From positions 1 to 58,137 of the IMG/VR virus record IMGVR_UViG_3300033145_001588: a DNA stretch of 58,137 bases; one strand, 5' to 3'. Below, in pieces: positions 1 to 58,137 of the stretch. Position 1 is the first letter of the stretch. Every line of letters starts with the position of its first letter. The notes below the pieces were generated by a model. That model did not search any database. It saw nothing but the letters and a program-made list of their open reading frames with translations, and had not been told where the DNA came from. Position numbers and translations under genes: made by a program. Source of the DNA: a virus (taxonomy: Duplodnaviria; Caudoviricetes).

Positions 1-192
1 ATCGCATACAAATATTTTGCCTTTTATCAGGCCGTTAAGCTCTGATTCTCCAAAAGAAAAGGTTACTGAGCCGTCATAGTTATTAATTCGTTTTGGGTGC
101 CAATCAGATCGGGCGCTTTTAAAAAGGCTATCAACCGGAATAATAAAATTTTCTATTTTTTTCAAATTAAATACACCACAATTGTAACTCAT
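1..192 (-). CDS. Hypothetical protein, runs off the window edge
   Basis: ATG at 192 preceded by GGGGG; frame open to position 1 (MSYNCGVFNLKK...). Confidence 0.5.
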   Translation of the reverse strand, partial: MSYNCGVFNLKKIENFIIPVDSLFKSARSDWHPKRINNYDGSVTFSFGESELNGLIKGKIFVCD

Positions 193-296
193 AGCTACCC
201 CCTAAATATAACCATTAAGTGTCATGCAATAAATCAATGATATGAAATATTGTATAATTAATTTCTGGCTATATTTCATCTTCAATAATTAATAAT

Positions 297-503
297 CTAC
301 TTAATTTCTTCATTATCCTTTTTTACCCAAGTACAAGCAAAGCATATTTTCATCATGTATCGCACAAATTTATTCGGTAAATTTTTTTCCACTGGAGTAT
401 ATATAAATCCTCCGCTTTCTTCAGGGTTACTACCGAACATATAACATGACCAATTTGATAATTTAGGTTGAGAATTAATATCGAATTTGATATCTTTCAT
501 CAC
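297..503 (-). CDS. Hypothetical protein
   Basis: ORF in the minus-strand gene run with a purine-rich RBS. Confidence 0.55.
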   Translation of the reverse strand: MMKDIKFDINSQPKLSNWSCYMFGSNPEESGGFIYTPVEKNLPNKFVRYMMKICFACTWVKKDNEEIK

Positions 504-517
504 ATTTTCCTTTTCTA

Positions 518-709
518 TTATTTATTGAGAGTTCCTGAAAAAAGAAGCACCAATTCTTCTGCATTTACATTGTTAATCCCTAAAAATTCATCAGTGAACA
601 CTCTATCATTTGCATCCTTTTCCCCGGTCGAAATATCAACCGAGATAGTATAAGGTTTATCAGGCAACGCCAATAGTTCACGTGCCCATTCATGTAGAGA
701 TTTTTCCAT
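518..709 (-). CDS. Hypothetical protein
   Basis: GAGGAG RBS; co-directional with neighbours. Confidence 0.6.
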   Translation of the reverse strand: MEKSLHEWARELLALPDKPYTISVDISTGEKDANDRVFTDEFLGINNVNAEELVLLFSGTLNK

Positions 710-758
710 TTTATTTCTCCTCTTGGTAGATAACGTTCCGGATCACCGGCGCTTCTTT

Positions 759-953
759 TCAGCGTCCGCTCAAGCGACCGGTTATTGACCTCCTGTCATT
801 TCGGATTAATGATTGTGTTTTAATATCACCGCATACAGTACATCTGTATTGTCGAGGATGCCCAGAGTTAGAAGCCAGGGCATTGTGGACACGCTTTCCA
901 GTACCATACTTTTCATCTTGATATTCATGTATACATGTACATTTTTTAATCAT
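759..953 (-). CDS. Small zinc-ribbon-like protein
   Basis: CTC...H and CTVC motifs; GAGGAG RBS. Confidence 0.55.
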   Translation of the reverse strand: MIKKCTCIHEYQDEKYGTGKRVHNALASNSGHPRQYRCTVCGDIKTQSLIRNDRRSITGRLSGR

Positions 954-971
954 AATTTTTCTCCTCTCTTC

Positions 972-1598
972 TTAGTTTTGGCATGTTCCTTGCTTAATTA
1001 TTTCACTGATACTTTTTATTTGTTTTACTTTGAAAGTTTTATCAGCACTTTCCATCAGTTCTTCTGAATGGGTTACCATGATTATTTGTAATCCTAATTC
1101 TTTTGCAAGTTGTTTGAGCATTTCTCCTGCCTGTGAAAGTAATTCCATGGAGAGATATCTGAAAGGTTCGTCCAGTATCAAGGTATTCTGGGAATGTGGC
1201 AAAGCCATTGACCAAGAAGCTACACGGAGAGCAAACGAAGCAACATCCACGGCGCCCCCACCAGAAGCTGTGATTGGGTCAATTCTTTCTTCATTGCGAA
1301 CAAAAAACAAATCGCATTCTGTTCGGTTACGGCGCTCAACAAAGCCAACTCCAAACGTATAGGGATCAGGAAATACCGCTTCTAATGCTAAACTAACGAT
1401 GTCGGAAATATGCACTTGTAACTGTTGTTGAGTTGCCAAACCAACCTCCCTAATAATTTCACGGGCTTTTTCATGGTTAGACAATTGCTGTTTCAGTGCC
1501 TTGATTTGGGCTTTTGTCTCCTTGATGGACTTTCTGATTTGGGCACGCTGTCCCTTTCTTTGTTCCAGAGTCTGTCGGAGAGAGATTGTATTTGTCAT
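972..1598 (-). CDS. SbcC/Rad50-like ABC ATPase, C-terminal half
   Basis: Coiled coil, then signature ASGGG, Walker B LILDEPF and H-loop MVTH. Confidence 0.85.
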   Translation of the reverse strand: MTNTISLRQTLEQRKGQRAQIRKSIKETKAQIKALKQQLSNHEKAREIIREVGLATQQQLQVHISDIVSLALEAVFPDPYTFGVGFVERRNRTECDLFFVRNEERIDPITASGGGAVDVASFALRVASWSMALPHSQNTLILDEPFRYLSMELLSQAGEMLKQLAKELGLQIIMVTHSEELMESADKTFKVKQIKSISEIIKQGTCQN

Positions 1599-1621
1599 TT
1601 TGTTTTCCTTTGTTTTTTAAA

Positions 1622-1765
1622 CGCTTAAGGCTGATGGGTTTCTTGCGCTTGATGGCTCGCTTAGCTACCCTAGGTTTCTTGCGCTTGATGGCTCGCTTAG
1701 CTCCCCTGGGTTTCTTGCATTTCTTGGCTCGCTTAAGTTCAATGGGTTTCTTCCATTCAATGGCG
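1622..1765 (-). repeat. 36-nt dual-repeat array with two 9-nt variable segments per unit (TIGR-like guide-RNA array, 4 units)
   Basis: Minus-strand units: CGCCA-TTGAATGGA-AGAAACCCA-TTGAACTTA-AGCG; AGCCA-AGAAATGCA-AGAAACCCA-GGGGAGCTA-AGCG; AGCCA-TCAAGCGCA-AGAAACCTA-GGGTAGCTA-AGCG; AGCCA-TCAAGCGCA-AGAAACCCA-TCAGCCTTA-AGCG. Exact 36-nt period; intergenic. Confidence 0.8.
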
Positions 1766-1773
1766 GGTCTTCC

Positions 1774-2013
1774 TCAAACATCATATTGTGTTCTTATCTT
1801 CTCTACCCGTTCATCTATTTCGTTTGTCAGTTCTTTTATCTCCTCTCCCATGTTTCTTAATTTCTCAACTGCATCTTCCACACTTTCACATTGCCATTCC
1901 AGAAGTTCCTTTTTTAAATAATTTTGTTTCCCCGTCAGCTCTGACACCTTTGTCTTTGCTTTATTAATTTCTTCTTTCAAGTTTAACAATTCTTTTTCTG
2001 TCATTTCCGCCAT
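1774..2013 (-). CDS. Small coiled-coil protein
   Basis: Heptad-rich 79 aa; AAGGAG RBS directly after a promoter. Confidence 0.7.
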   Translation of the reverse strand: MAEMTEKELLNLKEEINKAKTKVSELTGKQNYLKKELLEWQCESVEDAVEKLRNMGEEIKELTNEIDERVEKIRTQYDV

Positions 2014-2033
2014 AATCTTATCTCCTTTACCAT

Positions 2034-2062
2034 ATTATACTGAAACATCAGTTTTCATTTAA
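2034..2062 (-). promoter_or_regulatory. Phage-specific promoter, copy 1 (TTAAAT-N17-TATAAT)
   Basis: CCTTAAATGAAA...GTATAATAT motif, found six times with identical spacing. Confidence 0.8.
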
Positions 2063-2065
2063 GGG

Positions 2066-2185
2066 CATTTTAATTTTTTTAAGCCTATTATTTTTCTTTC
2101 CCTATACTAATATATACCTTAAGCAATTTAAATTGATTTTAGAGCAAAAAACCCCGACTCAGCCTATGTTTTTCTGGAAAATTTA
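2066..2185 (-). repeat. ~120-bp dispersed repeat, copy 1
   Basis: Clearly homologous to 19407-19521 (same orientation) and 43529-43649 (inverted); the most diverged copy. Confidence 0.9.
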
Positions 2186-2469
2186 CCGCCTACACCACCC
2201 CGATTTGGATTGATTCCTTCCCTGTATGAATAGAGAGGACAGTCTGTTGTAGTACATTCCTTTACCAACTGCCGAGATCCACACATACACAGAAGACATT
2301 GCTTTCGTATTGCCCCAAGAGGTGGTCTACCTTTCCCAAGCCTGTACTTATGGAAAGGGCAGTCTTTCCCACTACAATTTTCTATCTCCGCAGCAGTAAC
2401 GGCACACTGCTTACAGAAACGTAAGACCGCTTTTTTAGGAGTCAATTGAGCTTTCTTAGTTCTTTTCAT
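2164..2469 (-). CDS. Cys-rich protein with two tandem zinc-binding repeats
   Basis: Repeated CxxC...C...CP(F/L)xxYR units. Confidence 0.7.
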   Translation of the reverse strand: MKRTKKAQLTPKKAVLRFCKQCAVTAAEIENCSGKDCPFHKYRLGKGRPPLGAIRKQCLLCMCGSRQLVKECTTTDCPLYSYREGINPNRGGVGGKFSRKT

Positions 2470-3355
2470 TGTCAATCGCCTTCTCAATTACCTTGATTAC
2501 TGGATCTGTGATATCGTTGTTTGCCAAAAAATGTTCCAAATTCTCTTCAAAAGAAACTCCTTTCTGCCATTCAGTATTAAGCCTCTCTACAAAGGCCTCT
2601 ATCCGAGCATCCCGACATTCTTTCACATCAATATGTGCCCGTGACATGACTTCTTTTTCTATGGGGAGATATATTCTTTCAACTGTATTTGTCTCCGCAT
2701 AGTATAGAAATACAGAAGGACGATGTTCTACTTGATCGATTGCCTGCCGAGTTAGCGAGCCTGGATTAAGTAATATTCTTTTTCCATCTTTCTGTATGAA
2801 GCATTTATGATTATGCCCTGTCAAAATGAAATCATAATTTGAATATTGCCTCAATAACTTGTTTGCTGGGGTATCTGTACAACCAGGCCATGGGGAGTTC
2901 CCTTCGTATGTCATTACATGCCATACCAACGCCTTCCTATCTATTCTGGGAAAAAACAAAGAACTTCTGCCCGTAGGAGTTTGTAACCAGTGACACCCAC
3001 CCAATACTTTTATTTTTCCCGCTTCTTCCAAAACACGAATACCGCATTTGTAGGCAAGTTCAAGATTGTGTTGAGGAAGATCATGATTACCATATATCGT
3101 GATAAATTGCTTCGGAAGGTATTGCATTGTTTTTGTAAGTAATGCTGGGCTTGGCTTCCAATGATTAAACAAATCCCCGGCATGCACAACAGGGCAATTA
3201 TGTTTATGTTGCAAATCCTTAATGAAAATGACTTTCTTCCATTGTGCTTCCTGAAAATCATCCGTCCGGCAAACAGGGATATCTTCCCGTAAATGAAAAT
3301 CAGCGCATAAAATAGCGCTTACTTTTTTTGATTTATATGGTATTGTTCGTTTCAT
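2456..3355 (-). CDS. SbcD/Mre11-like metallophosphoesterase nuclease
   Basis: ADFH, AGDLF, GNHD, GHNH and NPGS motifs. Confidence 0.9.
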   Translation of the reverse strand: MKRTIPYKSKKVSAILCADFHLREDIPVCRTDDFQEAQWKKVIFIKDLQHKHNCPVVHAGDLFNHWKPSPALLTKTMQYLPKQFITIYGNHDLPQHNLELAYKCGIRVLEEAGKIKVLGGCHWLQTPTGRSSLFFPRIDRKALVWHVMTYEGNSPWPGCTDTPANKLLRQYSNYDFILTGHNHKCFIQKDGKRILLNPGSLTRQAIDQVEHRPSVFLYYAETNTVERIYLPIEKEVMSRAHIDVKECRDARIEAFVERLNTEWQKGVSFEENLEHFLANNDITDPVIKVIEKAIDNEKN

Positions 3356-4386
3356 ATTTCAAGTATCCTTTGCCCACAGAAAGGGCATATTGTTGGCATC
3401 TGACTTTCTAACTTCTCTATTTTCTTCTGTGTAATTTCTATGTTTTTTGCAGTTGTTTTGATACTGTCAATGAGAACCCTCAAAGTTTGACAATGATCTT
3501 GTAAGGTGTTTCTTTTCTTCAGCATCGTGGATACATGCTCCAAAGGTTTCTCTATTTCCAGGAATTGTATAACTTTCTCATATTCCTGATCTACCTTTTC
3601 AATTTCTTCCGCCAATTTTTTCAATTTGAATTGCTGGTCATTCAGGAATTTCTTTTGCGTAAAAAGAGAAAGAAGTGGAACTACTTGCTCCTCAAGATCA
3701 AGAATACCGTCACAGGAATGTATTTCTTCCTCAATCTGTTGCAATTCTTCTACTATTTTCTTGAGCGCTGTCTCCTGTTGGAAAATAGAAATCTTCTCCT
3801 TTTCCAAATACTCAACAGCCTGAACATCCGTCTCCATCTTATCAAGGTAATCATAGGTCTTCAATTCCCCTATTGATTCTTTTAGTTGCTTGCGTCTTGC
3901 TTTGTTATCTTGCTCTATTTCTCTGATCCATCGTTTGACATTCGCCATGCTACTATCAATTACATCGAGCTGGGCGACTTTGTTGAAATGCTGGGCAACT
4001 TCCCCTGAGGAATCATCTAACAGGAATGGACGCTCTAATTGTTGTTGTAGGTTGAGATCATTGAAGTTGATTTCCTTTTGAATTTCCTCAGGGACATCTG
4101 TTCCAAAAGCCTTGAATTCTATATCATTCAGTTTGTAGAGATTTTCTTTGCCTTTGATTCGAGAAATAGTGGAAGTAGGGAGGGTGAGTGTTACCTCTGT
4201 ATCTCCTCCCCACCATGACCGAATTGAATCACCGGAGGGGCGGTTCCAGATTAACCACCGCAAAGCTCGGATAATTGCAGTCTTGCCTGAATCTGAGGAG
4301 CCTACGATAACATTCACGCCGGGATCAAATTCTAAGGTGGAATGTTTATGGGATTGAAAGTTTGAGATTTCTATAGACTGGATCAT
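3352..4386 (-). CDS. SbcC/Rad50-like ATPase, N-terminal half
   Basis: ISNFQSH, Walker A GSSDSGKT, coiled coil ending in a CPFC zinc-hook motif. Confidence 0.88.
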   Translation of the reverse strand: MIQSIEISNFQSHKHSTLEFDPGVNVIVGSSDSGKTAIIRALRWLIWNRPSGDSIRSWWGGDTEVTLTLPTSTISRIKGKENLYKLNDIEFKAFGTDVPEEIQKEINFNDLNLQQQLERPFLLDDSSGEVAQHFNKVAQLDVIDSSMANVKRWIREIEQDNKARRKQLKESIGELKTYDYLDKMETDVQAVEYLEKEKISIFQQETALKKIVEELQQIEEEIHSCDGILDLEEQVVPLLSLFTQKKFLNDQQFKLKKLAEEIEKVDQEYEKVIQFLEIEKPLEHVSTMLKKRNTLQDHCQTLRVLIDSIKTTAKNIEITQKKIEKLESQMPTICPFCGQRILEI

Positions 4387-4410
4387 TTTGTTTCCTTTTC
4401 ATTGATTTGT

Positions 4411-4573
4411 AGAGGGAGGCAGGATTCGAACCTGCACAAAGTTTTTGACCTTCGACGTGTTGCTTTCTCACAAAGGGATTAAGCCCATAACGTCTGCGTC
4501 TTCCAATGGCAAGGATTCCAGTACCAAGATTTCTCTTTCGCCCGATGCGACTTGCCAGTTCCGCCACTCCCTC
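4411..4573 (-). ncRNA. tRNA-like RNA (163 nt) with acceptor, D and T arms but an expanded non-canonical centre
   Basis: GAGGGAG/CTCCCTC acceptor stem; D arm GCGG-AACTGGCAAG-TCGC; T arm GCAGG-TTCGAAT-CCTGC; promoter immediately upstream. Confidence 0.7.
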
Positions 4574-4590
4574 TGTTTCCCTTTCACTAT

Positions 4591-4619
4591 ATTATACGCA
4601 AAAATCTATTTTCATTTAA
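4591..4619 (-). promoter_or_regulatory. Phage-specific promoter, copy 2
   Basis: TTAAAT-N17-TATAAT; the -35 overlaps the RuvC stop codon. Confidence 0.8.
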
Positions 4620-5161
4620 GGTAAAAGACGTAAAACATTAGAATTCTTCATTGCGTAATGGAAAACCGCCATGGCATCCGCTACTGCCTCATCAATGTAT
4701 TTTGTTCCAGTGAAAGGTACTGCCGGGTAAAGTTTTTTAATGGCTTGAATTGTTTCATCTTTACTTGCACTTCTCTTTCCCAGTAAACATTTTTTGCAAT
4801 CTCCTTCGCTGTACCATTCAACGCCGATATGCAAACTATCCGCAAGAGTCTGCACAACACCTAAACAAATTCCGATCATAATTGCAGCGACGGCGCTTTG
4901 ACTTCCATGAGGTTGTTCTGAAAGAATGAAACGGACGTTGTATTTTTCAATTACAGATAGGAGTTCTTGATTTATCTCGCTCACCCTTCGGCATCTGTCA
5001 TCCCCTTTCCTGATACGGAGTTTTTTGCTACTGGGGGCTGTTTTGATACAACCAGAATCCAGCACGCCCCCTTTCAGGTTGAGAACTACCCACCCCCATG
5101 CTGTAAGACTGGGATCACACGCAAGGATTGTTATCTCTCCTTTGCGAGGTGTTCTTTTCAT
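4616..5161 (-). CDS. ruvC: RuvC-like Holliday junction resolvase
   Basis: ILACDPSLTAWGW, SEQP, and DEAVADAMAV acidic residues. Confidence 0.8.
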   Translation of the reverse strand: MKRTPRKGEITILACDPSLTAWGWVVLNLKGGVLDSGCIKTAPSSKKLRIRKGDDRCRRVSEINQELLSVIEKYNVRFILSEQPHGSQSAVAAIMIGICLGVVQTLADSLHIGVEWYSEGDCKKCLLGKRSASKDETIQAIKKLYPAVPFTGTKYIDEAVADAMAVFHYAMKNSNVLRLLP

Positions 5162-5342
5162 TCCTTTTCCTCCATTGATTTTTTCTCCAATACCAAACGA
5201 TCTCATCTGTTCCATCTGTGCAGAAGTGGACTATACACGCTTTTCTTTCCCCGATAGTTTCAAGTGCTTCTACTTCGGTTTCGAAAGGCCCATCTGTCAT
5301 TCCGATTTCACGTGGTGCATGCCGTATTCCTATCCCCCACAT
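5115..5342 (-). CDS. Hypothetical protein
   Basis: AAGGAG RBS before the ATG at 5342. Confidence 0.45.
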   Translation of the reverse strand: MWGIGIRHAPREIGMTDGPFETEVEALETIGERKACIVHFCTDGTDEIVWYWRKNQWRKRNEKNTSQRRDNNPCV

Positions 5343-5395
5343 CTCCTTTCGCTCCTTCGGGGGCGTCTCTCTTAAGGAAGAAGGAGTGTAAGAAG

Positions 5396-6448
5396 TTATC
5401 TCTTCTTCGGGGCTCTTTCGCTTGAAAACTGTGCTTCTATTTTCGTCCATAATCCTATGACATCCTCCTTTAATTGTTGAATAAGCCCATCTTCCTCCAC
5501 CATATCAATCGCTTTTTTCATTGAATTACTGAGTACTTTATCTCCTACCTGGTAATTAGTATTATTCGTATAATCTTTAATGAATTGAAGATTCGCACGT
5601 ACATCATCAATTCCGTAATCAAAGACAATAGTAACAGGCGCTGTTCGATACGGTTTCCACACCGTGGATTTAAATATTTCAAACTCTGTTTTTACCCCTA
5701 TAACACGAGTGACTTTCTTTCCTGCTACTATTACCGTTTCTTTTATTTTTTGCGGTTTCTGTGCTCGCAAACGTAAACTGGAATAAAAACCAATCGCTTC
5801 CCCTCCGGGAGTGGTATATTTCTGCCCCCATGGTCCGGCATCTATATTTACCCGCACCTGATTAGAACAAACCATCAGATGTTTCTTATTAGTAATCACT
5901 CTGCAAGTTTTTCGGAGCTCCTCACTAAATTCCTTTGCCCTGCGCATCCCCATCTTATCCCCTTCTTCATTTTCCATTTCCATGTTTGTGGAAAGGGCCG
6001 CTAATGAATCCGCAAATATACCATTCAATCCCTCCGGGGGTTCCCAACTTCTTATTGCTTTGAAAACCTCAGTGACTGTGTCTGGAGTAGAATATACAAC
6101 AGAGGAGATATCAAGACCAAACATCCGGGCAAATTGCTTATTCAGACGTGCTTCTGGATCATGAAACATCACTTCCCCTTTCGAGCGTTGAATAGCCCCC
6201 GCAATCTCACAAAGAAGTACTGTTTTCCCACAACTTGCCGGACCAAATATCTCTACCAAGATACCTGCCGGAATGCCTCCTCCATACACACGCCCTCCTG
6301 AAATAGCGAGATCAAGTAGGGTGGATCCCGTAGAAATCATTGAGGAGACATCCCCATCATATTCCGATCGTTTCTCTGCTTTCTTATTGGCGTGGGCTTT
6401 GACTTGAGCGCTCAATTTATTTGACTTCTTGATCTTTGTTCTTTGCAT
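5396..6448 (-). CDS. recA: RecA/UvsX-like recombinase
   Basis: ISTGSTLLD, EIFGPASCGKT, DSLAAL, NQVR, TPGGEAIGFYSSLRL. Confidence 0.92.
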   Translation of the reverse strand: MQRTKIKKSNKLSAQVKAHANKKAEKRSEYDGDVSSMISTGSTLLDLAISGGRVYGGGIPAGILVEIFGPASCGKTVLLCEIAGAIQRSKGEVMFHDPEARLNKQFARMFGLDISSVVYSTPDTVTEVFKAIRSWEPPEGLNGIFADSLAALSTNMEMENEEGDKMGMRRAKEFSEELRKTCRVITNKKHLMVCSNQVRVNIDAGPWGQKYTTPGGEAIGFYSSLRLRAQKPQKIKETVIVAGKKVTRVIGVKTEFEIFKSTVWKPYRTAPVTIVFDYGIDDVRANLQFIKDYTNNTNYQVGDKVLSNSMKKAIDMVEEDGLIQQLKEDVIGLWTKIEAQFSSERAPKKR

Positions 6449-6782
6449 GAAAATGCCTCACTTTTGAAATGATTTGATCGATATGTTTTGCACCGATTTT
6501 CTTTCTTTCCAATACACGCCTCGCCTTGGATAGAAAAGCTACCTTTTTGGAAGTGACTAATCCTTCTACTTTTTGAGATAGTCGCTTTCCAATTTCTTCG
6601 ATCATTTCTTTTTCATTATACTGGGATAATTGTTTTTCCAGAAGGGCAGCAATTATTTTTGATCGTGTTCGTGTACTGCACAGGCAATATAGACTAAGTT
6701 TGTCCGCCAGAGGTTGGGGGACTATGCCCCCAACCAATCTATTTTTCTGTTTGAATATATCATTTTCCTTTTTCATATACAT
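6417..6782 (-). CDS. Hypothetical protein, possibly ribbon-helix-helix DNA-binding
   Basis: Basic, with a strand-helix-helix-like N-terminus. Confidence 0.5.
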   Translation of the reverse strand: MYMKKENDIFKQKNRLVGGIVPQPLADKLSLYCLCSTRTRSKIIAALLEKQLSQYNEKEMIEEIGKRLSQKVEGLVTSKKVAFLSKARRVLERKKIGAKHIDQIISKVRHFHAKNKDQEVK

Positions 6783-6793
6783 GCCTCATTTTT

Positions 6794-7879
6794 TTAGAAA
6801 GGAATATCATCCTGGGCATCAATACAATCATCCCATTTATCACAATCGTCGCACTCTGGGAATTTTTCACAATCCTCCCCAAATACATGGCCAGAAGGAC
6901 ACTGATTCTCTGCTGTCTTTTTCTTCTCAGATGATTTTCTCTTTCTTTTGGTAGAAGGAGCTTTCTTTTCCTCTTCCTCTACGTTTTCCTCTTTTTCTTT
7001 CTCAGATTTTACGCCAGTACCATTACAAATTCGACATTTACCGCCTTTGGAATTCTCTCCGGTTCCTCCACAAGCAATACATTCCTCTCCTGCATTTTCT
7101 TCTGAATCTTCCGTACTATTATCGTTTTCTGAAACATCATCTTCATCTTCCAATTCAAGGAACATCCTCTCCAACTTCTCATAAGGATGAATAAGCAAGC
7201 ACTCGTCCAGATTAGGAACTTTTTTCAATATTTTTTCGCCATATCCTTCTTTCCTTTTTTTGAAATCAATTCGGGAAGTCTCCGCAAATTTGTTACTCCC
7301 AATAACCCCTTCACTAAAACGTATTCGAAGTGTTAATCCATCTTCCAAATCCGGAAAAATTGCATTTTCTGGATCATCTTCAATTTCATCATTAAGCATA
7401 TCTTGAAATAGATATTGACTGATATCCCAAATATGAGGTTTCTCCTCATATTCCTTGTGTTCAATTGGAACCACTACATACAGATTTCTACGGGATATTT
7501 TGAGAGCGTCTGTTTCTTCTTTGCTAGCGCCGTCCTTGAAAAGTTTGGATCTGTATTCACAGATGGGGCATTTCTTCCCGATTGATGTCGGGCATACAAC
7601 AACATCATTCCCCCCGCCGATGTTTCTATGAATAAGAAAAGGCCGTTTGTACCAAAGCTCCCCAGGAACGGCAATGCCGAGCGGGTCATCTCTATCCATA
7701 TGTTTCTCTGATGCGACTTCATAAGGTAAGAAATCCAGAGAAACTCTTGAAGAAGGTTCTTCTTTGAATATGTCTACCCCTTTTGGTATTTGCAGGTACC
7801 CATAAGCCGCCCCCTGTGTCTTTTGTTTGTGACTGTTGTTTGCCACCTTGTCTCTGAAACTACTTTTTCTCCTGGCCAT
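6794..7879 (-). CDS. Single-stranded DNA-binding protein (gp32-like) with extra zinc fingers
   Basis: H...CPTSIGKKCPIC; acidic linker; C-terminal DDIPF tail. Confidence 0.75.
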   Translation of the reverse strand: MARRKSSFRDKVANNSHKQKTQGAAYGYLQIPKGVDIFKEEPSSRVSLDFLPYEVASEKHMDRDDPLGIAVPGELWYKRPFLIHRNIGGGNDVVVCPTSIGKKCPICEYRSKLFKDGASKEETDALKISRRNLYVVVPIEHKEYEEKPHIWDISQYLFQDMLNDEIEDDPENAIFPDLEDGLTLRIRFSEGVIGSNKFAETSRIDFKKRKEGYGEKILKKVPNLDECLLIHPYEKLERMFLELEDEDDVSENDNSTEDSEENAGEECIACGGTGENSKGGKCRICNGTGVKSEKEKEENVEEEEKKAPSTKRKRKSSEKKKTAENQCPSGHVFGEDCEKFPECDDCDKWDDCIDAQDDIPF

Positions 7880-8024
7880 TTGTTTCCTCCTTAGATTCAT
7901 GTTTTAATAATAAATTCAGATACCTTATCGCATCTATCTTACCCATCATAGCACTCTTACTCATTACGAATGTATAGAATGGAAGAAGTAGAAGAATTAT
8001 GAGCACAAGTATCCACCATTTCAT
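7860..8024 (-). CDS. Small membrane protein (54 aa)
   Basis: MKWWILVLIILLLLPFY; GGAGG RBS; start overlaps the upstream stop. Confidence 0.5.
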   Translation of the reverse strand: MKWWILVLIILLLLPFYTFVMSKSAMMGKIDAIRYLNLLLKHESKEETNGQEKK

Positions 8025-8530
8025 TTTATACCTCCTTTTTTACGCATACCACGAGCAACCGTAGTATTTGTATCTCTTTGTTTTTGCTTTGCTTCCCATT
8101 CTTTACTGATGTTTCTGGGTACTTTTGGGCCTGCAAAATACTGTTGCCCATGTAGGATAACAAGATTTTCCAATGCTGCTTTTCGTGTATAACAAATTTC
8201 GTTTTTAGCCACTTCCGCAAATTCCAACTCATATTCTGCTTCTTGTGCTGCCTCTACTGCCAGTTTGTAATCATCATGAGAACGATAGTATGCCTCAATG
8301 TCTGCTGCATTTGGTTTAGCTTTATTACAACATCCTTCCGGGTCATCATTTGCCCTCCTGATTAGTTCAGAACGAACAGTTTTAACCTTCTCCCTAAGCT
8401 GCTTTACCTCCGCCTGCAAAGCACAAAGATGTTTTCCATATTTCAAAGCAAGGCTCGCTTGTTCCAACCATTCAATATCAAGCGAGTCTGAATCGATTTT
8501 CATGTCTTTTTCATAATCAAGATTTGTCAT
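8021..8530 (-). CDS. UvsY-like recombination mediator (coiled coil)
   Basis: Helical protein between clamp loader and SSB/RecA; resembles UvsY-type proteins. Confidence 0.55.
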   Translation of the reverse strand: MTNLDYEKDMKIDSDSLDIEWLEQASLALKYGKHLCALQAEVKQLREKVKTVRSELIRRANDDPEGCCNKAKPNAADIEAYYRSHDDYKLAVEAAQEAEYELEFAEVAKNEICYTRKAALENLVILHGQQYFAGPKVPRNISKEWEAKQKQRDTNTTVARGMRKKGGIK

Positions 8531-8754
8531 TTTGTTCTTCTCCTTTTAAGTTGTCTCTTCATGTCATCACGAATTGTGAATAACTCATTCATTATTTTTT
8601 CTGTTAGATCACTGCGAGCTTCTGCTTCATCTTCCCCAGGAGCCAAGGTATAGCTACTCCCATTCATAATTTTTATATTTTCATAATTTCCTAAGTTTAT
8701 CGTGATTTCTCCAGATACCCAAATTTTATCTCCTTTTTCAATTATATTTTCCAT
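8527..8754 (-). CDS. Hypothetical protein
   Basis: TINLGNYENIKI motif common in small phage proteins; coupled to neighbours. Confidence 0.6.
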   Translation of the reverse strand: MENIIEKGDKIWVSGEITINLGNYENIKIMNGSSYTLAPGEDEAEARSDLTEKIMNELFTIRDDMKRQLKRRRTK

Positions 8755-8756
8755 CC

Positions 8757-9671
8757 TTATTCACCTCCCCTCACAATTCTATAACAGCGTAGAGTTAAAC
8801 CAGAAAATCCAGTGTCAAATAAATTCTCTTCCATCTCGTCCATTACAATTCCGGCCTTATCATTCTCTCCCTTCAATAATATACTATTACAATACCCGAG
8901 GACTGCCCGACGTATACTTTCTGGAGCTTCGTCTTTCAATCCGGAAAGGATGTTTGCTACTTTCTTCCAACCTGTTGCAGATAACAATGCCCGACATAAT
9001 TCAATTACCTGAGATTGTTGTTCTGCTGCTCGCTTTGCTAATTCCAGCCTTTTCTCTGGAGTAACTCCTAAGACTTGATCAAGGATTTGTAAGGCGTTCC
9101 TGGGGTGTCCCTGACTGTCTTGAATGATTTGCTCGTATATTTCAGGGGCAAGTATTTCCTTCTCTTTTTTCACTACTGTTCGGAGTAATCTATACATCTC
9201 CTTTTCCTTCAATGGAGTAACAGTATATTGTGAACATCGTCCTTTAATAGTGGTAAGTAATTTTTGAGGATCAGTAGTTGCCAGAATATAGTATACATGT
9301 GAAGGGGTATCCTCCAATGCCTTGAGTAGGGCATTCTGTGCGTCATTGGTAAGTTTGTGGCACTCATCTATCAACCAAACCCGACAACTACCTTCCAATG
9401 GCTTGAATTGAGATTGTTTTCTTATCTCCCGGACAGTATCAATCCCGCGGAAATCAGCGCTATCTACTTCTCGAAAATCATTCCCATTCGCTCCTAACCC
9501 CCTTGCTATGATACGTCCCAAGGTTGTTTTGCCACAGCCCGTTGGCCCGTGAAATAAGTAAACGTGACTTCTATTCTCTTTGCTCAATTCAGCTTGAAGT
9601 GCAGTCACGGTCTCTTTGTTGCCTCGAATTTCTGAGAATCCTTGCGGCCTGTATTTATGGTATAATGACAT
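8757..9671 (-). CDS. Clamp-loader subunit (DnaX gamma/tau-like AAA+)
   Basis: LYHKYRP, GPTGCGKTT, IDECHKL, NALLKALE, GRC. Confidence 0.9.
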   Translation of the reverse strand: MSLYHKYRPQGFSEIRGNKETVTALQAELSKENRSHVYLFHGPTGCGKTTLGRIIARGLGANGNDFREVDSADFRGIDTVREIRKQSQFKPLEGSCRVWLIDECHKLTNDAQNALLKALEDTPSHVYYILATTDPQKLLTTIKGRCSQYTVTPLKEKEMYRLLRTVVKKEKEILAPEIYEQIIQDSQGHPRNALQILDQVLGVTPEKRLELAKRAAEQQSQVIELCRALLSATGWKKVANILSGLKDEAPESIRRAVLGYCNSILLKGENDKAGIVMDEMEENLFDTGFSGLTLRCYRIVRGGE

Positions 9672-9691
9672 TTGTTTTTCTCCTTTGTTAT

Positions 9692-9720
9692 ATTATACTA
9701 AAAAACGTATTTTCATTTAA
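9692..9720 (-). promoter_or_regulatory. Phage-specific promoter, copy 3
   Basis: TTAAAT-N17-TATAAT; the -35 overlaps the PolA stop codon. Confidence 0.8.
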
Positions 9721-11105
9721 GGGTATGCATAAAATTTCTTTTCTGCCAGAGATTGATCAACCTCGCCTTTATCCATCTCCACTTCCAAAGGAATATTAAT
9801 CCATTCCCATTGCTGTAGCAATTCTTTCGTGGCAATTCTATGCATCTCATGGGTAACCATATCAAATTCTGCTGGATTGACATCCAATGTTACATCATCA
9901 TGTACCTGGAACACAGGAAAACTATCCCAATTCTTAGAGTAAGCAAGCCTATCCAATTCAATGAAAACTTTCAAGAGACAATGAAAAGCTGTTCCTTGGA
10001 AAGGGTAGTTAGTAACATCCTTCTTGTTCATCAATCCGGAACAACGAAAACCTGTGAACATATCTACATATCCTCTTCTCTGATAATCTTTCCATACCCT
10101 GTTTTTCCACCGTGTGTATTTTTTATATCGAATATTCCAGAAATAGTCTTCCACTTTCTTGACATGCCCCATGAATTTATCACCATTTTTTACTTCTCCT
10201 GCTCGATTGAGTTTTATAAGCCCTTTCCTCTCCAAATGGACAAGGGCGGGAGTATCGTCTTTTAGATATGCTTTTGCTGCCCATTTCAATAAGTTAGGCG
10301 CACAATTGCCATAATAATCACCGTAGAATTGCGGGAAAACAAAGCCACTCTTACCGCCTTGCCGTAGGTTCCCTTCACCTTTATGATGTTTATCCAATGA
10401 ATCTAACATATACAATTCAATTGCCATATCACGATGCATGTCACCTTTGATAGTATCATGAATTAACTGTGGATCTTCTGTGTATACACACGCCATTCGA
10501 ACTTCAATTCCTGAGAAATCCATCCCTGCAAATTGGTAACCTTTACGGGGAAAAATTGCCCCTCGTGTCACTCTCCTAGCCTGTTCATCCCGTTTTGGTA
10601 TGTTTTGGAAATTCGGGGAATCTGAACTGGAGCGGAAAGTACGTACCAAATGCAAATTGAAAGAAGGATGAATCACTCCGTTTACTTGTTCACGCATATA
10701 GGCATCTAAATATGTATCTCTAACTTTCATTAGTTTGCGTACTCGTATTATTGCGTCTAATTCAGGAATTCCGAGAGCACTAAGTGCCTCCTCATCTGTT
10801 GCCCCTCTGCCGGAGGCAGTTGTTTTTGCCGGTTTGATTTTTTTGATATCATAGAGAAGATGCGCAACTTGATAATTAGAATTGAAATTGTACTTCGCTC
10901 CATATACATGTTTCCAATGCCGTCCAAGTTTGCTTTGCTCTACTTTTTCTTTCAGATGATTTATTTTTTTGGTGAGCTTGTCTTTTTCTTTTTTGCAGTA
11001 TTCTACATCAATTCTCAATCCAGCACGCTCGGCTCGTGCGAAGGCAAGCGTGCCCTCGTGGAAAAGATCATAAGCAGATTTAGTCATGGGGTTGGTTTTA
11101 ATCAT
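9717..11105 (-). CDS. Family A DNA polymerase, polymerase domain only
   Basis: RSSSDSPNFQNIP, motif A DFSGIEVR, motif B RQGGKSGFVFPQFYG, motif C VHD. Confidence 0.9.
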   Translation of the reverse strand: MIKTNPMTKSAYDLFHEGTLAFARAERAGLRIDVEYCKKEKDKLTKKINHLKEKVEQSKLGRHWKHVYGAKYNFNSNYQVAHLLYDIKKIKPAKTTASGRGATDEEALSALGIPELDAIIRVRKLMKVRDTYLDAYMREQVNGVIHPSFNLHLVRTFRSSSDSPNFQNIPKRDEQARRVTRGAIFPRKGYQFAGMDFSGIEVRMACVYTEDPQLIHDTIKGDMHRDMAIELYMLDSLDKHHKGEGNLRQGGKSGFVFPQFYGDYYGNCAPNLLKWAAKAYLKDDTPALVHLERKGLIKLNRAGEVKNGDKFMGHVKKVEDYFWNIRYKKYTRWKNRVWKDYQRRGYVDMFTGFRCSGLMNKKDVTNYPFQGTAFHCLLKVFIELDRLAYSKNWDSFPVFQVHDDVTLDVNPAEFDMVTHEMHRIATKELLQQWEWINIPLEVEMDKGEVDQSLAEKKFYAYP

Positions 11106-11272
11106 GATATCTCCAATTTGATTTCAATTATTCTTTGACGGGCTCTTGCATTATTCACATCTTTATCAGGAAAACGTTCTATATTGATTCTTTGGATATA
11201 CGTTCCCGTCGATTCCTCATGTGTAGTTAGTATAGACAGTAGATCTTCTACGAATTTTTCTGTTGGATTCAT
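11102..11272 (-). CDS. 56-aa hypothetical protein between the two polymerase halves
   Basis: MNPTEKFVEDLL...; ATGA overlaps with both neighbours. Confidence 0.6.
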   Translation of the reverse strand: MNPTEKFVEDLLSILTTHEESTGTYIQRINIERFPDKDVNNARARQRIIEIKLEIS

Positions 11273-12486
11273 ATTCCCATCTCCTCTCTTTGTTGCATTG
11301 CCAATCTATATGTATATAATGAATCAAGCGCGCAATATGTCAGGAGTTTTTCCTTTCCTCCAGGTTTCTCTATCAATTCCAATACTTTGTTAAGCGAATT
11401 TGCATTCTTTGATTCTACTCCTTTCAAGTAAGGGGAGATTTCACTATCATAATCAATAATACCTTGCTGCACATACGTCTGAAATTTTAGGGAATTTACT
11501 CCTGGTCTATTATCAAGGATATGTGCTGCCAACATTGAATCCCAGAACCACCCTTGTACAGTTTGACGCAGTCTGATGGCACTCCAGGTATCTTCAAATT
11601 TAATGTTATGCGCTATCTTTTTGATATTGGGATTGCTCAGCATCCCAGTAAATTTTCTTCTACCGGTAAGAGAAGAAGGCATCATAAAAGCATATACCTC
11701 ATTCTCATTGTATGCAATAGAAGCGCAAACAATTCGATGTCCTTTCGCATGCGGTTTTATTCCCGTTGTTTCGTAATCAAATGCTACTAAAGTAGGAAAT
11801 GTGGGCAAATCAGATGGACTGTCTATAATATGAATACACTCTTCCGCTGTCTTGTATGCTGGAAAAGGTTCTTCCAACATTGAAAAAGCTCTGGATAAAT
11901 CTTGTTTCCATATTGTATTGGCTTCATCCGTACTGAGTCTTTCAATGTAAGAAGGATGGAAAGTAGGACATAACCAACCTTGCGCATCTAAATCTGGAAT
12001 AGCCCAACCACGCCACTTAGTAATCCCACCGAAATTCTTTTTCCACCGGTGCCCAATCAACGAAGTGATTGCTGCATTTCCTAAGGCAACTACAACTTTT
12101 GGTTTCTTCTCCTCTATGACTTTCCACACCCGGGAACGACAGCAAGCTATTTCATAATCAGTTGGGGCTCTGTTATTTCCTTTCTTATCCATTGGTCGGC
12201 AATTCGCCGAGTTAATATTCAAGCAATCTTCAAAGAGATCAATCCCGAGTTCCTTGTACGTCCGTTGTAATAACCGGCCTACTTTTCCTTGCCATTGTTT
12301 ACCACGGGCGTCCTCCGTTTCACCTGGCGCTTCTCCTACATTAAGAATTCCCTTTTTGAAGTTCCCGAAGGGTTCCATGCGAGGTGATTTGGCATGCTGA
12401 TAAAGACCACAGGCAGCACAAGAAACGGGCTTGCCTTTTACACGATTAATGTTTTCCTTCTTAGGGAGATCAAAGAATCCTCTCAT
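11269..12486 (-). CDS. Uracil-DNA glycosylase (family 4-like) fused to a 3'-5' exonuclease
   Basis: CAACGL, GEAPG, CRP..NRAPT, TFHPS; ExoI DYETTG, ExoII HNIKFE, ExoIII YCALD. Confidence 0.88.
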   Translation of the reverse strand: MRGFFDLPKKENINRVKGKPVSCAACGLYQHAKSPRMEPFGNFKKGILNVGEAPGETEDARGKQWQGKVGRLLQRTYKELGIDLFEDCLNINSANCRPMDKKGNNRAPTDYEIACCRSRVWKVIEEKKPKVVVALGNAAITSLIGHRWKKNFGGITKWRGWAIPDLDAQGWLCPTFHPSYIERLSTDEANTIWKQDLSRAFSMLEEPFPAYKTAEECIHIIDSPSDLPTFPTLVAFDYETTGIKPHAKGHRIVCASIAYNENEVYAFMMPSSLTGRRKFTGMLSNPNIKKIAHNIKFEDTWSAIRLRQTVQGWFWDSMLAAHILDNRPGVNSLKFQTYVQQGIIDYDSEISPYLKGVESKNANSLNKVLELIEKPGGKEKLLTYCALDSLYTYRLAMQQREEMGI

Positions 12487-13508
12487 GCCTCTTCCTCTTT
12501 TCCTGTGGTTAACGCCATCACATGTTCCCAATTTTCCCCTATAAATTTAAGCCGATCTTTTTCAAGATAACTGGTTCGAATTTCTTCACAGATTTCTCGT
12601 AAGAATAATGGATGGGCTTGAAACGAGACAGGTTCCCCGGAATAACGAGCGTTGATTTCTTCTTCAAACCACCCGGATTCTCCTTCTGCCCGGATATATG
12701 TTTTTTTACTACCAAGACGAATAGATACTACTTCATCCAGAAGGAATTCCTTTTTTGAAAACACTGAAGCTTTCTCCAAGATTTCTTTTATTCTTTTTGG
12801 AAAGACAATTTTCTCCCCTTGCATTTGAAGAATAGGAGTTAAGTCCGGGTATTTCTCTTCTAAGATACGGCAACTGAAAATGGTTTTATCCTCCATCTTA
12901 AAATGAAGCCATCCTTTACTTTTGGCAACATTCTTGATATTATATCGTATAAGTTTCTCAACGATCCGACCAGGGATTAACATGTCATTGATAGGTAGAG
13001 TTACCCCTAACGAATATTGAGTGCCTCTAACATTATCACAAGATTCAATTATTCCATCTTTTTGCAGATGAATACAAGTAAGAACAGGACGACTCATATC
13101 ATTTGAGCAAGAGAAAAGACAAAATTGCATTGCTGTAGAAAGATTGTCAGGGAGTTCCTTCCAAGCGGATAATTCTTCTGTATTCATCAGTGGAAGGGTT
13201 ATCTCCTTCTGAAGAGAGAAACCGGCCTTTGCTTTTTCACTTTGGATAAGTACTTCTGTTCCAGTAATCTCGATTTCAAGCTCCTCCCCAGTTAATTTGC
13301 TAAGTAATTTGTATAGCTCTTCAGCCTTGATAGCGCCAGTAATATCAAGATTTTTCACTGGATGTGAAATAGAAATTTCATCATTGTAAGTAACAATCCT
13401 TCCATTGACAAACGCAAAGGAAGTTGATTGCTCAATCATTTCCTTGCTGGCTAATCCCGGCCGGACTACTTCTAACGCCTTTACCAATTCTTGCCTATTG
13501 ATTTTCAT
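12483..13508 (-). CDS. Sliding clamp (DNA Pol III beta-like)
   Basis: About 340 aa; SNDMSRPVLTCI and KYPD motifs typical of beta clamps; near the clamp loader. Confidence 0.75.
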   Translation of the reverse strand: MKINRQELVKALEVVRPGLASKEMIEQSTSFAFVNGRIVTYNDEISISHPVKNLDITGAIKAEELYKLLSKLTGEELEIEITGTEVLIQSEKAKAGFSLQKEITLPLMNTEELSAWKELPDNLSTAMQFCLFSCSNDMSRPVLTCIHLQKDGIIESCDNVRGTQYSLGVTLPINDMLIPGRIVEKLIRYNIKNVAKSKGWLHFKMEDKTIFSCRILEEKYPDLTPILQMQGEKIVFPKRIKEILEKASVFSKKEFLLDEVVSIRLGSKKTYIRAEGESGWFEEEINARYSGEPVSFQAHPLFLREICEEIRTSYLEKDRLKFIGENWEHVMALTTGKEEEA

Positions 13509-13527
13509 TGAGTAAACTCCTTTTTGA

Positions 13528-14505
13528 TCATATGAATCCAAAATTTGTACGTGGAATATATTCGGTTTTTGCTTTGCATTCGTTTAACCAACCCTCCAAA
13601 CCAAGTAGATATCGCACATTTATCAACGCTCGACATTGCCATGTTTGCAGTGCATCATATGCATACCCATCTTCCTCAAGTTTCTGTAAGAGGAGAGGTT
13701 GCATGTGTTTCACTCCTTTCCCTGCTGTCCGTGCAGAAACATTGAATGTGGAAGGAGGGCATTCATAATCCGGATTCGTAAAACCTCCTTTTGGGTAATT
13801 GATATTTCCCATCCCCGCCGCAATTCGCCACGACGCAGCATCACAACTTGTCCATGGAAACGTTCTCAGTGTGGTGTAGTTCGTTACAGCAAATCCATGC
13901 GTGTCAACGGCAGTTCCTTCTTTGTGAAGGTATTCAAATACTGTTTCTATCCATCGAATGCGTGTTGTTGACGGCATATCATTCGCAGGGGAAATTCCGA
14001 TATAAGGGAGGTACTCAAGCATCTTATCAAGCCATCGGAAGCTTTCTCCTTGATGAAATACATGAATAGGTGTTATTCCTTCCTTAAGCATTCTTCGCAT
14101 ATTCTTGTATCCTTCACGAGCAGCTTTTTCAATCAAATCGAGATTTTCTTGTTTTCGATTACTATTCAAAGCATGCGTCTCTCCCACACGACCTGGAATG
14201 ACATCGAGATTAACAATATACATCTTCTGATTTTTGAAGATTGCAATTTTCTTGAGTACCTCATGTGCATACTGAATATACGTTTGCAGATCAATTTGTT
14301 TCCCTTTATTCCAAGCTGTGAAAGCACCCGAATCTACCATGATACACCCATCAGCATCGAGGGGAAGACTATTTACCCAACCTTCAAATTGTGCAGGATA
14401 CACGTATGAAACAAGCTTATTTTTTACACCTGCTTCAATCAAGTTTATTTCACCTTCTCCTCCTCCTGACCATGGTGCAGCAAAGTATAGTTTAATCGGT
14501 TTCAT
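13528..14505 (-). CDS. dpdA: DpdA-like 7-deazaguanine DNA transglycosylase (TGT fold)
   Basis: MVDSGAFTAW, NLDVIP, HVFHQGE, HGFA, SCDAASW; adjacent to que genes. Confidence 0.75.
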   Translation of the reverse strand: MKPIKLYFAAPWSGGGEGEINLIEAGVKNKLVSYVYPAQFEGWVNSLPLDADGCIMVDSGAFTAWNKGKQIDLQTYIQYAHEVLKKIAIFKNQKMYIVNLDVIPGRVGETHALNSNRKQENLDLIEKAAREGYKNMRRMLKEGITPIHVFHQGESFRWLDKMLEYLPYIGISPANDMPSTTRIRWIETVFEYLHKEGTAVDTHGFAVTNYTTLRTFPWTSCDAASWRIAAGMGNINYPKGGFTNPDYECPPSTFNVSARTAGKGVKHMQPLLLQKLEEDGYAYDALQTWQCRALINVRYLLGLEGWLNECKAKTEYIPRTNFGFI

Positions 14506-15274
14506 ATTCTGCCTCCACGTTGATATGTGTTCCTCCACGAACATTGAATTCTCCTATTACTTTCATCCATCTGGGGGAACAAATTGCAACACAATCTTCC
14601 AAAATTCTATTTGTGATAGTTTCCATGAAAGAACCATACTGGCGAAAAGAAAGAAAATATAATTTCAAACTCTTCGTCTCAATACAGAGTTCATCTGGAA
14701 TGTATATAATCTTGATAATAGCGAAATCGGGCTGGCCCGTTCGAGGGCAGAGACTTGTGAATTCATCAAAGATAAATTCCGTCTTGTAATCTCGATGCGG
14801 ATATTGATTTTGAAAAGTTTCAAGAACACCCTTTGAGGGTGCTTCATATTGATACTGTGTTTTATTTGATCCAAGACTTTTCAAATGTTTTACCACATCC
14901 CTTTTCTCTTTCTTCTTTGTATTTGTATTACTCTGTTTTTTATGCGCCTTATATTTTTTTCCTTTGCAAGAATATTCCCAGTAATGATTATAAAACCACC
15001 GCCTATCTCTCTCTTCAAAAGCCCGTACAATTCGGTATTCACCTCTTTTTGAGGTTCTCTCAAACACTCTACCTACAAGTGTGCGAATACCGTCACAAAG
15101 TGCAGTTGCATCACTCACGCAATTATTTGGGTATTTCTTGTTGTGCTCACGTACCAACTTGGTTTTGACATATCTCAGAGAAAAGGTTTCCCCTTCATCA
15201 TATTCTCTCGTAAAGAAAGTAGATACTATCGTGTATACTCTCCGCATAGATTCTGTATTTTTTACAGTCATCAC
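14492..15274 (-). CDS. queF: PreQ0 reductase QueF with a ~130-aa N-terminal extension
   Basis: EFTSLCPRTGQPDFA, QueF motif ETKSLKLYF, FNVRGG. Confidence 0.88.
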   Translation of the reverse strand: MMTVKNTESMRRVYTIVSTFFTREYDEGETFSLRYVKTKLVREHNKKYPNNCVSDATALCDGIRTLVGRVFERTSKRGEYRIVRAFEERDRRWFYNHYWEYSCKGKKYKAHKKQSNTNTKKKEKRDVVKHLKSLGSNKTQYQYEAPSKGVLETFQNQYPHRDYKTEFIFDEFTSLCPRTGQPDFAIIKIIYIPDELCIETKSLKLYFLSFRQYGSFMETITNRILEDCVAICSPRWMKVIGEFNVRGGTHINVEAEYETD

Positions 15275-15301
15275 TTCACCTCCTTGTTATTATTTGTTTT
15301 G

Positions 15302-15949
15302 TTATGGTGTTAGAATTATCTTCTCTGTTAACGCTCCCGATTTTTCAAGAATAGTAAGAATGGATGGTATGTACGTGTTTTCAATTCCTGCGTATGACAT
15401 CCAAATCTCTAACCGTAAAAGCTTCCTCTTCACTTCTGCAACAGAATGTAGAGACGGAGGTGTCATTACACAACGTGCCCCTTTTGTGTTATCAATCTTT
15501 GTCAATGCCCATGCCCTCCCAAATAACTTCTGTGTGAGAATGTTTGGCGTTTCCTTATCTCGAAAAATGAGAGGGCGGATGAGTTCGAAATCACAAGAGA
15601 AAGGTTGTTTCCCATGGATTTTGCACCTTCCATCTATGTGAGATGCGTACATGCACCATTTTGAAGTATTTTCATTTTGAAAATCAGTGAACACAGTGAC
15701 TGCCTTTCCATTGATATAGATTTCACGACGTGTAAGTGGGATAGGAGGCACTTCTTCAAGAGGAATGTAATCAAGGGAAAACACAAGGCAACACGCAGCA
15801 CAATTTGAGGGGCAGGTAAAACCTCGTAAGAGCAATGGAGAAATATGTAATTTCTTAGGGACATATGTTTTCTTCTTGTATGTGAATTCCTCTTTTGTTA
15901 GGACAGAAAAATATCTCCCTACTATCTTATCTATAGAATCTATGTTCAT
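15302..15949 (-). CDS. Cys-cluster metalloprotein (CxxxCxxCC), candidate DpdM-like base-modifying enzyme
   Basis: CPSNCAACC plus WC...GRCKIH...PFSC; sits between folE and queF. Confidence 0.55.
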   Translation of the reverse strand: MNIDSIDKIVGRYFSVLTKEEFTYKKKTYVPKKLHISPLLLRGFTCPSNCAACCLVFSLDYIPLEEVPPIPLTRREIYINGKAVTVFTDFQNENTSKWCMYASHIDGRCKIHGKQPFSCDFELIRPLIFRDKETPNILTQKLFGRAWALTKIDNTKGARCVMTPPSLHSVAEVKRKLLRLEIWMSYAGIENTYIPSILTILEKSGALTEKIILTP

Positions 15950-15964
15950 CTTGTTTTCCTTTTT

Positions 15965-16519
15965 CTATGAATTGATGAGCCCCATTAACTCCGTCCTCGT
16001 GGCAATTTCATCTAAGAAAGCACCTTTCAAACTTGATGTAAACATGACTGAATTCTGTTTGGAACACCCTCTCATTCGCATACACATGTGTTGTGCTTCA
16101 ATGATGCAGGCTGCACCTTTTGGTTGTAGTATTTCCATCAAAGTGGAAGTAACTTGTTCTCCTATCCTCTCTTGAATTTGGAGCCTTCGTGCATATATAT
16201 CTACTAACCGTGCAAGCTTACTGATTCCTATCACCCTCTTGTTAGGAATGTATGCAACGTGCGCCTTGCCGAAAAAAGGGAGAATGTGGTGCTCACACAT
16301 AGAATATAGTTCAATATCCTTGAGGAGTACAATCTGGTCATACCCGTCAGAAGCGAAGGTAGTAAGTAATGTAGAAGGATCTTCAGAATACCCGGAAAAC
16401 AATTCTTCACATGCTCTGATAATACGTTGTGGAGTTTCTTTCAACCCTTCTCTATCTGGATCTTCACCTATGTATTGAAGTAAGTGTGTTATACTTTCTG
16501 CTATGATGTCTTTTTTCAT
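15965..16519 (-). CDS. folE: GTP cyclohydrolase I
   Basis: [38 protein letters not shown]. Confidence 0.95.
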
Positions 16520-16554
16520 GTGACCTCCTTCGTGATGTTGAGAAGTCCCCTTCT

Positions 16555-17220
16555 CTAATCTTTAGCATATTCCGCGGGATCTTGTGTGTTATTCAAACGG
16601 AAGGCTTCAAGTCTTTCCCGGCAAGCACCACAAACCTCACAAGCAAGTTCCTGTGATTTGTAACAAGTACGTGTCAGATGGAAAGGCACATTATGCTCCA
16701 ATCCCCATTTGACAATCCCTGTTTTATCTGTTTTTATGAAAGGCGCTAACGTTTGTACTTTGCCTCCTGTCGCTAAGAAAATAGCAAGATCAACCGCTTT
16801 GTAGAACTCAATCCTACAATCAGGGTAAATGGCGTGATCCCCTTGATGCGCTCCGAAAGCGATTGCATCTGCCCCTTGAGATTCTGCAATCCCCGCCAGA
16901 ATAGATAAGAAAATCATATTCCTGGCAGGGACAACTGTTTGTGACATTGATTTATCTTCGTAAGATCCTTCAGGAATAGCACCTCCTGTTAAAAGAAGAT
17001 TTGATTTAAACAAGTTCATCATCTCTGAAAGATTGATAAAAGATAAATCATTTTCCAATCCATAATATGCTGACACTCGTTTTGCAGCCTCATTTTCATA
17101 TTTATTGTGTTTACTTGCATAGTAAAAACTAACGGGCATCACCTCATATTTCTGGGCAAGTGCCCACGCCAATACCGTAGTGGAATCTACCCCACCTGAC
17201 AATGATATAATCACTTTCAT
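16555..17220 (-). CDS. queC: 7-cyano-7-deazaguanine synthase
   Basis: [29 protein letters not shown]. Confidence 0.95.
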
Positions 17221-17254
17221 ATACATACACCTCTTCCATGATTCTCTCTTAGTT

Positions 17255-18199
17255 TTAGAAGGAGAGGGTCCCATCCTTTCTTTGTTTCACCAATTTATCA
17301 AATTTGTTGTACTTAGGATTTTTACTATCTGTAATCATTGTTCCCCATGCATCTCTTGAAGAAGAAGGAAACTCTTTCATTCCTTTTTCTATCATTTCTT
17401 TGCGAGAATATTTCCCTTCTTCAAGTAGAGAGAGGAGAAACAAAGTTCTTTCACCAAATCTTCTTCCCTTGGAACTATCTTTCTTATCAGTACTCTCCTT
17501 TTTCTCCTCTTGAACACCTTCTTTTTTATCATCCACACTTTCATCTTTCTGAGAATCTTTCTCATTCTTGACTTCTTTCTTTTCCTTTGTAACTCCAGCA
17601 ATCACTGATAATGTATCATCAGTAAGATCGTCCAACTCTGGGTCAACCAATTTTGCTGCTTCTTTGATCAATACAATTAGTTTCTCCGGTTTCTCCTTAG
17701 TATTAATCTGTGGATCAAGGCCAAGTACCTCATTCAATTCTTTTGCTGCTTTTACCAACGCACTCCTTTTCATAATACTCTCCTCCATTTTTCTTAAATC
17801 TTGTTTGGGGTATATTCTATGCTTAATAGATTCATACTCACTATTTCCTCTTAACTTATCGCCCCATCTGTTCGAGAAGCCAAAACCATGGAGGCGACCG
17901 AGGCCTTCTGCCACAAGTATTTTTTCATAGAATGCTTCCAATAGTCTTCTACGGCTATTTGGTAGCTTTGTATTCTTCTCATTCCGATTGATGTATCTTG
18001 TTAATGCTGCCCGTTCGCCTCCTTTCTTATCTTCCCGTTCTACCTTTGCCATTTCAAGAGAAAGTTCTGTCACCACACGATAAAGTTCTTGCAATGCTTC
18101 TGTAGAACGGAATTTTAAATCAGGTAATGCTTCAAGAACAATGGCCGGAAGTTTGCAAGGGTCATTATCAATTTTGACTCCGTTTAATTTCCAAACCAT
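17255..18199 (-). CDS. Hypothetical protein with a charged linker and possible C-terminal DNA-binding domain
   Basis: GGAGG RBS after a promoter; possible internal start at MKRSALVK. Confidence 0.6.
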   Translation of the reverse strand: MVWKLNGVKIDNDPCKLPAIVLEALPDLKFRSTEALQELYRVVTELSLEMAKVEREDKKGGERAALTRYINRNEKNTKLPNSRRRLLEAFYEKILVAEGLGRLHGFGFSNRWGDKLRGNSEYESIKHRIYPKQDLRKMEESIMKRSALVKAAKELNEVLGLDPQINTKEKPEKLIVLIKEAAKLVDPELDDLTDDTLSVIAGVTKEKKEVKNEKDSQKDESVDDKKEGVQEEKKESTDKKDSSKGRRFGERTLFLLSLLEEGKYSRKEMIEKGMKEFPSSSRDAWGTMITDSKNPKYNKFDKLVKQRKDGTLSF

Positions 18200-18219
18200 T
18201 TTCTATCCTCCTTTGTTAT

Positions 18220-18248
18220 ATTATACTGAAAAACCTATTTTCATTTAA
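18220..18248 (-). promoter_or_regulatory. Phage-specific promoter, copy 4
   Basis: TTAAAT-N17-TATAAT; the -35 overlaps the queE stop codon. Confidence 0.8.
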
Positions 18249-18943
18249 GGTAAATTAGCGAGTTTATGTAATTGGACAGAAAATATCACGTAATCCAATA
18301 GCATAGAATATACTTGTTCTATATCCTGAACAATATCTGGAATCATCATTCCCTTGGCATTTATTGGACTGATAATAAAATTCTGATTCTTGGGGAATTC
18401 ACTACGTAGCATCAATTTTTTACAAATGCTAATCGCCTGAGAAAGATCCTCCTTATTAGCAACAACAAATTTTAAGTAATTGTGAATTGAACTACGTAGA
18501 ATATCAGCGAATACTGATAAACTAAGCATTTTATCAGTCATTCCAGATGAAGCCAATTTGTAATCTACTACCCAACTTACACGTGAATTCTGCGTGGTTA
18601 AATTAGGAGGACAAATACTTCCGTTTGTTTCTATCTGTATTTGACAATCAGTATACGTAAGGAGATAAGCAATTAAAGAATTTAAAGCTCCTTTTTGCAT
18701 CAAGGGTTCTCCTCCGGTAATGAGGATATGTCGTTGAAAAATACGACTGGATATCTCTCGTAGTGTCATCCATCTGCCTTCTTCTTTGTTTTGTGCCTGT
18801 GAGGTATCGCAATAATTACAAGGTTTCGGAAAGAAATTACACCCTTGTAAACGAATGAATGTGCACCAAGTCCCTTGTGGAAAGAAACCAGCTTCCCCGG
18901 ATATAGATTCAAAAATAGAATGCACCTTCAGTTTGTTTTTCAT
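18245..18943 (-). CDS. queE: 7-carboxy-7-deazaguanine synthase (radical SAM)
   Basis: IFESISGE, FIRLQGCN...CNYCDT, ITGGEP, IETNG, QLHK. Confidence 0.92.
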   Translation of the reverse strand: MKNKLKVHSIFESISGEAGFFPQGTWCTFIRLQGCNFFPKPCNYCDTSQAQNKEEGRWMTLREISSRIFQRHILITGGEPLMQKGALNSLIAYLLTYTDCQIQIETNGSICPPNLTTQNSRVSWVVDYKLASSGMTDKMLSLSVFADILRSSIHNYLKFVVANKEDLSQAISICKKLMLRSEFPKNQNFIISPINAKGMMIPDIVQDIEQVYSMLLDYVIFSVQLHKLANLP

Positions 18944-19350
18944 CACTTTCTCCATTCCACATAGCTGGTTGACGTTTCCCATAAACGGACAAGTGCAATT
19001 TCACCTTCCTTCCATCCCGCATTACCACATATGTACTCCAATCGCCATAATATCCAATCTACTATATTTTCTGCCGTAGGCATCACCCATGGAAAGTTGA
19101 TCACTTGTAACGTGTTCCCTTGTAACGTGTTCAGAAAGGTATGATCCAGAATATCTATAATCTCACGGGATACTATTTCTTTCAATCGGGAAAAATCCAT
19201 CACCATTCCTGTCTTGTTATTTATATATCCTTCTACCCCAATTTCCAAAAGATACGAATGCCCATGAATGTTCTTGCATTTTCCATTGTACTCCGGTAAA
19301 AAATGGGCAGCCTCGAACTTGAATTGCTTTACTATCATCATCTTCTTCAT
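18943..19350 (-). CDS. queD: 6-carboxytetrahydropterin synthase
   Basis: FEAAH, CKNIHGHSY, DH, PTAEN, VRLWET. Confidence 0.93.
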   Translation of the reverse strand: MKKMMIVKQFKFEAAHFLPEYNGKCKNIHGHSYLLEIGVEGYINNKTGMVMDFSRLKEIVSREIIDILDHTFLNTLQGNTLQVINFPWVMPTAENIVDWILWRLEYICGNAGWKEGEIALVRLWETSTSYVEWRK

Positions 19351-19374
19351 TTCCTTTTCTTCCTCCTTTGTTAT

Positions 19375-19403
19375 ATTATACTGAAAAACCTGATTTCATT
19401 TAA
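19375..19403 (-). promoter_or_regulatory. Phage-specific promoter, copy 5
   Basis: TTAAAT-N17-TATAAT upstream of queD. Confidence 0.8.
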
Positions 19404-19406
19404 GGG

Positions 19407-19521
19407 CATTTTAATTTTTTTAAGCCCCTTCTTTTTCTTTCCCTATATAAATATATACCCTTACCTGAGAAAATTGATTTTAGAACGAAAAACCCCAACT
19501 CAGCCTATGTTTTTTGAGGAA
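19407..19521 (-). repeat. ~120-bp dispersed repeat, copy 2
   Basis: Near-identical to the reverse complement of 43529-43649; homologous to 2066-2185. Confidence 0.9.
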
Positions 19522-19524
19522 GAA

Positions 19525-21042
19525 TCAGTAACTCTCTAACACCGGTTTCCCTATTTGTAATCGCTGAAGTACATGGACAGGTTTACTTGTAAGAAAATCA
19601 TCCTCCCTTACTACGATTTGATTGATTCTCATAATACCAATCTGCTTCTCCTCATCAGTCTGATTCAGACCAAAAAGTGCAGTAACGTGCGCCATCTTCC
19701 TTTTATCTTCGCTGAAATCAGACATAGTAAGCAAATCCTTTCCATAGGCGCTGGCCGCCGCCTGAGTAGCTGTGATTACCAAACAATGTCTTTGTTGAGA
19801 TAATGCGCGAAGTCTCTGCCAAATTATATTCTGTCTATTTCTAAAGTCCAATCCCCGTATATCTGGATCAGAAGTGAGCAAATCTGCATAATCAATTATG
19901 ATTACATCTGGAACAAATTCTTCATTCCGTTCCCATATATCCAATATGGCCTTTATTTCAGATATAGATAATGTTTCATTCGCATACGTGCTCAAGCGAA
20001 AGTGCTTTTTGTATTTCTTTCTCCATTTCCGAGCAGCCTTATACGCCTCTTTCCAAGTCAATGGATTTGTCGCAGGCTTAGGAATAAGCCAGGGAGCGCC
20101 TTCTATATCTTTACAATTTCGGCATATTCTGTATTCCGGATTGTTTTTGAAGGCCATTTGTAAGGATTCGTAGTTTATTTCTTCACCGTGTTCAAAAACT
20201 CCTATCAAGCTTTCTCTCTCTTCTTTATCACATTCATCAAATTGATTACGTTTACAATCAAGCACTGGAATCCATACATCAGTGCAGTATTTCTCCTTGT
20301 GAGGACGCTTTGTCAAATAAATACTCTGCCGCAGTATATATTGATTCTCTGTCATATCCCCAGCCTGAAAAAATGCTACATTACACCCGGAACGGTTCGC
20401 TCTCATGGCTATTTCAATTAGCATCCACGTTTTCCCGATTTTTTCTCTTCCCATGAATGCCACAAAAGCATCTCTGGCCATTTCTTGATTCAAGAATTGC
20501 CCGAGTGCTTTTCCAAATCGGATTAGTGGTTTTTGCCTTTCTGCGAATGCTTCTTTGATTTTGCTGGCGGACGAGAAAGGGTCTATTGAATTTACCTGCC
20601 CTGCCTCCACAGGATGGTAACTGGAAGCGAGTTTCTCTGCTTCTGTAAGTTGCCCGGAAGTAATTTCCCCTTTGACATTCTCCACAAACTGACGTAGGTT
20701 TTGTTCTTGGAAATACTTATGTGTCTGATCCAGAAGGTATTGAAAATTGAATTGCCCCCTTTCATACTCATGACTCAGGTTTCCCAGTATCCCGGAGATG
20801 TCTTCAACACGTTCTTCATCAAGGTTTTTCATCTGGGAGGTGAAGATCCCCTCTATGTCTTTTTTCGGTGAGCATTGATACTGCTTGAAATAATCTAAAC
20901 ACCAGCTGGATAGTAATCGAGCAGTAGTGGATTCAAGAAATCTGGATTCCCATACTTTCGATATTTCTCTGATGTAATCATCGCTGACAATAAGGCCTGT
21001 GATTATTCTTCTCTCAATGAACTTCTCTTGTACCATTTGCAT
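19525..21042 (-). CDS. DnaB-like (SF4) replicative helicase with a Cys-rich insertion
   Basis: GREKIGKT, IIIDYADLL, TATQ. Confidence 0.85.
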   Translation of the reverse strand: MQMVQEKFIERRIITGLIVSDDYIREISKVWESRFLESTTARLLSSWCLDYFKQYQCSPKKDIEGIFTSQMKNLDEERVEDISGILGNLSHEYERGQFNFQYLLDQTHKYFQEQNLRQFVENVKGEITSGQLTEAEKLASSYHPVEAGQVNSIDPFSSASKIKEAFAERQKPLIRFGKALGQFLNQEMARDAFVAFMGREKIGKTWMLIEIAMRANRSGCNVAFFQAGDMTENQYILRQSIYLTKRPHKEKYCTDVWIPVLDCKRNQFDECDKEERESLIGVFEHGEEINYESLQMAFKNNPEYRICRNCKDIEGAPWLIPKPATNPLTWKEAYKAARKWRKKYKKHFRLSTYANETLSISEIKAILDIWERNEEFVPDVIIIDYADLLTSDPDIRGLDFRNRQNIIWQRLRALSQQRHCLVITATQAAASAYGKDLLTMSDFSEDKRKMAHVTALFGLNQTDEEKQIGIMRINQIVVREDDFLTSKPVHVLQRLQIGKPVLESY

Positions 21043-21046
21043 CTAA

Positions 21047-21238
21047 TCATGCCTCCTTGTCAGAATTGATAACAATGGAGGCTCTTTGCCCATTACAATC
21101 TGTAAAATAATCAGCCAAAATATCAGCCTTACCATAAGCCTGTTGGCGATTCATCGCCCATGCCTTTCGCACAAGCTTTTTGTCATAAACTGTAATATCC
21201 CAACCGTTTTGCTCTTTTGTGACTACTACTATTGCCAT
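21047..21238 (-). CDS. Hypothetical protein
   Basis: AAGGAG RBS; fills the gap in the operon. Confidence 0.55.
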   Translation of the reverse strand: MAIVVVTKEQNGWDITVYDKKLVRKAWAMNRQQAYGKADILADYFTDCNGQRASIVINSDKEA

Positions 21239-21251
21239 GATTCACTCCTTT

Positions 21252-22040
21252 CTAAAAGAAAAATCCTTTCTTTTTCTTTTCCGGATGTTCCTCCATGAAT
21301 TTAATAATATTCAATCTCTTGGCTGCTATTTCACAGTAGCGCTCTTCTATTTCTATGCCGATACATTTTCTGCCTATGTTTTGACAGGCCGCCGCCGTAG
21401 TCCCTGAACCCATTGCAAAGTCGAGTACCGTGTCGCCTTCATTTGTGTAAGTCTTGATAAGGTACTCCATGAGGGCTATTGGTTTTTGGGTAGGGTGTGC
21501 CTTGCCTTTTTGTGATGCATTTGAACTTTCAATTATTGTCGTAGGGTATTTGTGCGTATAGGTATAGATTTTGTCTTCTCTTTTTCTATCCCCACCAAAA
21601 GCCTCACCCGTTCCACAATTCTTGGATCGTATTATTTTATTCCGTAAAATCATCTGCGGATTATATTTAACTCTCCCATCAGCAAACACAAGCACATTTT
21701 CATGTATTTTCATTGGTTGATATTTGGCAAGAAATATGTTCCCTGCTTTTTTCTTGTTCCAAATCCACTCATACATAAACATTTCCATATTGCTTGAAAT
21801 TAGAATAGTGGTAAATGGCTGGCTTGCAGTCATTACAATAGCCCTATTCGGTTTTATAAGGCGCTTTAATTCCTTCCACATAGGTTCAAAGGGTATGATG
21901 GAATCCCACGAACACGCAGTCATACCGTAAGGTGGGTCTGCTAAAACCATATCAATGTCATTTTCAAGTTCTGGCATAACTTTAAGACAGTCTCCGTGAT
22001 AAATCACAATTCCATTTCCATCATCATAATATGGTTTCAT
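21252..22040 (-). CDS. DNA methyltransferase, N6-adenine/N4-cytosine (beta class)
   Basis: HGDCL, DPPY, HPTQKP, VLDFAMGSGTT. Confidence 0.92.
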   Translation of the reverse strand: MKPYYDDGNGIVIYHGDCLKVMPELENDIDMVLADPPYGMTACSWDSIIPFEPMWKELKRLIKPNRAIVMTASQPFTTILISSNMEMFMYEWIWNKKKAGNIFLAKYQPMKIHENVLVFADGRVKYNPQMILRNKIIRSKNCGTGEAFGGDRKREDKIYTYTHKYPTTIIESSNASQKGKAHPTQKPIALMEYLIKTYTNEGDTVLDFAMGSGTTAAACQNIGRKCIGIEIEERYCEIAAKRLNIIKFMEEHPEKKKKGFFF

Positions 22041-22663
22041 TCCTCCAACCGCCTGTCTGTATTTTTCATACTGTGAATATAGCACATACCAAAAATCCGT
22101 GATGGTATCCTGTCATCCCCTAACTTCTCCGCCAGTTGATCCAAATTGAAATTACTGGTAAAGATAGTAGATTTGAGATATTCATAGCGATTGTTAATGA
22201 TGATGGATAAAGATTGCAAAGTCCAATCCGAAACTTTCTCTGCTCCTATATCATCCAGGATCAGATATTTCGTTGTACTGTATTTTTCAATAATTTCCAT
22301 CTCAGTGTGTTCTTGATTTGTGAAAGTGTTTCTGAGCTCCCCTAATAAATTACATACGGGAAGAAAATACGTCCATGGTTCATAGATAGTTTCCCCATTC
22401 TCATCTTTTGGAAGTGGAGTCGGGTACAGATAGTCTTCCAGTCTGAGCGCCTCCAAGAGCATAGCCGCCAAAACCGTTTTCCCGGAACCAGCATTTCCAT
22501 GAATATAAACACCTCTTCCTTTCTCCTGCTGTATCTTTACAATCAAGGTATCTATCTCATCAGGTGATTCAAATTTTTCCAAGTCTCTGACTATCCTTGG
22601 TGGAAAAGTTTTTTCTCTAAAACGATCTCTAAATCTTTTTTTCCAATCTTCTGCAGTTTTCAT
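22037..22663 (-). CDS. DnaC/IstB-like helicase loader ATPase
   Basis: GNAGSGKT, LILDDIGAE, IINNRY, TSN, RIPSRI. Confidence 0.88.
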   Translation of the reverse strand: MKTAEDWKKRFRDRFREKTFPPRIVRDLEKFESPDEIDTLIVKIQQEKGRGVYIHGNAGSGKTVLAAMLLEALRLEDYLYPTPLPKDENGETIYEPWTYFLPVCNLLGELRNTFTNQEHTEMEIIEKYSTTKYLILDDIGAEKVSDWTLQSLSIIINNRYEYLKSTIFTSNFNLDQLAEKLGDDRIPSRIFGMCYIHSMKNTDRRLEE

Positions 22664-22665
22664 AG

Positions 22666-23601
22666 TTAAACCTCCTGTCTGTTATTTTCTGCTCTTTGCT
22701 TTCTTCTTGCAAGCGCCTGTGCATATTTATCCTTTGAAGGAATGGAAACACTGCGGGTGCCACTACTGGTTGGATTTTGTTTATTTTTATCATCTTCAAA
22801 GCCGTGCATTTCCTTTGGATCATCTAACCACCGTTGTTGATTTAACCAAGTGGTTGGGTGCGGAATGTATTTTAGATCTTGCCAACGTTCTGTTTTCCTT
22901 TGCTCATGAATAGCCAATCTTATTTGTTTCCAGGTAGGTCTTTCTTTAACGAGCTTATTACATATCTTTTCCCAACATGTTTTGGCTTTGCCTTTATCAA
23001 TCTTTCTGGGGTACGCTTTCCAGAAGAATTCAAATTGGGAAGGGGTAATATTTCCATTGGAAGAATTACTATGGGGAATCCTTTCTTTTTCCTCCTCTGC
23101 ATACGAAGAATAATCTTCTTTAGAATTAGTCTTTTTATATGTTAGTCTTTTTAGTCTTTGGTTTCCCATATTGGGAAAACCCATATGTGGGTTTTCCATA
23201 TGTGGGTTTTCCGGTAGATATAGTTCCCAATCTCTTTCATCTGCCATGGGCAGTATTTCCTCCAAACTAAAATTATAAGGGATATCAGCATACACCCATA
23301 GAGAACCTACCCATTCTTTTGTGTCTTTCTTTCTATATCTGATTCGTGCAAGGTAGCCAAAACTTTCTAATTCTTTCAATCCAGTATCTATTGCACTCAG
23401 ACCCTCCTTCATAATCTTTTGTAGGGATGCTCTGTATGTTTTCCATCCCTCCTTGTTTGAAAGAAGGATACAAAGAATTGCTTTTGCTTTAGCGCTTATT
23501 TCTGGATTTCGCAGTAGCTCATTTGGGATTTGTGTGAATTCTTTTGTAATACTGCAATTAATACAATCTGGTAATTTATCATGGTATGTTGTTCTTTCCA
23601 T
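22666..23601 (-). CDS. Phage replication initiator (N-terminal HTH)
   Basis: FTQIPNELLRNPEISAKAK, FEFFWKAYPRK, YIPHPTTWLNQQRW; upstream of DnaC. Confidence 0.8.
   Translation of the reverse strand: MERTTYHDKLPDCINCSITKEFTQIPNELLRNPEISAKAKAILCILLSNKEGWKTYRASLQKIMKEGLSAIDTGLKELESFGYLARIRYRKKDTKEWVGSLWVYADIPYNFSLEEILPMADERDWELYLPENPHMENPHMGFPNMGNQRLKRLTYKKTNSKEDYSSYAEEEKERIPHSNSSNGNITPSQFEFFWKAYPRKIDKGKAKTCWEKICNKLVKERPTWKQIRLAIHEQRKTERWQDLKYIPHPTTWLNQQRWLDDPKEMHGFEDDKNKQNPTSSGTRSVSIPSKDKYAQALARRKQRAENNRQEV
23161..23213. repeat. Iteron-like repeats inside the initiator gene (candidate origin)
   Basis: CCATATGTGGGTTTT twice in tandem plus an inverted variant (TTTCCCATATTGGGAAA). Confidence 0.6.
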
Positions 23602-23606
23602 CTTAA

Positions 23607-23768
23607 TTATTCCTTCCCTTTTTCCAGATGTTCATGCTCCTTTCGGAATCTATTGATTTCCAGATAGGCAAATTTAGCGTCGTTTGTTTTTACGCCTTCA
23701 ATAACGCCACATTCAGGGCAATACATAATAACAACATTATGCGTCTCATATTCTGTTATTTTTACCAT
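23607..23768 (-). CDS. Small CPxC protein
   Basis: AAGGAG RBS; YCPECG. Confidence 0.5.
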   Translation of the reverse strand: MVKITEYETHNVVIMYCPECGVIEGVKTNDAKFAYLEINRFRKEHEHLEKGKE

Positions 23769-23781
23769 TTTCTTTCTCCTT

Positions 23782-24201
23782 TCATTTTCCCAGGTAAACG
23801 ACCATTCGGGTTTGTTTTCCAAATGTCTTTGCATCTTTCGCCTTCCCCATGTATATATCCACACTTTTTGTGTATCGGGCATTCATCAGATCATTAACCC
23901 GTCTTACCCCTATTCCTTTGATATATACACGTCCGCCTAACCAATGCAACAGATCTTGACTAACTGCACAAGTCCATCCCGCTATTGGTTTCTCCAGAAT
24001 GGTTGTTCGTTTGTTATCTGAATTGCATTCTTTGATGCGATTAGTATATGCCGTGACTTGACATGAAAGGTAGGCAATATTATTTCTGTAGATAATTTTT
24101 TCTGTTACAGATGTTTGTGTTGGGATTTGATTGACCTTGTGAATTGTATAGATTTGGAAAATCAGAATAATTACAAGTGAAATCAAATAGCCTTTTTTCA
24201 T
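23782..24201 (-). CDS. 3D-domain (lytic transglycosylase-like) protein with an N-terminal membrane anchor
   Basis: VTAYT, CAVSQD, RVNDLM, VDIYM, AKTFG; hydrophobic N-terminus. Confidence 0.75.
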   Translation of the reverse strand: MKKGYLISLVIILIFQIYTIHKVNQIPTQTSVTEKIIYRNNIAYLSCQVTAYTNRIKECNSDNKRTTILEKPIAGWTCAVSQDLLHWLGGRVYIKGIGVRRVNDLMNARYTKSVDIYMGKAKDAKTFGKQTRMVVYLGK

Positions 24202-24230
24202 GAGATACCTCCTGTTCAAGTAATTAGGAT

Positions 24231-24293
24231 GTGGCTTGGGAGGAGGAACAGGCTCCTCCCTCTTTTCGATACCGCCCGGCCTGGCAGCGCCAC
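24231..24293 (-). promoter_or_regulatory. Structured 5' leader (three-way junction)
   Basis: GTGGC/GCCAC closing stem; GCTGCC/GGCGGT and GGGAGGAG/CTCCTCCC hairpins. Confidence 0.5.
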
Positions 24294-24301
24294 TTTCAAA
24301 T

Positions 24302-24330
24302 AATATAGAGTATTATTAAGAAAAAGTCAA
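24302..24330 (-). promoter_or_regulatory. Sigma70-type promoter
   Basis: TTGACT-N17-TATATT, the same hexamers as at 29295-29323. Confidence 0.7.
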
Positions 24331-24342
24331 GGAAAATTTTTT

Positions 24343-25248
24343 TCAATAAATTCGTCGGGTTAGCTCTTTCACAAGAATATTTGCATCTTCTTGGCTCAAA
24401 GAAGCGGGATCCCCTATGATGTTTTCTTTCCAGGTTTCTACTCCTCGAAATCGTAATTCCCCCATCAGTTTTTTTGCTTGTTCTTGCGCTTGTGGGTCAT
24501 CATCAAATAGAATAATTACACGAGTGAAGTGCCTTGCGATGTTACGTACCTGGGAAGGGGTGAAACTGATGCCAAACGTGGCAAAGGAGGAGAAACCCAA
24601 ACGCCAGACATCAGTCACTCCTTCTACACAGATTCCGATATCCCCCCATGTCTCTTGTTTACCATATAGAATCGTTTGGTGGGGGGTTAACTCTCTATCT
24701 TGTGGGCATGCCTTGTATCTTATTTCAGATTTACCTGTTATGTCCCTGCCTTGAAAAGAGACAATTTTTCCACCCCATCTGATTGGAATAATGATTCTGT
24801 GCTTGTAATACTTTCTATCTAATAGACTGATTGGGCCTGCTCCCATTAGATTCCAATCACGTTCAAGTTGCTCCGGGTTGAATTTTCTTTGTATCAGATA
24901 GCTTCGGTGAGGTTTTTTCATCTGTTCACAGTTTGAAGGGAATTTGAAGTTCTTTACTCGTGGTTTGATAGAGGTAGGTCGTGGAGAAGAATATCCTCCA
25001 TATTGCCGCATCAGATTCCGTGCTTCTCTTCGAGAAACATGTAGCAAGGCAATCAGGACATCTTCTGTTCTATGTACCCCACAGCGCCAACATGTGCAGA
25101 AGTTCTTTTCTATATTGTACCCCAGATGGTAATTTCTTGATCCAGCACAAAATGGGCAGTGCAAATTTATCCATCCGGGAGTACAATGTTTATTTCCTTC
25201 CGTCATATATTCAATATTATAATCATCTAGTAATTGCGTAAATTTCAT
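24343..25248 (-). CDS. DNA primase (zinc finger plus TOPRIM)
   Basis: CPFC...CWRC, FQGR, VEGVTD, FDDD. Confidence 0.85.
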   Translation of the reverse strand: MKFTQLLDDYNIEYMTEGNKHCTPGWINLHCPFCAGSRNYHLGYNIEKNFCTCWRCGVHRTEDVLIALLHVSRREARNLMRQYGGYSSPRPTSIKPRVKNFKFPSNCEQMKKPHRSYLIQRKFNPEQLERDWNLMGAGPISLLDRKYYKHRIIIPIRWGGKIVSFQGRDITGKSEIRYKACPQDRELTPHQTILYGKQETWGDIGICVEGVTDVWRLGFSSFATFGISFTPSQVRNIARHFTRVIILFDDDPQAQEQAKKLMGELRFRGVETWKENIIGDPASLSQEDANILVKELTRRIY

Positions 25249-25250
25249 GA

Positions 25251-25430
25251 TTATAATAATTCCATGATATAGTCTGGCTCTAATCCGAAATATTCTTCGC
25301 AAATATCATATGGTATTTCCCCTTCCATAAGTCGATCATGCAGATCAGCTCTTACAGCATCTATCAGGGCTTCTGCTTCTTCTGCTGTTACCCGATCTCT
25401 ACGCATTAGTATTTCTTTGATTGTTTCCAT
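25251..25430 (-). CDS. Hypothetical 59-aa protein
   Basis: METIKEILMRRD...FGLEPDYI; GGAGG RBS right after a promoter. Confidence 0.7.
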   Translation of the reverse strand: METIKEILMRRDRVTAEEAEALIDAVRADLHDRLMEGEIPYDICEEYFGLEPDYIMELL

Positions 25431-25443
25431 ATTTCCTCCTTTA

Positions 25444-25935
25444 TCATATTATACTAAATTCTTCCTTTTCATTTAAGGAGGTTTTCATATTTCTTATCCC
25501 ATTCCATATTCTTGGCCAACTCCATTCCATTCTTCTTAATTTTTTGATAAGTTTTCCTCTGGAAGCCTTCGGGTACGCCTCAAGAATCTCTTCTGGTGCT
25601 TTAAAAATGGTTTTGCAGATTAGTTGGAGATCTTGTGGGAGGTCTTGTAGCCATTCTCTAAACAAGTATCGCCCTTCAATATCATCCTGTCCGGGGATAT
25701 TGTCCTCGAAAAATCCTGGAAAATTGATATATGTTTTTTCCTTTGCACAAAAGGTAATGAGATGGTTTGTCATGATTTTTACTGCCCACGTACTCAGTTT
25801 GGCTTTCTCTGGATCATAAGATTGTAGAGCTTCGACGTATGCCAATGCTGCTTCTGAAAACAGCTCGTCGAATTCCTTCCCCGTTGATTTAGCAAAACTC
25901 CATGCTACTTTTCTAATCAAATTCAGATCCTTCAT
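25444..25935 (-). CDS. Sigma-factor-like protein (region 2-like)
   Basis: LIRKVAWSF...FDELFSEAALAYVEALQSYDPEKAKLSTWA resembles sigma70 region 2. Confidence 0.7.
   Translation of the reverse strand: MKDLNLIRKVAWSFAKSTGKEFDELFSEAALAYVEALQSYDPEKAKLSTWAVKIMTNHLITFCAKEKTYINFPGFFEDNIPGQDDIEGRYLFREWLQDLPQDLQLICKTIFKAPEEILEAYPKASRGKLIKKLRRMEWSWPRIWNGIRNMKTSLNEKEEFSII
25448..25476 (-). promoter_or_regulatory. Phage-specific promoter, copy 6
   Basis: TTAAAT-N17-TATAAT embedded in the last codons of the sigma-like gene. Confidence 0.8.
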
Positions 25936-26219
25936 TTCCCCATCCTCCCTGTTTTTTGCTCCCAAAGTTCCATGTGCATACGGATTTTTCCAGTTAGACT
26001 AACAGAATTTGAAATTGTTTTACCCGCCCGGACGGCGCCAGCTTTTCCTACATGATATCGAAGGTCGCTTTTTACAAACAATCTGTAACGGTTTTTGGAA
26101 GGCTTTTCTACGAATTCCAATCCCTCTGTAAGGAATCTAATTACTCGGTCTGTTAGAGTCTTAGGTTTCCCCTTTCTGGGACCTGCTTGAAAAGTTGCAT
26201 ATGCTGTGTTTTTCATCAT
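25932..26219 (-). CDS. Hypothetical basic protein
   Basis: Coupled to neighbours by overlapping start and stop codons. Confidence 0.6.
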   Translation of the reverse strand: MMKNTAYATFQAGPRKGKPKTLTDRVIRFLTEGLEFVEKPSKNRYRLFVKSDLRYHVGKAGAVRAGKTISNSVSLTGKIRMHMELWEQKTGRMGK

Positions 26220-28081
26220 TTTTTCTCCTTGTATTCATTAATTAGTGTTGAGAGCAAACTTTCTTGCTCTGTTTCTTTTCCATCCAATACACTATCCAGA
26301 ACCTTTCTTTTGCTATCCAGCATCCGTGCGATTTTTTCATCAATCGTGTTGGATGCAATCAGATGGTACACATTGACCGCATTTTTCTGTCCTATTCTAT
26401 GACAGCGGTCTTCCGCCTGAGCCAGTTCCCCAGGAGTCCATGGCAGTTCCAAAAATGCTATATTGGAAGCTGCCGTAAGAGTAATGCCAACGCCGGCGGC
26501 TTTAATGTTACCAACAAACAGCCGACAGGTTTCATCATTTTGAAACCTGTCAATGGCATCCTGCCGGGCTTGTCCGGAAACGGAACCATCTACTTTTACT
26601 GCCCTATCTCCAAATTTTTGCATCAATGTATCGATGGTGGTTTTATGTGTGGCAAATACCACCAACTTTCCATCTACATCCAGGAAGTTTTCAATCCATT
26701 CTATAGCTTGTTTCATCTTTCCTTTGATGGCAAGTTGTTTTAGGATTTCTATTTGCGCAAAAGCCTCCGCGTTGGATGCTTTTTCAGCAGCTTCCTTCCC
26801 TCTGTTTTTTCTGACCCATGTAATAAGATTACCTTCTGCGTGGGCATATTCCGAAGGATTATCAATTTCGATTGGGAGTATTGAATGTATTTTATCTGGC
26901 AGATCCTTGAGAACATCTTTTTTGAGCCTCCTCAACATAACAGTATTTACCAGTTTTTCATGCAGCTCTTCCGTATGGGATGCCCCTGAGAAATCCCATC
27001 CAAAACCGTTATGTTTAGCGCCGCAATACCGTTGAGCGTATGCCCAGAAGTTAGGAACAATTGTATCATCTATCAGTTTCAAGGCATTATACATTTCCAC
27101 AGGGCGGTTAACTACAGGGGTTCCGGATAATGCAATTACATGCGTGATCTTCTTTCCAAGCATTTTAACTGCCTTGGTACGCTTGGCAGTGTTTGATTTC
27201 GTATAATGCACCTCGTCTATAATAAGTGTCTGGGCATTGTATTGTTGTAATTTCCCTACCCAGGCAGATAAGATATCATAATTGATTATGATGATATCTC
27301 CAGTGAGATCTTCTTTTGCTTTTGTCCCGGATAACACCTGTGTTTTGGGGTTATCCATCCAGGCATGTGCTTCTCTTTCCCAGTTGAGTTTTAAGGAAGC
27401 GGGGACAACTATTACTGCGGGACGTTTCTCTGGATGCAATTGTAACCATGCCAATGCTTGTACTGTTTTCCCTAATCCCATCTCATCGGCAATCAATGCT
27501 CTTCCATCTTTTGCCTCGATGAATGCAACTCCCTTTTTCTGGAATGGGAAAAGTTTTCCTCCAAGTCCTGGAATTTGAATCTCCTCCACTTGATTTACAT
27601 GGAGTTTCTTCTTTTCCAAGAAGGCGTCTAATTCCTCATCCAAAACAAATCCCCACCATTTCAAGCTTTCCACTGAATCAACTTTCAATGGGCACGTCCA
27701 GAACTTTGGGTACTGGCTGCCGTGAAATTTTCGGCCAGATAATGTCTTGACGTGATCTAAGTCGTCCCTGTTGAAAGGGAAGGTTATTTTTATGAGGGGT
27801 TTTCCTCCGTTTTTTTGTATTAATTCAGCATGTTTTCCTTTTTGAGTAGTAGAAGAATTGAGCATGGGATGTTTTTCTGGGATATGAATTTCCTCTCCCC
27901 ATAGCTCTTCTTCTTCTTCGATACTATACTTGGGAAGCCACCCATCTACTTTATGACCGTATAGATATACGGCCTTATCGGTTTCCTTCAGGGTGGTTGC
28001 AATAAAGGTGATAGGCCAATCCTTATTTGTTGCCATCCTTGAAGTGATAGTGTATCTTTTTACTTTCAGGTTTTGTGACAT
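26216..28081 (-). CDS. SNF2-family (HARP-like) helicase
   Basis: ADEMGLGKT, IIDEVH, LSGTP, QAEDRCHRIGQ. Confidence 0.92.
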   Translation of the reverse strand: MSQNLKVKRYTITSRMATNKDWPITFIATTLKETDKAVYLYGHKVDGWLPKYSIEEEEELWGEEIHIPEKHPMLNSSTTQKGKHAELIQKNGGKPLIKITFPFNRDDLDHVKTLSGRKFHGSQYPKFWTCPLKVDSVESLKWWGFVLDEELDAFLEKKKLHVNQVEEIQIPGLGGKLFPFQKKGVAFIEAKDGRALIADEMGLGKTVQALAWLQLHPEKRPAVIVVPASLKLNWEREAHAWMDNPKTQVLSGTKAKEDLTGDIIIINYDILSAWVGKLQQYNAQTLIIDEVHYTKSNTAKRTKAVKMLGKKITHVIALSGTPVVNRPVEMYNALKLIDDTIVPNFWAYAQRYCGAKHNGFGWDFSGASHTEELHEKLVNTVMLRRLKKDVLKDLPDKIHSILPIEIDNPSEYAHAEGNLITWVRKNRGKEAAEKASNAEAFAQIEILKQLAIKGKMKQAIEWIENFLDVDGKLVVFATHKTTIDTLMQKFGDRAVKVDGSVSGQARQDAIDRFQNDETCRLFVGNIKAAGVGITLTAASNIAFLELPWTPGELAQAEDRCHRIGQKNAVNVYHLIASNTIDEKIARMLDSKRKVLDSVLDGKETEQESLLSTLINEYKEKK

Positions 28082-28162
28082 TTGTCAGCTCCTTTCCTTT
28101 CCCGGTTTATTGACAATCAGGGAAAGTTATTTTATTTTGATTTGATGGAGATCTCATTAAGT

Positions 28163-28621
28163 TTATAACCCCGCCTTTTTGAGCGCATCCGCTAAGGCAG
28201 AGTTAATTGACGGCGGGGTTGTGTCTACTGCCGCTTTTTTGACAGGGATCAATCCCATTGCTGCCATGATTGATGCCGGCATCTTAATTTCCTCCCCATT
28301 TTTCATGGCATGAATGGAGGATGAACGTCCTTTGTAGCCGAATCTTTTCCACGCCATAAATCCCCCGCCAGCAAGAATAGTTGCTATATCAGAAGATTGT
28401 AAATCTTCCTTAATGATGATCTTGCATCCTGTGATAGGATCAAGATCATCCCCAATAACAATCCAGTCACCGCCTTTATTACTAATGAACTGGAAGGTTT
28501 TGTGCCCCTCTATTGTCCCGAGGTACACTAGGATTCCTTTGGAAGGGAATTCTACATTGTCTTCACAGACAACAATAACTCCCCATCTGCCATTCGTGGA
28601 ACTTCTTTTAATCTCTTTCAT
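28163..28621 (-). CDS. Early hypothetical protein
   Basis: GGAGG RBS; in the early operon. Confidence 0.65.
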   Translation of the reverse strand: MKEIKRSSTNGRWGVIVVCEDNVEFPSKGILVYLGTIEGHKTFQFISNKGGDWIVIGDDLDPITGCKIIIKEDLQSSDIATILAGGGFMAWKRFGYKGRSSSIHAMKNGEEIKMPASIMAAMGLIPVKKAAVDTTPPSINSALADALKKAGL

Positions 28622-28788
28622 CTTTTCCCTCCTTGCTTGGGTTTGTGTCGTTTAAAATCGGTGTGATATATTACCACACCATTTTTTTTCAGAGTGCCGT
28701 CGGTTAATTTATTGACGACACGTATTGCCTTGATGCGATTATTAAAGCGTCGCACCTCTAGAGTGTTATTATTTATTACTATCCACAT
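28618..28788 (-). CDS. Early hypothetical protein
   Basis: GGAGG RBS before MWIVINNN. Confidence 0.55.
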   Translation of the reverse strand: MWIVINNNTLEVRRFNNRIKAIRVVNKLTDGTLKKNGVVIYHTDFKRHKPKQGGKR

Positions 28789-29264
28789 ATTGCACCTCCC
28801 CGACATCCCTCGTTGTCGCAAACGCCCCAGGTTGTGAGGCCTCCGCATATTGCGCAGGGCTTAGATTTAGCGAGCCGCTTCGTCTCCGGGGTCGGTGTTA
28901 CCGTATCCGGTCCCGCCGGCACCCAGCCTAAATGTCTGAAAATGGATTTTTTAACACCATTTACCTCAACCGCCTCTCGGCGGCTGAATGCGTACAAGGG
29001 CACTATTTTATATTGTCTCAGTGCCGCCTCTAAAAATCCCATAAAAAAAGGCGCTCCGCCTATCATTGCGGCATGTGCGCCTCTCTCGTGAGCCAGACAG
29101 GCAATTCTGTCGGCTCGGAGATACATATCTTGACTATCCGGGATTGACTCAAATGTAAGCGTATCTCGAACTATTTTTTGGTCAGCCGGGGTTAAATCAA
29201 CTACCCCAGCTTCGATCTGTTCCTGACTCGCTGCGTGCTGAGTCAGATTAAATATTTTTTTCAT
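28779..29264 (-). CDS. First early gene; Csx20-like protein (candidate ring nuclease)
   Basis: FNLTQH..S.EQ N-terminus and PLYAFSRR..E...KKSIFRH resemble the Csx20 family pattern as recalled. Confidence 0.5.
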   Translation of the reverse strand: MKKIFNLTQHAASQEQIEAGVVDLTPADQKIVRDTLTFESIPDSQDMYLRADRIACLAHERGAHAAMIGGAPFFMGFLEAALRQYKIVPLYAFSRREAVEVNGVKKSIFRHLGWVPAGPDTVTPTPETKRLAKSKPCAICGGLTTWGVCDNEGCRGGAICG

Positions 29265-29294
29265 TTTTCTCTCCTTTTTTGTTTTTTTATTTTT

Positions 29295-29323
29295 AATATA
29301 ATATCCTTTTTTTTAAAAGTCAA
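29295..29323 (-). promoter_or_regulatory. Sigma70-type early promoter
   Basis: TTGACT-N17-TATATT with an A/T-rich upstream region. Confidence 0.75.
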
Positions 29324-29467
29324 GCTTTTTTTAATAATTATTAAAATTTTTATCTTTAATAATATCATATAGTTATTTCTTTTCCTTAATTTTTTTCCAA
29401 ATTTCTTTGTTTTTTTCTTGTTTTTTCTTATTTTTTCTTTATTATTTTGAACAAGGAGAGGAACGGA

Positions 29468-29917
29468 ATGGGTTGCAAAAAAGTAAAGTTCACACAAAAA
29501 CAAATCAATCAGGTAGAGGCTTTGGCATCTGTTCTGACTGTTGAACAGATATCCGAATATTTCGGGATTTCTTATGTTACTTTTGGACGATTACGAAAAG
29601 ATAATCCTGAAATTGATAAGGCATACAAGAAAGGCAAAGCCAACGCCATCCGTGAGGTAGCTGAAGGATTACTGGATAAGGCTAAAGCAGGAAATCTGTC
29701 AGCCAGTATATTCTTTCTAAAAACACGTGGTGGATGGAGAGAAACAAATCGTACTGAACTTACAGGGGCAGATGGAAAACCTATCCAAGCCAATGTGAAT
29801 AATGAGGCAAGAGTTACTGTGGACTTGTCTGATAAGACTACAGAAGAATTATTGGCTTTCCGAAAAGGATTGAAAGTATTGAAAGATGTTACAAGCAGCT
29901 CGAGTACAGAAGAATAA
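29468..29917 (+). CDS. Terminase small subunit (HTH)
   Basis: HTH, GNLSASIFFLKTRGGWRE, ELTGADGKPI; upstream of the large subunit. Confidence 0.8.
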   Translation: MGCKKVKFTQKQINQVEALASVLTVEQISEYFGISYVTFGRLRKDNPEIDKAYKKGKANAIREVAEGLLDKAKAGNLSASIFFLKTRGGWRETNRTELTGADGKPIQANVNNEARVTVDLSDKTTEELLAFRKGLKVLKDVTSSSSTEE

Positions 29918-31460
29918 TAATCAGCGCAGTAATTCTATGTCTTTACGACGGACTAGATTTACTGTTCCTGAAACTCCGCTCTCCATGGTGACTCCTCTCT
30001 ACAATGAAACTACTGCAATTCTCTGTCGACGTTCTTTATATTTTTTCATGCAAGAATTCTGGGGAGAGGTTTCTAACGATGTATTCAAGCCAAATTGGCA
30101 TCTCAAATTATTCTGCGATGAATTACAAATTATAGCAGAAAGAGTTGCACACAATAAACCAAAAGAATATGATTTGATAGTGAATGTTCCTCCGGGTACA
30201 ACTAAAACAACCACATTCATGATAATGTTTCCAGTATGGTGTTGGATCAATTGGTATTGGATGAGATTTATCACAGCATCTTACTCGTCAGCGTTATCAT
30301 TAGAATCTGCGGAATACAGCAGGGATTTGATACGCTCAACAAAATTTACTAATGTTTTCAAAGAGTTATCTATAAAGCAAGATAAGGATACCAAGTCAAA
30401 CTTTAAGATTATAAAGACAATGCCTGATAACACTGTGAAATTAGGGGGTAATAGATATAGTACATCAGTAGGAGGAACGCTGACAGGTTTTCATGGTCAT
30501 ATATTATTAGTGGATGATCCTCTTGATCCAAATAGAGCAGTAAGTGAAGTGGAATTGGCGAATGCAAATAGATGGATTGACCAAACTCTATCTACCAGAA
30601 AGATTGATAAAGCAATCACACCAACTATCATGATTATGCAAAGACTCCATGAAAACGATCCATCCGGGCATCTTCTCGCAAAACAAAAAGCTAATCTCAA
30701 ACATATCAGTTTACCAGGGGAGATTCGTAATTATAGGAAAAACCTGAAACCGGAGAGGCTTGCAGAAAACTATATAGATGATTTGTTAGATCCGGAACGC
30801 ATGAGTTGGGATGTATTAAAGGATATGGAAGCGGATCTGGGGCAGTATGGTTATGCTGGTCAGGTAGGACAAACTCCCACTCCTCCTGAAGGAGGGATGT
30901 TCAAGGTAGAACATTTCCAGATAATAGACCAACTTCCAGCGCCAGTGAATTTCATTAAGTCTGTCCGCTACTGGGATAAGGCAGCTTCAGATGGAAAAGG
31001 GGCATTCACTGTTGGGACAAAGATGTCTGTATTGCGAAATGGCAAATTCATTATTCACGATGTAGTTAGAGGACAATGGTCGACCGAAGTGAGAGAGAAG
31101 ATTATTAAGGAAACCGCTGAAGCGGATGGAACAAGTGTTCAGATATATACAGAACAGGAACCTGGATCAGGAGGGAAAGAATCAGCAGAAGCTACAATAA
31201 CTAATCTGGTAGGATTCTCTGCATTCAAGGATCGACCAACCGGTGATAAGGTGTTTAGGGCGGATCCTTATTCGGTTCAAGTGAATAATGGTAATGTAAT
31301 GTTATTGAGAGGAGATTGGATTACCGTTTTCAAGGAGGAACATCGGAATTTCCCATTTTCCACATACAAGGATCAGGTGGACAGCGCAAGTGGGTGCTTT
31401 TCAAAATTGGCAGGAAAGAAAAGGGCTGGTATGTTGTTTTCAAGGCGAAGGAGACGTTAA
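29886..31460 (+). CDS. terL: Terminase large subunit
   Basis: NVPPGTTKT, LLVDDP, MQRLH, RYWDKA, DQVDS; true start may be 29937. Confidence 0.92.
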   Translation: MLQAARVQKNNNQRSNSMSLRRTRFTVPETPLSMVTPLYNETTAILCRRSLYFFMQEFWGEVSNDVFKPNWHLKLFCDELQIIAERVAHNKPKEYDLIVNVPPGTTKTTTFMIMFPVWCWINWYWMRFITASYSSALSLESAEYSRDLIRSTKFTNVFKELSIKQDKDTKSNFKIIKTMPDNTVKLGGNRYSTSVGGTLTGFHGHILLVDDPLDPNRAVSEVELANANRWIDQTLSTRKIDKAITPTIMIMQRLHENDPSGHLLAKQKANLKHISLPGEIRNYRKNLKPERLAENYIDDLLDPERMSWDVLKDMEADLGQYGYAGQVGQTPTPPEGGMFKVEHFQIIDQLPAPVNFIKSVRYWDKAASDGKGAFTVGTKMSVLRNGKFIIHDVVRGQWSTEVREKIIKETAEADGTSVQIYTEQEPGSGGKESAEATITNLVGFSAFKDRPTGDKVFRADPYSVQVNNGNVMLLRGDWITVFKEEHRNFPFSTYKDQVDSASGCFSKLAGKKRAGMLFSRRRRR

Positions 31461-31477
31461 GAAAGTGGGAGGGCACA

Positions 31478-31807
31478 ATGACATCTGAACAGTTTGATGC
31501 ATTTTTGGATTACGCAATCGAATTATGTCGAGACACGATGAAAACAAAGGCTGGTGAATATGCCATAGAAGATAGTCGGTTTTACAATTTCATCTGCGCA
31601 GGAAGCATAAAGAGAGAAACACCAGAAAAAGCTTTGTGGGGTATGTATGTTAAGCATTTAGTATCAGTAATAGACATTGTTGAAGCGGTGGAAGCAGGAA
31701 AGGACGTGCCACGTGATCATTATACTGAAAAATTGAAAGATTCGATAGTTTATCATTTGCTTTTTTGGGGGATGTTGGAAGGGAGAGTAGGCGAGGGTTA
31801 TGTCTAA
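31478..31807 (+). CDS. Helical protein resembling nucleotide-modification-associated domains
   Basis: K..EYA..D...NF...KH...D...Y pattern; GGAGG RBS. Confidence 0.5.
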   Translation: MTSEQFDAFLDYAIELCRDTMKTKAGEYAIEDSRFYNFICAGSIKRETPEKALWGMYVKHLVSVIDIVEAVEAGKDVPRDHYTEKLKDSIVYHLLFWGMLEGRVGEGYV

Positions 31808-33164
31808 GAAAAATACCGAAGAATTACAAATACAAGTTAATCGAATCAAGACGCTTTCCGAATTAGTGTCCAGAGTGAAGCTTGCTGGAAGATTAGGGCA
31901 GCAATATGGGACTGATCGAGATATTTATGAGGCATTGGGGTACCCTAAAACGCTTACTTATAGAGACTTTGCTGCCCGTTATGAAAGACAAGACATTGCC
32001 CGGGCGGTGATCGATAAACCGGTGGATGCTTCTTGGCAAGGGGGTTGTCTTATCCAAGAATCCACGGAAGAAGATACTTCTCTGGAGAATGCTTGGAAGA
32101 ATTTGGTTCAAGATGCCGAGTTGGATGTAATTGATAAGCTGTGCCGATTGGATAAACTTGTAGGAATAGGGGAATATGCTATTCTGTTATTTGGATTAGG
32201 GGATGTCTCGAACAAGGAGCAATTTGCAATGCCGGCGGGAAAGTCTTCTCAACTAATATACTTACGTCCTCTGGGTGAAGGAAGCGTGGCAATCAATCAG
32301 TGGGAAACCAACACGCAGGATCCTCGATATGGTTTGCCCTTGATGTATGAATTGAAATTATCTCAGGCGGATTCTGACATAACAACAAGTCTGCGGGTGC
32401 ATCATTCTCGAATTCTCCATGTTGCGGGTGAGCTTCTGGAAGGAACTGTTAAAGGTTCTTCTCGATTGCTTCCAATATATAATAGATTGTTTGACCTGGA
32501 GAAATTAGTAGGTGCTTCTGCTGAAATGTTCTGGAGGGGAGCACGACCCGGATACAAGGGGAAGGTGGATAAGGATTATATGTTGACTTCTGATGAAGAG
32601 GAGGATTTCCGGGATCAGTTGGATGAATATGAGCATAACTTGAGAAGATTCTTGATCAGTACCGGAATAGATTTATCCGCTATGGAAACTCAGGTGGCAG
32701 ATCCAAGTAACCATGTTGATATCCAAATTCAAATGATAAGTGCGCAGACTGGGATACCAAAACGGATACTGACAGGAAGCGAGAGAGGGGAACTTGCTAG
32801 TACTCAGGATCTTGCTTCGTGGTATTCCTTAATACAGGGAAGAAGGGATAATTATGTTGAGGGGAATATCCTCAGGCCATTCATTCGGAAGTGCCAGGAG
32901 TTTGGGATTCTTCCTCCTGTGAAAAATGAAGAGGAAGGTTATTCCATAATCTGGAAACCGATGTTTGAAAAATCGGATAAGGAAAAAGCGGAGGTTGGGG
33001 AGATACGGGCAAAGGCACTTAATCAATATGCAGCGCAGCCTATGGCGGAATCAATCGTTCCACCGGAAGCCTTTTACAAGTATTTCTTGGGATTTGACCA
33101 GGATCAAATTGATATGATTACAGAAATGCAAGAAACTGCGGTTAAAGAGGAAGAAGAAGTATGA
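31800..33164 (+). CDS. Portal protein (DUF1073-like)
   Basis: Position after terL; VHHSRILH, IPKRILTGSERGELAS. Confidence 0.85.
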   Translation: MSKKNTEELQIQVNRIKTLSELVSRVKLAGRLGQQYGTDRDIYEALGYPKTLTYRDFAARYERQDIARAVIDKPVDASWQGGCLIQESTEEDTSLENAWKNLVQDAELDVIDKLCRLDKLVGIGEYAILLFGLGDVSNKEQFAMPAGKSSQLIYLRPLGEGSVAINQWETNTQDPRYGLPLMYELKLSQADSDITTSLRVHHSRILHVAGELLEGTVKGSSRLLPIYNRLFDLEKLVGASAEMFWRGARPGYKGKVDKDYMLTSDEEEDFRDQLDEYEHNLRRFLISTGIDLSAMETQVADPSNHVDIQIQMISAQTGIPKRILTGSERGELASTQDLASWYSLIQGRRDNYVEGNILRPFIRKCQEFGILPPVKNEEEGYSIIWKPMFEKSDKEKAEVGEIRAKALNQYAAQPMAESIVPPEAFYKYFLGFDQDQIDMITEMQETAVKEEEEV

Positions 33165-33898
33165 CATTATCCAGCAAGATAACAGAAATACAGCATCGTA
33201 TTGGATTATCCACGGATGAGAAACCTTCGGGAATGGCTCCTGGGTCTACTATCTACGAGTATGACACCGGTCGAGTGATGGAAACCTATGATGGAACGAA
33301 CTGGGTGGAGAAATTTAATCCCGGAGTTCCTATCAAGGGGTACCGGGTATCTGATGAGACATACCAATCCTTACGATTATGTGCATGCTATGGTTCTTTG
33401 GTAGTTTCCATGGAGGAATGTATTGCAGTTTCGGAAGGGAGGGATTATTATTACTATGATGTTCTTGACCCTCTTGGTGCTAGTGCTTCTCAAGATTATC
33501 TGCTAACTATACCGAATTCAGATTTGAAAATCTACTTTGATCTAATTGTTACATTTGGTGATGGGGCAGGGTCTCTTGAAATATATGAGGGCGGCGATAG
33601 AGTAGGTAGCGTTCTCCAAACAATAATAAATAGGAATAGAAATTCCTTGAACAATACCATGGCCACGCTTCATAAAGGGCAAAGTGGTGGAACAGAGGAT
33701 GGTACTATAATATATTGGAAACGAATAGGTAAGAGCGGGGGCAATGTTAAGTCTGATACTGGTGGGGCTGTAGGAGCAGCGAAATACAAGATATTGAAGA
33801 AAAATACTAAATATATTATTCGTATTACTGATAAATCAGCGGCGGAAAATAATGTATCTTTTGAAATGCGTTTGATCGAGCATGAGGATATAGTATAG
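33161..33898 (+). CDS. Hypothetical virion-associated protein
   Basis: GLSTDEKP...GSTIYEYDTG N-terminal motif; beta-rich. Confidence 0.6.
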   Translation: MTLSSKITEIQHRIGLSTDEKPSGMAPGSTIYEYDTGRVMETYDGTNWVEKFNPGVPIKGYRVSDETYQSLRLCACYGSLVVSMEECIAVSEGRDYYYYDVLDPLGASASQDYLLTIPNSDLKIYFDLIVTFGDGAGSLEIYEGGDRVGSVLQTIINRNRNSLNNTMATLHKGQSGGTEDGTIIYWKRIGKSGGNVKSDTGGAVGAAKYKILKKNTKYIIRITDKSAAENNVSFEMRLIEHEDIV

Positions 33899-33899
33899 C

Positions 33900-35833
33900 A
33901 TGGGACTTCCCGCCAGAAAGATAGAGACAATTATCACTCAGAAAAAGAAAGCAGTGGCTGTTTCACGGTATGACCCTACCAGAACAACCCATCTGAGAAA
34001 TGCTTTTGTTCGTGATTTGAATAAACGATTCCGATAATCCGTAGAGCCATCATAGAGCAAGACTGTTTTGGCATGCTGGATACGGAATTCAAAGTAGTGA
34101 CTCTGGCAGCCTCTGATTTCTCCCTCCCGGGAAGAAAGGCTTTTACGTTTCCTCGATCTGAAGAGAAAGTCAATGCTTTCATGAATTGGTTACAGGGGCA
34201 GGAGGCAAAGGGAATCCTCGAAGTAGGAACAATGCAACAGATAGGCACCCCCATTGAAACAGCATGGACGAACAAGTATATTAAGGATTCATATCAGAGA
34301 GGAGTTCAGAGGGCACGGTGGGAGATGAAAAGCGCAGGGTACAAAGTGCCTCCTATATCAGAGACTGGTGGAATATCTGCAAGCATGTCAACCCCCTTCC
34401 ACATGGATCGAGTCGGTGTTCTGTATACCCGTGTTTTTCAGGAGTTAAAAGGTATCACAAGTCAGATGGATACCCAGATAAGCCGGGTGCTTTCACAAGG
34501 GATTGCTGATGGGAAACACCCAACGGAACTTGCAAAATTATTGACCAGGGCAATATCAGGACCTGTAGGGGATCTTGGAATAACAGATACTCTGGGAAGA
34601 TTCATTCCAGCAGAGCGGAGAGCGCAGACTTTAGCAAGAACCGAGATAATCAGGGCACATCATCAGGGAAATATACAGGAGATGAAGAATTGGGCGGTTG
34701 AAGGAGTAAAGGTCAAAGCGGAGTGGGTGACGGCCGGATACAAGGTATGCCCTGAATGCGCAGCGTTGGAAGGTAAAGTTTATAACTTGGATGAAATACA
34801 GAACAAAATACCTTTACACCCAAATTGCAGGTGCTGTGCAATCCCCGTGAAGGCAGGAGAGAAGAAAGTAGGAGAGTTTCCTAAGGTTCCTAAGGCACCG
34901 AAGAAGGCTCGCGACTTTGAGAAGGAATTTCGAGAAATCAGAGAATCTTATGAAAGAAAGGTAGGGAAAGAAGGTCTTGCAAAGGCTGCTTCTCTGCGAA
35001 TTGAAATGAGGAAAGCAAAAATTCGTTGGGTGAATTCTTTACCAGAGGAAGCTTATGAAGAGGAACGTAAGAAGATTCTTCTACATCTGATAGGAAATGA
35101 AAAGAAATATCTTAAGAAAATAGAAGCAGGTACTCATTGGATACCTTATGATGCGTTGGAGACTTTGAAGGAAAATGGATTGGAAGTTACTTACAAGGCG
35201 GATGTACGGTCTTTCTATCGTGCTTCTTCTGAAGTTATTACACTTTCCAGAAGGGATTCCGCCCAAGTGATTGCACATGAATTTGGACATGCTATTGATG
35301 ATCTTGTGATGAATCGAAAATTTGATACTTCATTTTCTTTCAAAGGAACAGGCTTCATCGGGGAAGGAAATGAGTATGTTTCTAAGGAACAATTAGATGC
35401 TCTTAGAAAGGAGTACAAGTCTCTTAGTAGTGGTATCAAAGGGGTTTTCAAGAACGGGGATGGTGCATATTGGAAGAATAATTGGCTGGATGTTTATGAA
35501 GGGCGTATTTACAAAGGTTCTTCTGGTTTAGGGGAAGAGTGGTGGGCAATGAATTGCCAACGTTATCAGAAATACAGGGCGGGATTGATTAAGTATGATG
35601 CTGATTTACAGAGACTCAAAAATGATTACATGCATTCTCTAAAGGTTAGGGGGGAGGAGCATTCATTCACCAAAACAATGAAGAAAAGATACGAGACGTT
35701 GTTGCAGGAAGGAAAAGAAGTTTGGTCTGCTCGCCTTTCTAAGTGGGACAAGGTACGAGAAAGATACTCAGAATTATCACAGTTTGTTGAAGAATCTTTC
35801 TCTGGTAGACTAATGAGGAAGGATTTATTATGA
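33900..35833 (+). CDS. MuF head morphogenesis protein with C-terminal HExxH metalloprotease extension; frame break near 34034
   Basis: RAQTLARTE, CPEC, PLHPNCRC, HEFGH; N-terminal piece (YDPTRTT.LRNAF) is in a different frame. Confidence 0.8.
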
Positions 35834-36096
35834 GAATAAAAATATCACACGGGGATTCAGAAGGTTTTGTAACATATAATGAGAAGGAACAAGAGATCCT
35901 TGTTGATTTTGAGGATGCGCTGGTTCAGGAAGAAGTAGACACGTATTTACATACGCAACGCTCTTTTACGATTCCTGAAAGTAATGTTGTTGATGATTTC
36001 CGTCGAGACTTTGTATACCCTTATGAGAATTTAACGTACTTTGAATTAGCAATGAGTGAGTTGCACGCACATACGGATGTGTGGGTGCATTGGTAA
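35830..36096 (+). CDS. Small acidic protein, candidate immunity protein
   Basis: ATGA-coupled to the MuF-protease gene. Confidence 0.55.
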   Translation: MRIKISHGDSEGFVTYNEKEQEILVDFEDALVQEEVDTYLHTQRSFTIPESNVVDDFRRDFVYPYENLTYFELAMSELHAHTDVWVHW

Positions 36097-36109
36097 GGAA
36101 GGAGAGAGA

Positions 36110-37660
36110 ATGCCCCTACCAAAACCACGCAAGGATGAAAAACAAGATGCTTTCATTTCCAGATGTATGGGAAATGATTTGATGAATACAGAATACCCAG
36201 ATAATAGTCAACGGGTAGCTGTATGTTATAGTCAGTGGAGGAGCAAAATGAAGAATCAACAGTACAAAGTATTAACAACGAATAATTATACAATTCGAAC
36301 GGAGGCACACCAGGGGGCAAAGCATCTTGTTATCCCAGTGGTCATGATGGTTGAGGGGGTACACAATGGAAGTGCAGGGCCACTACTTCATACCCAAGAT
36401 GAGTTAGGTAAGTTTCCAGCGGCATGGAATGGAATACCGGTATCAATTGGTCATCCGGAAGAGAATGGGCAACCAATATCTGCTAATTCTCCAAGTGTTA
36501 TCGATCAGTCGGTAATTGGTAGGGTGTATAATAGTAAGATGGAAGATGGTAAGTTGAAAGGGGAAGTTTGGGCGGATGTAGAGAAGTTGAAACAACTATC
36601 CCCGTTGGCTTACGCGTATATCATGCAACAGAAACCGCTGGATGTTAGTGTTGGTGTTTTTTCAGATGATGAACCTACTTCTGGTGAATGGGGAGGTGAG
36701 AATTACGTGGCTATTGCGAAGAATTATCGACCAGATCACCTTGCTCTATTACCAGAAGCTACAGGAGCCTGTAGTTGGCAGGATGGGTGTGGTATAAGAG
36801 CAAACTCAGAAGGGCTTTTAGAGGCAATAAATTTGGTAAGGGATAAACTTTACTCCTTAGATAGCGATACGGATTCGTATTACCTTGAGGAGGTTTATGA
36901 TGACGGTACTTTCATTTACAGGAGAAATGTACGAGGAGCAGGTGAGAAATATTACAAGAGAACGTATCAAATCAAAGATGAGGGGGTGCAATTTGGCAAT
37001 GATGAAGAGGAGGTGGTAAAGGAGATAAAGTATAAGAAGATAGTAACTATGAAGAGAACGAAAAATACAAAAAACAATATAGGAGGTAAAAGAATGGACA
37101 AAGTGCAGGAACTTCTAACCATTGCTCCTTCGGTGTATACCGAAGATGATAAGGAGTGGTTGGAGAAATTGGAAGAGGGGCAGGTTGATAAGATGATTAC
37201 GTGCGCCAAAGTGAACGCAGAAGTCACTGCTGCAAAGGAAACTGCAGAAGCAGACAAGGTGAAGGCAGAAGAAAGGGTCGTCGTTTTGGAAGGCGAGATT
37301 GCGGAACTGAAGAAAGGAGCTCCCCAGGTTAATGAGGAAGCTGCTATGAAGATTCTGAAGGAAAAGGTTTCTGATGTTAAGATTTTCAGTGAGCTTCTTC
37401 CTGATGAGTTGAAGGAGCAGTTCAACTATGGGCAGAAAACCTATGCGGCGCATCGGGAAGAATTGGTAACTCATATCGTAACTAATCAGCCTGGAAAGAG
37501 TTGGACGAGAGAAAAATTAGATGCGTTGAACATGGATATGCTGGAGGATATCGCGGATTCTATCAAAGCTCCTGTTTCTTATGAAGGCGCAGTCGGTGGA
37601 TTCTCCGTGAACACGGATGAGGAAATTCTTCTCCCGCCAGGAGTTGAAAAAATACTCTAA
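36110..37660 (+). CDS. Prohead protease/scaffold (DUF2213-like)
   Basis: GIPVSIGHP, DVSVG, DHLALLP...GACSWQDGCG; acidic coiled C-terminus. Confidence 0.8.
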   Translation: MPLPKPRKDEKQDAFISRCMGNDLMNTEYPDNSQRVAVCYSQWRSKMKNQQYKVLTTNNYTIRTEAHQGAKHLVIPVVMMVEGVHNGSAGPLLHTQDELGKFPAAWNGIPVSIGHPEENGQPISANSPSVIDQSVIGRVYNSKMEDGKLKGEVWADVEKLKQLSPLAYAYIMQQKPLDVSVGVFSDDEPTSGEWGGENYVAIAKNYRPDHLALLPEATGACSWQDGCGIRANSEGLLEAINLVRDKLYSLDSDTDSYYLEEVYDDGTFIYRRNVRGAGEKYYKRTYQIKDEGVQFGNDEEEVVKEIKYKKIVTMKRTKNTKNNIGGKRMDKVQELLTIAPSVYTEDDKEWLEKLEEGQVDKMITCAKVNAEVTAAKETAEADKVKAEERVVVLEGEIAELKKGAPQVNEEAAMKILKEKVSDVKIFSELLPDELKEQFNYGQKTYAAHREELVTHIVTNQPGKSWTREKLDALNMDMLEDIADSIKAPVSYEGAVGGFSVNTDEEILLPPGVEKIL

Positions 37661-37672
37661 TATTATTAGAGT
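37654..37672. other. Perfect 9-bp inverted repeat at a gene junction
   Basis: ACTCTAATA-T-TATTAGAGT. Confidence 0.35.
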
Positions 37673-37715
37673 TGAGGTAGAGAAAAATAACAATAAATTA
37701 TAGGAGGTACAAACA

Positions 37716-38174
37716 ATGTCGTATAACACGATTAAGTTAAAGAAATACTCTGATATCATAGAAGAGTATGAGGCCGCAGGGACTATTACCCCCGGCATGC
37801 TGATCGCATTGAATAGTGACGGAAAAGTTGTTGCGCATGCCAATGCCGGGAAGTTTGCAGAGAAAATATTCGCCCTTGAAAATGAATTAGAGGGTGAGAG
37901 TATTAGTGACACTTACGCCTCTGGTGATCAGGTACAGTGTTGGGTTGCGGGTAGAGGCGACCAGGCGTATGCACTTCTTGCAGATGGGGAAAGCGTGAGT
38001 ATTGGCGATGCCTTGGAATCACATGGGGATGGTTACCTACAGGCAAGTGTAGCAGAAACAGCCAGCGGAATTACATATCCTGATTCTGTAGTTGGCGTTG
38101 CTCTTGAAGCCGTGGATATGTCAGGTTCTTCTGGTGAAGATCCTAGCGGTAGAATCAAAATTCGAATTATATAA
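37716..38174 (+). CDS. Head decoration/cement protein
   Basis: Between scaffold and capsid; ITPGML, VGVALEAVD. Confidence 0.7.
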   Translation: MSYNTIKLKKYSDIIEEYEAAGTITPGMLIALNSDGKVVAHANAGKFAEKIFALENELEGESISDTYASGDQVQCWVAGRGDQAYALLADGESVSIGDALESHGDGYLQASVAETASGITYPDSVVGVALEAVDMSGSSGEDPSGRIKIRII

Positions 38175-38191
38175 CAAGGAGGTAAATAATA

Positions 38192-39283
38192 ATGATTGAT
38201 GCTATATTAGGAAATGGGCAGGTGCATGGCGATGTGGCGGCATATATGGCAGGGGAAGGGAGACTGAACCCCGGTAATATGCGTCCTTGGCTTGGTAAAG
38301 ATGGGGGAGCTTACGTCACTGTATTCACTGGTGGGGATGCAAAGAACCCCAAAAATTACAAGGCTATGCAGGTGAATGCAGCTACTCTACGACGGGATGA
38401 GTGGAAGACTTTAGATGATGCTGTAGTTAAGGTCAGTGAAACTCGTTTGAATGGTATTGCAGATCTCATTGCAAATGGCCTGACGTATGATCTTGGGAAT
38501 GCAATGGGTACTACAGTGCTTGAGTGGCATGATGTATCGGATGCTATGGAGGCTGATTTGACAATGGACGGGGTTTCTCGGAGTAGAGGGGATCGTCCTG
38601 TTTATCAGACGAACTATCTTCCGATTCCGATAATCCACGTTGATTATGAAATTAATGCGAGGGTGCTTGAGGCCAGCAGGAAGTTGGGGAATCCTCTGGA
38701 CACCACTTCTGCCGAGAGAGCTGCTCGTAAGGTGAATGAAAAATTGGAGGAAATGCTATTTACTGATGTTGATTATGCTTGGGGTACTAAGGATGATCGC
38801 TCCAGGAATAAGATTTACTCCTATCTTAATTACCCTGATATTAACAGCGTAACTCTCAGCGCAAACTGGGACGCATCTGGAAAAACAGCGGCACAGATCC
38901 TGGCAGACGTCTTAAACATGAAACAGTCCAGCATTGATGCGAAGCATTATGGCCCGTGGATGCTGTATATCCCAACTGCATATGAAACGGTATTGGATGA
39001 GGACTATGATACCACGACTCCGGGTACTACTATCAGGGAAAGAATCCTGAAGATAGCTGGAATCAAGGATATCAAGGTGGTGGATACTCTTACAGCGGAT
39101 CATGTACTGCTAGTGCAGATGACAAGTGATGTTGTTCGGCTGGTACGGGGGATGCCTATTCAGAATGTTGAGTGGCAGACTGAAGGTAAGTTCATTACGA
39201 AGTACAAAGTGCTGACCATTCAGGTTCCTCAGATTCGTTCTGACCAGGATGGGAACTGCGGAGTTGTGTTGCTTGCTGCATAA
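38192..39283 (+). CDS. Major capsid protein (encapsulin/linocin-like HK97 fold)
   Basis: 363 aa; LRRDEWKTLD, PIPIIHVDY, AARKVNEKLE; strong RBS. Confidence 0.85.
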   Translation: MIDAILGNGQVHGDVAAYMAGEGRLNPGNMRPWLGKDGGAYVTVFTGGDAKNPKNYKAMQVNAATLRRDEWKTLDDAVVKVSETRLNGIADLIANGLTYDLGNAMGTTVLEWHDVSDAMEADLTMDGVSRSRGDRPVYQTNYLPIPIIHVDYEINARVLEASRKLGNPLDTTSAERAARKVNEKLEEMLFTDVDYAWGTKDDRSRNKIYSYLNYPDINSVTLSANWDASGKTAAQILADVLNMKQSSIDAKHYGPWMLYIPTAYETVLDEDYDTTTPGTTIRERILKIAGIKDIKVVDTLTADHVLLVQMTSDVVRLVRGMPIQNVEWQTEGKFITKYKVLTIQVPQIRSDQDGNCGVVLLAA

Positions 39284-39297
39284 GGTAATCTTAACAG

Positions 39298-39681
39298 ATG
39301 GTGAAGGAGATTGTGATGCACGAAAGTAAAGAGATCCGATGGCGGAAAATAGGGGGTGGTTCCCTCCGGTATATTCGTGGTAGGATTATAAAACCAAATG
39401 AGGTTTTCACTGCACGACCGGAGGAAGTTCCGCTTGCCTTTCGTAAGCAGGTAGTAGCGTTGGAAGATATTCCGGAGACGGTGATTGAACCTATGCGGTC
39501 TTTTACAGCCCTTCGGAGAGAGCCTTCCCCAGACATTGAAGAAGGAGATGTATACGAGGTACAAAAGCGTTCTACCGGTGGTTGGTGGGATGTGGTGAAT
39601 TCTGTATCCGGTAAGATTATCAACGAAAAAGGTCTTCGGGAAGGGGCAGCAAGAGAATTAGTAGAGGAATTAAATACATGA
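39298..39681 (+). CDS. Small capsid-adjacent protein
   Basis: N-terminal domain shared with ORF 40728. Confidence 0.65.
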   Translation: MVKEIVMHESKEIRWRKIGGGSLRYIRGRIIKPNEVFTARPEEVPLAFRKQVVALEDIPETVIEPMRSFTALRREPSPDIEEGDVYEVQKRSTGGWWDVVNSVSGKIINEKGLREGAARELVEELNT

Positions 39682-40391
39682 TCTGGACTGTCCCCCGATT
39701 GTGGGAAGGCGCTACGTGTTGGATTGTAGGGGGAGGAACTTCCATGCCCTTGCAATTTGGAGTTCCCCAGGAGATAATACAGAAGGTATATGAAGGAAGG
39801 CTCTCTCCTTCTGTATACTCTGATTATATGAAACCTCTTCACAAACAGCATGTAATAGGGATTAATAATGCATACCAACTAGGGATGTGGATTGATATTC
39901 TGTTCTTTGGTGATGGTGATTGGTATTCGAAACATCGTATGAAGTTGGCAGAATGGCCGGGATTGAAAGTATGCTGTGATCAGAAATTAGCAAACTGTTT
40001 GCGGAATAAGATGGAAGGTATTAAATTTCTTGAACGTGATAAGGAGCGAAAGGAAGGGATAACTTCTGATCCTTCGAAGGTTTCTTGGAATGCAAATTCA
40101 GGGGCGGCTGCTATTAGTTTGACGCATCATTTGGGGGTGCGAAGAATAAATCTGTTAGGGTTTGATATGGCTATGGATGATAAGAAAACTCATAGTCATT
40201 GGCATGGTTCTCATATGCCGCCGGGACAGAAGGTAAAGCTTCGCCCTCCATTTGAGAAGCATTTGAAAGGATTCCCAGCGATAGCACAAGACGCAGAAAA
40301 ATTGGGAATAGAAATATACAATCTCAGTTCCGTTAGTAAAATTGATTGTTTTTCAAAAATTACATTGGAGGAAGCATTAAAAAATGGATAG
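39678..40391 (+). CDS. Rossmann-like transferase (Maf/MptE-like)
   Basis: IVGGGTS, VIGINNA, NSGAAAI, INLLGFDM. Confidence 0.6.
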   Translation: MIWTVPRLWEGATCWIVGGGTSMPLQFGVPQEIIQKVYEGRLSPSVYSDYMKPLHKQHVIGINNAYQLGMWIDILFFGDGDWYSKHRMKLAEWPGLKVCCDQKLANCLRNKMEGIKFLERDKERKEGITSDPSKVSWNANSGAAAISLTHHLGVRRINLLGFDMAMDDKKTHSHWHGSHMPPGQKVKLRPPFEKHLKGFPAIAQDAEKLGIEIYNLSSVSKIDCFSKITLEEALKNG

Positions 40392-40731
40392 GCAAAACAA
40401 AGTATGGGGAGAAAGATGGATAATTCGTCAAGATTCTACGCATTGTACTTCCTTTTTGAAATTGTTGACAAATCATAGATGTAGCTGGCATTCTCATACG
40501 GCCAAGTATAACCTGTTTGTTTTATTATGGGGAAGGGTAGGAATTGTAACAGAGGAGTTAAACGGGGAGCGTAGAGAAATGATGTTAACGGAAGGGCAAT
40601 GTTTTACTACACGGCCAGGACAATTACATGAATTCAGAGTATATGAAGATTCGGGGATGATTGAGGAGATGTACGTGGAGTACAATGAAGATGATATTAA
40701 GAGAATAACACTTGGAGGAGAATTAACATGA
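40384..40731 (+). CDS. Cupin protein (sugar isomerase-like)
   Basis: KVWGE, CSWHSH, HEF, EE. Confidence 0.65.
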   Translation: MDRQNKVWGERWIIRQDSTHCTSFLKLLTNHRCSWHSHTAKYNLFVLLWGRVGIVTEELNGERREMMLTEGQCFTTRPGQLHEFRVYEDSGMIEEMYVEYNEDDIKRITLGGELT

Positions 40732-41675
40732 AATCTTCTGCCGCCAACGCAGAAATATGTGGATGGAAGAAAGTTGGTGGTGGAAGTTTGCGTTGGAATG
40801 GACAAATTATAAAACCAGGACGGATTTTTTATGCTACAAAAGAAGATTTACCAAAAGCATTTTTAAAACAGATCGTGCCAGTTACTCACAAAGCTCGTAT
40901 AGCTTCTTCTTCTATAGAGGATTTGAAAATTTATTATGTATCCAGTGAGAAAACATCCCCTCGTTTTGCGAAGGCATTTGCTATAGGTAGTGGCGGTATG
41001 CTGATAGAAGGAGATACTTATCAATTAGGTAATTGGGCAGGATTTGGTTCACCAGTAACCTGGTTGAGTTTACAACAAGCGCAAAAGATGGGTTTCGATT
41101 GGTATTATGGTGATCATGGTTACTTTAACAGGAATAGAAGTTTTCGGGTGACGCGGAATGCCTATCAAATGGCACATATTCAAACTGATGGATACAAAGA
41201 AACGGCGGCGAATCAAAAACGATTGGATGTATGTAAGATAGTAGAAAAACCCTGGGAAAAGACTGGAAGAAATATTCTAATATGTCCTCCTGATATAAAT
41301 ATTTCTCGTTTACTTGGTTTTTCTATATCAGCATGGAAAAAGAAAATCATTGAACGAGTAAAAAAATATACAGATAGATCAATCATGATCAGAGAACGGC
41401 GTGATAAAACACCTCTAATAAAAGCATTAAAGAACACCTGGTTTCTAATCACCGCATTTTCTAATGTAGCAGTAGATGCTCTTATTGCAGGGATACCAGT
41501 GCATACTACTGATATATGCGGAGCTTTTCCATTATCCACTCCATTGAAGAATATTGAGAAACCCACATACCCGGAGAATAGAAGGGAATGGTTATTGAAC
41601 CTTTGCGCAAATCAATGGACGCTACGCGAGATTACATCAGGGATGTGTTGGGATAGGATAGGAAAAAAGATATGA
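40728..41675 (+). CDS. Putative glycosyltransferase (capsule-synthesis-like)
   Basis: YYGDHGYF, ILICPP, SNVAVDALIAGIPV, QWTLREI. Confidence 0.6.
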   Translation: MKSSAANAEICGWKKVGGGSLRWNGQIIKPGRIFYATKEDLPKAFLKQIVPVTHKARIASSSIEDLKIYYVSSEKTSPRFAKAFAIGSGGMLIEGDTYQLGNWAGFGSPVTWLSLQQAQKMGFDWYYGDHGYFNRNRSFRVTRNAYQMAHIQTDGYKETAANQKRLDVCKIVEKPWEKTGRNILICPPDINISRLLGFSISAWKKKIIERVKKYTDRSIMIRERRDKTPLIKALKNTWFLITAFSNVAVDALIAGIPVHTTDICGAFPLSTPLKNIEKPTYPENRREWLLNLCANQWTLREITSGMCWDRIGKKI

Positions 41676-42352
41676 AATTTTCTAAAGAAATTGGATGGTG
41701 GTTTCCTGATAAAGAAAGGCATATGATACAATGGATGTTGTCGGTAAATAAAAAGGTTGCTGGAAGAAAGGCTTATCAATATCACAAATATGAAGCATGT
41801 TTTCCCTTTATACGAGCTACAAAAGATATTTGCATTGATGTTGGTGCTCATATTGGAACATGGTCATATTATATGGCTCAAGATTTTCAAAAACTTATCG
41901 CATTTGAACCAATATCAATTCATGCGAATTGTTGGAAAAAGAATGTAAAAGCAAAAAATGCTACTTTAATACGACATGCTTTAGGGAATTATAATGGAAG
42001 AGCTTATCTTTCTACAAGAACAATAGATTCTTCTGGGGATACCGGTATTGATGTGGAAGAGGTAGAAGATGCTCAAGAGACTTTGATACTTCGCTTAGAT
42101 GATCTGGAACTTCCAGAAGGAAGTATTGATTTTGTTAAGATTGATTGTGAGGGTTTTGAGTTGTTTGTCCTGCAAGGGATGGAAAGATTGCTCTTAGAAC
42201 ATAAACCCTGTGTCATCGTTGAGCAGAAACCAGAAACAGGAGGTTTCAAGAAATATGGCATATCCAGTACAGCAGCCATTGATTATTTGAAGGCATTAGG
42301 TGCTATTCAATGTAGACGAATACAAGGAGATTACATTTTAAGTTGGTCATGA
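41672..42352 (+). CDS. FkbM-family methyltransferase
   Basis: IDVGAHIG, AFEP, KIDCEGFE. Confidence 0.88.
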   Translation: MKFSKEIGWWFPDKERHMIQWMLSVNKKVAGRKAYQYHKYEACFPFIRATKDICIDVGAHIGTWSYYMAQDFQKLIAFEPISIHANCWKKNVKAKNATLIRHALGNYNGRAYLSTRTIDSSGDTGIDVEEVEDAQETLILRLDDLELPEGSIDFVKIDCEGFELFVLQGMERLLLEHKPCVIVEQKPETGGFKKYGISSTAAIDYLKALGAIQCRRIQGDYILSWS

Positions 42353-42364
42353 GGAAATGATGAA

Positions 42365-43162
42365 ATGGGTTATGGCGATGAAATAATGGCTTTGGGAAGA
42401 GCGGAGGCGATTTACGCTATCCTTGGAAAACCCGTGGCTATTCATGGAGTGAGCGACAATCGTCGAAAGCATCCTGTATGGAGAAATCATCCGGCAGTGG
42501 ATTTCAATTCTCCATTACATATTGTTGATGGACCTTCTGCTCGTCCATATATTCTGCGGTGGAGTCGTAATCCAGGATTGATAACTATATGGAATACAAA
42601 GTATCGTGCACGCGCAGGTCATATTCGCTTGACTGCACAAGAACAGGCCGAGGCGCTATGCCTAACTCCGGAAATGCCGTTTGCAATTGTAGAACCTATT
42701 GTAAGGAGAGGGAGTAGTAAGAATAAGGATTGGGGATTTGAACGTTGGAAAGCGGTTGTTAAAGATTTTCCAATCCCAGTATATCAATTCGATCCGGATG
42801 GGAAAACGAAGATTCTTCCTAAAGTAATTGCAATAGATTCTCCGAGTTTTCGGGTATCTGCAGGTATAGTAGAACATGCTTCTTTGGTGATGACAGTTGA
42901 CGGGGGTATGCATCACATGGCGGCAAGTATGAATACCCCTGCCGTGGTGGTGCTTGGCGGGTTTGCCCACCCGAAGATTACAGGATATGCTTACCAAAGG
43001 AATTTCTATGTTGATCTTCCAGAATCACCTTGTGGAAGATATTATCCTTGTGAACATTGTAAGAAAGCAATGTCTATGATTAAGCCTGAAGAAGTTCGTC
43101 AAGCAGCGTTAGAAATGTTGAATAAGGAGGACTGTGATGGCAGTTCGAGTAACAGCCGCTGA
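42365..43162 (+). CDS. GT9-like glycosyltransferase
   Basis: GYGDEIM, KDW, DGGMHHMAAS, PC...C..C..AM. Confidence 0.8.
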   Translation: MGYGDEIMALGRAEAIYAILGKPVAIHGVSDNRRKHPVWRNHPAVDFNSPLHIVDGPSARPYILRWSRNPGLITIWNTKYRARAGHIRLTAQEQAEALCLTPEMPFAIVEPIVRRGSSKNKDWGFERWKAVVKDFPIPVYQFDPDGKTKILPKVIAIDSPSFRVSAGIVEHASLVMTVDGGMHHMAASMNTPAVVVLGGFAHPKITGYAYQRNFYVDLPESPCGRYYPCEHCKKAMSMIKPEEVRQAALEMLNKEDCDGSSSNSR

Positions 43163-43511
43163 AGTGAAACAGATTATAGATACTGATCTTGCAGATGAGG
43201 TAGTAGACGCCTTCATTCTTGGGGCTAATCATACTGTAACGGAAGTGCTCGGAGATGATACGAATCTTTCTGATGGGCATAAAAAAGAGATTGAGAGGTG
43301 GCTTGCTGCCCATCTGATCGCTGCTACAAGAGAACAGCAAATACAAAAGGCAGGCGCTGGTGGAGCGAATGTAACTTACCAGGGACAAACTGGTATGGGA
43401 TTGGAGGCTACTTTATACGGGCAACAATGTATTCGTCTTGATACAACTGGTAAATTGGCGGCACTTGGTGCAAAACGAGCTAAGATAACAGCAATAACTT
43501 CGTTTGATTGA
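43134..43511 (+). CDS. Head-tail adaptor
   Basis: IERWLAAH, TLYGQ...LDTTG; position. Confidence 0.75.
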   Translation: MMAVRVTAAEVKQIIDTDLADEVVDAFILGANHTVTEVLGDDTNLSDGHKKEIERWLAAHLIAATREQQIQKAGAGGANVTYQGQTGMGLEATLYGQQCIRLDTTGKLAALGAKRAKITAITSFD

Positions 43512-43528
43512 AAGGGGTAGAAAGCCAT

Positions 43529-43649
43529 TAAATTTTCCTCAAAAAACATAGGCTGAGTTGGGGTTTTTTGCTCTAAAATCAATTTTCTTAGGTAAGGGTA
43601 TATATTTATATAGGGAAAGAAAAAGAAGGGGCTTAAAAAAATTAAAATG
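43529..43649 (+). repeat. ~120-bp dispersed repeat, copy 3 (inverted relative to copies 1 and 2)
   Basis: Reverse complement of 19407-19521; ends at the ATG of the next gene. Confidence 0.9.
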
Positions 43650-44015
43650 ACAAAACCAATAGAAAAATTTCTTAGAAAATTGAGCGTGCAAACTGCAGTG
43701 TATTGGGGGGCACCTGTAAACGATGGGTACGGCGGTTATACTTACTCTACTCCAGTTGAAATTGCAGTTCGTTGGGAGGGTTCGACAAAAGTAATCACCA
43801 TTTCTAAAGGGGTAGAATATGTTAGTCGGGCGGAAGTCATAGTTAATCAGGATGTAGATGAAGAAGGGTATTTGTATTTGGGAACATTATTAGATTTGAC
43901 GGAGGAGCAGAAAGTAGATCCACAGTTGGTAGATGGCACATGGAAGATTATGAGATTTGATAAGACTCCTATGATTTTCAAGACTGACGAATTCGTAAGA
44001 AAGGTTTTCCTCTAA
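43647..44015 (+). CDS. Head closure protein
   Basis: QTAVYW...DGYGG...VRWE; position. Confidence 0.7.
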   Translation: MTKPIEKFLRKLSVQTAVYWGAPVNDGYGGYTYSTPVEIAVRWEGSTKVITISKGVEYVSRAEVIVNQDVDEEGYLYLGTLLDLTEEQKVDPQLVDGTWKIMRFDKTPMIFKTDEFVRKVFL

Positions 44016-44509
44016 TGAGCACGGCAATAGAAAAAGCAAGTCTTCAGGAAGTGGTAAAAAATCTTAATAAAGAGATTAAGGGAATTGAAGGGCGTTCCTT
44101 GAAAGGCATGATTGAAGGCGTGATTGATGTTCGGCGTGATATGGATAAGACATCTCCTATGATTCCGGTGGATACTGGAAATTTGAGGCAGAGTTGGTTT
44201 GTTACAACTTCTAAAGGCGCAACGCCACAAGGTAAATCCCCTAATTTCAAGGGTGAGAATGCGGGAAAAATGGCATCTGAACATTCCTCAGTAAAAACAG
44301 TTGCTGCTGGAAGAGCGAAGGCTAAATCACGAAAAGGGCCTGTAGTAGCTTTTGGTTTCTCTGCGAATTATGCTTTGAAAGTGCATGAAATGTACGGGAA
44401 GCATTTTCGACGTCCGGATGCAGGTGCCGGGTTCTTTGTAGCGTCAATAAAACGAAACAAAGAAAAGATTTTGAAGGCGATCAAAGAAAATGCAAAGGTA
44501 AAAAAGTGA
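44015..44509 (+). CDS. Neck protein (HK97 gp10-like)
   Basis: PVDTGNLRQS, NYALKVHE. Confidence 0.75.
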   Translation: MSTAIEKASLQEVVKNLNKEIKGIEGRSLKGMIEGVIDVRRDMDKTSPMIPVDTGNLRQSWFVTTSKGATPQGKSPNFKGENAGKMASEHSSVKTVAAGRAKAKSRKGPVVAFGFSANYALKVHEMYGKHFRRPDAGAGFFVASIKRNKEKILKAIKENAKVKK

Positions 44510-44910
44510 ACCCGACAAGCGTTGATGTATGCTCATTGTTAGAAGCGGATTCCAGTCTTGGATTGACATTTGCTACTAATTTGTTTGTTGGCAAAGAGCC
44601 GGCATCTCCAGATAATTGTGTGACTATATTTGATATCTCAGGAGATGCCCCATTACTCACATTGGGAGGAAAAGGAGGGATTACTTATTATCAACCATCT
44701 ATTCAGGTGCGAGTCAGAGACAATAGTTACTTAACGGGATGGGGATTAATTCACGATATACAAGAATACCTGCATGGTATTAATGGAGAAGTAGAGGGCG
44801 GTACAGAGTATCTGCTTATCAAAGGAGTAGATGAGCCTGCTCTACTTGATAGAGATGAGAATGATCGTGTGAGATTCATAGCAACATTTTCAGTACATCG
44901 TAGGCAGTAA
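44506..44910 (+). CDS. Tail terminator / minor capsid protein
   Basis: PSIQVRVR, LDRDENDR; GTG start. Confidence 0.7.
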   Translation: MNPTSVDVCSLLEADSSLGLTFATNLFVGKEPASPDNCVTIFDISGDAPLLTLGGKGGITYYQPSIQVRVRDNSYLTGWGLIHDIQEYLHGINGEVEGGTEYLLIKGVDEPALLDRDENDRVRFIATFSVHRRQ

Positions 44911-44937
44911 TATAAACAAAATAGGAGGTAAATAATT

Positions 44938-45381
44938 ATGACAGCAGTAGAGGGAGTTACAGGAGTTGGGACAGTATTCCGTAGATGGAATACTACATCC
45001 AGTGAATGGGAAACAATAGCAGGAATTACTAATATTGGCGGTCCCTCAGCATCACGAGAAACACATGATACCACGGCGTTGGATACCGCAGGAGGGTATA
45101 AAACATTCATTACCGGATTTCGAGATGCTGGGGAAATTACTCTTTCAATGATTTTCAATCGAACAGAATATGATATTATGGTTGGTGATTTTCAATCAGA
45201 TGACGCACAGAATTATGAGATAGTCCTTCCAGATGACGAAGATACCTCAATTGAATTTGAGGGGTTGGTCACAGGCATTCCATTAACAATTCCGGCAGCG
45301 CCTATAACATTAGAGGTGACCATTAAGATTTCAGGTGCAATCACCATAAACTCAGGTAGCTATTCAGGATCACCAGCATAA
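44938..45381 (+). CDS. Tail tube (major tail) protein
   Basis: GGPSASRETHDTT, FITGFRDAGEI; strong RBS. Confidence 0.85.
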   Translation: MTAVEGVTGVGTVFRRWNTTSSEWETIAGITNIGGPSASRETHDTTALDTAGGYKTFITGFRDAGEITLSMIFNRTEYDIMVGDFQSDDAQNYEIVLPDDEDTSIEFEGLVTGIPLTIPAAPITLEVTIKISGAITINSGSYSGSPA

Positions 45382-45407
45382 ACTAACACAGATGGGAGAA
45401 TTATAGA

Positions 45408-45830
45408 ATGAAAGTATTGACAAGAGAAAGTTTATTAAAAAAGGAGAAGTTGAAAAAGGAGAAAGTTGATCTTGGAAAGGGTGAGTTCGTGTTTGTTCGT
45501 CAAATGACTGGACGTGAGCGTGATCGATTTGAGCAAAGTTTGGTGAAGGAAGTGACAGATGGCAAAGGGCAATCGGAATTCAAACGCTCCCTTGATGACT
45601 TCCGTGCGAAATTAGCAGTTCATACGGTTTGTGATGAAGAAGGGGACAATCTTCTGAGACCAGAAGATGTTTCTACCTTGTCTCAGAATATGAGTGCAGC
45701 AAGATTGGAATTGATTGTGAATAAGGCGCAGGAATTGAATAGAATTTCAGAGGAGGATAAGGAAAATCTGGTAAAAAACTCAGAAGCCGTCCACAGCGCC
45801 GATTCTACTTCCGACTCTGTCGTGAGTTAG
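45408..45830 (+). CDS. Tail assembly chaperone (G)
   Basis: VRQMTGRERDRFE; slippery A AAA AAC at 45773-45779. Confidence 0.8.
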   Translation: MKVLTRESLLKKEKLKKEKVDLGKGEFVFVRQMTGRERDRFEQSLVKEVTDGKGQSEFKRSLDDFRAKLAVHTVCDEEGDNLLRPEDVSTLSQNMSAARLELIVNKAQELNRISEEDKENLVKNSEAVHSADSTSDSVVS

Positions 45831-46168
45831 GTTATGCTCACCCAGATTATTTGCTGGATGAGTTGACGTCGGAACAGGTTGGTGAATGGATGGCTTATGA
45901 TAGTATTGATCCTATCGGGAAACATAGGGATGATTATGGTTGGGCAATGGTGTGTTCAGTGATGTATAATTTGGTGCTTGATATATATTCAAAGAAAGGG
46001 GAATATCCAAAACGAACCACCCCCAGTGATTTCATCCCAAAATGGGGCGCAGAGAAAAGAAGAGATGTTCAGAAAGTGCAGTCAGTAGAGGAGCAGAAGG
46101 CTATTTTGTTAGGATTAGCGGAAAGACATAATAGGGCAAGTAATAAGAAGGAAAAAAAGCATGGCTGA
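45773..46168 (+). CDS. Tail chaperone GT extension via -1 frameshift
   Basis: -1 frame is open from the slippery site (KLRSRPQRRFYFRLCRELG...EWMAY). Confidence 0.75.
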   Translation, partial: KKLRSRPQRRFYFRLCRELGYAHPDYLLDELTSEQVGEWMAYDSIDPIGKHRDDYGWAMVCSVMYNLVLDIYSKKGEYPKRTTPSDFIPKWGAEKRRDVQKVQSVEEQKAILLGLAERHNRASNKKEKKHG

Positions 46169-46182
46169 TTTAGGGACATTAT

Positions 46183-48426
46183 ATGGAAACCCAGTTTCAC
46201 AAGTTTCAGAAAGGTGGGGTAGCCGCGCTCAGAAAGGTAAAGAAAGCTGTTTTTAGTCTGCAAACAGTTATAGGTGGTTTGGCTATTGGGATGGTAGCAC
46301 GTGATGTTATCAAAACCAAAAATGAATTTGTGAAATACCAGAAAACGCTTGAAACACTTGAAGGTTCTCAAAAAGCAGCAAACAAGAAATGGCAAGAAAT
46401 GCTTCAGTTTGCTGAGGAAACCCCTTTCAAAATAAATCAAGTTATGGAATCGTATAAAACGTTGAAAGCATTTGGGCTTGATCCTACTGTAGAAACTATG
46501 CGAATTATGGGGGATACCGCGGCGGCATTAGGTGGATCGGATGTGCTTGGTAGGATTGCTCTGGTATTGGGGCAAATTCGAGCACAAGGTTTTATGACGG
46601 CACAAGATATGAATCAGCTCGCGAATGCAGGTATCAATGCTGGAAAGGTAATGAAAGACACTTTTGGCGCTGCAAGGGATGAGGTTGCCAAACTCAAAGA
46701 TCAAGGCGTCACCGCTAATATGATTATTGAAGCCTTGATGAAAAATATGGAAAAAAAGTTTGGTGGCCAGATGTTCGCCATGAACCGCGAATTATCCGGA
46801 CAGTGGGAAATGCTAATTTCCATCTGGGAGCGGTTCGAAGTATCGATCATGGACAGTGGATTGTATGAGTATATCAACAAAAGATTAACATTCTTGAACA
46901 AACAAATTATTAAATTAAGGGCAGACGGGACTCTAAAAAAATGGGCTGAAGAAATCAGTGATAGCTTGACAAAATCAATGGATGTTGTTTCAAGAAAAGG
47001 TATTCCGCTGATAGCAACGGTCGGAAAAACTCTTTTTCAATTAATCGATAAATTAAATGAGCACCCTGAAATAGTAAAATATGGATTAATAGGGTACTTC
47101 TTTTGGGGGAAAAAGGGGCTTGCTCTCGGCGCCATAATAGGGGCAAACATTGATAAACTGAAAAAAGGTTGGGAAGAAAGCGGCCCATTGGGTGTAATGT
47201 GGGAAGCCGCTGATGTAATGACGAAGCTTGAAAAATCACTGTTAGGCATAGGGCATGCATCTAACAAAGCAGACCCTACAGATTTTGCGAATAAATGGAT
47301 AGTAGCTATTGAAAAAATAAAAAAAGAATGGGAAAAAGAACAGGCGATGCCGCCTGTTCCTCCGCCAAAAAAGAAGGTAGGAGTAGGCGATAAACAAGGA
47401 AGAGTTGGTAGTATTATAGAGAATACAAATAAAACAATAGATGCTTACAACAAATTAATTGACCAGTTAGAATTTGAAAAATCCTTGTTAGGAGAAAATG
47501 AAGTGACACAGCGTGCAATGACCCTTGCACGTCAGAATGACATCAAAATAGGTTCCACACAGTATAATAGAATCCTGAAATTGGTGAAGGCTTATGATGC
47601 AGAAGTAAACAAACAGAAGACCCGTAATAAAATTATAGAGGAAGGTAAATCTTTGACGGAATCCTTATTAACCCCTCAGGAGCAATACGCCAAGACAATA
47701 AAGAGACTGAATACTTTGCTTGGGGCTGGCGCAATTACTCAAGAAACATATAATAGAGCAGTTGAAAAAGCAAAAGAGGACTTCACCGGATTGGAAGATA
47801 AAGGGAAAACTGCTATGGAGACCTTGACGGATGCCGTAAATGGGTTTGGTCAGGATTCAGCTCAAGCGATTACTGACTTTGCTCTCCATGGGAAGATGAC
47901 TTTTTCTGATATGATTGATTCGATGATTTCGGATCTCGTGCGAATGATGATTTATGAACAAATCACGGCTCCCTTTTTCAGGAGTATTTCAGGGTTTTTC
48001 GCTCCTGCTCCTGTTAGCCCTACTCCTGTTAGCCCTGCTATCACTATGGCCGCCAAAGGTAATGTATTTCAAAGTGGGAAAGTAATCCCCTTTGCTCGAG
48101 GAGGTGTCGTAGCGAAACCAACAGTCTTTCCAATGGCAAGCGGTGTTGGCCTTATGGGGGAAGCAGGCCCTGAAGCAGTTTTCCCGCTAAAAAGAGGGCC
48201 TGGCGGTAATCTTGGAATTGAGGCATCAGGAGGAGGGGCGATAGTGAATATCTACAATAATGTTGGTGCTGATGTATCCACTTCAGAACGCAAAACTGCC
48301 GGGGGGACGGAGATTGATGTAATGATAGATAATGCTGTTGCTAAGAAACTCGGTCAATTCGGATCACAATCAAACAAAGCTATGCGGCATAACTTTGGCG
48401 CACGGCAGCAATTAACAGGGAGATAG
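46183..48426 (+). CDS. Tape measure protein
   Basis: FAEETPF tape-measure motif; lambda-type C-terminus GLMGEAGPEA; an out-of-frame MADLGTL start lies at 46161. Confidence 0.88.
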   Translation: METQFHKFQKGGVAALRKVKKAVFSLQTVIGGLAIGMVARDVIKTKNEFVKYQKTLETLEGSQKAANKKWQEMLQFAEETPFKINQVMESYKTLKAFGLDPTVETMRIMGDTAAALGGSDVLGRIALVLGQIRAQGFMTAQDMNQLANAGINAGKVMKDTFGAARDEVAKLKDQGVTANMIIEALMKNMEKKFGGQMFAMNRELSGQWEMLISIWERFEVSIMDSGLYEYINKRLTFLNKQIIKLRADGTLKKWAEEISDSLTKSMDVVSRKGIPLIATVGKTLFQLIDKLNEHPEIVKYGLIGYFFWGKKGLALGAIIGANIDKLKKGWEESGPLGVMWEAADVMTKLEKSLLGIGHASNKADPTDFANKWIVAIEKIKKEWEKEQAMPPVPPPKKKVGVGDKQGRVGSIIENTNKTIDAYNKLIDQLEFEKSLLGENEVTQRAMTLARQNDIKIGSTQYNRILKLVKAYDAEVNKQKTRNKIIEEGKSLTESLLTPQEQYAKTIKRLNTLLGAGAITQETYNRAVEKAKEDFTGLEDKGKTAMETLTDAVNGFGQDSAQAITDFALHGKMTFSDMIDSMISDLVRMMIYEQITAPFFRSISGFFAPAPVSPTPVSPAITMAAKGNVFQSGKVIPFARGGVVAKPTVFPMASGVGLMGEAGPEAVFPLKRGPGGNLGIEASGGGAIVNIYNNVGADVSTSERKTAGGTEIDVMIDNAVAKKLGQFGSQSNKAMRHNFGARQQLTGR

Positions 48427-48428
48427 TT

Positions 48429-48788
48429 ATGAGTATCCCATCATGGCCTGTATCGCTCCCACAAACACTATTCATTGAGGGATATAAACAATCACTTCCT
48501 GATGTGACAATGAAGTCTGATATGGATGCGGGCCCTGCAAAGGTTCGGCGCAGATTCACGGCAGGGGTAACGCCAGTTTCTGGGACGCAGAAATATACAG
48601 CGGCACAATTAAGCACGTTCCAGTCTTTCTTTGAAGATACTCTTCTAGGGGGATCTCTTCGCTTTTCTTGGACGAAACCGCCTGCGCATACTGAAGCATG
48701 TGAAATGAGGTTTACCGCTGCCCCAACATTCACCGCTCTAGGTGACGGAATCTATCAAGTTGAGTTAGCTCTGGAGGTATTACCATGA
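48429..48788 (+). CDS. Distal/minor tail protein
   Basis: SDMDAGPAKVRRRFT. Confidence 0.8.
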   Translation: MSIPSWPVSLPQTLFIEGYKQSLPDVTMKSDMDAGPAKVRRRFTAGVTPVSGTQKYTAAQLSTFQSFFEDTLLGGSLRFSWTKPPAHTEACEMRFTAAPTFTALGDGIYQVELALEVLP

Positions 48789-49297
48789 CCACCGTATCAT
48801 TGAATTTCAAAGAGGCGGCATTTTCGCAAGAGACTGATAGAGTTCCAATTGCGCTGATTACCCTTTCTCATTCTGATCTTACAGATGATATCAGGATCAG
48901 TACTGATCCGACACAAGAGCTGATTGAATATACTACAGACACAGAAAAAGTTTATGGCACAGTATCAAATGGAAAGACATATATTTTTCTGCCTGTAAGG
49001 ATTAAGCTCCCTGACAGTACAGATGAAGGGCCCAGCGAGATGCGTCTTGAAATTGATAACATCCACCGCTCATATATGGAAACAATCAGGAGTATTTCTA
49101 CGCCAGCAACCTGCCAAGTTGATCTTGTGATGGATAATGCACTTGATACAATAGATGCAAGTTGGCCAGAATTCAAACTGGTCAATATTACATATGATGC
49201 AACGACAATCATAGGAACGTTGAAACTTGAAACATTAGAAACCGAGCCATATCCGGCTGGCCGTTTTGTGCCAAGCTATTTCCCGGGGTTATTCTGA
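48785..49297 (+). CDS. Minor tail protein (DUF1833-like)
   Basis: EPYP...F.P..FPGLF C-terminus. Confidence 0.75.
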   Translation: MTTVSLNFKEAAFSQETDRVPIALITLSHSDLTDDIRISTDPTQELIEYTTDTEKVYGTVSNGKTYIFLPVRIKLPDSTDEGPSEMRLEIDNIHRSYMETIRSISTPATCQVDLVMDNALDTIDASWPEFKLVNITYDATTIIGTLKLETLETEPYPAGRFVPSYFPGLF

Positions 49298-49695
49298 TGA
49301 TTGACTATGTTGGGATCCCATTTCAAAAGAACAACGGAACAAGAGAAGGCTGTGATTGTTGGCGACTTGTGGTTCTGATCTATAGAGAAAGACTTGGGAT
49401 TGGTCTTCCAGACTTCACGGGGATTTATGTTGATGGTTCGTTGGCATCGTTGAAAAAAGTTACCCGAATAATTCGGGATAAGAAAAAGGAATGGAAGAGG
49501 GTAGTTACACCGGCTCCGTATGATGTGATTCTCATTAGGACAGGAAGTATGTTATACCATTGTGGAATTGTCATAGATAAGAAACGAATGTTGCATGTGA
49601 TGGAAGGAACGGATTCGACAATCGAGGAATTCACAAGTCTGCAATGGAGAAATAAGGTTGAAGGATTTTATAGATGGAAAAGAATAGAGAAATAA
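49297..49695 (+). CDS. NlpC/P60 tail-associated peptidase
   Basis: YVGIPF...GCDCWRLV, HCGI, MLH. Confidence 0.85.
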   Translation: MIDYVGIPFQKNNGTREGCDCWRLVVLIYRERLGIGLPDFTGIYVDGSLASLKKVTRIIRDKKKEWKRVVTPAPYDVILIRTGSMLYHCGIVIDKKRMLHVMEGTDSTIEEFTSLQWRNKVEGFYRWKRIEK

Positions 49696-52600
49696 TAGTT
49701 TCACCGCTTGCTTTTCATGCGCCAAGGATAGCTCATGTTTCACATGGGGCAAGTATTCGAGAGATTGTGTATAATCTCTATCCTGATCTCAATGTGATTG
49801 TAGAGATTGATGGCACACCTATCCCTCGTGAGAAATGGAATATTGTCCCGGATGTTGATTCCCATATCTTGATAAGTATCCCATTACATGGCGGCGGAGG
49901 GAAAGATCCATTCCGGACTTTGCTGACAATTGCGGTTATTGCTGCGGCAACCGCTTTTGGCGGTCCTGCTGGAGGGGCATTGGCGGCTCAAATGGGCATT
50001 ACGTCAACGGCAGGTATTACAGCAGTATCTGCATTTGCAACCGCATCGATTGCAACCGCTGGAATGGCCTTAGTTAATGCTATTGCCCCAATTAAGCTTC
50101 CTGAACTATCAGTGGATAGATATGAGGATTCCCCTACGTATTCGATTGGGGCGAGTTCAAATCAGGAGCGCCCTTGGAAGACAATTCCTTCAATTCTTGG
50201 AAAACATCGGGTTTACCCGGCGTTTGGCGCAAGGTCGTATACTGGATTAGTAGGTGCATACGAAGATCTCCCTGAAGCGGAGGGGTACTACGCAGATATT
50301 ATAGCGCATCTTGAATTAGTCCATTCAGATGAATACCTCCGGATGCTTATTGTTTGGGGGTACGGACCAATGAAAATTGAGGATATTAAATTAGGAGAGA
50401 CCCTTTTATCCTCATACGAAGATGTGGAAATTGAAACGAAAGAAGGATGGACTACAGACACAAAAGTAACGCTTTTCCCATCTTCGATCACACAGGAATC
50501 GATTGGCGCAAAGATAACCTCAGAATCTGGACAGGTTGTCAGAACTGCTCAAGCAGATGCTGATGAGCTTACAGCCGAGATTTCCTTCGTCCATGGGCTT
50601 GTACAATTCGACGACTATGGCGCACGGGAGGATCGAAGTGTCACCGTATTGGTACAATACAGGGAGGTGGGAGGTAGTACATGGACAACTGTTGAAGAAA
50701 AAACATTCACGGATAAAACTACTTCGGCTGTTCGATATGCTTATCAGTGGAAGGTAGATAACACGAAGCAATATGAAATTGGCCTGACTCGTGTAACAGC
50801 TGATACTAATGATAATAAGATTATTGATGATGTGTATTGGGTATATCTCAGAAGTACCAAAACAGAATATCCTATTAATTTCCCGCATCCTCTGGCAGTA
50901 ACGGCGATTCGAATCAAAGCGACTGATCAATTACAAGGTCAGATTAATAATCTGAATGGCGTAGTATCATCATACTGTCCGGTATGGGATGATATCGGAA
51001 AGGAATGGGGAAGTGCAGAAAGTGAGTATGCAGTTACCAATAATCCAGCAGCTCTAATCCGTCATGTGCTTACCGGCAATGCGAATGCGAAGAAGAGAAC
51101 AGCTTCGCAGGTTGATGATGTTACTCTTGGTGAGTTCTACGAGTTTTGCGAAACTAATGGCTATGCTTTCAATATGTACAGGGATTACAAATCTTCTGTA
51201 TTTGAAACTTGTCAAGATATTGCTTCGGTGGCAAGAGCAGCAATTACTTTGAAGGATGGGCTCTGGTCAGTTGTATCAGATACAGGGGATCAGATACTCA
51301 CGCAACATATCACTCCTCGAAATTCATGGGGCTTCAGCTCGAAAAAAGTCCTCTATGAACATCCCCATGCTTTCAGGATCAAGTTCAAAAATGAAGATAA
51401 TGGGTATGAGGATGATGAGCGGATTGTTTATGATGATGGCTATTCTGAAGAAAATGCCACACTGTTTGAGACGGTGACGTTTCCTGGCATCACCGACCCA
51501 GATTTGATTTGGAAATTCGGAAGATTTCATATTGCGCAGGCAAGACTGAGACCAGAAATGTATTCTCTATATATGGATTTTGAGCATCTGGTCTGCCGGA
51601 GAGGGGATAAGGTTCGTATTTCACATGATGTGCCTCTCTGGGGGTCAGGTTGGGGGAGAGTGAAATCTCTTACCACCATAGATGGAAATATCACGCATAT
51701 CATCCTTGATGAGTTAGTTACAATGGAGACGGGTAAATCTTATGCTTGCAGATTCCGGCTGTCTGATGGGAGCTCCTTGATATTGTCTATTGTAACAAAC
51801 CCAGGGGAGACTGATACGCTTGAATTGCAGACATCTGTAGCTGAAGCATCAGGACCGAAGGTCGGCGACCTTGCTATGTTCGGCGAAGCGAATAGAGAAA
51901 CTGTTGAGCTCCTAGTCCACTCAATCCAACGGACAGGGGATTTCACTGCGCAGTTGTTTCTTGTTGATGTAGCGGATGAGATTTATGATGCTGATACTGG
52001 AGAAATACCAGCGTTCGACCCACAAATAACAACCCCAATTGATATTACGCAACGTCCCCCTAACCCTCCCATAATAGATGGTACGGCATCAGGAACGGAT
52101 GTTTCTACCATTTCCGGAGGGGGTTCGGTATCATCTCTGATTGTGTATCTGGCAGATCCTGCCAAGGGCGTGAGGGTTAGAGGATACAGACTAAGATACA
52201 GAGTAACTGGTGAGAGCCAATGGCAATATACGCCAGAGATGGAGAATCTAACAATCACAATACCGTCTGTGATTGAGGGCGTAGAATATGAGATACAAGC
52301 GCAATCAATATCAGTTTTCGGGGTATTTTCTACATGGACATCAATGACTACGGGGACGCCAGCAACACCACAAATAGTCCCGGCGCATCCTACGGGGATT
52401 TCTGCTGAATTAGTAGCCGGGGGAGAGGCATATAATTACTGCGCTATACATATTACTTTCACGTCCCCTCCTGATCCTGTTTTCTCTCATTGTGATATCT
52501 ATGCGTCTAATGATGATGTAACATATCATTATGTCGGTACTAATAGTTCAGGTTCTTTTACTTTTTCGGGGCTCGGTTCTGTGTATGAGACGGGGGATCT

Positions 52601-53069
52601 CTGTTACATTAAATTACGCAGCATTTCGATATATGAATTAGCAGAGCCTACGCCCTCCACCTATGACGTCTCGGTCTTAATTGAGGGGTATATTCGACTT
52701 GGAGGGTTCTATGTAGGGCCTACTTCTTTCAGGGATAATATTAATGCAGATGATGCTAAAATCCTGATAGACAAGACGAATACTTTAATGCGGCTTGGGG
52801 ATACTGCTACTCCATATTTGGTAATGGACGGGGATTATTCGGGAGTTCCGGCGGTCAGAAGTTCAGATTATGTTTCTGGCTTTATGGGTGCTGGATTTTT
52901 ATTAAACCATAATCTTCTGGAAGTTGGGAACATAGCTTCCAGGGGGATTCTCAGGACGTCTGTTTTTGAAACCAATTCAGTAACGGTAAACTCTGGTAGT
53001 AATATTACGGTGAAAGGCGGCGATGTACTTGCAGAGGATATGTCTGCGGATGATAATGAAACTTTTTAG
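49674..53069 (+). CDS. Tail tip / host-specificity protein (J-like, fibronectin III repeats)
   Basis: Ubiquitin-like N-terminus, TNNPA, FN3-like segments. Confidence 0.85.
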   Translation: MEKNREIIVSPLAFHAPRIAHVSHGASIREIVYNLYPDLNVIVEIDGTPIPREKWNIVPDVDSHILISIPLHGGGGKDPFRTLLTIAVIAAATAFGGPAGGALAAQMGITSTAGITAVSAFATASIATAGMALVNAIAPIKLPELSVDRYEDSPTYSIGASSNQERPWKTIPSILGKHRVYPAFGARSYTGLVGAYEDLPEAEGYYADIIAHLELVHSDEYLRMLIVWGYGPMKIEDIKLGETLLSSYEDVEIETKEGWTTDTKVTLFPSSITQESIGAKITSESGQVVRTAQADADELTAEISFVHGLVQFDDYGAREDRSVTVLVQYREVGGSTWTTVEEKTFTDKTTSAVRYAYQWKVDNTKQYEIGLTRVTADTNDNKIIDDVYWVYLRSTKTEYPINFPHPLAVTAIRIKATDQLQGQINNLNGVVSSYCPVWDDIGKEWGSAESEYAVTNNPAALIRHVLTGNANAKKRTASQVDDVTLGEFYEFCETNGYAFNMYRDYKSSVFETCQDIASVARAAITLKDGLWSVVSDTGDQILTQHITPRNSWGFSSKKVLYEHPHAFRIKFKNEDNGYEDDERIVYDDGYSEENATLFETVTFPGITDPDLIWKFGRFHIAQARLRPEMYSLYMDFEHLVCRRGDKVRISHDVPLWGSGWGRVKSLTTIDGNITHIILDELVTMETGKSYACRFRLSDGSSLILSIVTNPGETDTLELQTSVAEASGPKVGDLAMFGEANRETVELLVHSIQRTGDFTAQLFLVDVADEIYDADTGEIPAFDPQITTPIDITQRPPNPPIIDGTASGTDVSTISGGGSVSSLIVYLADPAKGVRVRGYRLRYRVTGESQWQYTPEMENLTITIPSVIEGVEYEIQAQSISVFGVFSTWTSMTTGTPATPQIVPAHPTGISAELVAGGEAYNYCAIHITFTSPPDPVFSHCDIYASNDDVTYHYVGTNSSGSFTFSGLGSVYETGDLCYIKLRSISIYELAEPTPSTYDVSVLIEGYIRLGGFYVGPTSFRDNINADDAKILIDKTNTLMRLGDTATPYLVMDGDYSGVPAVRSSDYVSGFMGAGFLLNHNLLEVGNIASRGILRTSVFETNSVTVNSGSNITVKGGDVLAEDMSADDNETF

Positions 53070-53075
53070 GAGGGT

Positions 53076-53642
53076 GTGATAATGAATGTAAAAATAAACG
53101 ATAAAGTGGAGGTAAATGTAATGAGAAATGTTAATGGAAAAGAAGGAATTAAATTGATGGCGCATTGGGAATGGGAACATTTCCGAAAAGGAAAACTCAT
53201 TGATAAGTGGGGGTATGATAATATCTGTTCGGATGAGGGTCTTAATCATATGCTTGATGTGACATTTCATGGGGTAACTCCTGTTTCACCGTGGTATGTA
53301 GAGATATTCGAATCAGATACCACTCCAGATGGAGCCACTACCTATGCTACACCTGTTTACACTCCTTGTACTTCTTATGATGAGACTACAAGACCTGAAT
53401 ACGTAGAAGCAGCGGCAAGCGGTAAAGTTATTACAAATGCTGCAAGTAAGGCTGTTTTCACTATTAATGCTAGTAAGACAGTTTATGGAGCTTCTCTTGT
53501 AGGGGGAGGTACAGCGGCTGCAACCAAAGGAGATACTGCAGGAGGAGGAGTACTTTTCAGCGCAAAGAAGTTCACAGCAGCTAAAAATGTTGTCGATGAC
53601 GATGTTCTCAACGTAACGATTGCGATTACATTAGCTAACTAA
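53076..53642 (+). CDS. Tail-associated structural protein
   Basis: EGLNHMLDV...DDDVLNVTI beta-rich pattern. Confidence 0.6.
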   Translation: MIMNVKINDKVEVNVMRNVNGKEGIKLMAHWEWEHFRKGKLIDKWGYDNICSDEGLNHMLDVTFHGVTPVSPWYVEIFESDTTPDGATTYATPVYTPCTSYDETTRPEYVEAAASGKVITNAASKAVFTINASKTVYGASLVGGGTAAATKGDTAGGGVLFSAKKFTAAKNVVDDDVLNVTIAITLAN

Positions 53643-53650
53643 GGTTCATT

Positions 53651-56600
53651 ATGGCGGTATATGAAGGCATTCTTGAAACCTGTATTCGTATAACAGAAGG
53701 CGGAGATACCCGTATAACAGAAGCGGGCGATATTCGCCTTCTGGAATATGATGGTGAGACTGTATTTTCAGTTGATTCTATTACGTCTACATGGGCAGCT
53801 CAGGCGGCCATAGATGAATCGGTTGGGGTGAGTGATTTTTCTCCGGTTCTTTGGGATGCTCAGGTTGCTATAGATGAATCAATTGGAGTATATGATAATG
53901 TATTAGTAGAGGTTTTTGTTGCTATAGATGAATCGGTTGGGGTGAGTGATTCTTCTCCGGTTCTTTGGGATGCTCAAGGATTCCTTGCTGAATTGGTTTC
54001 CATAGATGATTCTGTACCCACTACTTGGAATGCTCAAGTTGAACTCTCCGAATCGGTATCGTTAAGCGATACTTATGTACTTGCGAGAGTTTACGGCAAA
54101 ATACTGAATGAATTGATTTCTGCATCAGATGTTTTATCGGTTGACTGGAATGCTCAGGGTGCCACAGATGAATTCATTTCTGCATCAGATGTTTTATCGG
54201 TTGACTGGAATGCCCAAGTCGAACTCTCCGAATCGGTTTTCATAGAGGATTCTGTACCAGTTGCTTGGAACATTCAAGGGGTACTCACTGAATCAATTGC
54301 GGCGGGCGACAATATATTAGTAGAGATTTCTGTTGCTATAGATGAATCCGTTTTGGTATCAGATGCAATTTCTGTGTCAGGATATATAATCGGATGCTGG
54401 CTGACAATCGAAGGCAATGATACATTCCAAGTTGGCGATATTCTGTATATGAAGGAAGGGCTTGATGCAGAATGGTTGGAGGTGACTGACGTAACGTTCG
54501 CCCCTTCTTATAAGGTCACTAGAGACAAAGCGGGGGTCTATGCTGATGGCGCTAATCCGCAATGGACTAAAGGTGCTTCAATTGTCAATTACGGACAGGC
54601 AGGAGATGGCGGAATCTACCTCACTGCCTCTGATACCAATGCTCCTCATCTGTCGATTTTTACTCATAATGGTGCGCCTTGGAATTCTATCACAACTCAT
54701 ATTCGTGAAGGTAATCTCAATGGTTATGCCGGATATGAGACTGATATCTATGGCTGGGCAAGTTATATTGATGCTAATAATTACATCACGATTGACCCTG
54801 CAAATGGTATCAGGATGTCGGGAGAGATAGTAATTACTGGTGGTTCGGGCATAACATTGTTAAGTGATGCCGGCGATCTTGTAACAGCAAATGACCTTGA
54901 TGACATTGCTGACGGTACTAATTACGGTAAGATCTTAAAGACTGCTATTAGTGCTGGTAAGATAATTCTGACAGAAACAATAGGTAATCTTGATGATATT
55001 GCTGATGGTGATTCTTATGGTAGGGTAGCTACAACTGCTATTAGTGCTGGTAAGATAGTCTTGTCAAGTGGGACTGGGGTAGATGGGATTCTTCCAGTAA
55101 GCCATACAGAAGCGGATGTAACAGCTGAACATCCTTTCGTGGCTTATAGAATTTATGAATTTAGAAATTCCGCTGATGATTTTTCTGCGGATAATGCAGA
55201 TATAACACTTAATCCCGATAGTATTGTTATAACTCCCACTACAGATGACCCAAAGTTTGTGAGAGCTGTCAGTATCGACGGGAGTCTGTATGACAGAGTT
55301 AGAGTACGAATTAAAAGAAATTCTGGAAGCACTTGGCAGGGAACACTTTATTATGCCACAAGTGGGCATGGGTTCTCAGCTTCATATTATAAGCAAATTA
55401 GTTTTCCTGACATTTCCAATGGAGAATATACGGTTCTTGAATGGGATATGTCCGATTTAACTGCGGGCGGAGATGATTGGATTACAAACACCATAACAGA
55501 TATTAGATTTGATTTTGCAACGTCTACAGATACTGTTTATGAGGTCGACTGGGTTGCAATAGGAAAAAAGAGTGTTGGGGATATAACCGGAGAAAATACC
55601 GCTGCTGCTATAGCAGATCAGGGCGCTCTTGCGACAGAAAATGCCGCTGACTGGTCAACCCAGGTTGCTGGTACTAATAAACCTGATGATAACGCTGACG
55701 TTACTTCGGCGCAGTTTACCAATCCCCTTTCGGATATCGATATCGGTATTAGCAGGGCGCTTAACGGACTGGACGCAAGCTCAATGATTACCAAAGCGGT
55801 TAAGGCATCCCTGCTTGCCGGTACTCCGGATTACGCTGGGTTATGGCTGACCTCTGGGTATTTCGGGTATTACGATGGTGCATCTTGGCCGGTGTATATC
55901 AAGGACAATGGGGATTTCTGGTTCGGCAAGGATGATGACAATTATTTTGCATATACCAGCGGGAACCTGGTGTTCAGCACGTCTCAAGCCAACGGTTTCC
56001 GGATTTTAAACGGTGGCGGGATGAAGGTTTATGATGGCGGTGATATCACATTAACCGGGACGAATGCTCGGTTAATTTTTGATGGAGGCGAGTTGGTCAG
56101 TAATGACAGTCAGAATCTCCAGATGATTGGTTGGGATTCCCATGTTTTGATTTCCGCCACCGGTTCGGAGTATGAGTTATCTCTCGATGCTGGATCCCGC
56201 ATACGAATGACCACCGGACAGGGTACTTTAACATTGGGACAGGGGCAATGCAATATTAGTGAGTATTTGTGGGTTGATAATGATATCGCTTTGTCTGGTA
56301 AAATTGATCTGACTACGGAAGGCGACATTGTAGCTGACGATGCTGTCCGGCTGAAAGCTACGGCGTCAGGAGGTACAATTGCTCATTATGCGTATAACAC
56401 CGCTTTTTTATGGACTTCTACCAATTTTTATGCAGACAACACAACAGAAACTATCGATTGCGGAAGCAGTACTCGTTATTGGAAAACTGTGTACGCTAAA
56501 ACATATTATGAGAGCGGCGGGGGGTATAATGATGCATGGAAAAATCCCAAAACCGGGAAAATTGAGCAGATTGATGATTTAGCAATTATTATGTCTATGG

Positions 56601-56911
56601 GGACAACCGGGGAATACGATGAAGAAACCGGGCAACTAAAACTCGATCATGCTAAATCGCACCCCATACTTTTTGGGTATCATTCAGAAGATGGAGAGGA
56701 GATTGATGAAACAGGCAGGACAGTTAAAACCTGGAAAAAGGGAGACATGATCACAAGAGCAAATGGAAAGCCCGCATATAATATCAGCACCAGAATTGGA
56801 GTGGCGCATGGCGCTATTCGGCAATTGAACGCAAAAATTGAAAAGATTAATCAAGATGTATCGAAAATTAAAAAAATACTGGTTGACAATGGGATTGCAG
56901 CTGTTTCTTAG
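53651..56911 (+). CDS. Tail fibre / long structural protein with internal repeats
   Basis: ~20-aa DESV repeats, LDDIADG repeats, C-terminal coiled coil. Confidence 0.75.
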   Translation: MAVYEGILETCIRITEGGDTRITEAGDIRLLEYDGETVFSVDSITSTWAAQAAIDESVGVSDFSPVLWDAQVAIDESIGVYDNVLVEVFVAIDESVGVSDSSPVLWDAQGFLAELVSIDDSVPTTWNAQVELSESVSLSDTYVLARVYGKILNELISASDVLSVDWNAQGATDEFISASDVLSVDWNAQVELSESVFIEDSVPVAWNIQGVLTESIAAGDNILVEISVAIDESVLVSDAISVSGYIIGCWLTIEGNDTFQVGDILYMKEGLDAEWLEVTDVTFAPSYKVTRDKAGVYADGANPQWTKGASIVNYGQAGDGGIYLTASDTNAPHLSIFTHNGAPWNSITTHIREGNLNGYAGYETDIYGWASYIDANNYITIDPANGIRMSGEIVITGGSGITLLSDAGDLVTANDLDDIADGTNYGKILKTAISAGKIILTETIGNLDDIADGDSYGRVATTAISAGKIVLSSGTGVDGILPVSHTEADVTAEHPFVAYRIYEFRNSADDFSADNADITLNPDSIVITPTTDDPKFVRAVSIDGSLYDRVRVRIKRNSGSTWQGTLYYATSGHGFSASYYKQISFPDISNGEYTVLEWDMSDLTAGGDDWITNTITDIRFDFATSTDTVYEVDWVAIGKKSVGDITGENTAAAIADQGALATENAADWSTQVAGTNKPDDNADVTSAQFTNPLSDIDIGISRALNGLDASSMITKAVKASLLAGTPDYAGLWLTSGYFGYYDGASWPVYIKDNGDFWFGKDDDNYFAYTSGNLVFSTSQANGFRILNGGGMKVYDGGDITLTGTNARLIFDGGELVSNDSQNLQMIGWDSHVLISATGSEYELSLDAGSRIRMTTGQGTLTLGQGQCNISEYLWVDNDIALSGKIDLTTEGDIVADDAVRLKATASGGTIAHYAYNTAFLWTSTNFYADNTTETIDCGSSTRYWKTVYAKTYYESGGGYNDAWKNPKTGKIEQIDDLAIIMSMGTTGEYDEETGQLKLDHAKSHPILFGYHSEDGEEIDETGRTVKTWKKGDMITRANGKPAYNISTRIGVAHGAIRQLNAKIEKINQDVSKIKKILVDNGIAAVS
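53809..54350 (+). repeat. ~57-60-bp coding tandem repeats
   Basis: ATAGATGAATCGGTTGGGGTGAGTGATT and ATTTCTGCATCAGATGTTTTATCGGTTGACTGGAATGC each occur twice. Confidence 0.75.
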
Positions 56912-57284
56912 TATAACGGTTCTGTTCAATCTGTTTTGTGATTGGGACTCGACCGAACGAGCCATGCTCGGAGCGATTATCGGCCTTCAGCTCCTGGATG
57001 TGGCGCAGACCCAGACCATGACCTGTGGCGGTGGGTATAAGGAGGTTGATCCTTTTACCAGCCGGATCACCGGGGACCGGGCAGCCTGGTATGAGACCAG
57101 CGGGGTTAAAGCGACGATATTGATACCGACCCTGTATTTTGTGGGTTGTCATACAAGTAGCGGATGGTTCCGCAAACTTTTACTGATAGGGATTATGGGT
57201 ATTTCCGCAGAACCGGTATTGCACAATGAATACTTACGTGATGGGCATAACCGTATTCATATTCAATTTAATTACGCTTTTTAA
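56856..57284 (+). CDS. Membrane protein
   Basis: Several hydrophobic segments; start uncertain (56856 or 56889). Confidence 0.55.
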   Translation: MYRKLKKYWLTMGLQLFLSITVLFNLFCDWDSTERAMLGAIIGLQLLDVAQTQTMTCGGGYKEVDPFTSRITGDRAAWYETSGVKATILIPTLYFVGCHTSSGWFRKLLLIGIMGISAEPVLHNEYLRDGHNRIHIQFNYAF

Positions 57285-57319
57285 TGAAAAACAATTAAAA
57301 AATTATTAAGGAGGAAACC

Positions 57320-57448
57320 ATGACAGCAGAACAATTATTTCAGATAATAGGCGAGCTATTCACTGAGAACAAATTGCTAAGAGTTGAAATAGCTAAACTC
57401 CAAAAAGAAATAGCAGAATTGAAAAAGAAGGATGTAGAAAATGGCTAA
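57320..57448 (+). CDS. Small coiled-coil protein (42 aa)
   Basis: AAGGAGG RBS; MTAEQLFQIIGELF. Confidence 0.6.
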   Translation: MTAEQLFQIIGELFTENKLLRVEIAKLQKEIAELKKKDVENG

Positions 57449-58137
57449 TATAAAAATAACTGATTTACCAGAACTTGCAACGATCCCAGATGATACTGAT
57501 TTATTGGAAATAGTAGATGACGTTGCAGGAACGCCGACAAGTAAGAAAATAACTGCCGGGAATTTAAGAAAGGGGCTTGCAGCTTCGGGCGCAAACTCTG
57601 ACATAACCTCAATGACGGGGCTTACCCAAATCACACGAGCGACCGGCGGAGCTTTCGACATAGCTATTGGCGGAGCGGCTGGTGATGATTTTACTGTCGA
57701 TACTGATAAGCTGGTGGTCGAAGGGGATACAGGTAACGTCGGCATCGGTACGACGAGTCCGGTACCAGCCTATCGATTAGATGTATATGGTAAAACACGA
57801 ATACATGGGAATCAATTGATAATTGAACCATCACAATCATCTTTAACTAATACACAGGTACAGAGTACGGGCTTTTCGTGGGTTGGAATAGTTTTAGGAT
57901 CCAGTAATGGTACAAATGAATATGGGAGTTTCTCTTTGGGAGGAACCTACCGTTCCTCTGATTCACCGATGGGAAAATTAGGATTTCATTCTTTTAATAC
58001 TGATAATAACTTGGCCGCTACTATTGGGGCATTGATTTGTTCGCTTAGTGATAATTCAACACTTACTGATTATGGAATGCACTTAGCTTTTCACACGAGA
58101 GAAAGTGGTGGGTCTTTAGCGGAAAGGGTAAGAATTT
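57441..58137 (+). CDS. Tail fibre protein, runs off the window edge
   Basis: MANIKITDLP, GANSDITS, GNVGIGTTSP motifs. Confidence 0.75.
   Translation, partial: MANIKITDLPELATIPDDTDLLEIVDDVAGTPTSKKITAGNLRKGLAASGANSDITSMTGLTQITRATGGAFDIAIGGAAGDDFTVDTDKLVVEGDTGNVGIGTTSPVPAYRLDVYGKTRIHGNQLIIEPSQSSLTNTQVQSTGFSWVGIVLGSSNGTNEYGSFSLGGTYRSSDSPMGKLGFHSFNTDNNLAATIGALICSLSDNSTLTDYGMHLAFHTRESGGSLAERVRI

Follow-up and report, generated by a model that had tools for sequence, protein, structure and literature searches.

Locus and structure of the array

The window analysed was the whole 58,137-nt (58-kb) record IMGVR_UViG_3300033145_001588 of a virus of the Caudoviricetes. A mini-array of four 36-nt units at 1622–1765 (minus strand) lies within its replication/recombination module. 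Directly upstream is an ORF for a 79-aa coiled-coil protein (1774–2013, minus; TGA stop at 1776–1774), and directly downstream is the C-terminal half of a split SbcC, which encodes a 208-aa SbcC/Rad50-like ATPase half (972–1598, minus; phrog_15167, E = 8e-29; SMC_N). The ORF positions agreed with the preliminary description, in which the array had been placed as intergenic. A 23-nt leader (1599–1621, minus), with an AAGGA ribosome-binding site and without a terminator, separates the last unit from the SbcC-C start codon. Homologs of the 79-aa ORF were found in L001 (77%), L002, L003, L004 and G005.

The transcription unit of the array is headed by a promoter-like motif, TTAAATGAA-N13-GTATAAT, at 2034–2062 (minus). 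The promoter had been proposed at this position before, and it proved to be one of six copies of the motif that the window holds, every one on the minus strand (against an expectation of 0.01). Both of its hexamer regions are kept in L001. All four units lie on the same strand as the promoter motifs of the surrounding transcription units. A scan of 900–2600 gave no minus-strand terminator, and thus none between promoter and array nor after the array. Since the promoter belongs to this family and no terminator intervenes, the array would be cotranscribed in an early polycistronic RNA from the 2034–2062 promoter.

The four units run head to tail on the minus strand (1765–1730, 1729–1694, 1693–1658 and 1657–1622), as originally read, and have the form AGCCA-N8-AAGAAACCCA-N8-AAGCG. 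The classification as a TIGR dual-repeat mini-array was based on the sequence, Tandem Repeats Finder, the family consensus and the match to the SpTIGR array. Tandem Repeats Finder returned a period of 36 with 2.8–3.3 copies and 84–90% matches. With up to three mismatches allowed, the dual-repeat pattern had three matches in the window, all in the array (0.03 expected from 100 shuffles); with up to two, all four units were recovered, and a reversed-pattern control gave none. Pattern scans of the 58-kb record found no TIGR units outside 1622–1765. Comparison with the family and with SpTIGR gave a 5+8+10+8+5 parse, in which the edge and loop repeats measure 10 nt each and the spacers 8 nt. The two alternating repeats and two spacers of the preliminary description were retained, but the spacers are 8 nt rather than 9 nt long, the ninth base being a weakly conserved A. 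Folding of the array RNA was at shuffle level (z = +0.16).

Unit 1 (1730–1765, minus) has a degenerate 5' handle, CGCCA (one mismatch), and nothing AAGCG-like before it, consistent with a 5'-truncated first edge repeat. The constant blocks of unit 2 (1694–1729, minus) and unit 4 (1622–1657, minus) are perfect (no mismatches), and the final AAGCG of unit 4 is followed by TTTAA, not AGCCA, as a 3'-truncated last edge repeat. In unit 3 (1658–1693, minus) the loop repeat ends in CCTA, not CCCA (one mismatch). Unit 3 is the product of a 36-nt tandem duplication at 1635–1706 (minus), which begins at spacer B and is out of register with the units; its copies (1706–1671 and 1670–1635) are 34/36 identical. 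Because of this duplication units 3 and 4 have the same spacer A, units 2 and 3 have a near-identical spacer B, and the window has four units where L001 has three. The shared spacers had been read correctly from the sequence, and the modular shuffling suggested for them is replaced by this simple duplication.

Recoding around the array was considered and rejected. All three stop codons are regularly used, which excluded recoding of TGA. At the canonical slippery heptamer A AAA AAC after the array (1618–1612, minus) the -1 frame stops after nine codons, and SbcC-C could be entered in frame only by a +1 shift beyond a TAA. A 111-aa plus-strand ORF (1586–1921) was set aside as a repeat artefact; its tblastn "homologs" were other arrays.

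Repeat family and conservation of the repeats

TIGR dual-repeat arrays are described (PMC12045711) as two alternating 8–12-nt repeats with two 8–9-nt spacers; arrays of TasR have UG in place of the AG of the present clade (PMC12045711). An alignment to published TIGR repeats had been proposed, and it was made with the native array that follows SpTasH in Salicola phage CGphi29 (NC_020844). The edge repeat matched at 10/10 positions and the loop repeat at 8/10, with the same geometry. Edge repeat AAGCGAGCCA and loop repeat AAGAAACCCA both have the form AAG....CCA (box D start, box C end), as do the repeats of the native SpTIGR array and of 1,033 units of the family. In this set of 1,033 unique units, information content is ~2 bits at each constant position and ~0 in the spacers, a consensus that the window units fit.

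The exact pattern AGCGAGCCA-N9-AGAAACCCA was present at at least 141 viral loci, many of them long 36-nt arrays. Genes flanked by such arrays included TasH (E = 1e-99 to PDB 21kl/9vzx and others) and a nuclease-less relative (E = 2e-19), and most of the collected array loci flank TasH or TasA genes. The element is almost certainly a TIGR dual-repeat array of the SpTasH/TasA repeat type, and its original reading as a TIGR-type phage guide-RNA array is upheld by the SpTIGR repeat match and the 1,033-unit consensus. MAG contigs from many phyla of bacteria and archaea also contain the repeat type (~17 single chance matches expected in 596 billion bases), and the best cultured relatives of the terminase are only 33–38% identical; no host was therefore inferred.

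L001, an 87%-related contig, has a three-unit array at the same site. Between the window and L001, 56/60 constant positions are identical (93%) against 19/48 spacer positions (40%; Fisher p = 2e-9). Identity is 77% in the flanking coding DNA and 56% at third codon positions. The contig of L001 also carries a second mini-array with perfect constant blocks. Since the constant blocks are kept while the spacers diverge, the Tas-binding blocks are under selection. The variable segments were neither invariant nor codon-constrained in the family consensus and the L001 comparison; either property had been named in the preliminary description as an argument against a guide array.

A relic left by a lost TIGR-Tas cassette, decaying and now functionless, would account for an array of only four units with a degenerate unit 1 handle and a mutated unit 3 loop, with no tas in view and no target found. 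Uniform decay would then be expected, however, and blocks, spacers and silent sites differ as given above (93%, 40% and 56%). The second mini-array of the L001 contig has intact blocks, and the array site differs from the cassette site of relatives, so that the array is not a simple leftover in place. We consider a relic improbable. Direct repeats in a replication/recombination module might also be iterons or operator sites for a phage replication or regulatory protein, acting as DNA. The same two blocks, however, flank TasH/TasA in phages of unrelated gene content with G+C from 41% to 62%, they match an RNA with a solved SpTasH complex, and every unit is on the strand of surrounding transcription, which makes a DNA-level element very improbable.

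A protein-coding origin was weighed as well, as a basic 12-residue repeat (approximately A-x-K-x-K-K-P-x-x-x-K-R) made by TGA readthrough or as a small peptide. Stops had been reported in all minus-strand frames of the array; this was wrong, and the frame of the upstream 79-aa ORF is open past its TGA across all four units. The same frame is open in L001, where it starts with ATG. Over the array, three of six frames are free of stops, as expected of a 36-nt repeat, and an open minus-strand frame therefore says nothing about coding. TGA serves as a normal stop here (in 24 of the 61 ORFs that reach 100 aa; ATGA start/stop overlap at 3352–3355), and the window frame has no ATG, GTG or TTG in the array and enters SbcC-C in a different phase. 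Wobble positions do not vary within the constant blocks, the spacers hold zero information family-wide, and no Pfam or PHROG family was matched. The array segment is absent altogether from the relatives L002, L003 and G005. Coding by the array is hardly credible on these grounds.

Search for tas and completeness of the record

The whole 58-kb record was searched for a tas gene. A six-frame search for the Nop domain (PF01798), a TasH query and a 25-sequence Tas profile at E up to 10 gave no match in the record, and Pfam gave no Tas/Nop among the 73 window ORFs. A 35-sequence Tas HMM run with all filters off (--max) on 994 six-frame pieces gave a best E of 3.5; positive controls of the Tas profile score 1e-78 to 1e-96. 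The preliminary description had seen no Nop-domain Tas gene, and this holds for the whole of the record, which is ~82% complete.

The array is 1.6 kb from the left end of the record. The complete relative G012 carries ~14 kb beyond SbcC-C, and the missing ~13 kb therefore probably adjoins the window array; it could hold tas. Contig L228 shares window 1–709 at 92% identity and is otherwise mosaic, and no Tas was found in its 20 kb, including 9.5 kb beyond the shared segment. Within 1.6 kb downstream of the array in the L001 contig there was likewise no tas. A metagenome scan for an extension past the left end returned only contigs of 3.8 kb and 1 kb.

Related genomes had been named as a place to look for a Tas protein, and one was found in G005, which has 29 of 78 window proteins in common, in synteny, and encodes TasH with 12 units of identical repeat blocks. 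The G005 cassette lies between the polymerase genes; at that place the window carries nothing but a 56-aa ORF. A total of 108 array-bearing viral contigs were searched whole, and 86 had Tas. At 90% completeness or above, 22/25 contigs had tas and 3/25 did not: G004 (93% complete), G009 (100%, terminal repeats; seven units at three sites) and G047 (100%, terminal repeats; five units at two sites). One G047 mini-array is wedged between two ORFs without a terminator, like that of the window. G017, found through relatives of the gene downstream of the array in L001, has two units and is tas-less over 59.5 kb. Complete phages that carry such arrays and lack tas therefore exist. Among tas-positive contigs, G003, G007 and G008 have distal mini-arrays of one to five units of the same repeat type 11–15 kb from tas; arrays more than 2 kb from tas occur in only a minority.

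The window array could thus be the distal mini-array of an ordinary TIGR-Tas system, with TasH or TasA and the main arrays in the unsequenced ~13 kb. The record is incomplete and ends close to the array, G012 continues well past SbcC-C, G003, G007 and G008 keep mini-arrays far from tas, most near-complete array-bearing contigs encode tas, and a Tas encoded in cis would give exactly the repeat-block selection that is seen. Against this, the L001 contig and the mosaic L228 are tas-less over the stretches given above, the G005 cassette site is occupied in the window by the 56-aa ORF alone, arrays distant from tas are in the minority, and the closed tas-less genomes G047 and G009 have similar operon-embedded mini-arrays. 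We regard an ordinary system as somewhat unlikely. The absence of an effector holds for the 58-kb record, and the phage itself is more probably than not truly tas-less.

Possible use in trans and comparison with known systems

Composites of spacer A and reverse-complemented spacer B, in both orders, gave three near-matches in the window (0–6 in shuffles). In 0.97 Mb of collected loci no composite target was found at up to one mismatch (0–2 for scrambled spacers). A search of six genomes with 1,383 units gave no exact match and 37 one-mismatch matches (19–29 for scrambled spacers). Natural TIGR targets are reported to be hard to find (PMC12045711). No match to isolated phages was obtained with window 900–2500 (blastn, distant mode). 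Rfam gave nothing in the whole window at gathering scores nor in 4300–4700 at E up to 1, and ARAGORN gave no tRNA; a tRNA-like element at 4405–4585 was rejected, with no significant fold (z = -0.31).

We favour, with moderate confidence, a genuine and selectively maintained mini-array of the SpTasH/TasA type that is served by a Tas from elsewhere, its units acting in trans if the phage is tas-less. With no Tas in the 58-kb record, the protein must come from elsewhere. We infer its source, the processing of the array and the use made of it as follows. With SpTIGR as the model, both constant blocks (AAG...CCA, equivalents of box D and box C) would be bound by a dimer of a protein of the TasH/TasA clade, and Tas would cut inside the edge repeat, between AAGCG and AGCCA. 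The cut would free 36-nt tigRNAs, whose two 8-nt spacers would each pair with a different strand of a 16-bp DNA target, as in SpTIGR. If the phage is tas-less, Tas might be supplied by a related co-infecting phage or prophage, and the units could serve in trans either as decoy RNAs that occupy Tas or as pirate guides that redirect it.

A more specific form of this reading is put forward tentatively. The phage would lack tas, and its operon-embedded units, like those of G009 and G047, would be made for pick-up by the TasH/TasA of competing phages, as anti-TIGR decoys or as pirate guides against a rival. None of the spacer pairs gave a DNA target in the searches above, so the pirate-guide variant is without support; the one pointer to the decoy variant is the unconstrained drift of the spacers, with which it would be consistent. 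Because the Tas effector is mainly phage-borne, the conflict would be one of phage against phage.

In the window, in G001 and G017 and in the closed genomes G009 and G047, TIGR units form short inserts between the genes of phage operons and are maintained by selection. Phages without tas have them, and close relatives encode TasH and have identical repeats. Growth of the array by plain out-of-register tandem duplication gives new spacer pairings without adaptation machinery. The biological role, natural targets and array origin are listed as open questions for TIGR-Tas (PMC12045711). Published surveys begin at tas loci (TIGRFinder preprint, section 5), and tas-less arrays would therefore be missed. 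The library searched gave no paper on orphan TIGR arrays, TIGR mini-arrays or anti-TIGR RNAs; arrays remote from tas, or these contigs themselves, may already be included in the PMC12045711 supplements (fig. S4, fig. S5, table S1) and the TIGRSafari annotations. An orphan array, if confirmed, would be a natural example of guides used in trans or of RNA mimicry against a Tas effector. If competing phages are the intended users, it would be the first described counter-measure or in-trans use for TIGR-Tas and direct evidence of TIGR-Tas in phage-against-phage conflict. It is possible that some phages carry guide RNAs meant for the enzyme of another phage.

The closest known system is SpTIGR-TasH of Salicola phage CGphi29 (Faure et al. 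2025, PMC12045711; structures 9vzx, 9w03, 21kl and others). Its unit has the same 5-nt handle/8/10/8/5-nt tail, and both arrays are phage-borne, on the transcribed strand and truncated in their first and last edge repeats. SpTasH adjoins its array, whereas the window record has no tasH adjoining or elsewhere; the window array has four units against ~11 (typical TIGR arrays have 5–15), lacks a terminator and lies between two protein genes of an operon, while SpTIGR is a locus of its own. The distal mini-arrays of G003, G007 and G008 are short and of the same repeat type, but those genomes encode Tas and the window record does not. Compared with box C/D sRNAs and snoRNAs and their Nop5/Nop56/58 proteins, TIGR lacks the k-turn/L7Ae logic, has DNA instead of RNA targets and forms a regular head-to-tail array. 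Functional precedents for decoy and pirate roles come from CRISPR. RNA anti-CRISPRs (Racrs; PMC10651486) are solitary virus-borne CRISPR repeat units that mimic a guide repeat in a virus without the cognate effector, and viral mini-CRISPR arrays and crRNA-like RNAs (PMC11656645, 10.1101/2024.10.29.618823) are effector-less viral mini-arrays. Repeat units without an effector gene are found in the present record, which would be of this kind if the missing ~18% also lacks tas, and in the closed genomes G009 and G047. Racrs and mini-CRISPRs serve Cas, whereas TIGR units serve the Nop-domain Tas, and a role for the candidate TIGR units as decoys or pirate guides is suggested by this analogy.

Structure and identity of the array

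Inspection of the sequence, Tandem Repeats Finder and pattern scans resolved 1765-1622 (minus strand) into four units joined head to tail, each exactly 36 nt long, as the preliminary description had stated. Tandem Repeats Finder gave a period of 36 with 2.8-3.3 copies and 84-90% matches. The pattern AGCGAGCCA-N9-AGAAACCCA (≤3 mismatches) had three matches across all 58,137 bases of the window, each of them inside the array (0.03 expected, 100 shuffles), and the whole-unit pattern (≤2 mismatches) recovered 4/4 units, against none for a reversed-pattern control. Exact copies of either 10-nt block were absent from the rest of the window. Units were parsed as AGCCA-N8-AAGAAACCCA-N8-AAGCG, with edge and loop repeats both reading AAG....CCA. 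Folding of the array RNA revealed no structure beyond that of shuffles (z = +0.16), in agreement with the account of dual-repeat precursors in the available text of PMC12045711.

Dual-repeat TIGR arrays, as that text describes them, alternate edge and loop repeats of 8-12 nt each with two short spacers. Both repeats start with box D, end with box C (CCA) and covary with each other. Such arrays mostly contain 5-15 units, adjoin a Nop-domain Tas gene, have truncated terminal edge repeats and are followed by a terminator. Each SpTIGR unit contains 16 variable nucleotides (PMC12045711), and SpTasH works with a spacer A of 8 nt (10.64898/2026.08.11.744272). The native SpTIGR of Salicola phage CGphi29 comprises ~11 units of AGCCA-N8-AAGACAACCA-N8-AAGCG downstream of SpTasH, then a terminator. 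Aligned to it, the window array was identical at 10/10 edge and 8/10 loop positions. The exact pattern of the window array occurred at at least 141 loci in the viral contigs scanned, many of them long arrays at 36-nt spacing. An array-flanked gene at one locus (L009) was TasH (E = 1e-99, full length, to PDB 21kl, 9vzx and others); that at another (L035) was a nuclease-less relative (E = 2e-19 over the Nop part). Across 1,033 unique units among the matches listed, constant positions carried ~2 bits each and spacer positions ~0, and the window units fitted this consensus. By repeat, geometry and consensus, 1765-1622 was identified as a TIGR array, as first proposed. A DNA-binding iteron was rejected, as unrelated phages (G+C 41-62%) carry the same blocks alongside their Tas genes.

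Stops in all minus frames had been reported over the array; this was wrong. Three of six frames are open across it, including the minus frame of the upstream 79-aa ORF, past its TGA and through all four units. A 36-nt repeat readily allows this, so the open frames have no bearing on coding. A protein-coding repeat was rejected: the open frame lacks a start codon and TGA serves this phage as a normal stop, wobble positions of the blocks do not vary, the information content of the spacers is zero, and relatives lack the segment. A 111-aa plus-strand ORF over the array (1586-1921) was spurious, its tblastn 'matches' being other arrays, and the hypothetical protein SLPG_00019 annotated in the Salicola phage record overlaps the SpTIGR array start (L227 2396-2596). 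TIGR arrays generate spurious ORFs of this kind.

Of the modular shuffling suggested earlier, the re-pairing of spacers stood, in unit 3, but its cause was a plain 36-nt tandem duplication running from spacer B (1706-1671 versus 1670-1635, identity 34/36). The same duplication accounts for four units here versus three in the related contig G001. Two tas-positive contigs (G007:20883-20918 and G008:53347-53382) carry the 8-nt spacer A TCAAGCGC of window units 3 and 4 with a different spacer B, which may be a coincidence among ~1,000 units. TCAAGCGC itself includes the edge motif AAGCG.

Position in an early operon

The window is an entire linear IMG/VR record with an estimated completeness of 82%. 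The phage is of siphovirus type and uses table 11 (ORFs ≥100 aa end in TAA 25, TGA 24 and TAG 12 times), with DNA-modification, replication and recombination modules. The modification cluster (13528-19350, minus) comprises tRNA-guanine transglycosylase-like (DpdA-type), QueF-like, FolE, QueC, QueE-like and QueD-like 7-deazaguanine genes and two unannotated ORFs. On the minus strand, RecA/UvsX-like and RuvC genes are followed by the SbcC N-terminal half (3352-4386, ending in a CxxC hook), SbcD, a 107-aa zinc-finger protein, a promoter motif, the 79-aa coiled-coil ORF, the array, 23 nt with a ribosome-binding site, and the SbcC C-terminal half (972-1598). DNA polymerase A is also split (minus), into a UDG and 3'-5' exonuclease protein (11269-12531) and a polymerase protein (9717-11105).

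The promoter claimed at 2034-2062 is one of six near-identical copies of a promoter-like motif, TTAAATGAA-N13-GTATAAT (0.01 expected), all on the minus strand and all preceding early (or middle) gene blocks; the others lie at 4591-4619, 9692-9720, 18220-18248, 19375-19403 and 25448-25476. This places the array in an early operon. No minus-strand terminator was found between 2034-2062 and SbcC-C, and from the upstream motif and uninterrupted course we infer that a polycistronic early RNA includes the array.

Several other elements were recorded. A sigma-70 region-2 protein is encoded at 25444-25965. Between promoter copy 4591-4619 and the SbcC-N start, a ~160-nt element (4405-4585, minus) has tRNA-like ends, with a 7-bp acceptor-like pairing (GAGGGAG/CTCCCTC) and a GGTTCGAATCC T-arm; it gave no ARAGORN or Rfam call and folded no better than shuffles (z = -0.31). 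In this slot the G001 contig (locus L001) has its second mini-array. An intergenic segment of 180 nt (28616-28793) is 90% identical to 17852-18031 of locus L228, in the otherwise unrelated part of contig G016, which points to a regulatory or RNA element common to both. A 60-nt tandem repeat (53798-53976, plus; 3.1 copies, 62% matches) lies within the gene of an unannotated 1,086-aa tail protein.

Relatives, effector search and arrays without tas

At the same site, G001, whose SbcC-C is 87% identical, has a 3-unit array, and a second mini-array of 2 units between a promoter-motif copy and the SbcC-N start. More distant relatives have none at the SbcC-C site: the two flanking ORFs overlap in L003, a small zinc-ribbon ORF occupies the position in L002, and flanking genes are ≤15 nt apart in G005. 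This distribution indicates a lineage-specific insertion. In the comparison of the window with G001, constant unit positions were 56/60 identical (93%) and spacer positions 19/48 (40%; Fisher p = 2e-9), against 668/868 (77%) for flanking coding DNA and 107/190 (56%) for SbcC-C third codon positions. The alignment shows purifying selection on the constant blocks, putatively Tas-binding by analogy with SpTIGR; the spacers change no slower than silent sites. A relic would be expected to decay evenly, and this contrast makes a decaying array unlikely.

The record contains no effector, as the preliminary description had it. Pfam Nop (PF01798) gave no match at E ≤1 in six frames, and neither Nop nor Transposase_20 was found in 73 ORFs. 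A TasH protein query and a 25-sequence Tas profile gave none at E ≤10, and a 35-sequence HMM run with every filter disabled reached a best E of 3.5 over 994 six-frame pieces. In positive controls (G003, G005, G007) the same Tas profiles scored 1e-78 to 1e-96. Tas proteins adjoining such arrays all recognise one another in searches, and a protein binding these repeats should fall within the TasH/TasA-type clade. In Tas alignment A1, the C-terminal Tyr Y300 is invariant and His H310 near-invariant, probably the processing dyad described for SpTasH. In about one third of contigs (e.g. G023, G046, G073, G095, G100), Tas profile matches contain 1-2 in-frame TAA, TAG or TGA codons, possibly because the matches overrun into flanking arrays, because the genes are broken or because stop codons are recoded.

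Whole contigs were searched for Tas in 108 array-bearing viral contigs from the pattern scan. Among the matches listed, Tas was present in 86 and absent from 22, most of them small fragments; at ≥90% completeness it was present in 22/25. The three exceptions were G004 (93% complete; 6 units, 1.3 kb from the contig end), G009 and G047 (both 100%, with terminal repeats). G009 has 7 units at three sites, each with a -10-like element, 1.5-4 units and a hairpin, followed by a T-run at two sites, and no Tas match even at E ≤10 with filters off. G047 has 5 units in two mini-arrays; the one inspected is wedged between two small ORFs without a terminator. Contig G017 (59.5 kb, 64% complete) has 2 units and no tas. 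Three tas-positive contigs (G003, G007, G008) have extra mini-arrays 11-15 kb from tas.

A tas gene of the window phage could lie in the ~13 kb by which the record falls short of a full genome. The closed relative G012 has ~14 kb beyond SbcC-C, so this gap probably adjoins the array, and the 22/25 base rate also speaks against a true orphan. However, units >2 kb from tas occur in only a minority of tas-positive contigs, and G001 shows no tas over the 1.6 kb that follow SbcC-C, nor does L228, whose contig is nevertheless mosaic, over the 9.5 kb that follow the shared segment. G005 is a true relative of the window (29/78 window proteins match, mean 48% identity, and the replication/recombination module keeps its gene order). 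Its TasH gene lies with 12 units, whose repeat blocks match those of the window exactly, between the two polymerase genes, a slot that in the window holds only a 56-aa ORF. The operon-embedded, terminator-less layout is also that of the closed, tas-less G047. Rough odds from the base rate and two guesses (distal mini-array chance 0.1-0.2, tas-in-gap chance 0.18-0.4) ran from moderately to strongly in favour of true absence. The lower end was adopted, and we lean modestly towards a phage truly without tas.

Possible roles and comparison with known systems

By SpTIGR biochemistry, a TasH or TasA dimer would bind the edge and loop blocks and cut between AAGCG and AGCCA, giving 36-nt tigRNAs whose two 8-nt spacers would base-pair with one strand each of a 16-bp site. 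In the operon RNA, this processing would place a cut 23 nt ahead of the SbcC-C start codon. If the phage is tas-less, a co-infecting relative or a prophage would have to supply the protein; phages are the main carriers of Tas genes, and arrays outside viruses are reported only from CPR bacteria. Conceivably, orphan units are decoys occupying a rival's enzyme, or pirate guides redirecting it. Spacer-pair targets gave three near-matches in the window (0-6 in shuffles) and none at ≤1 mismatch in 0.97 Mb of collected loci (0-2 for scrambled spacers); 1,383 units had no exact match in six genomes and 37 one-mismatch hits (19-29 for scrambled spacers). A decoy fits somewhat better, because spacer drift is unconstrained, the chimeric unit arose by duplication and these searches yielded no target. 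Both uses have CRISPR-side counterparts, in RNA anti-CRISPRs (PMC10651486) and in reported viral mini-arrays and crRNA-like RNAs.

Literature searches for orphan TIGR arrays, TIGR solitary repeats, mini-arrays or anti-TIGR returned nothing relevant, and two published surveys (PMC12045711; TIGRFinder preprint) anchor, in their available text, on tas loci. A TIGR array is a known element type; the literature searched gave no account of a short array lying within an operon of a tas-free record and backed by closed tas-less genomes. The window array shares its geometry with SpTIGR and, unlike a textbook stand-alone TIGR locus with its own terminator, would sit inside a polycistronic operon.
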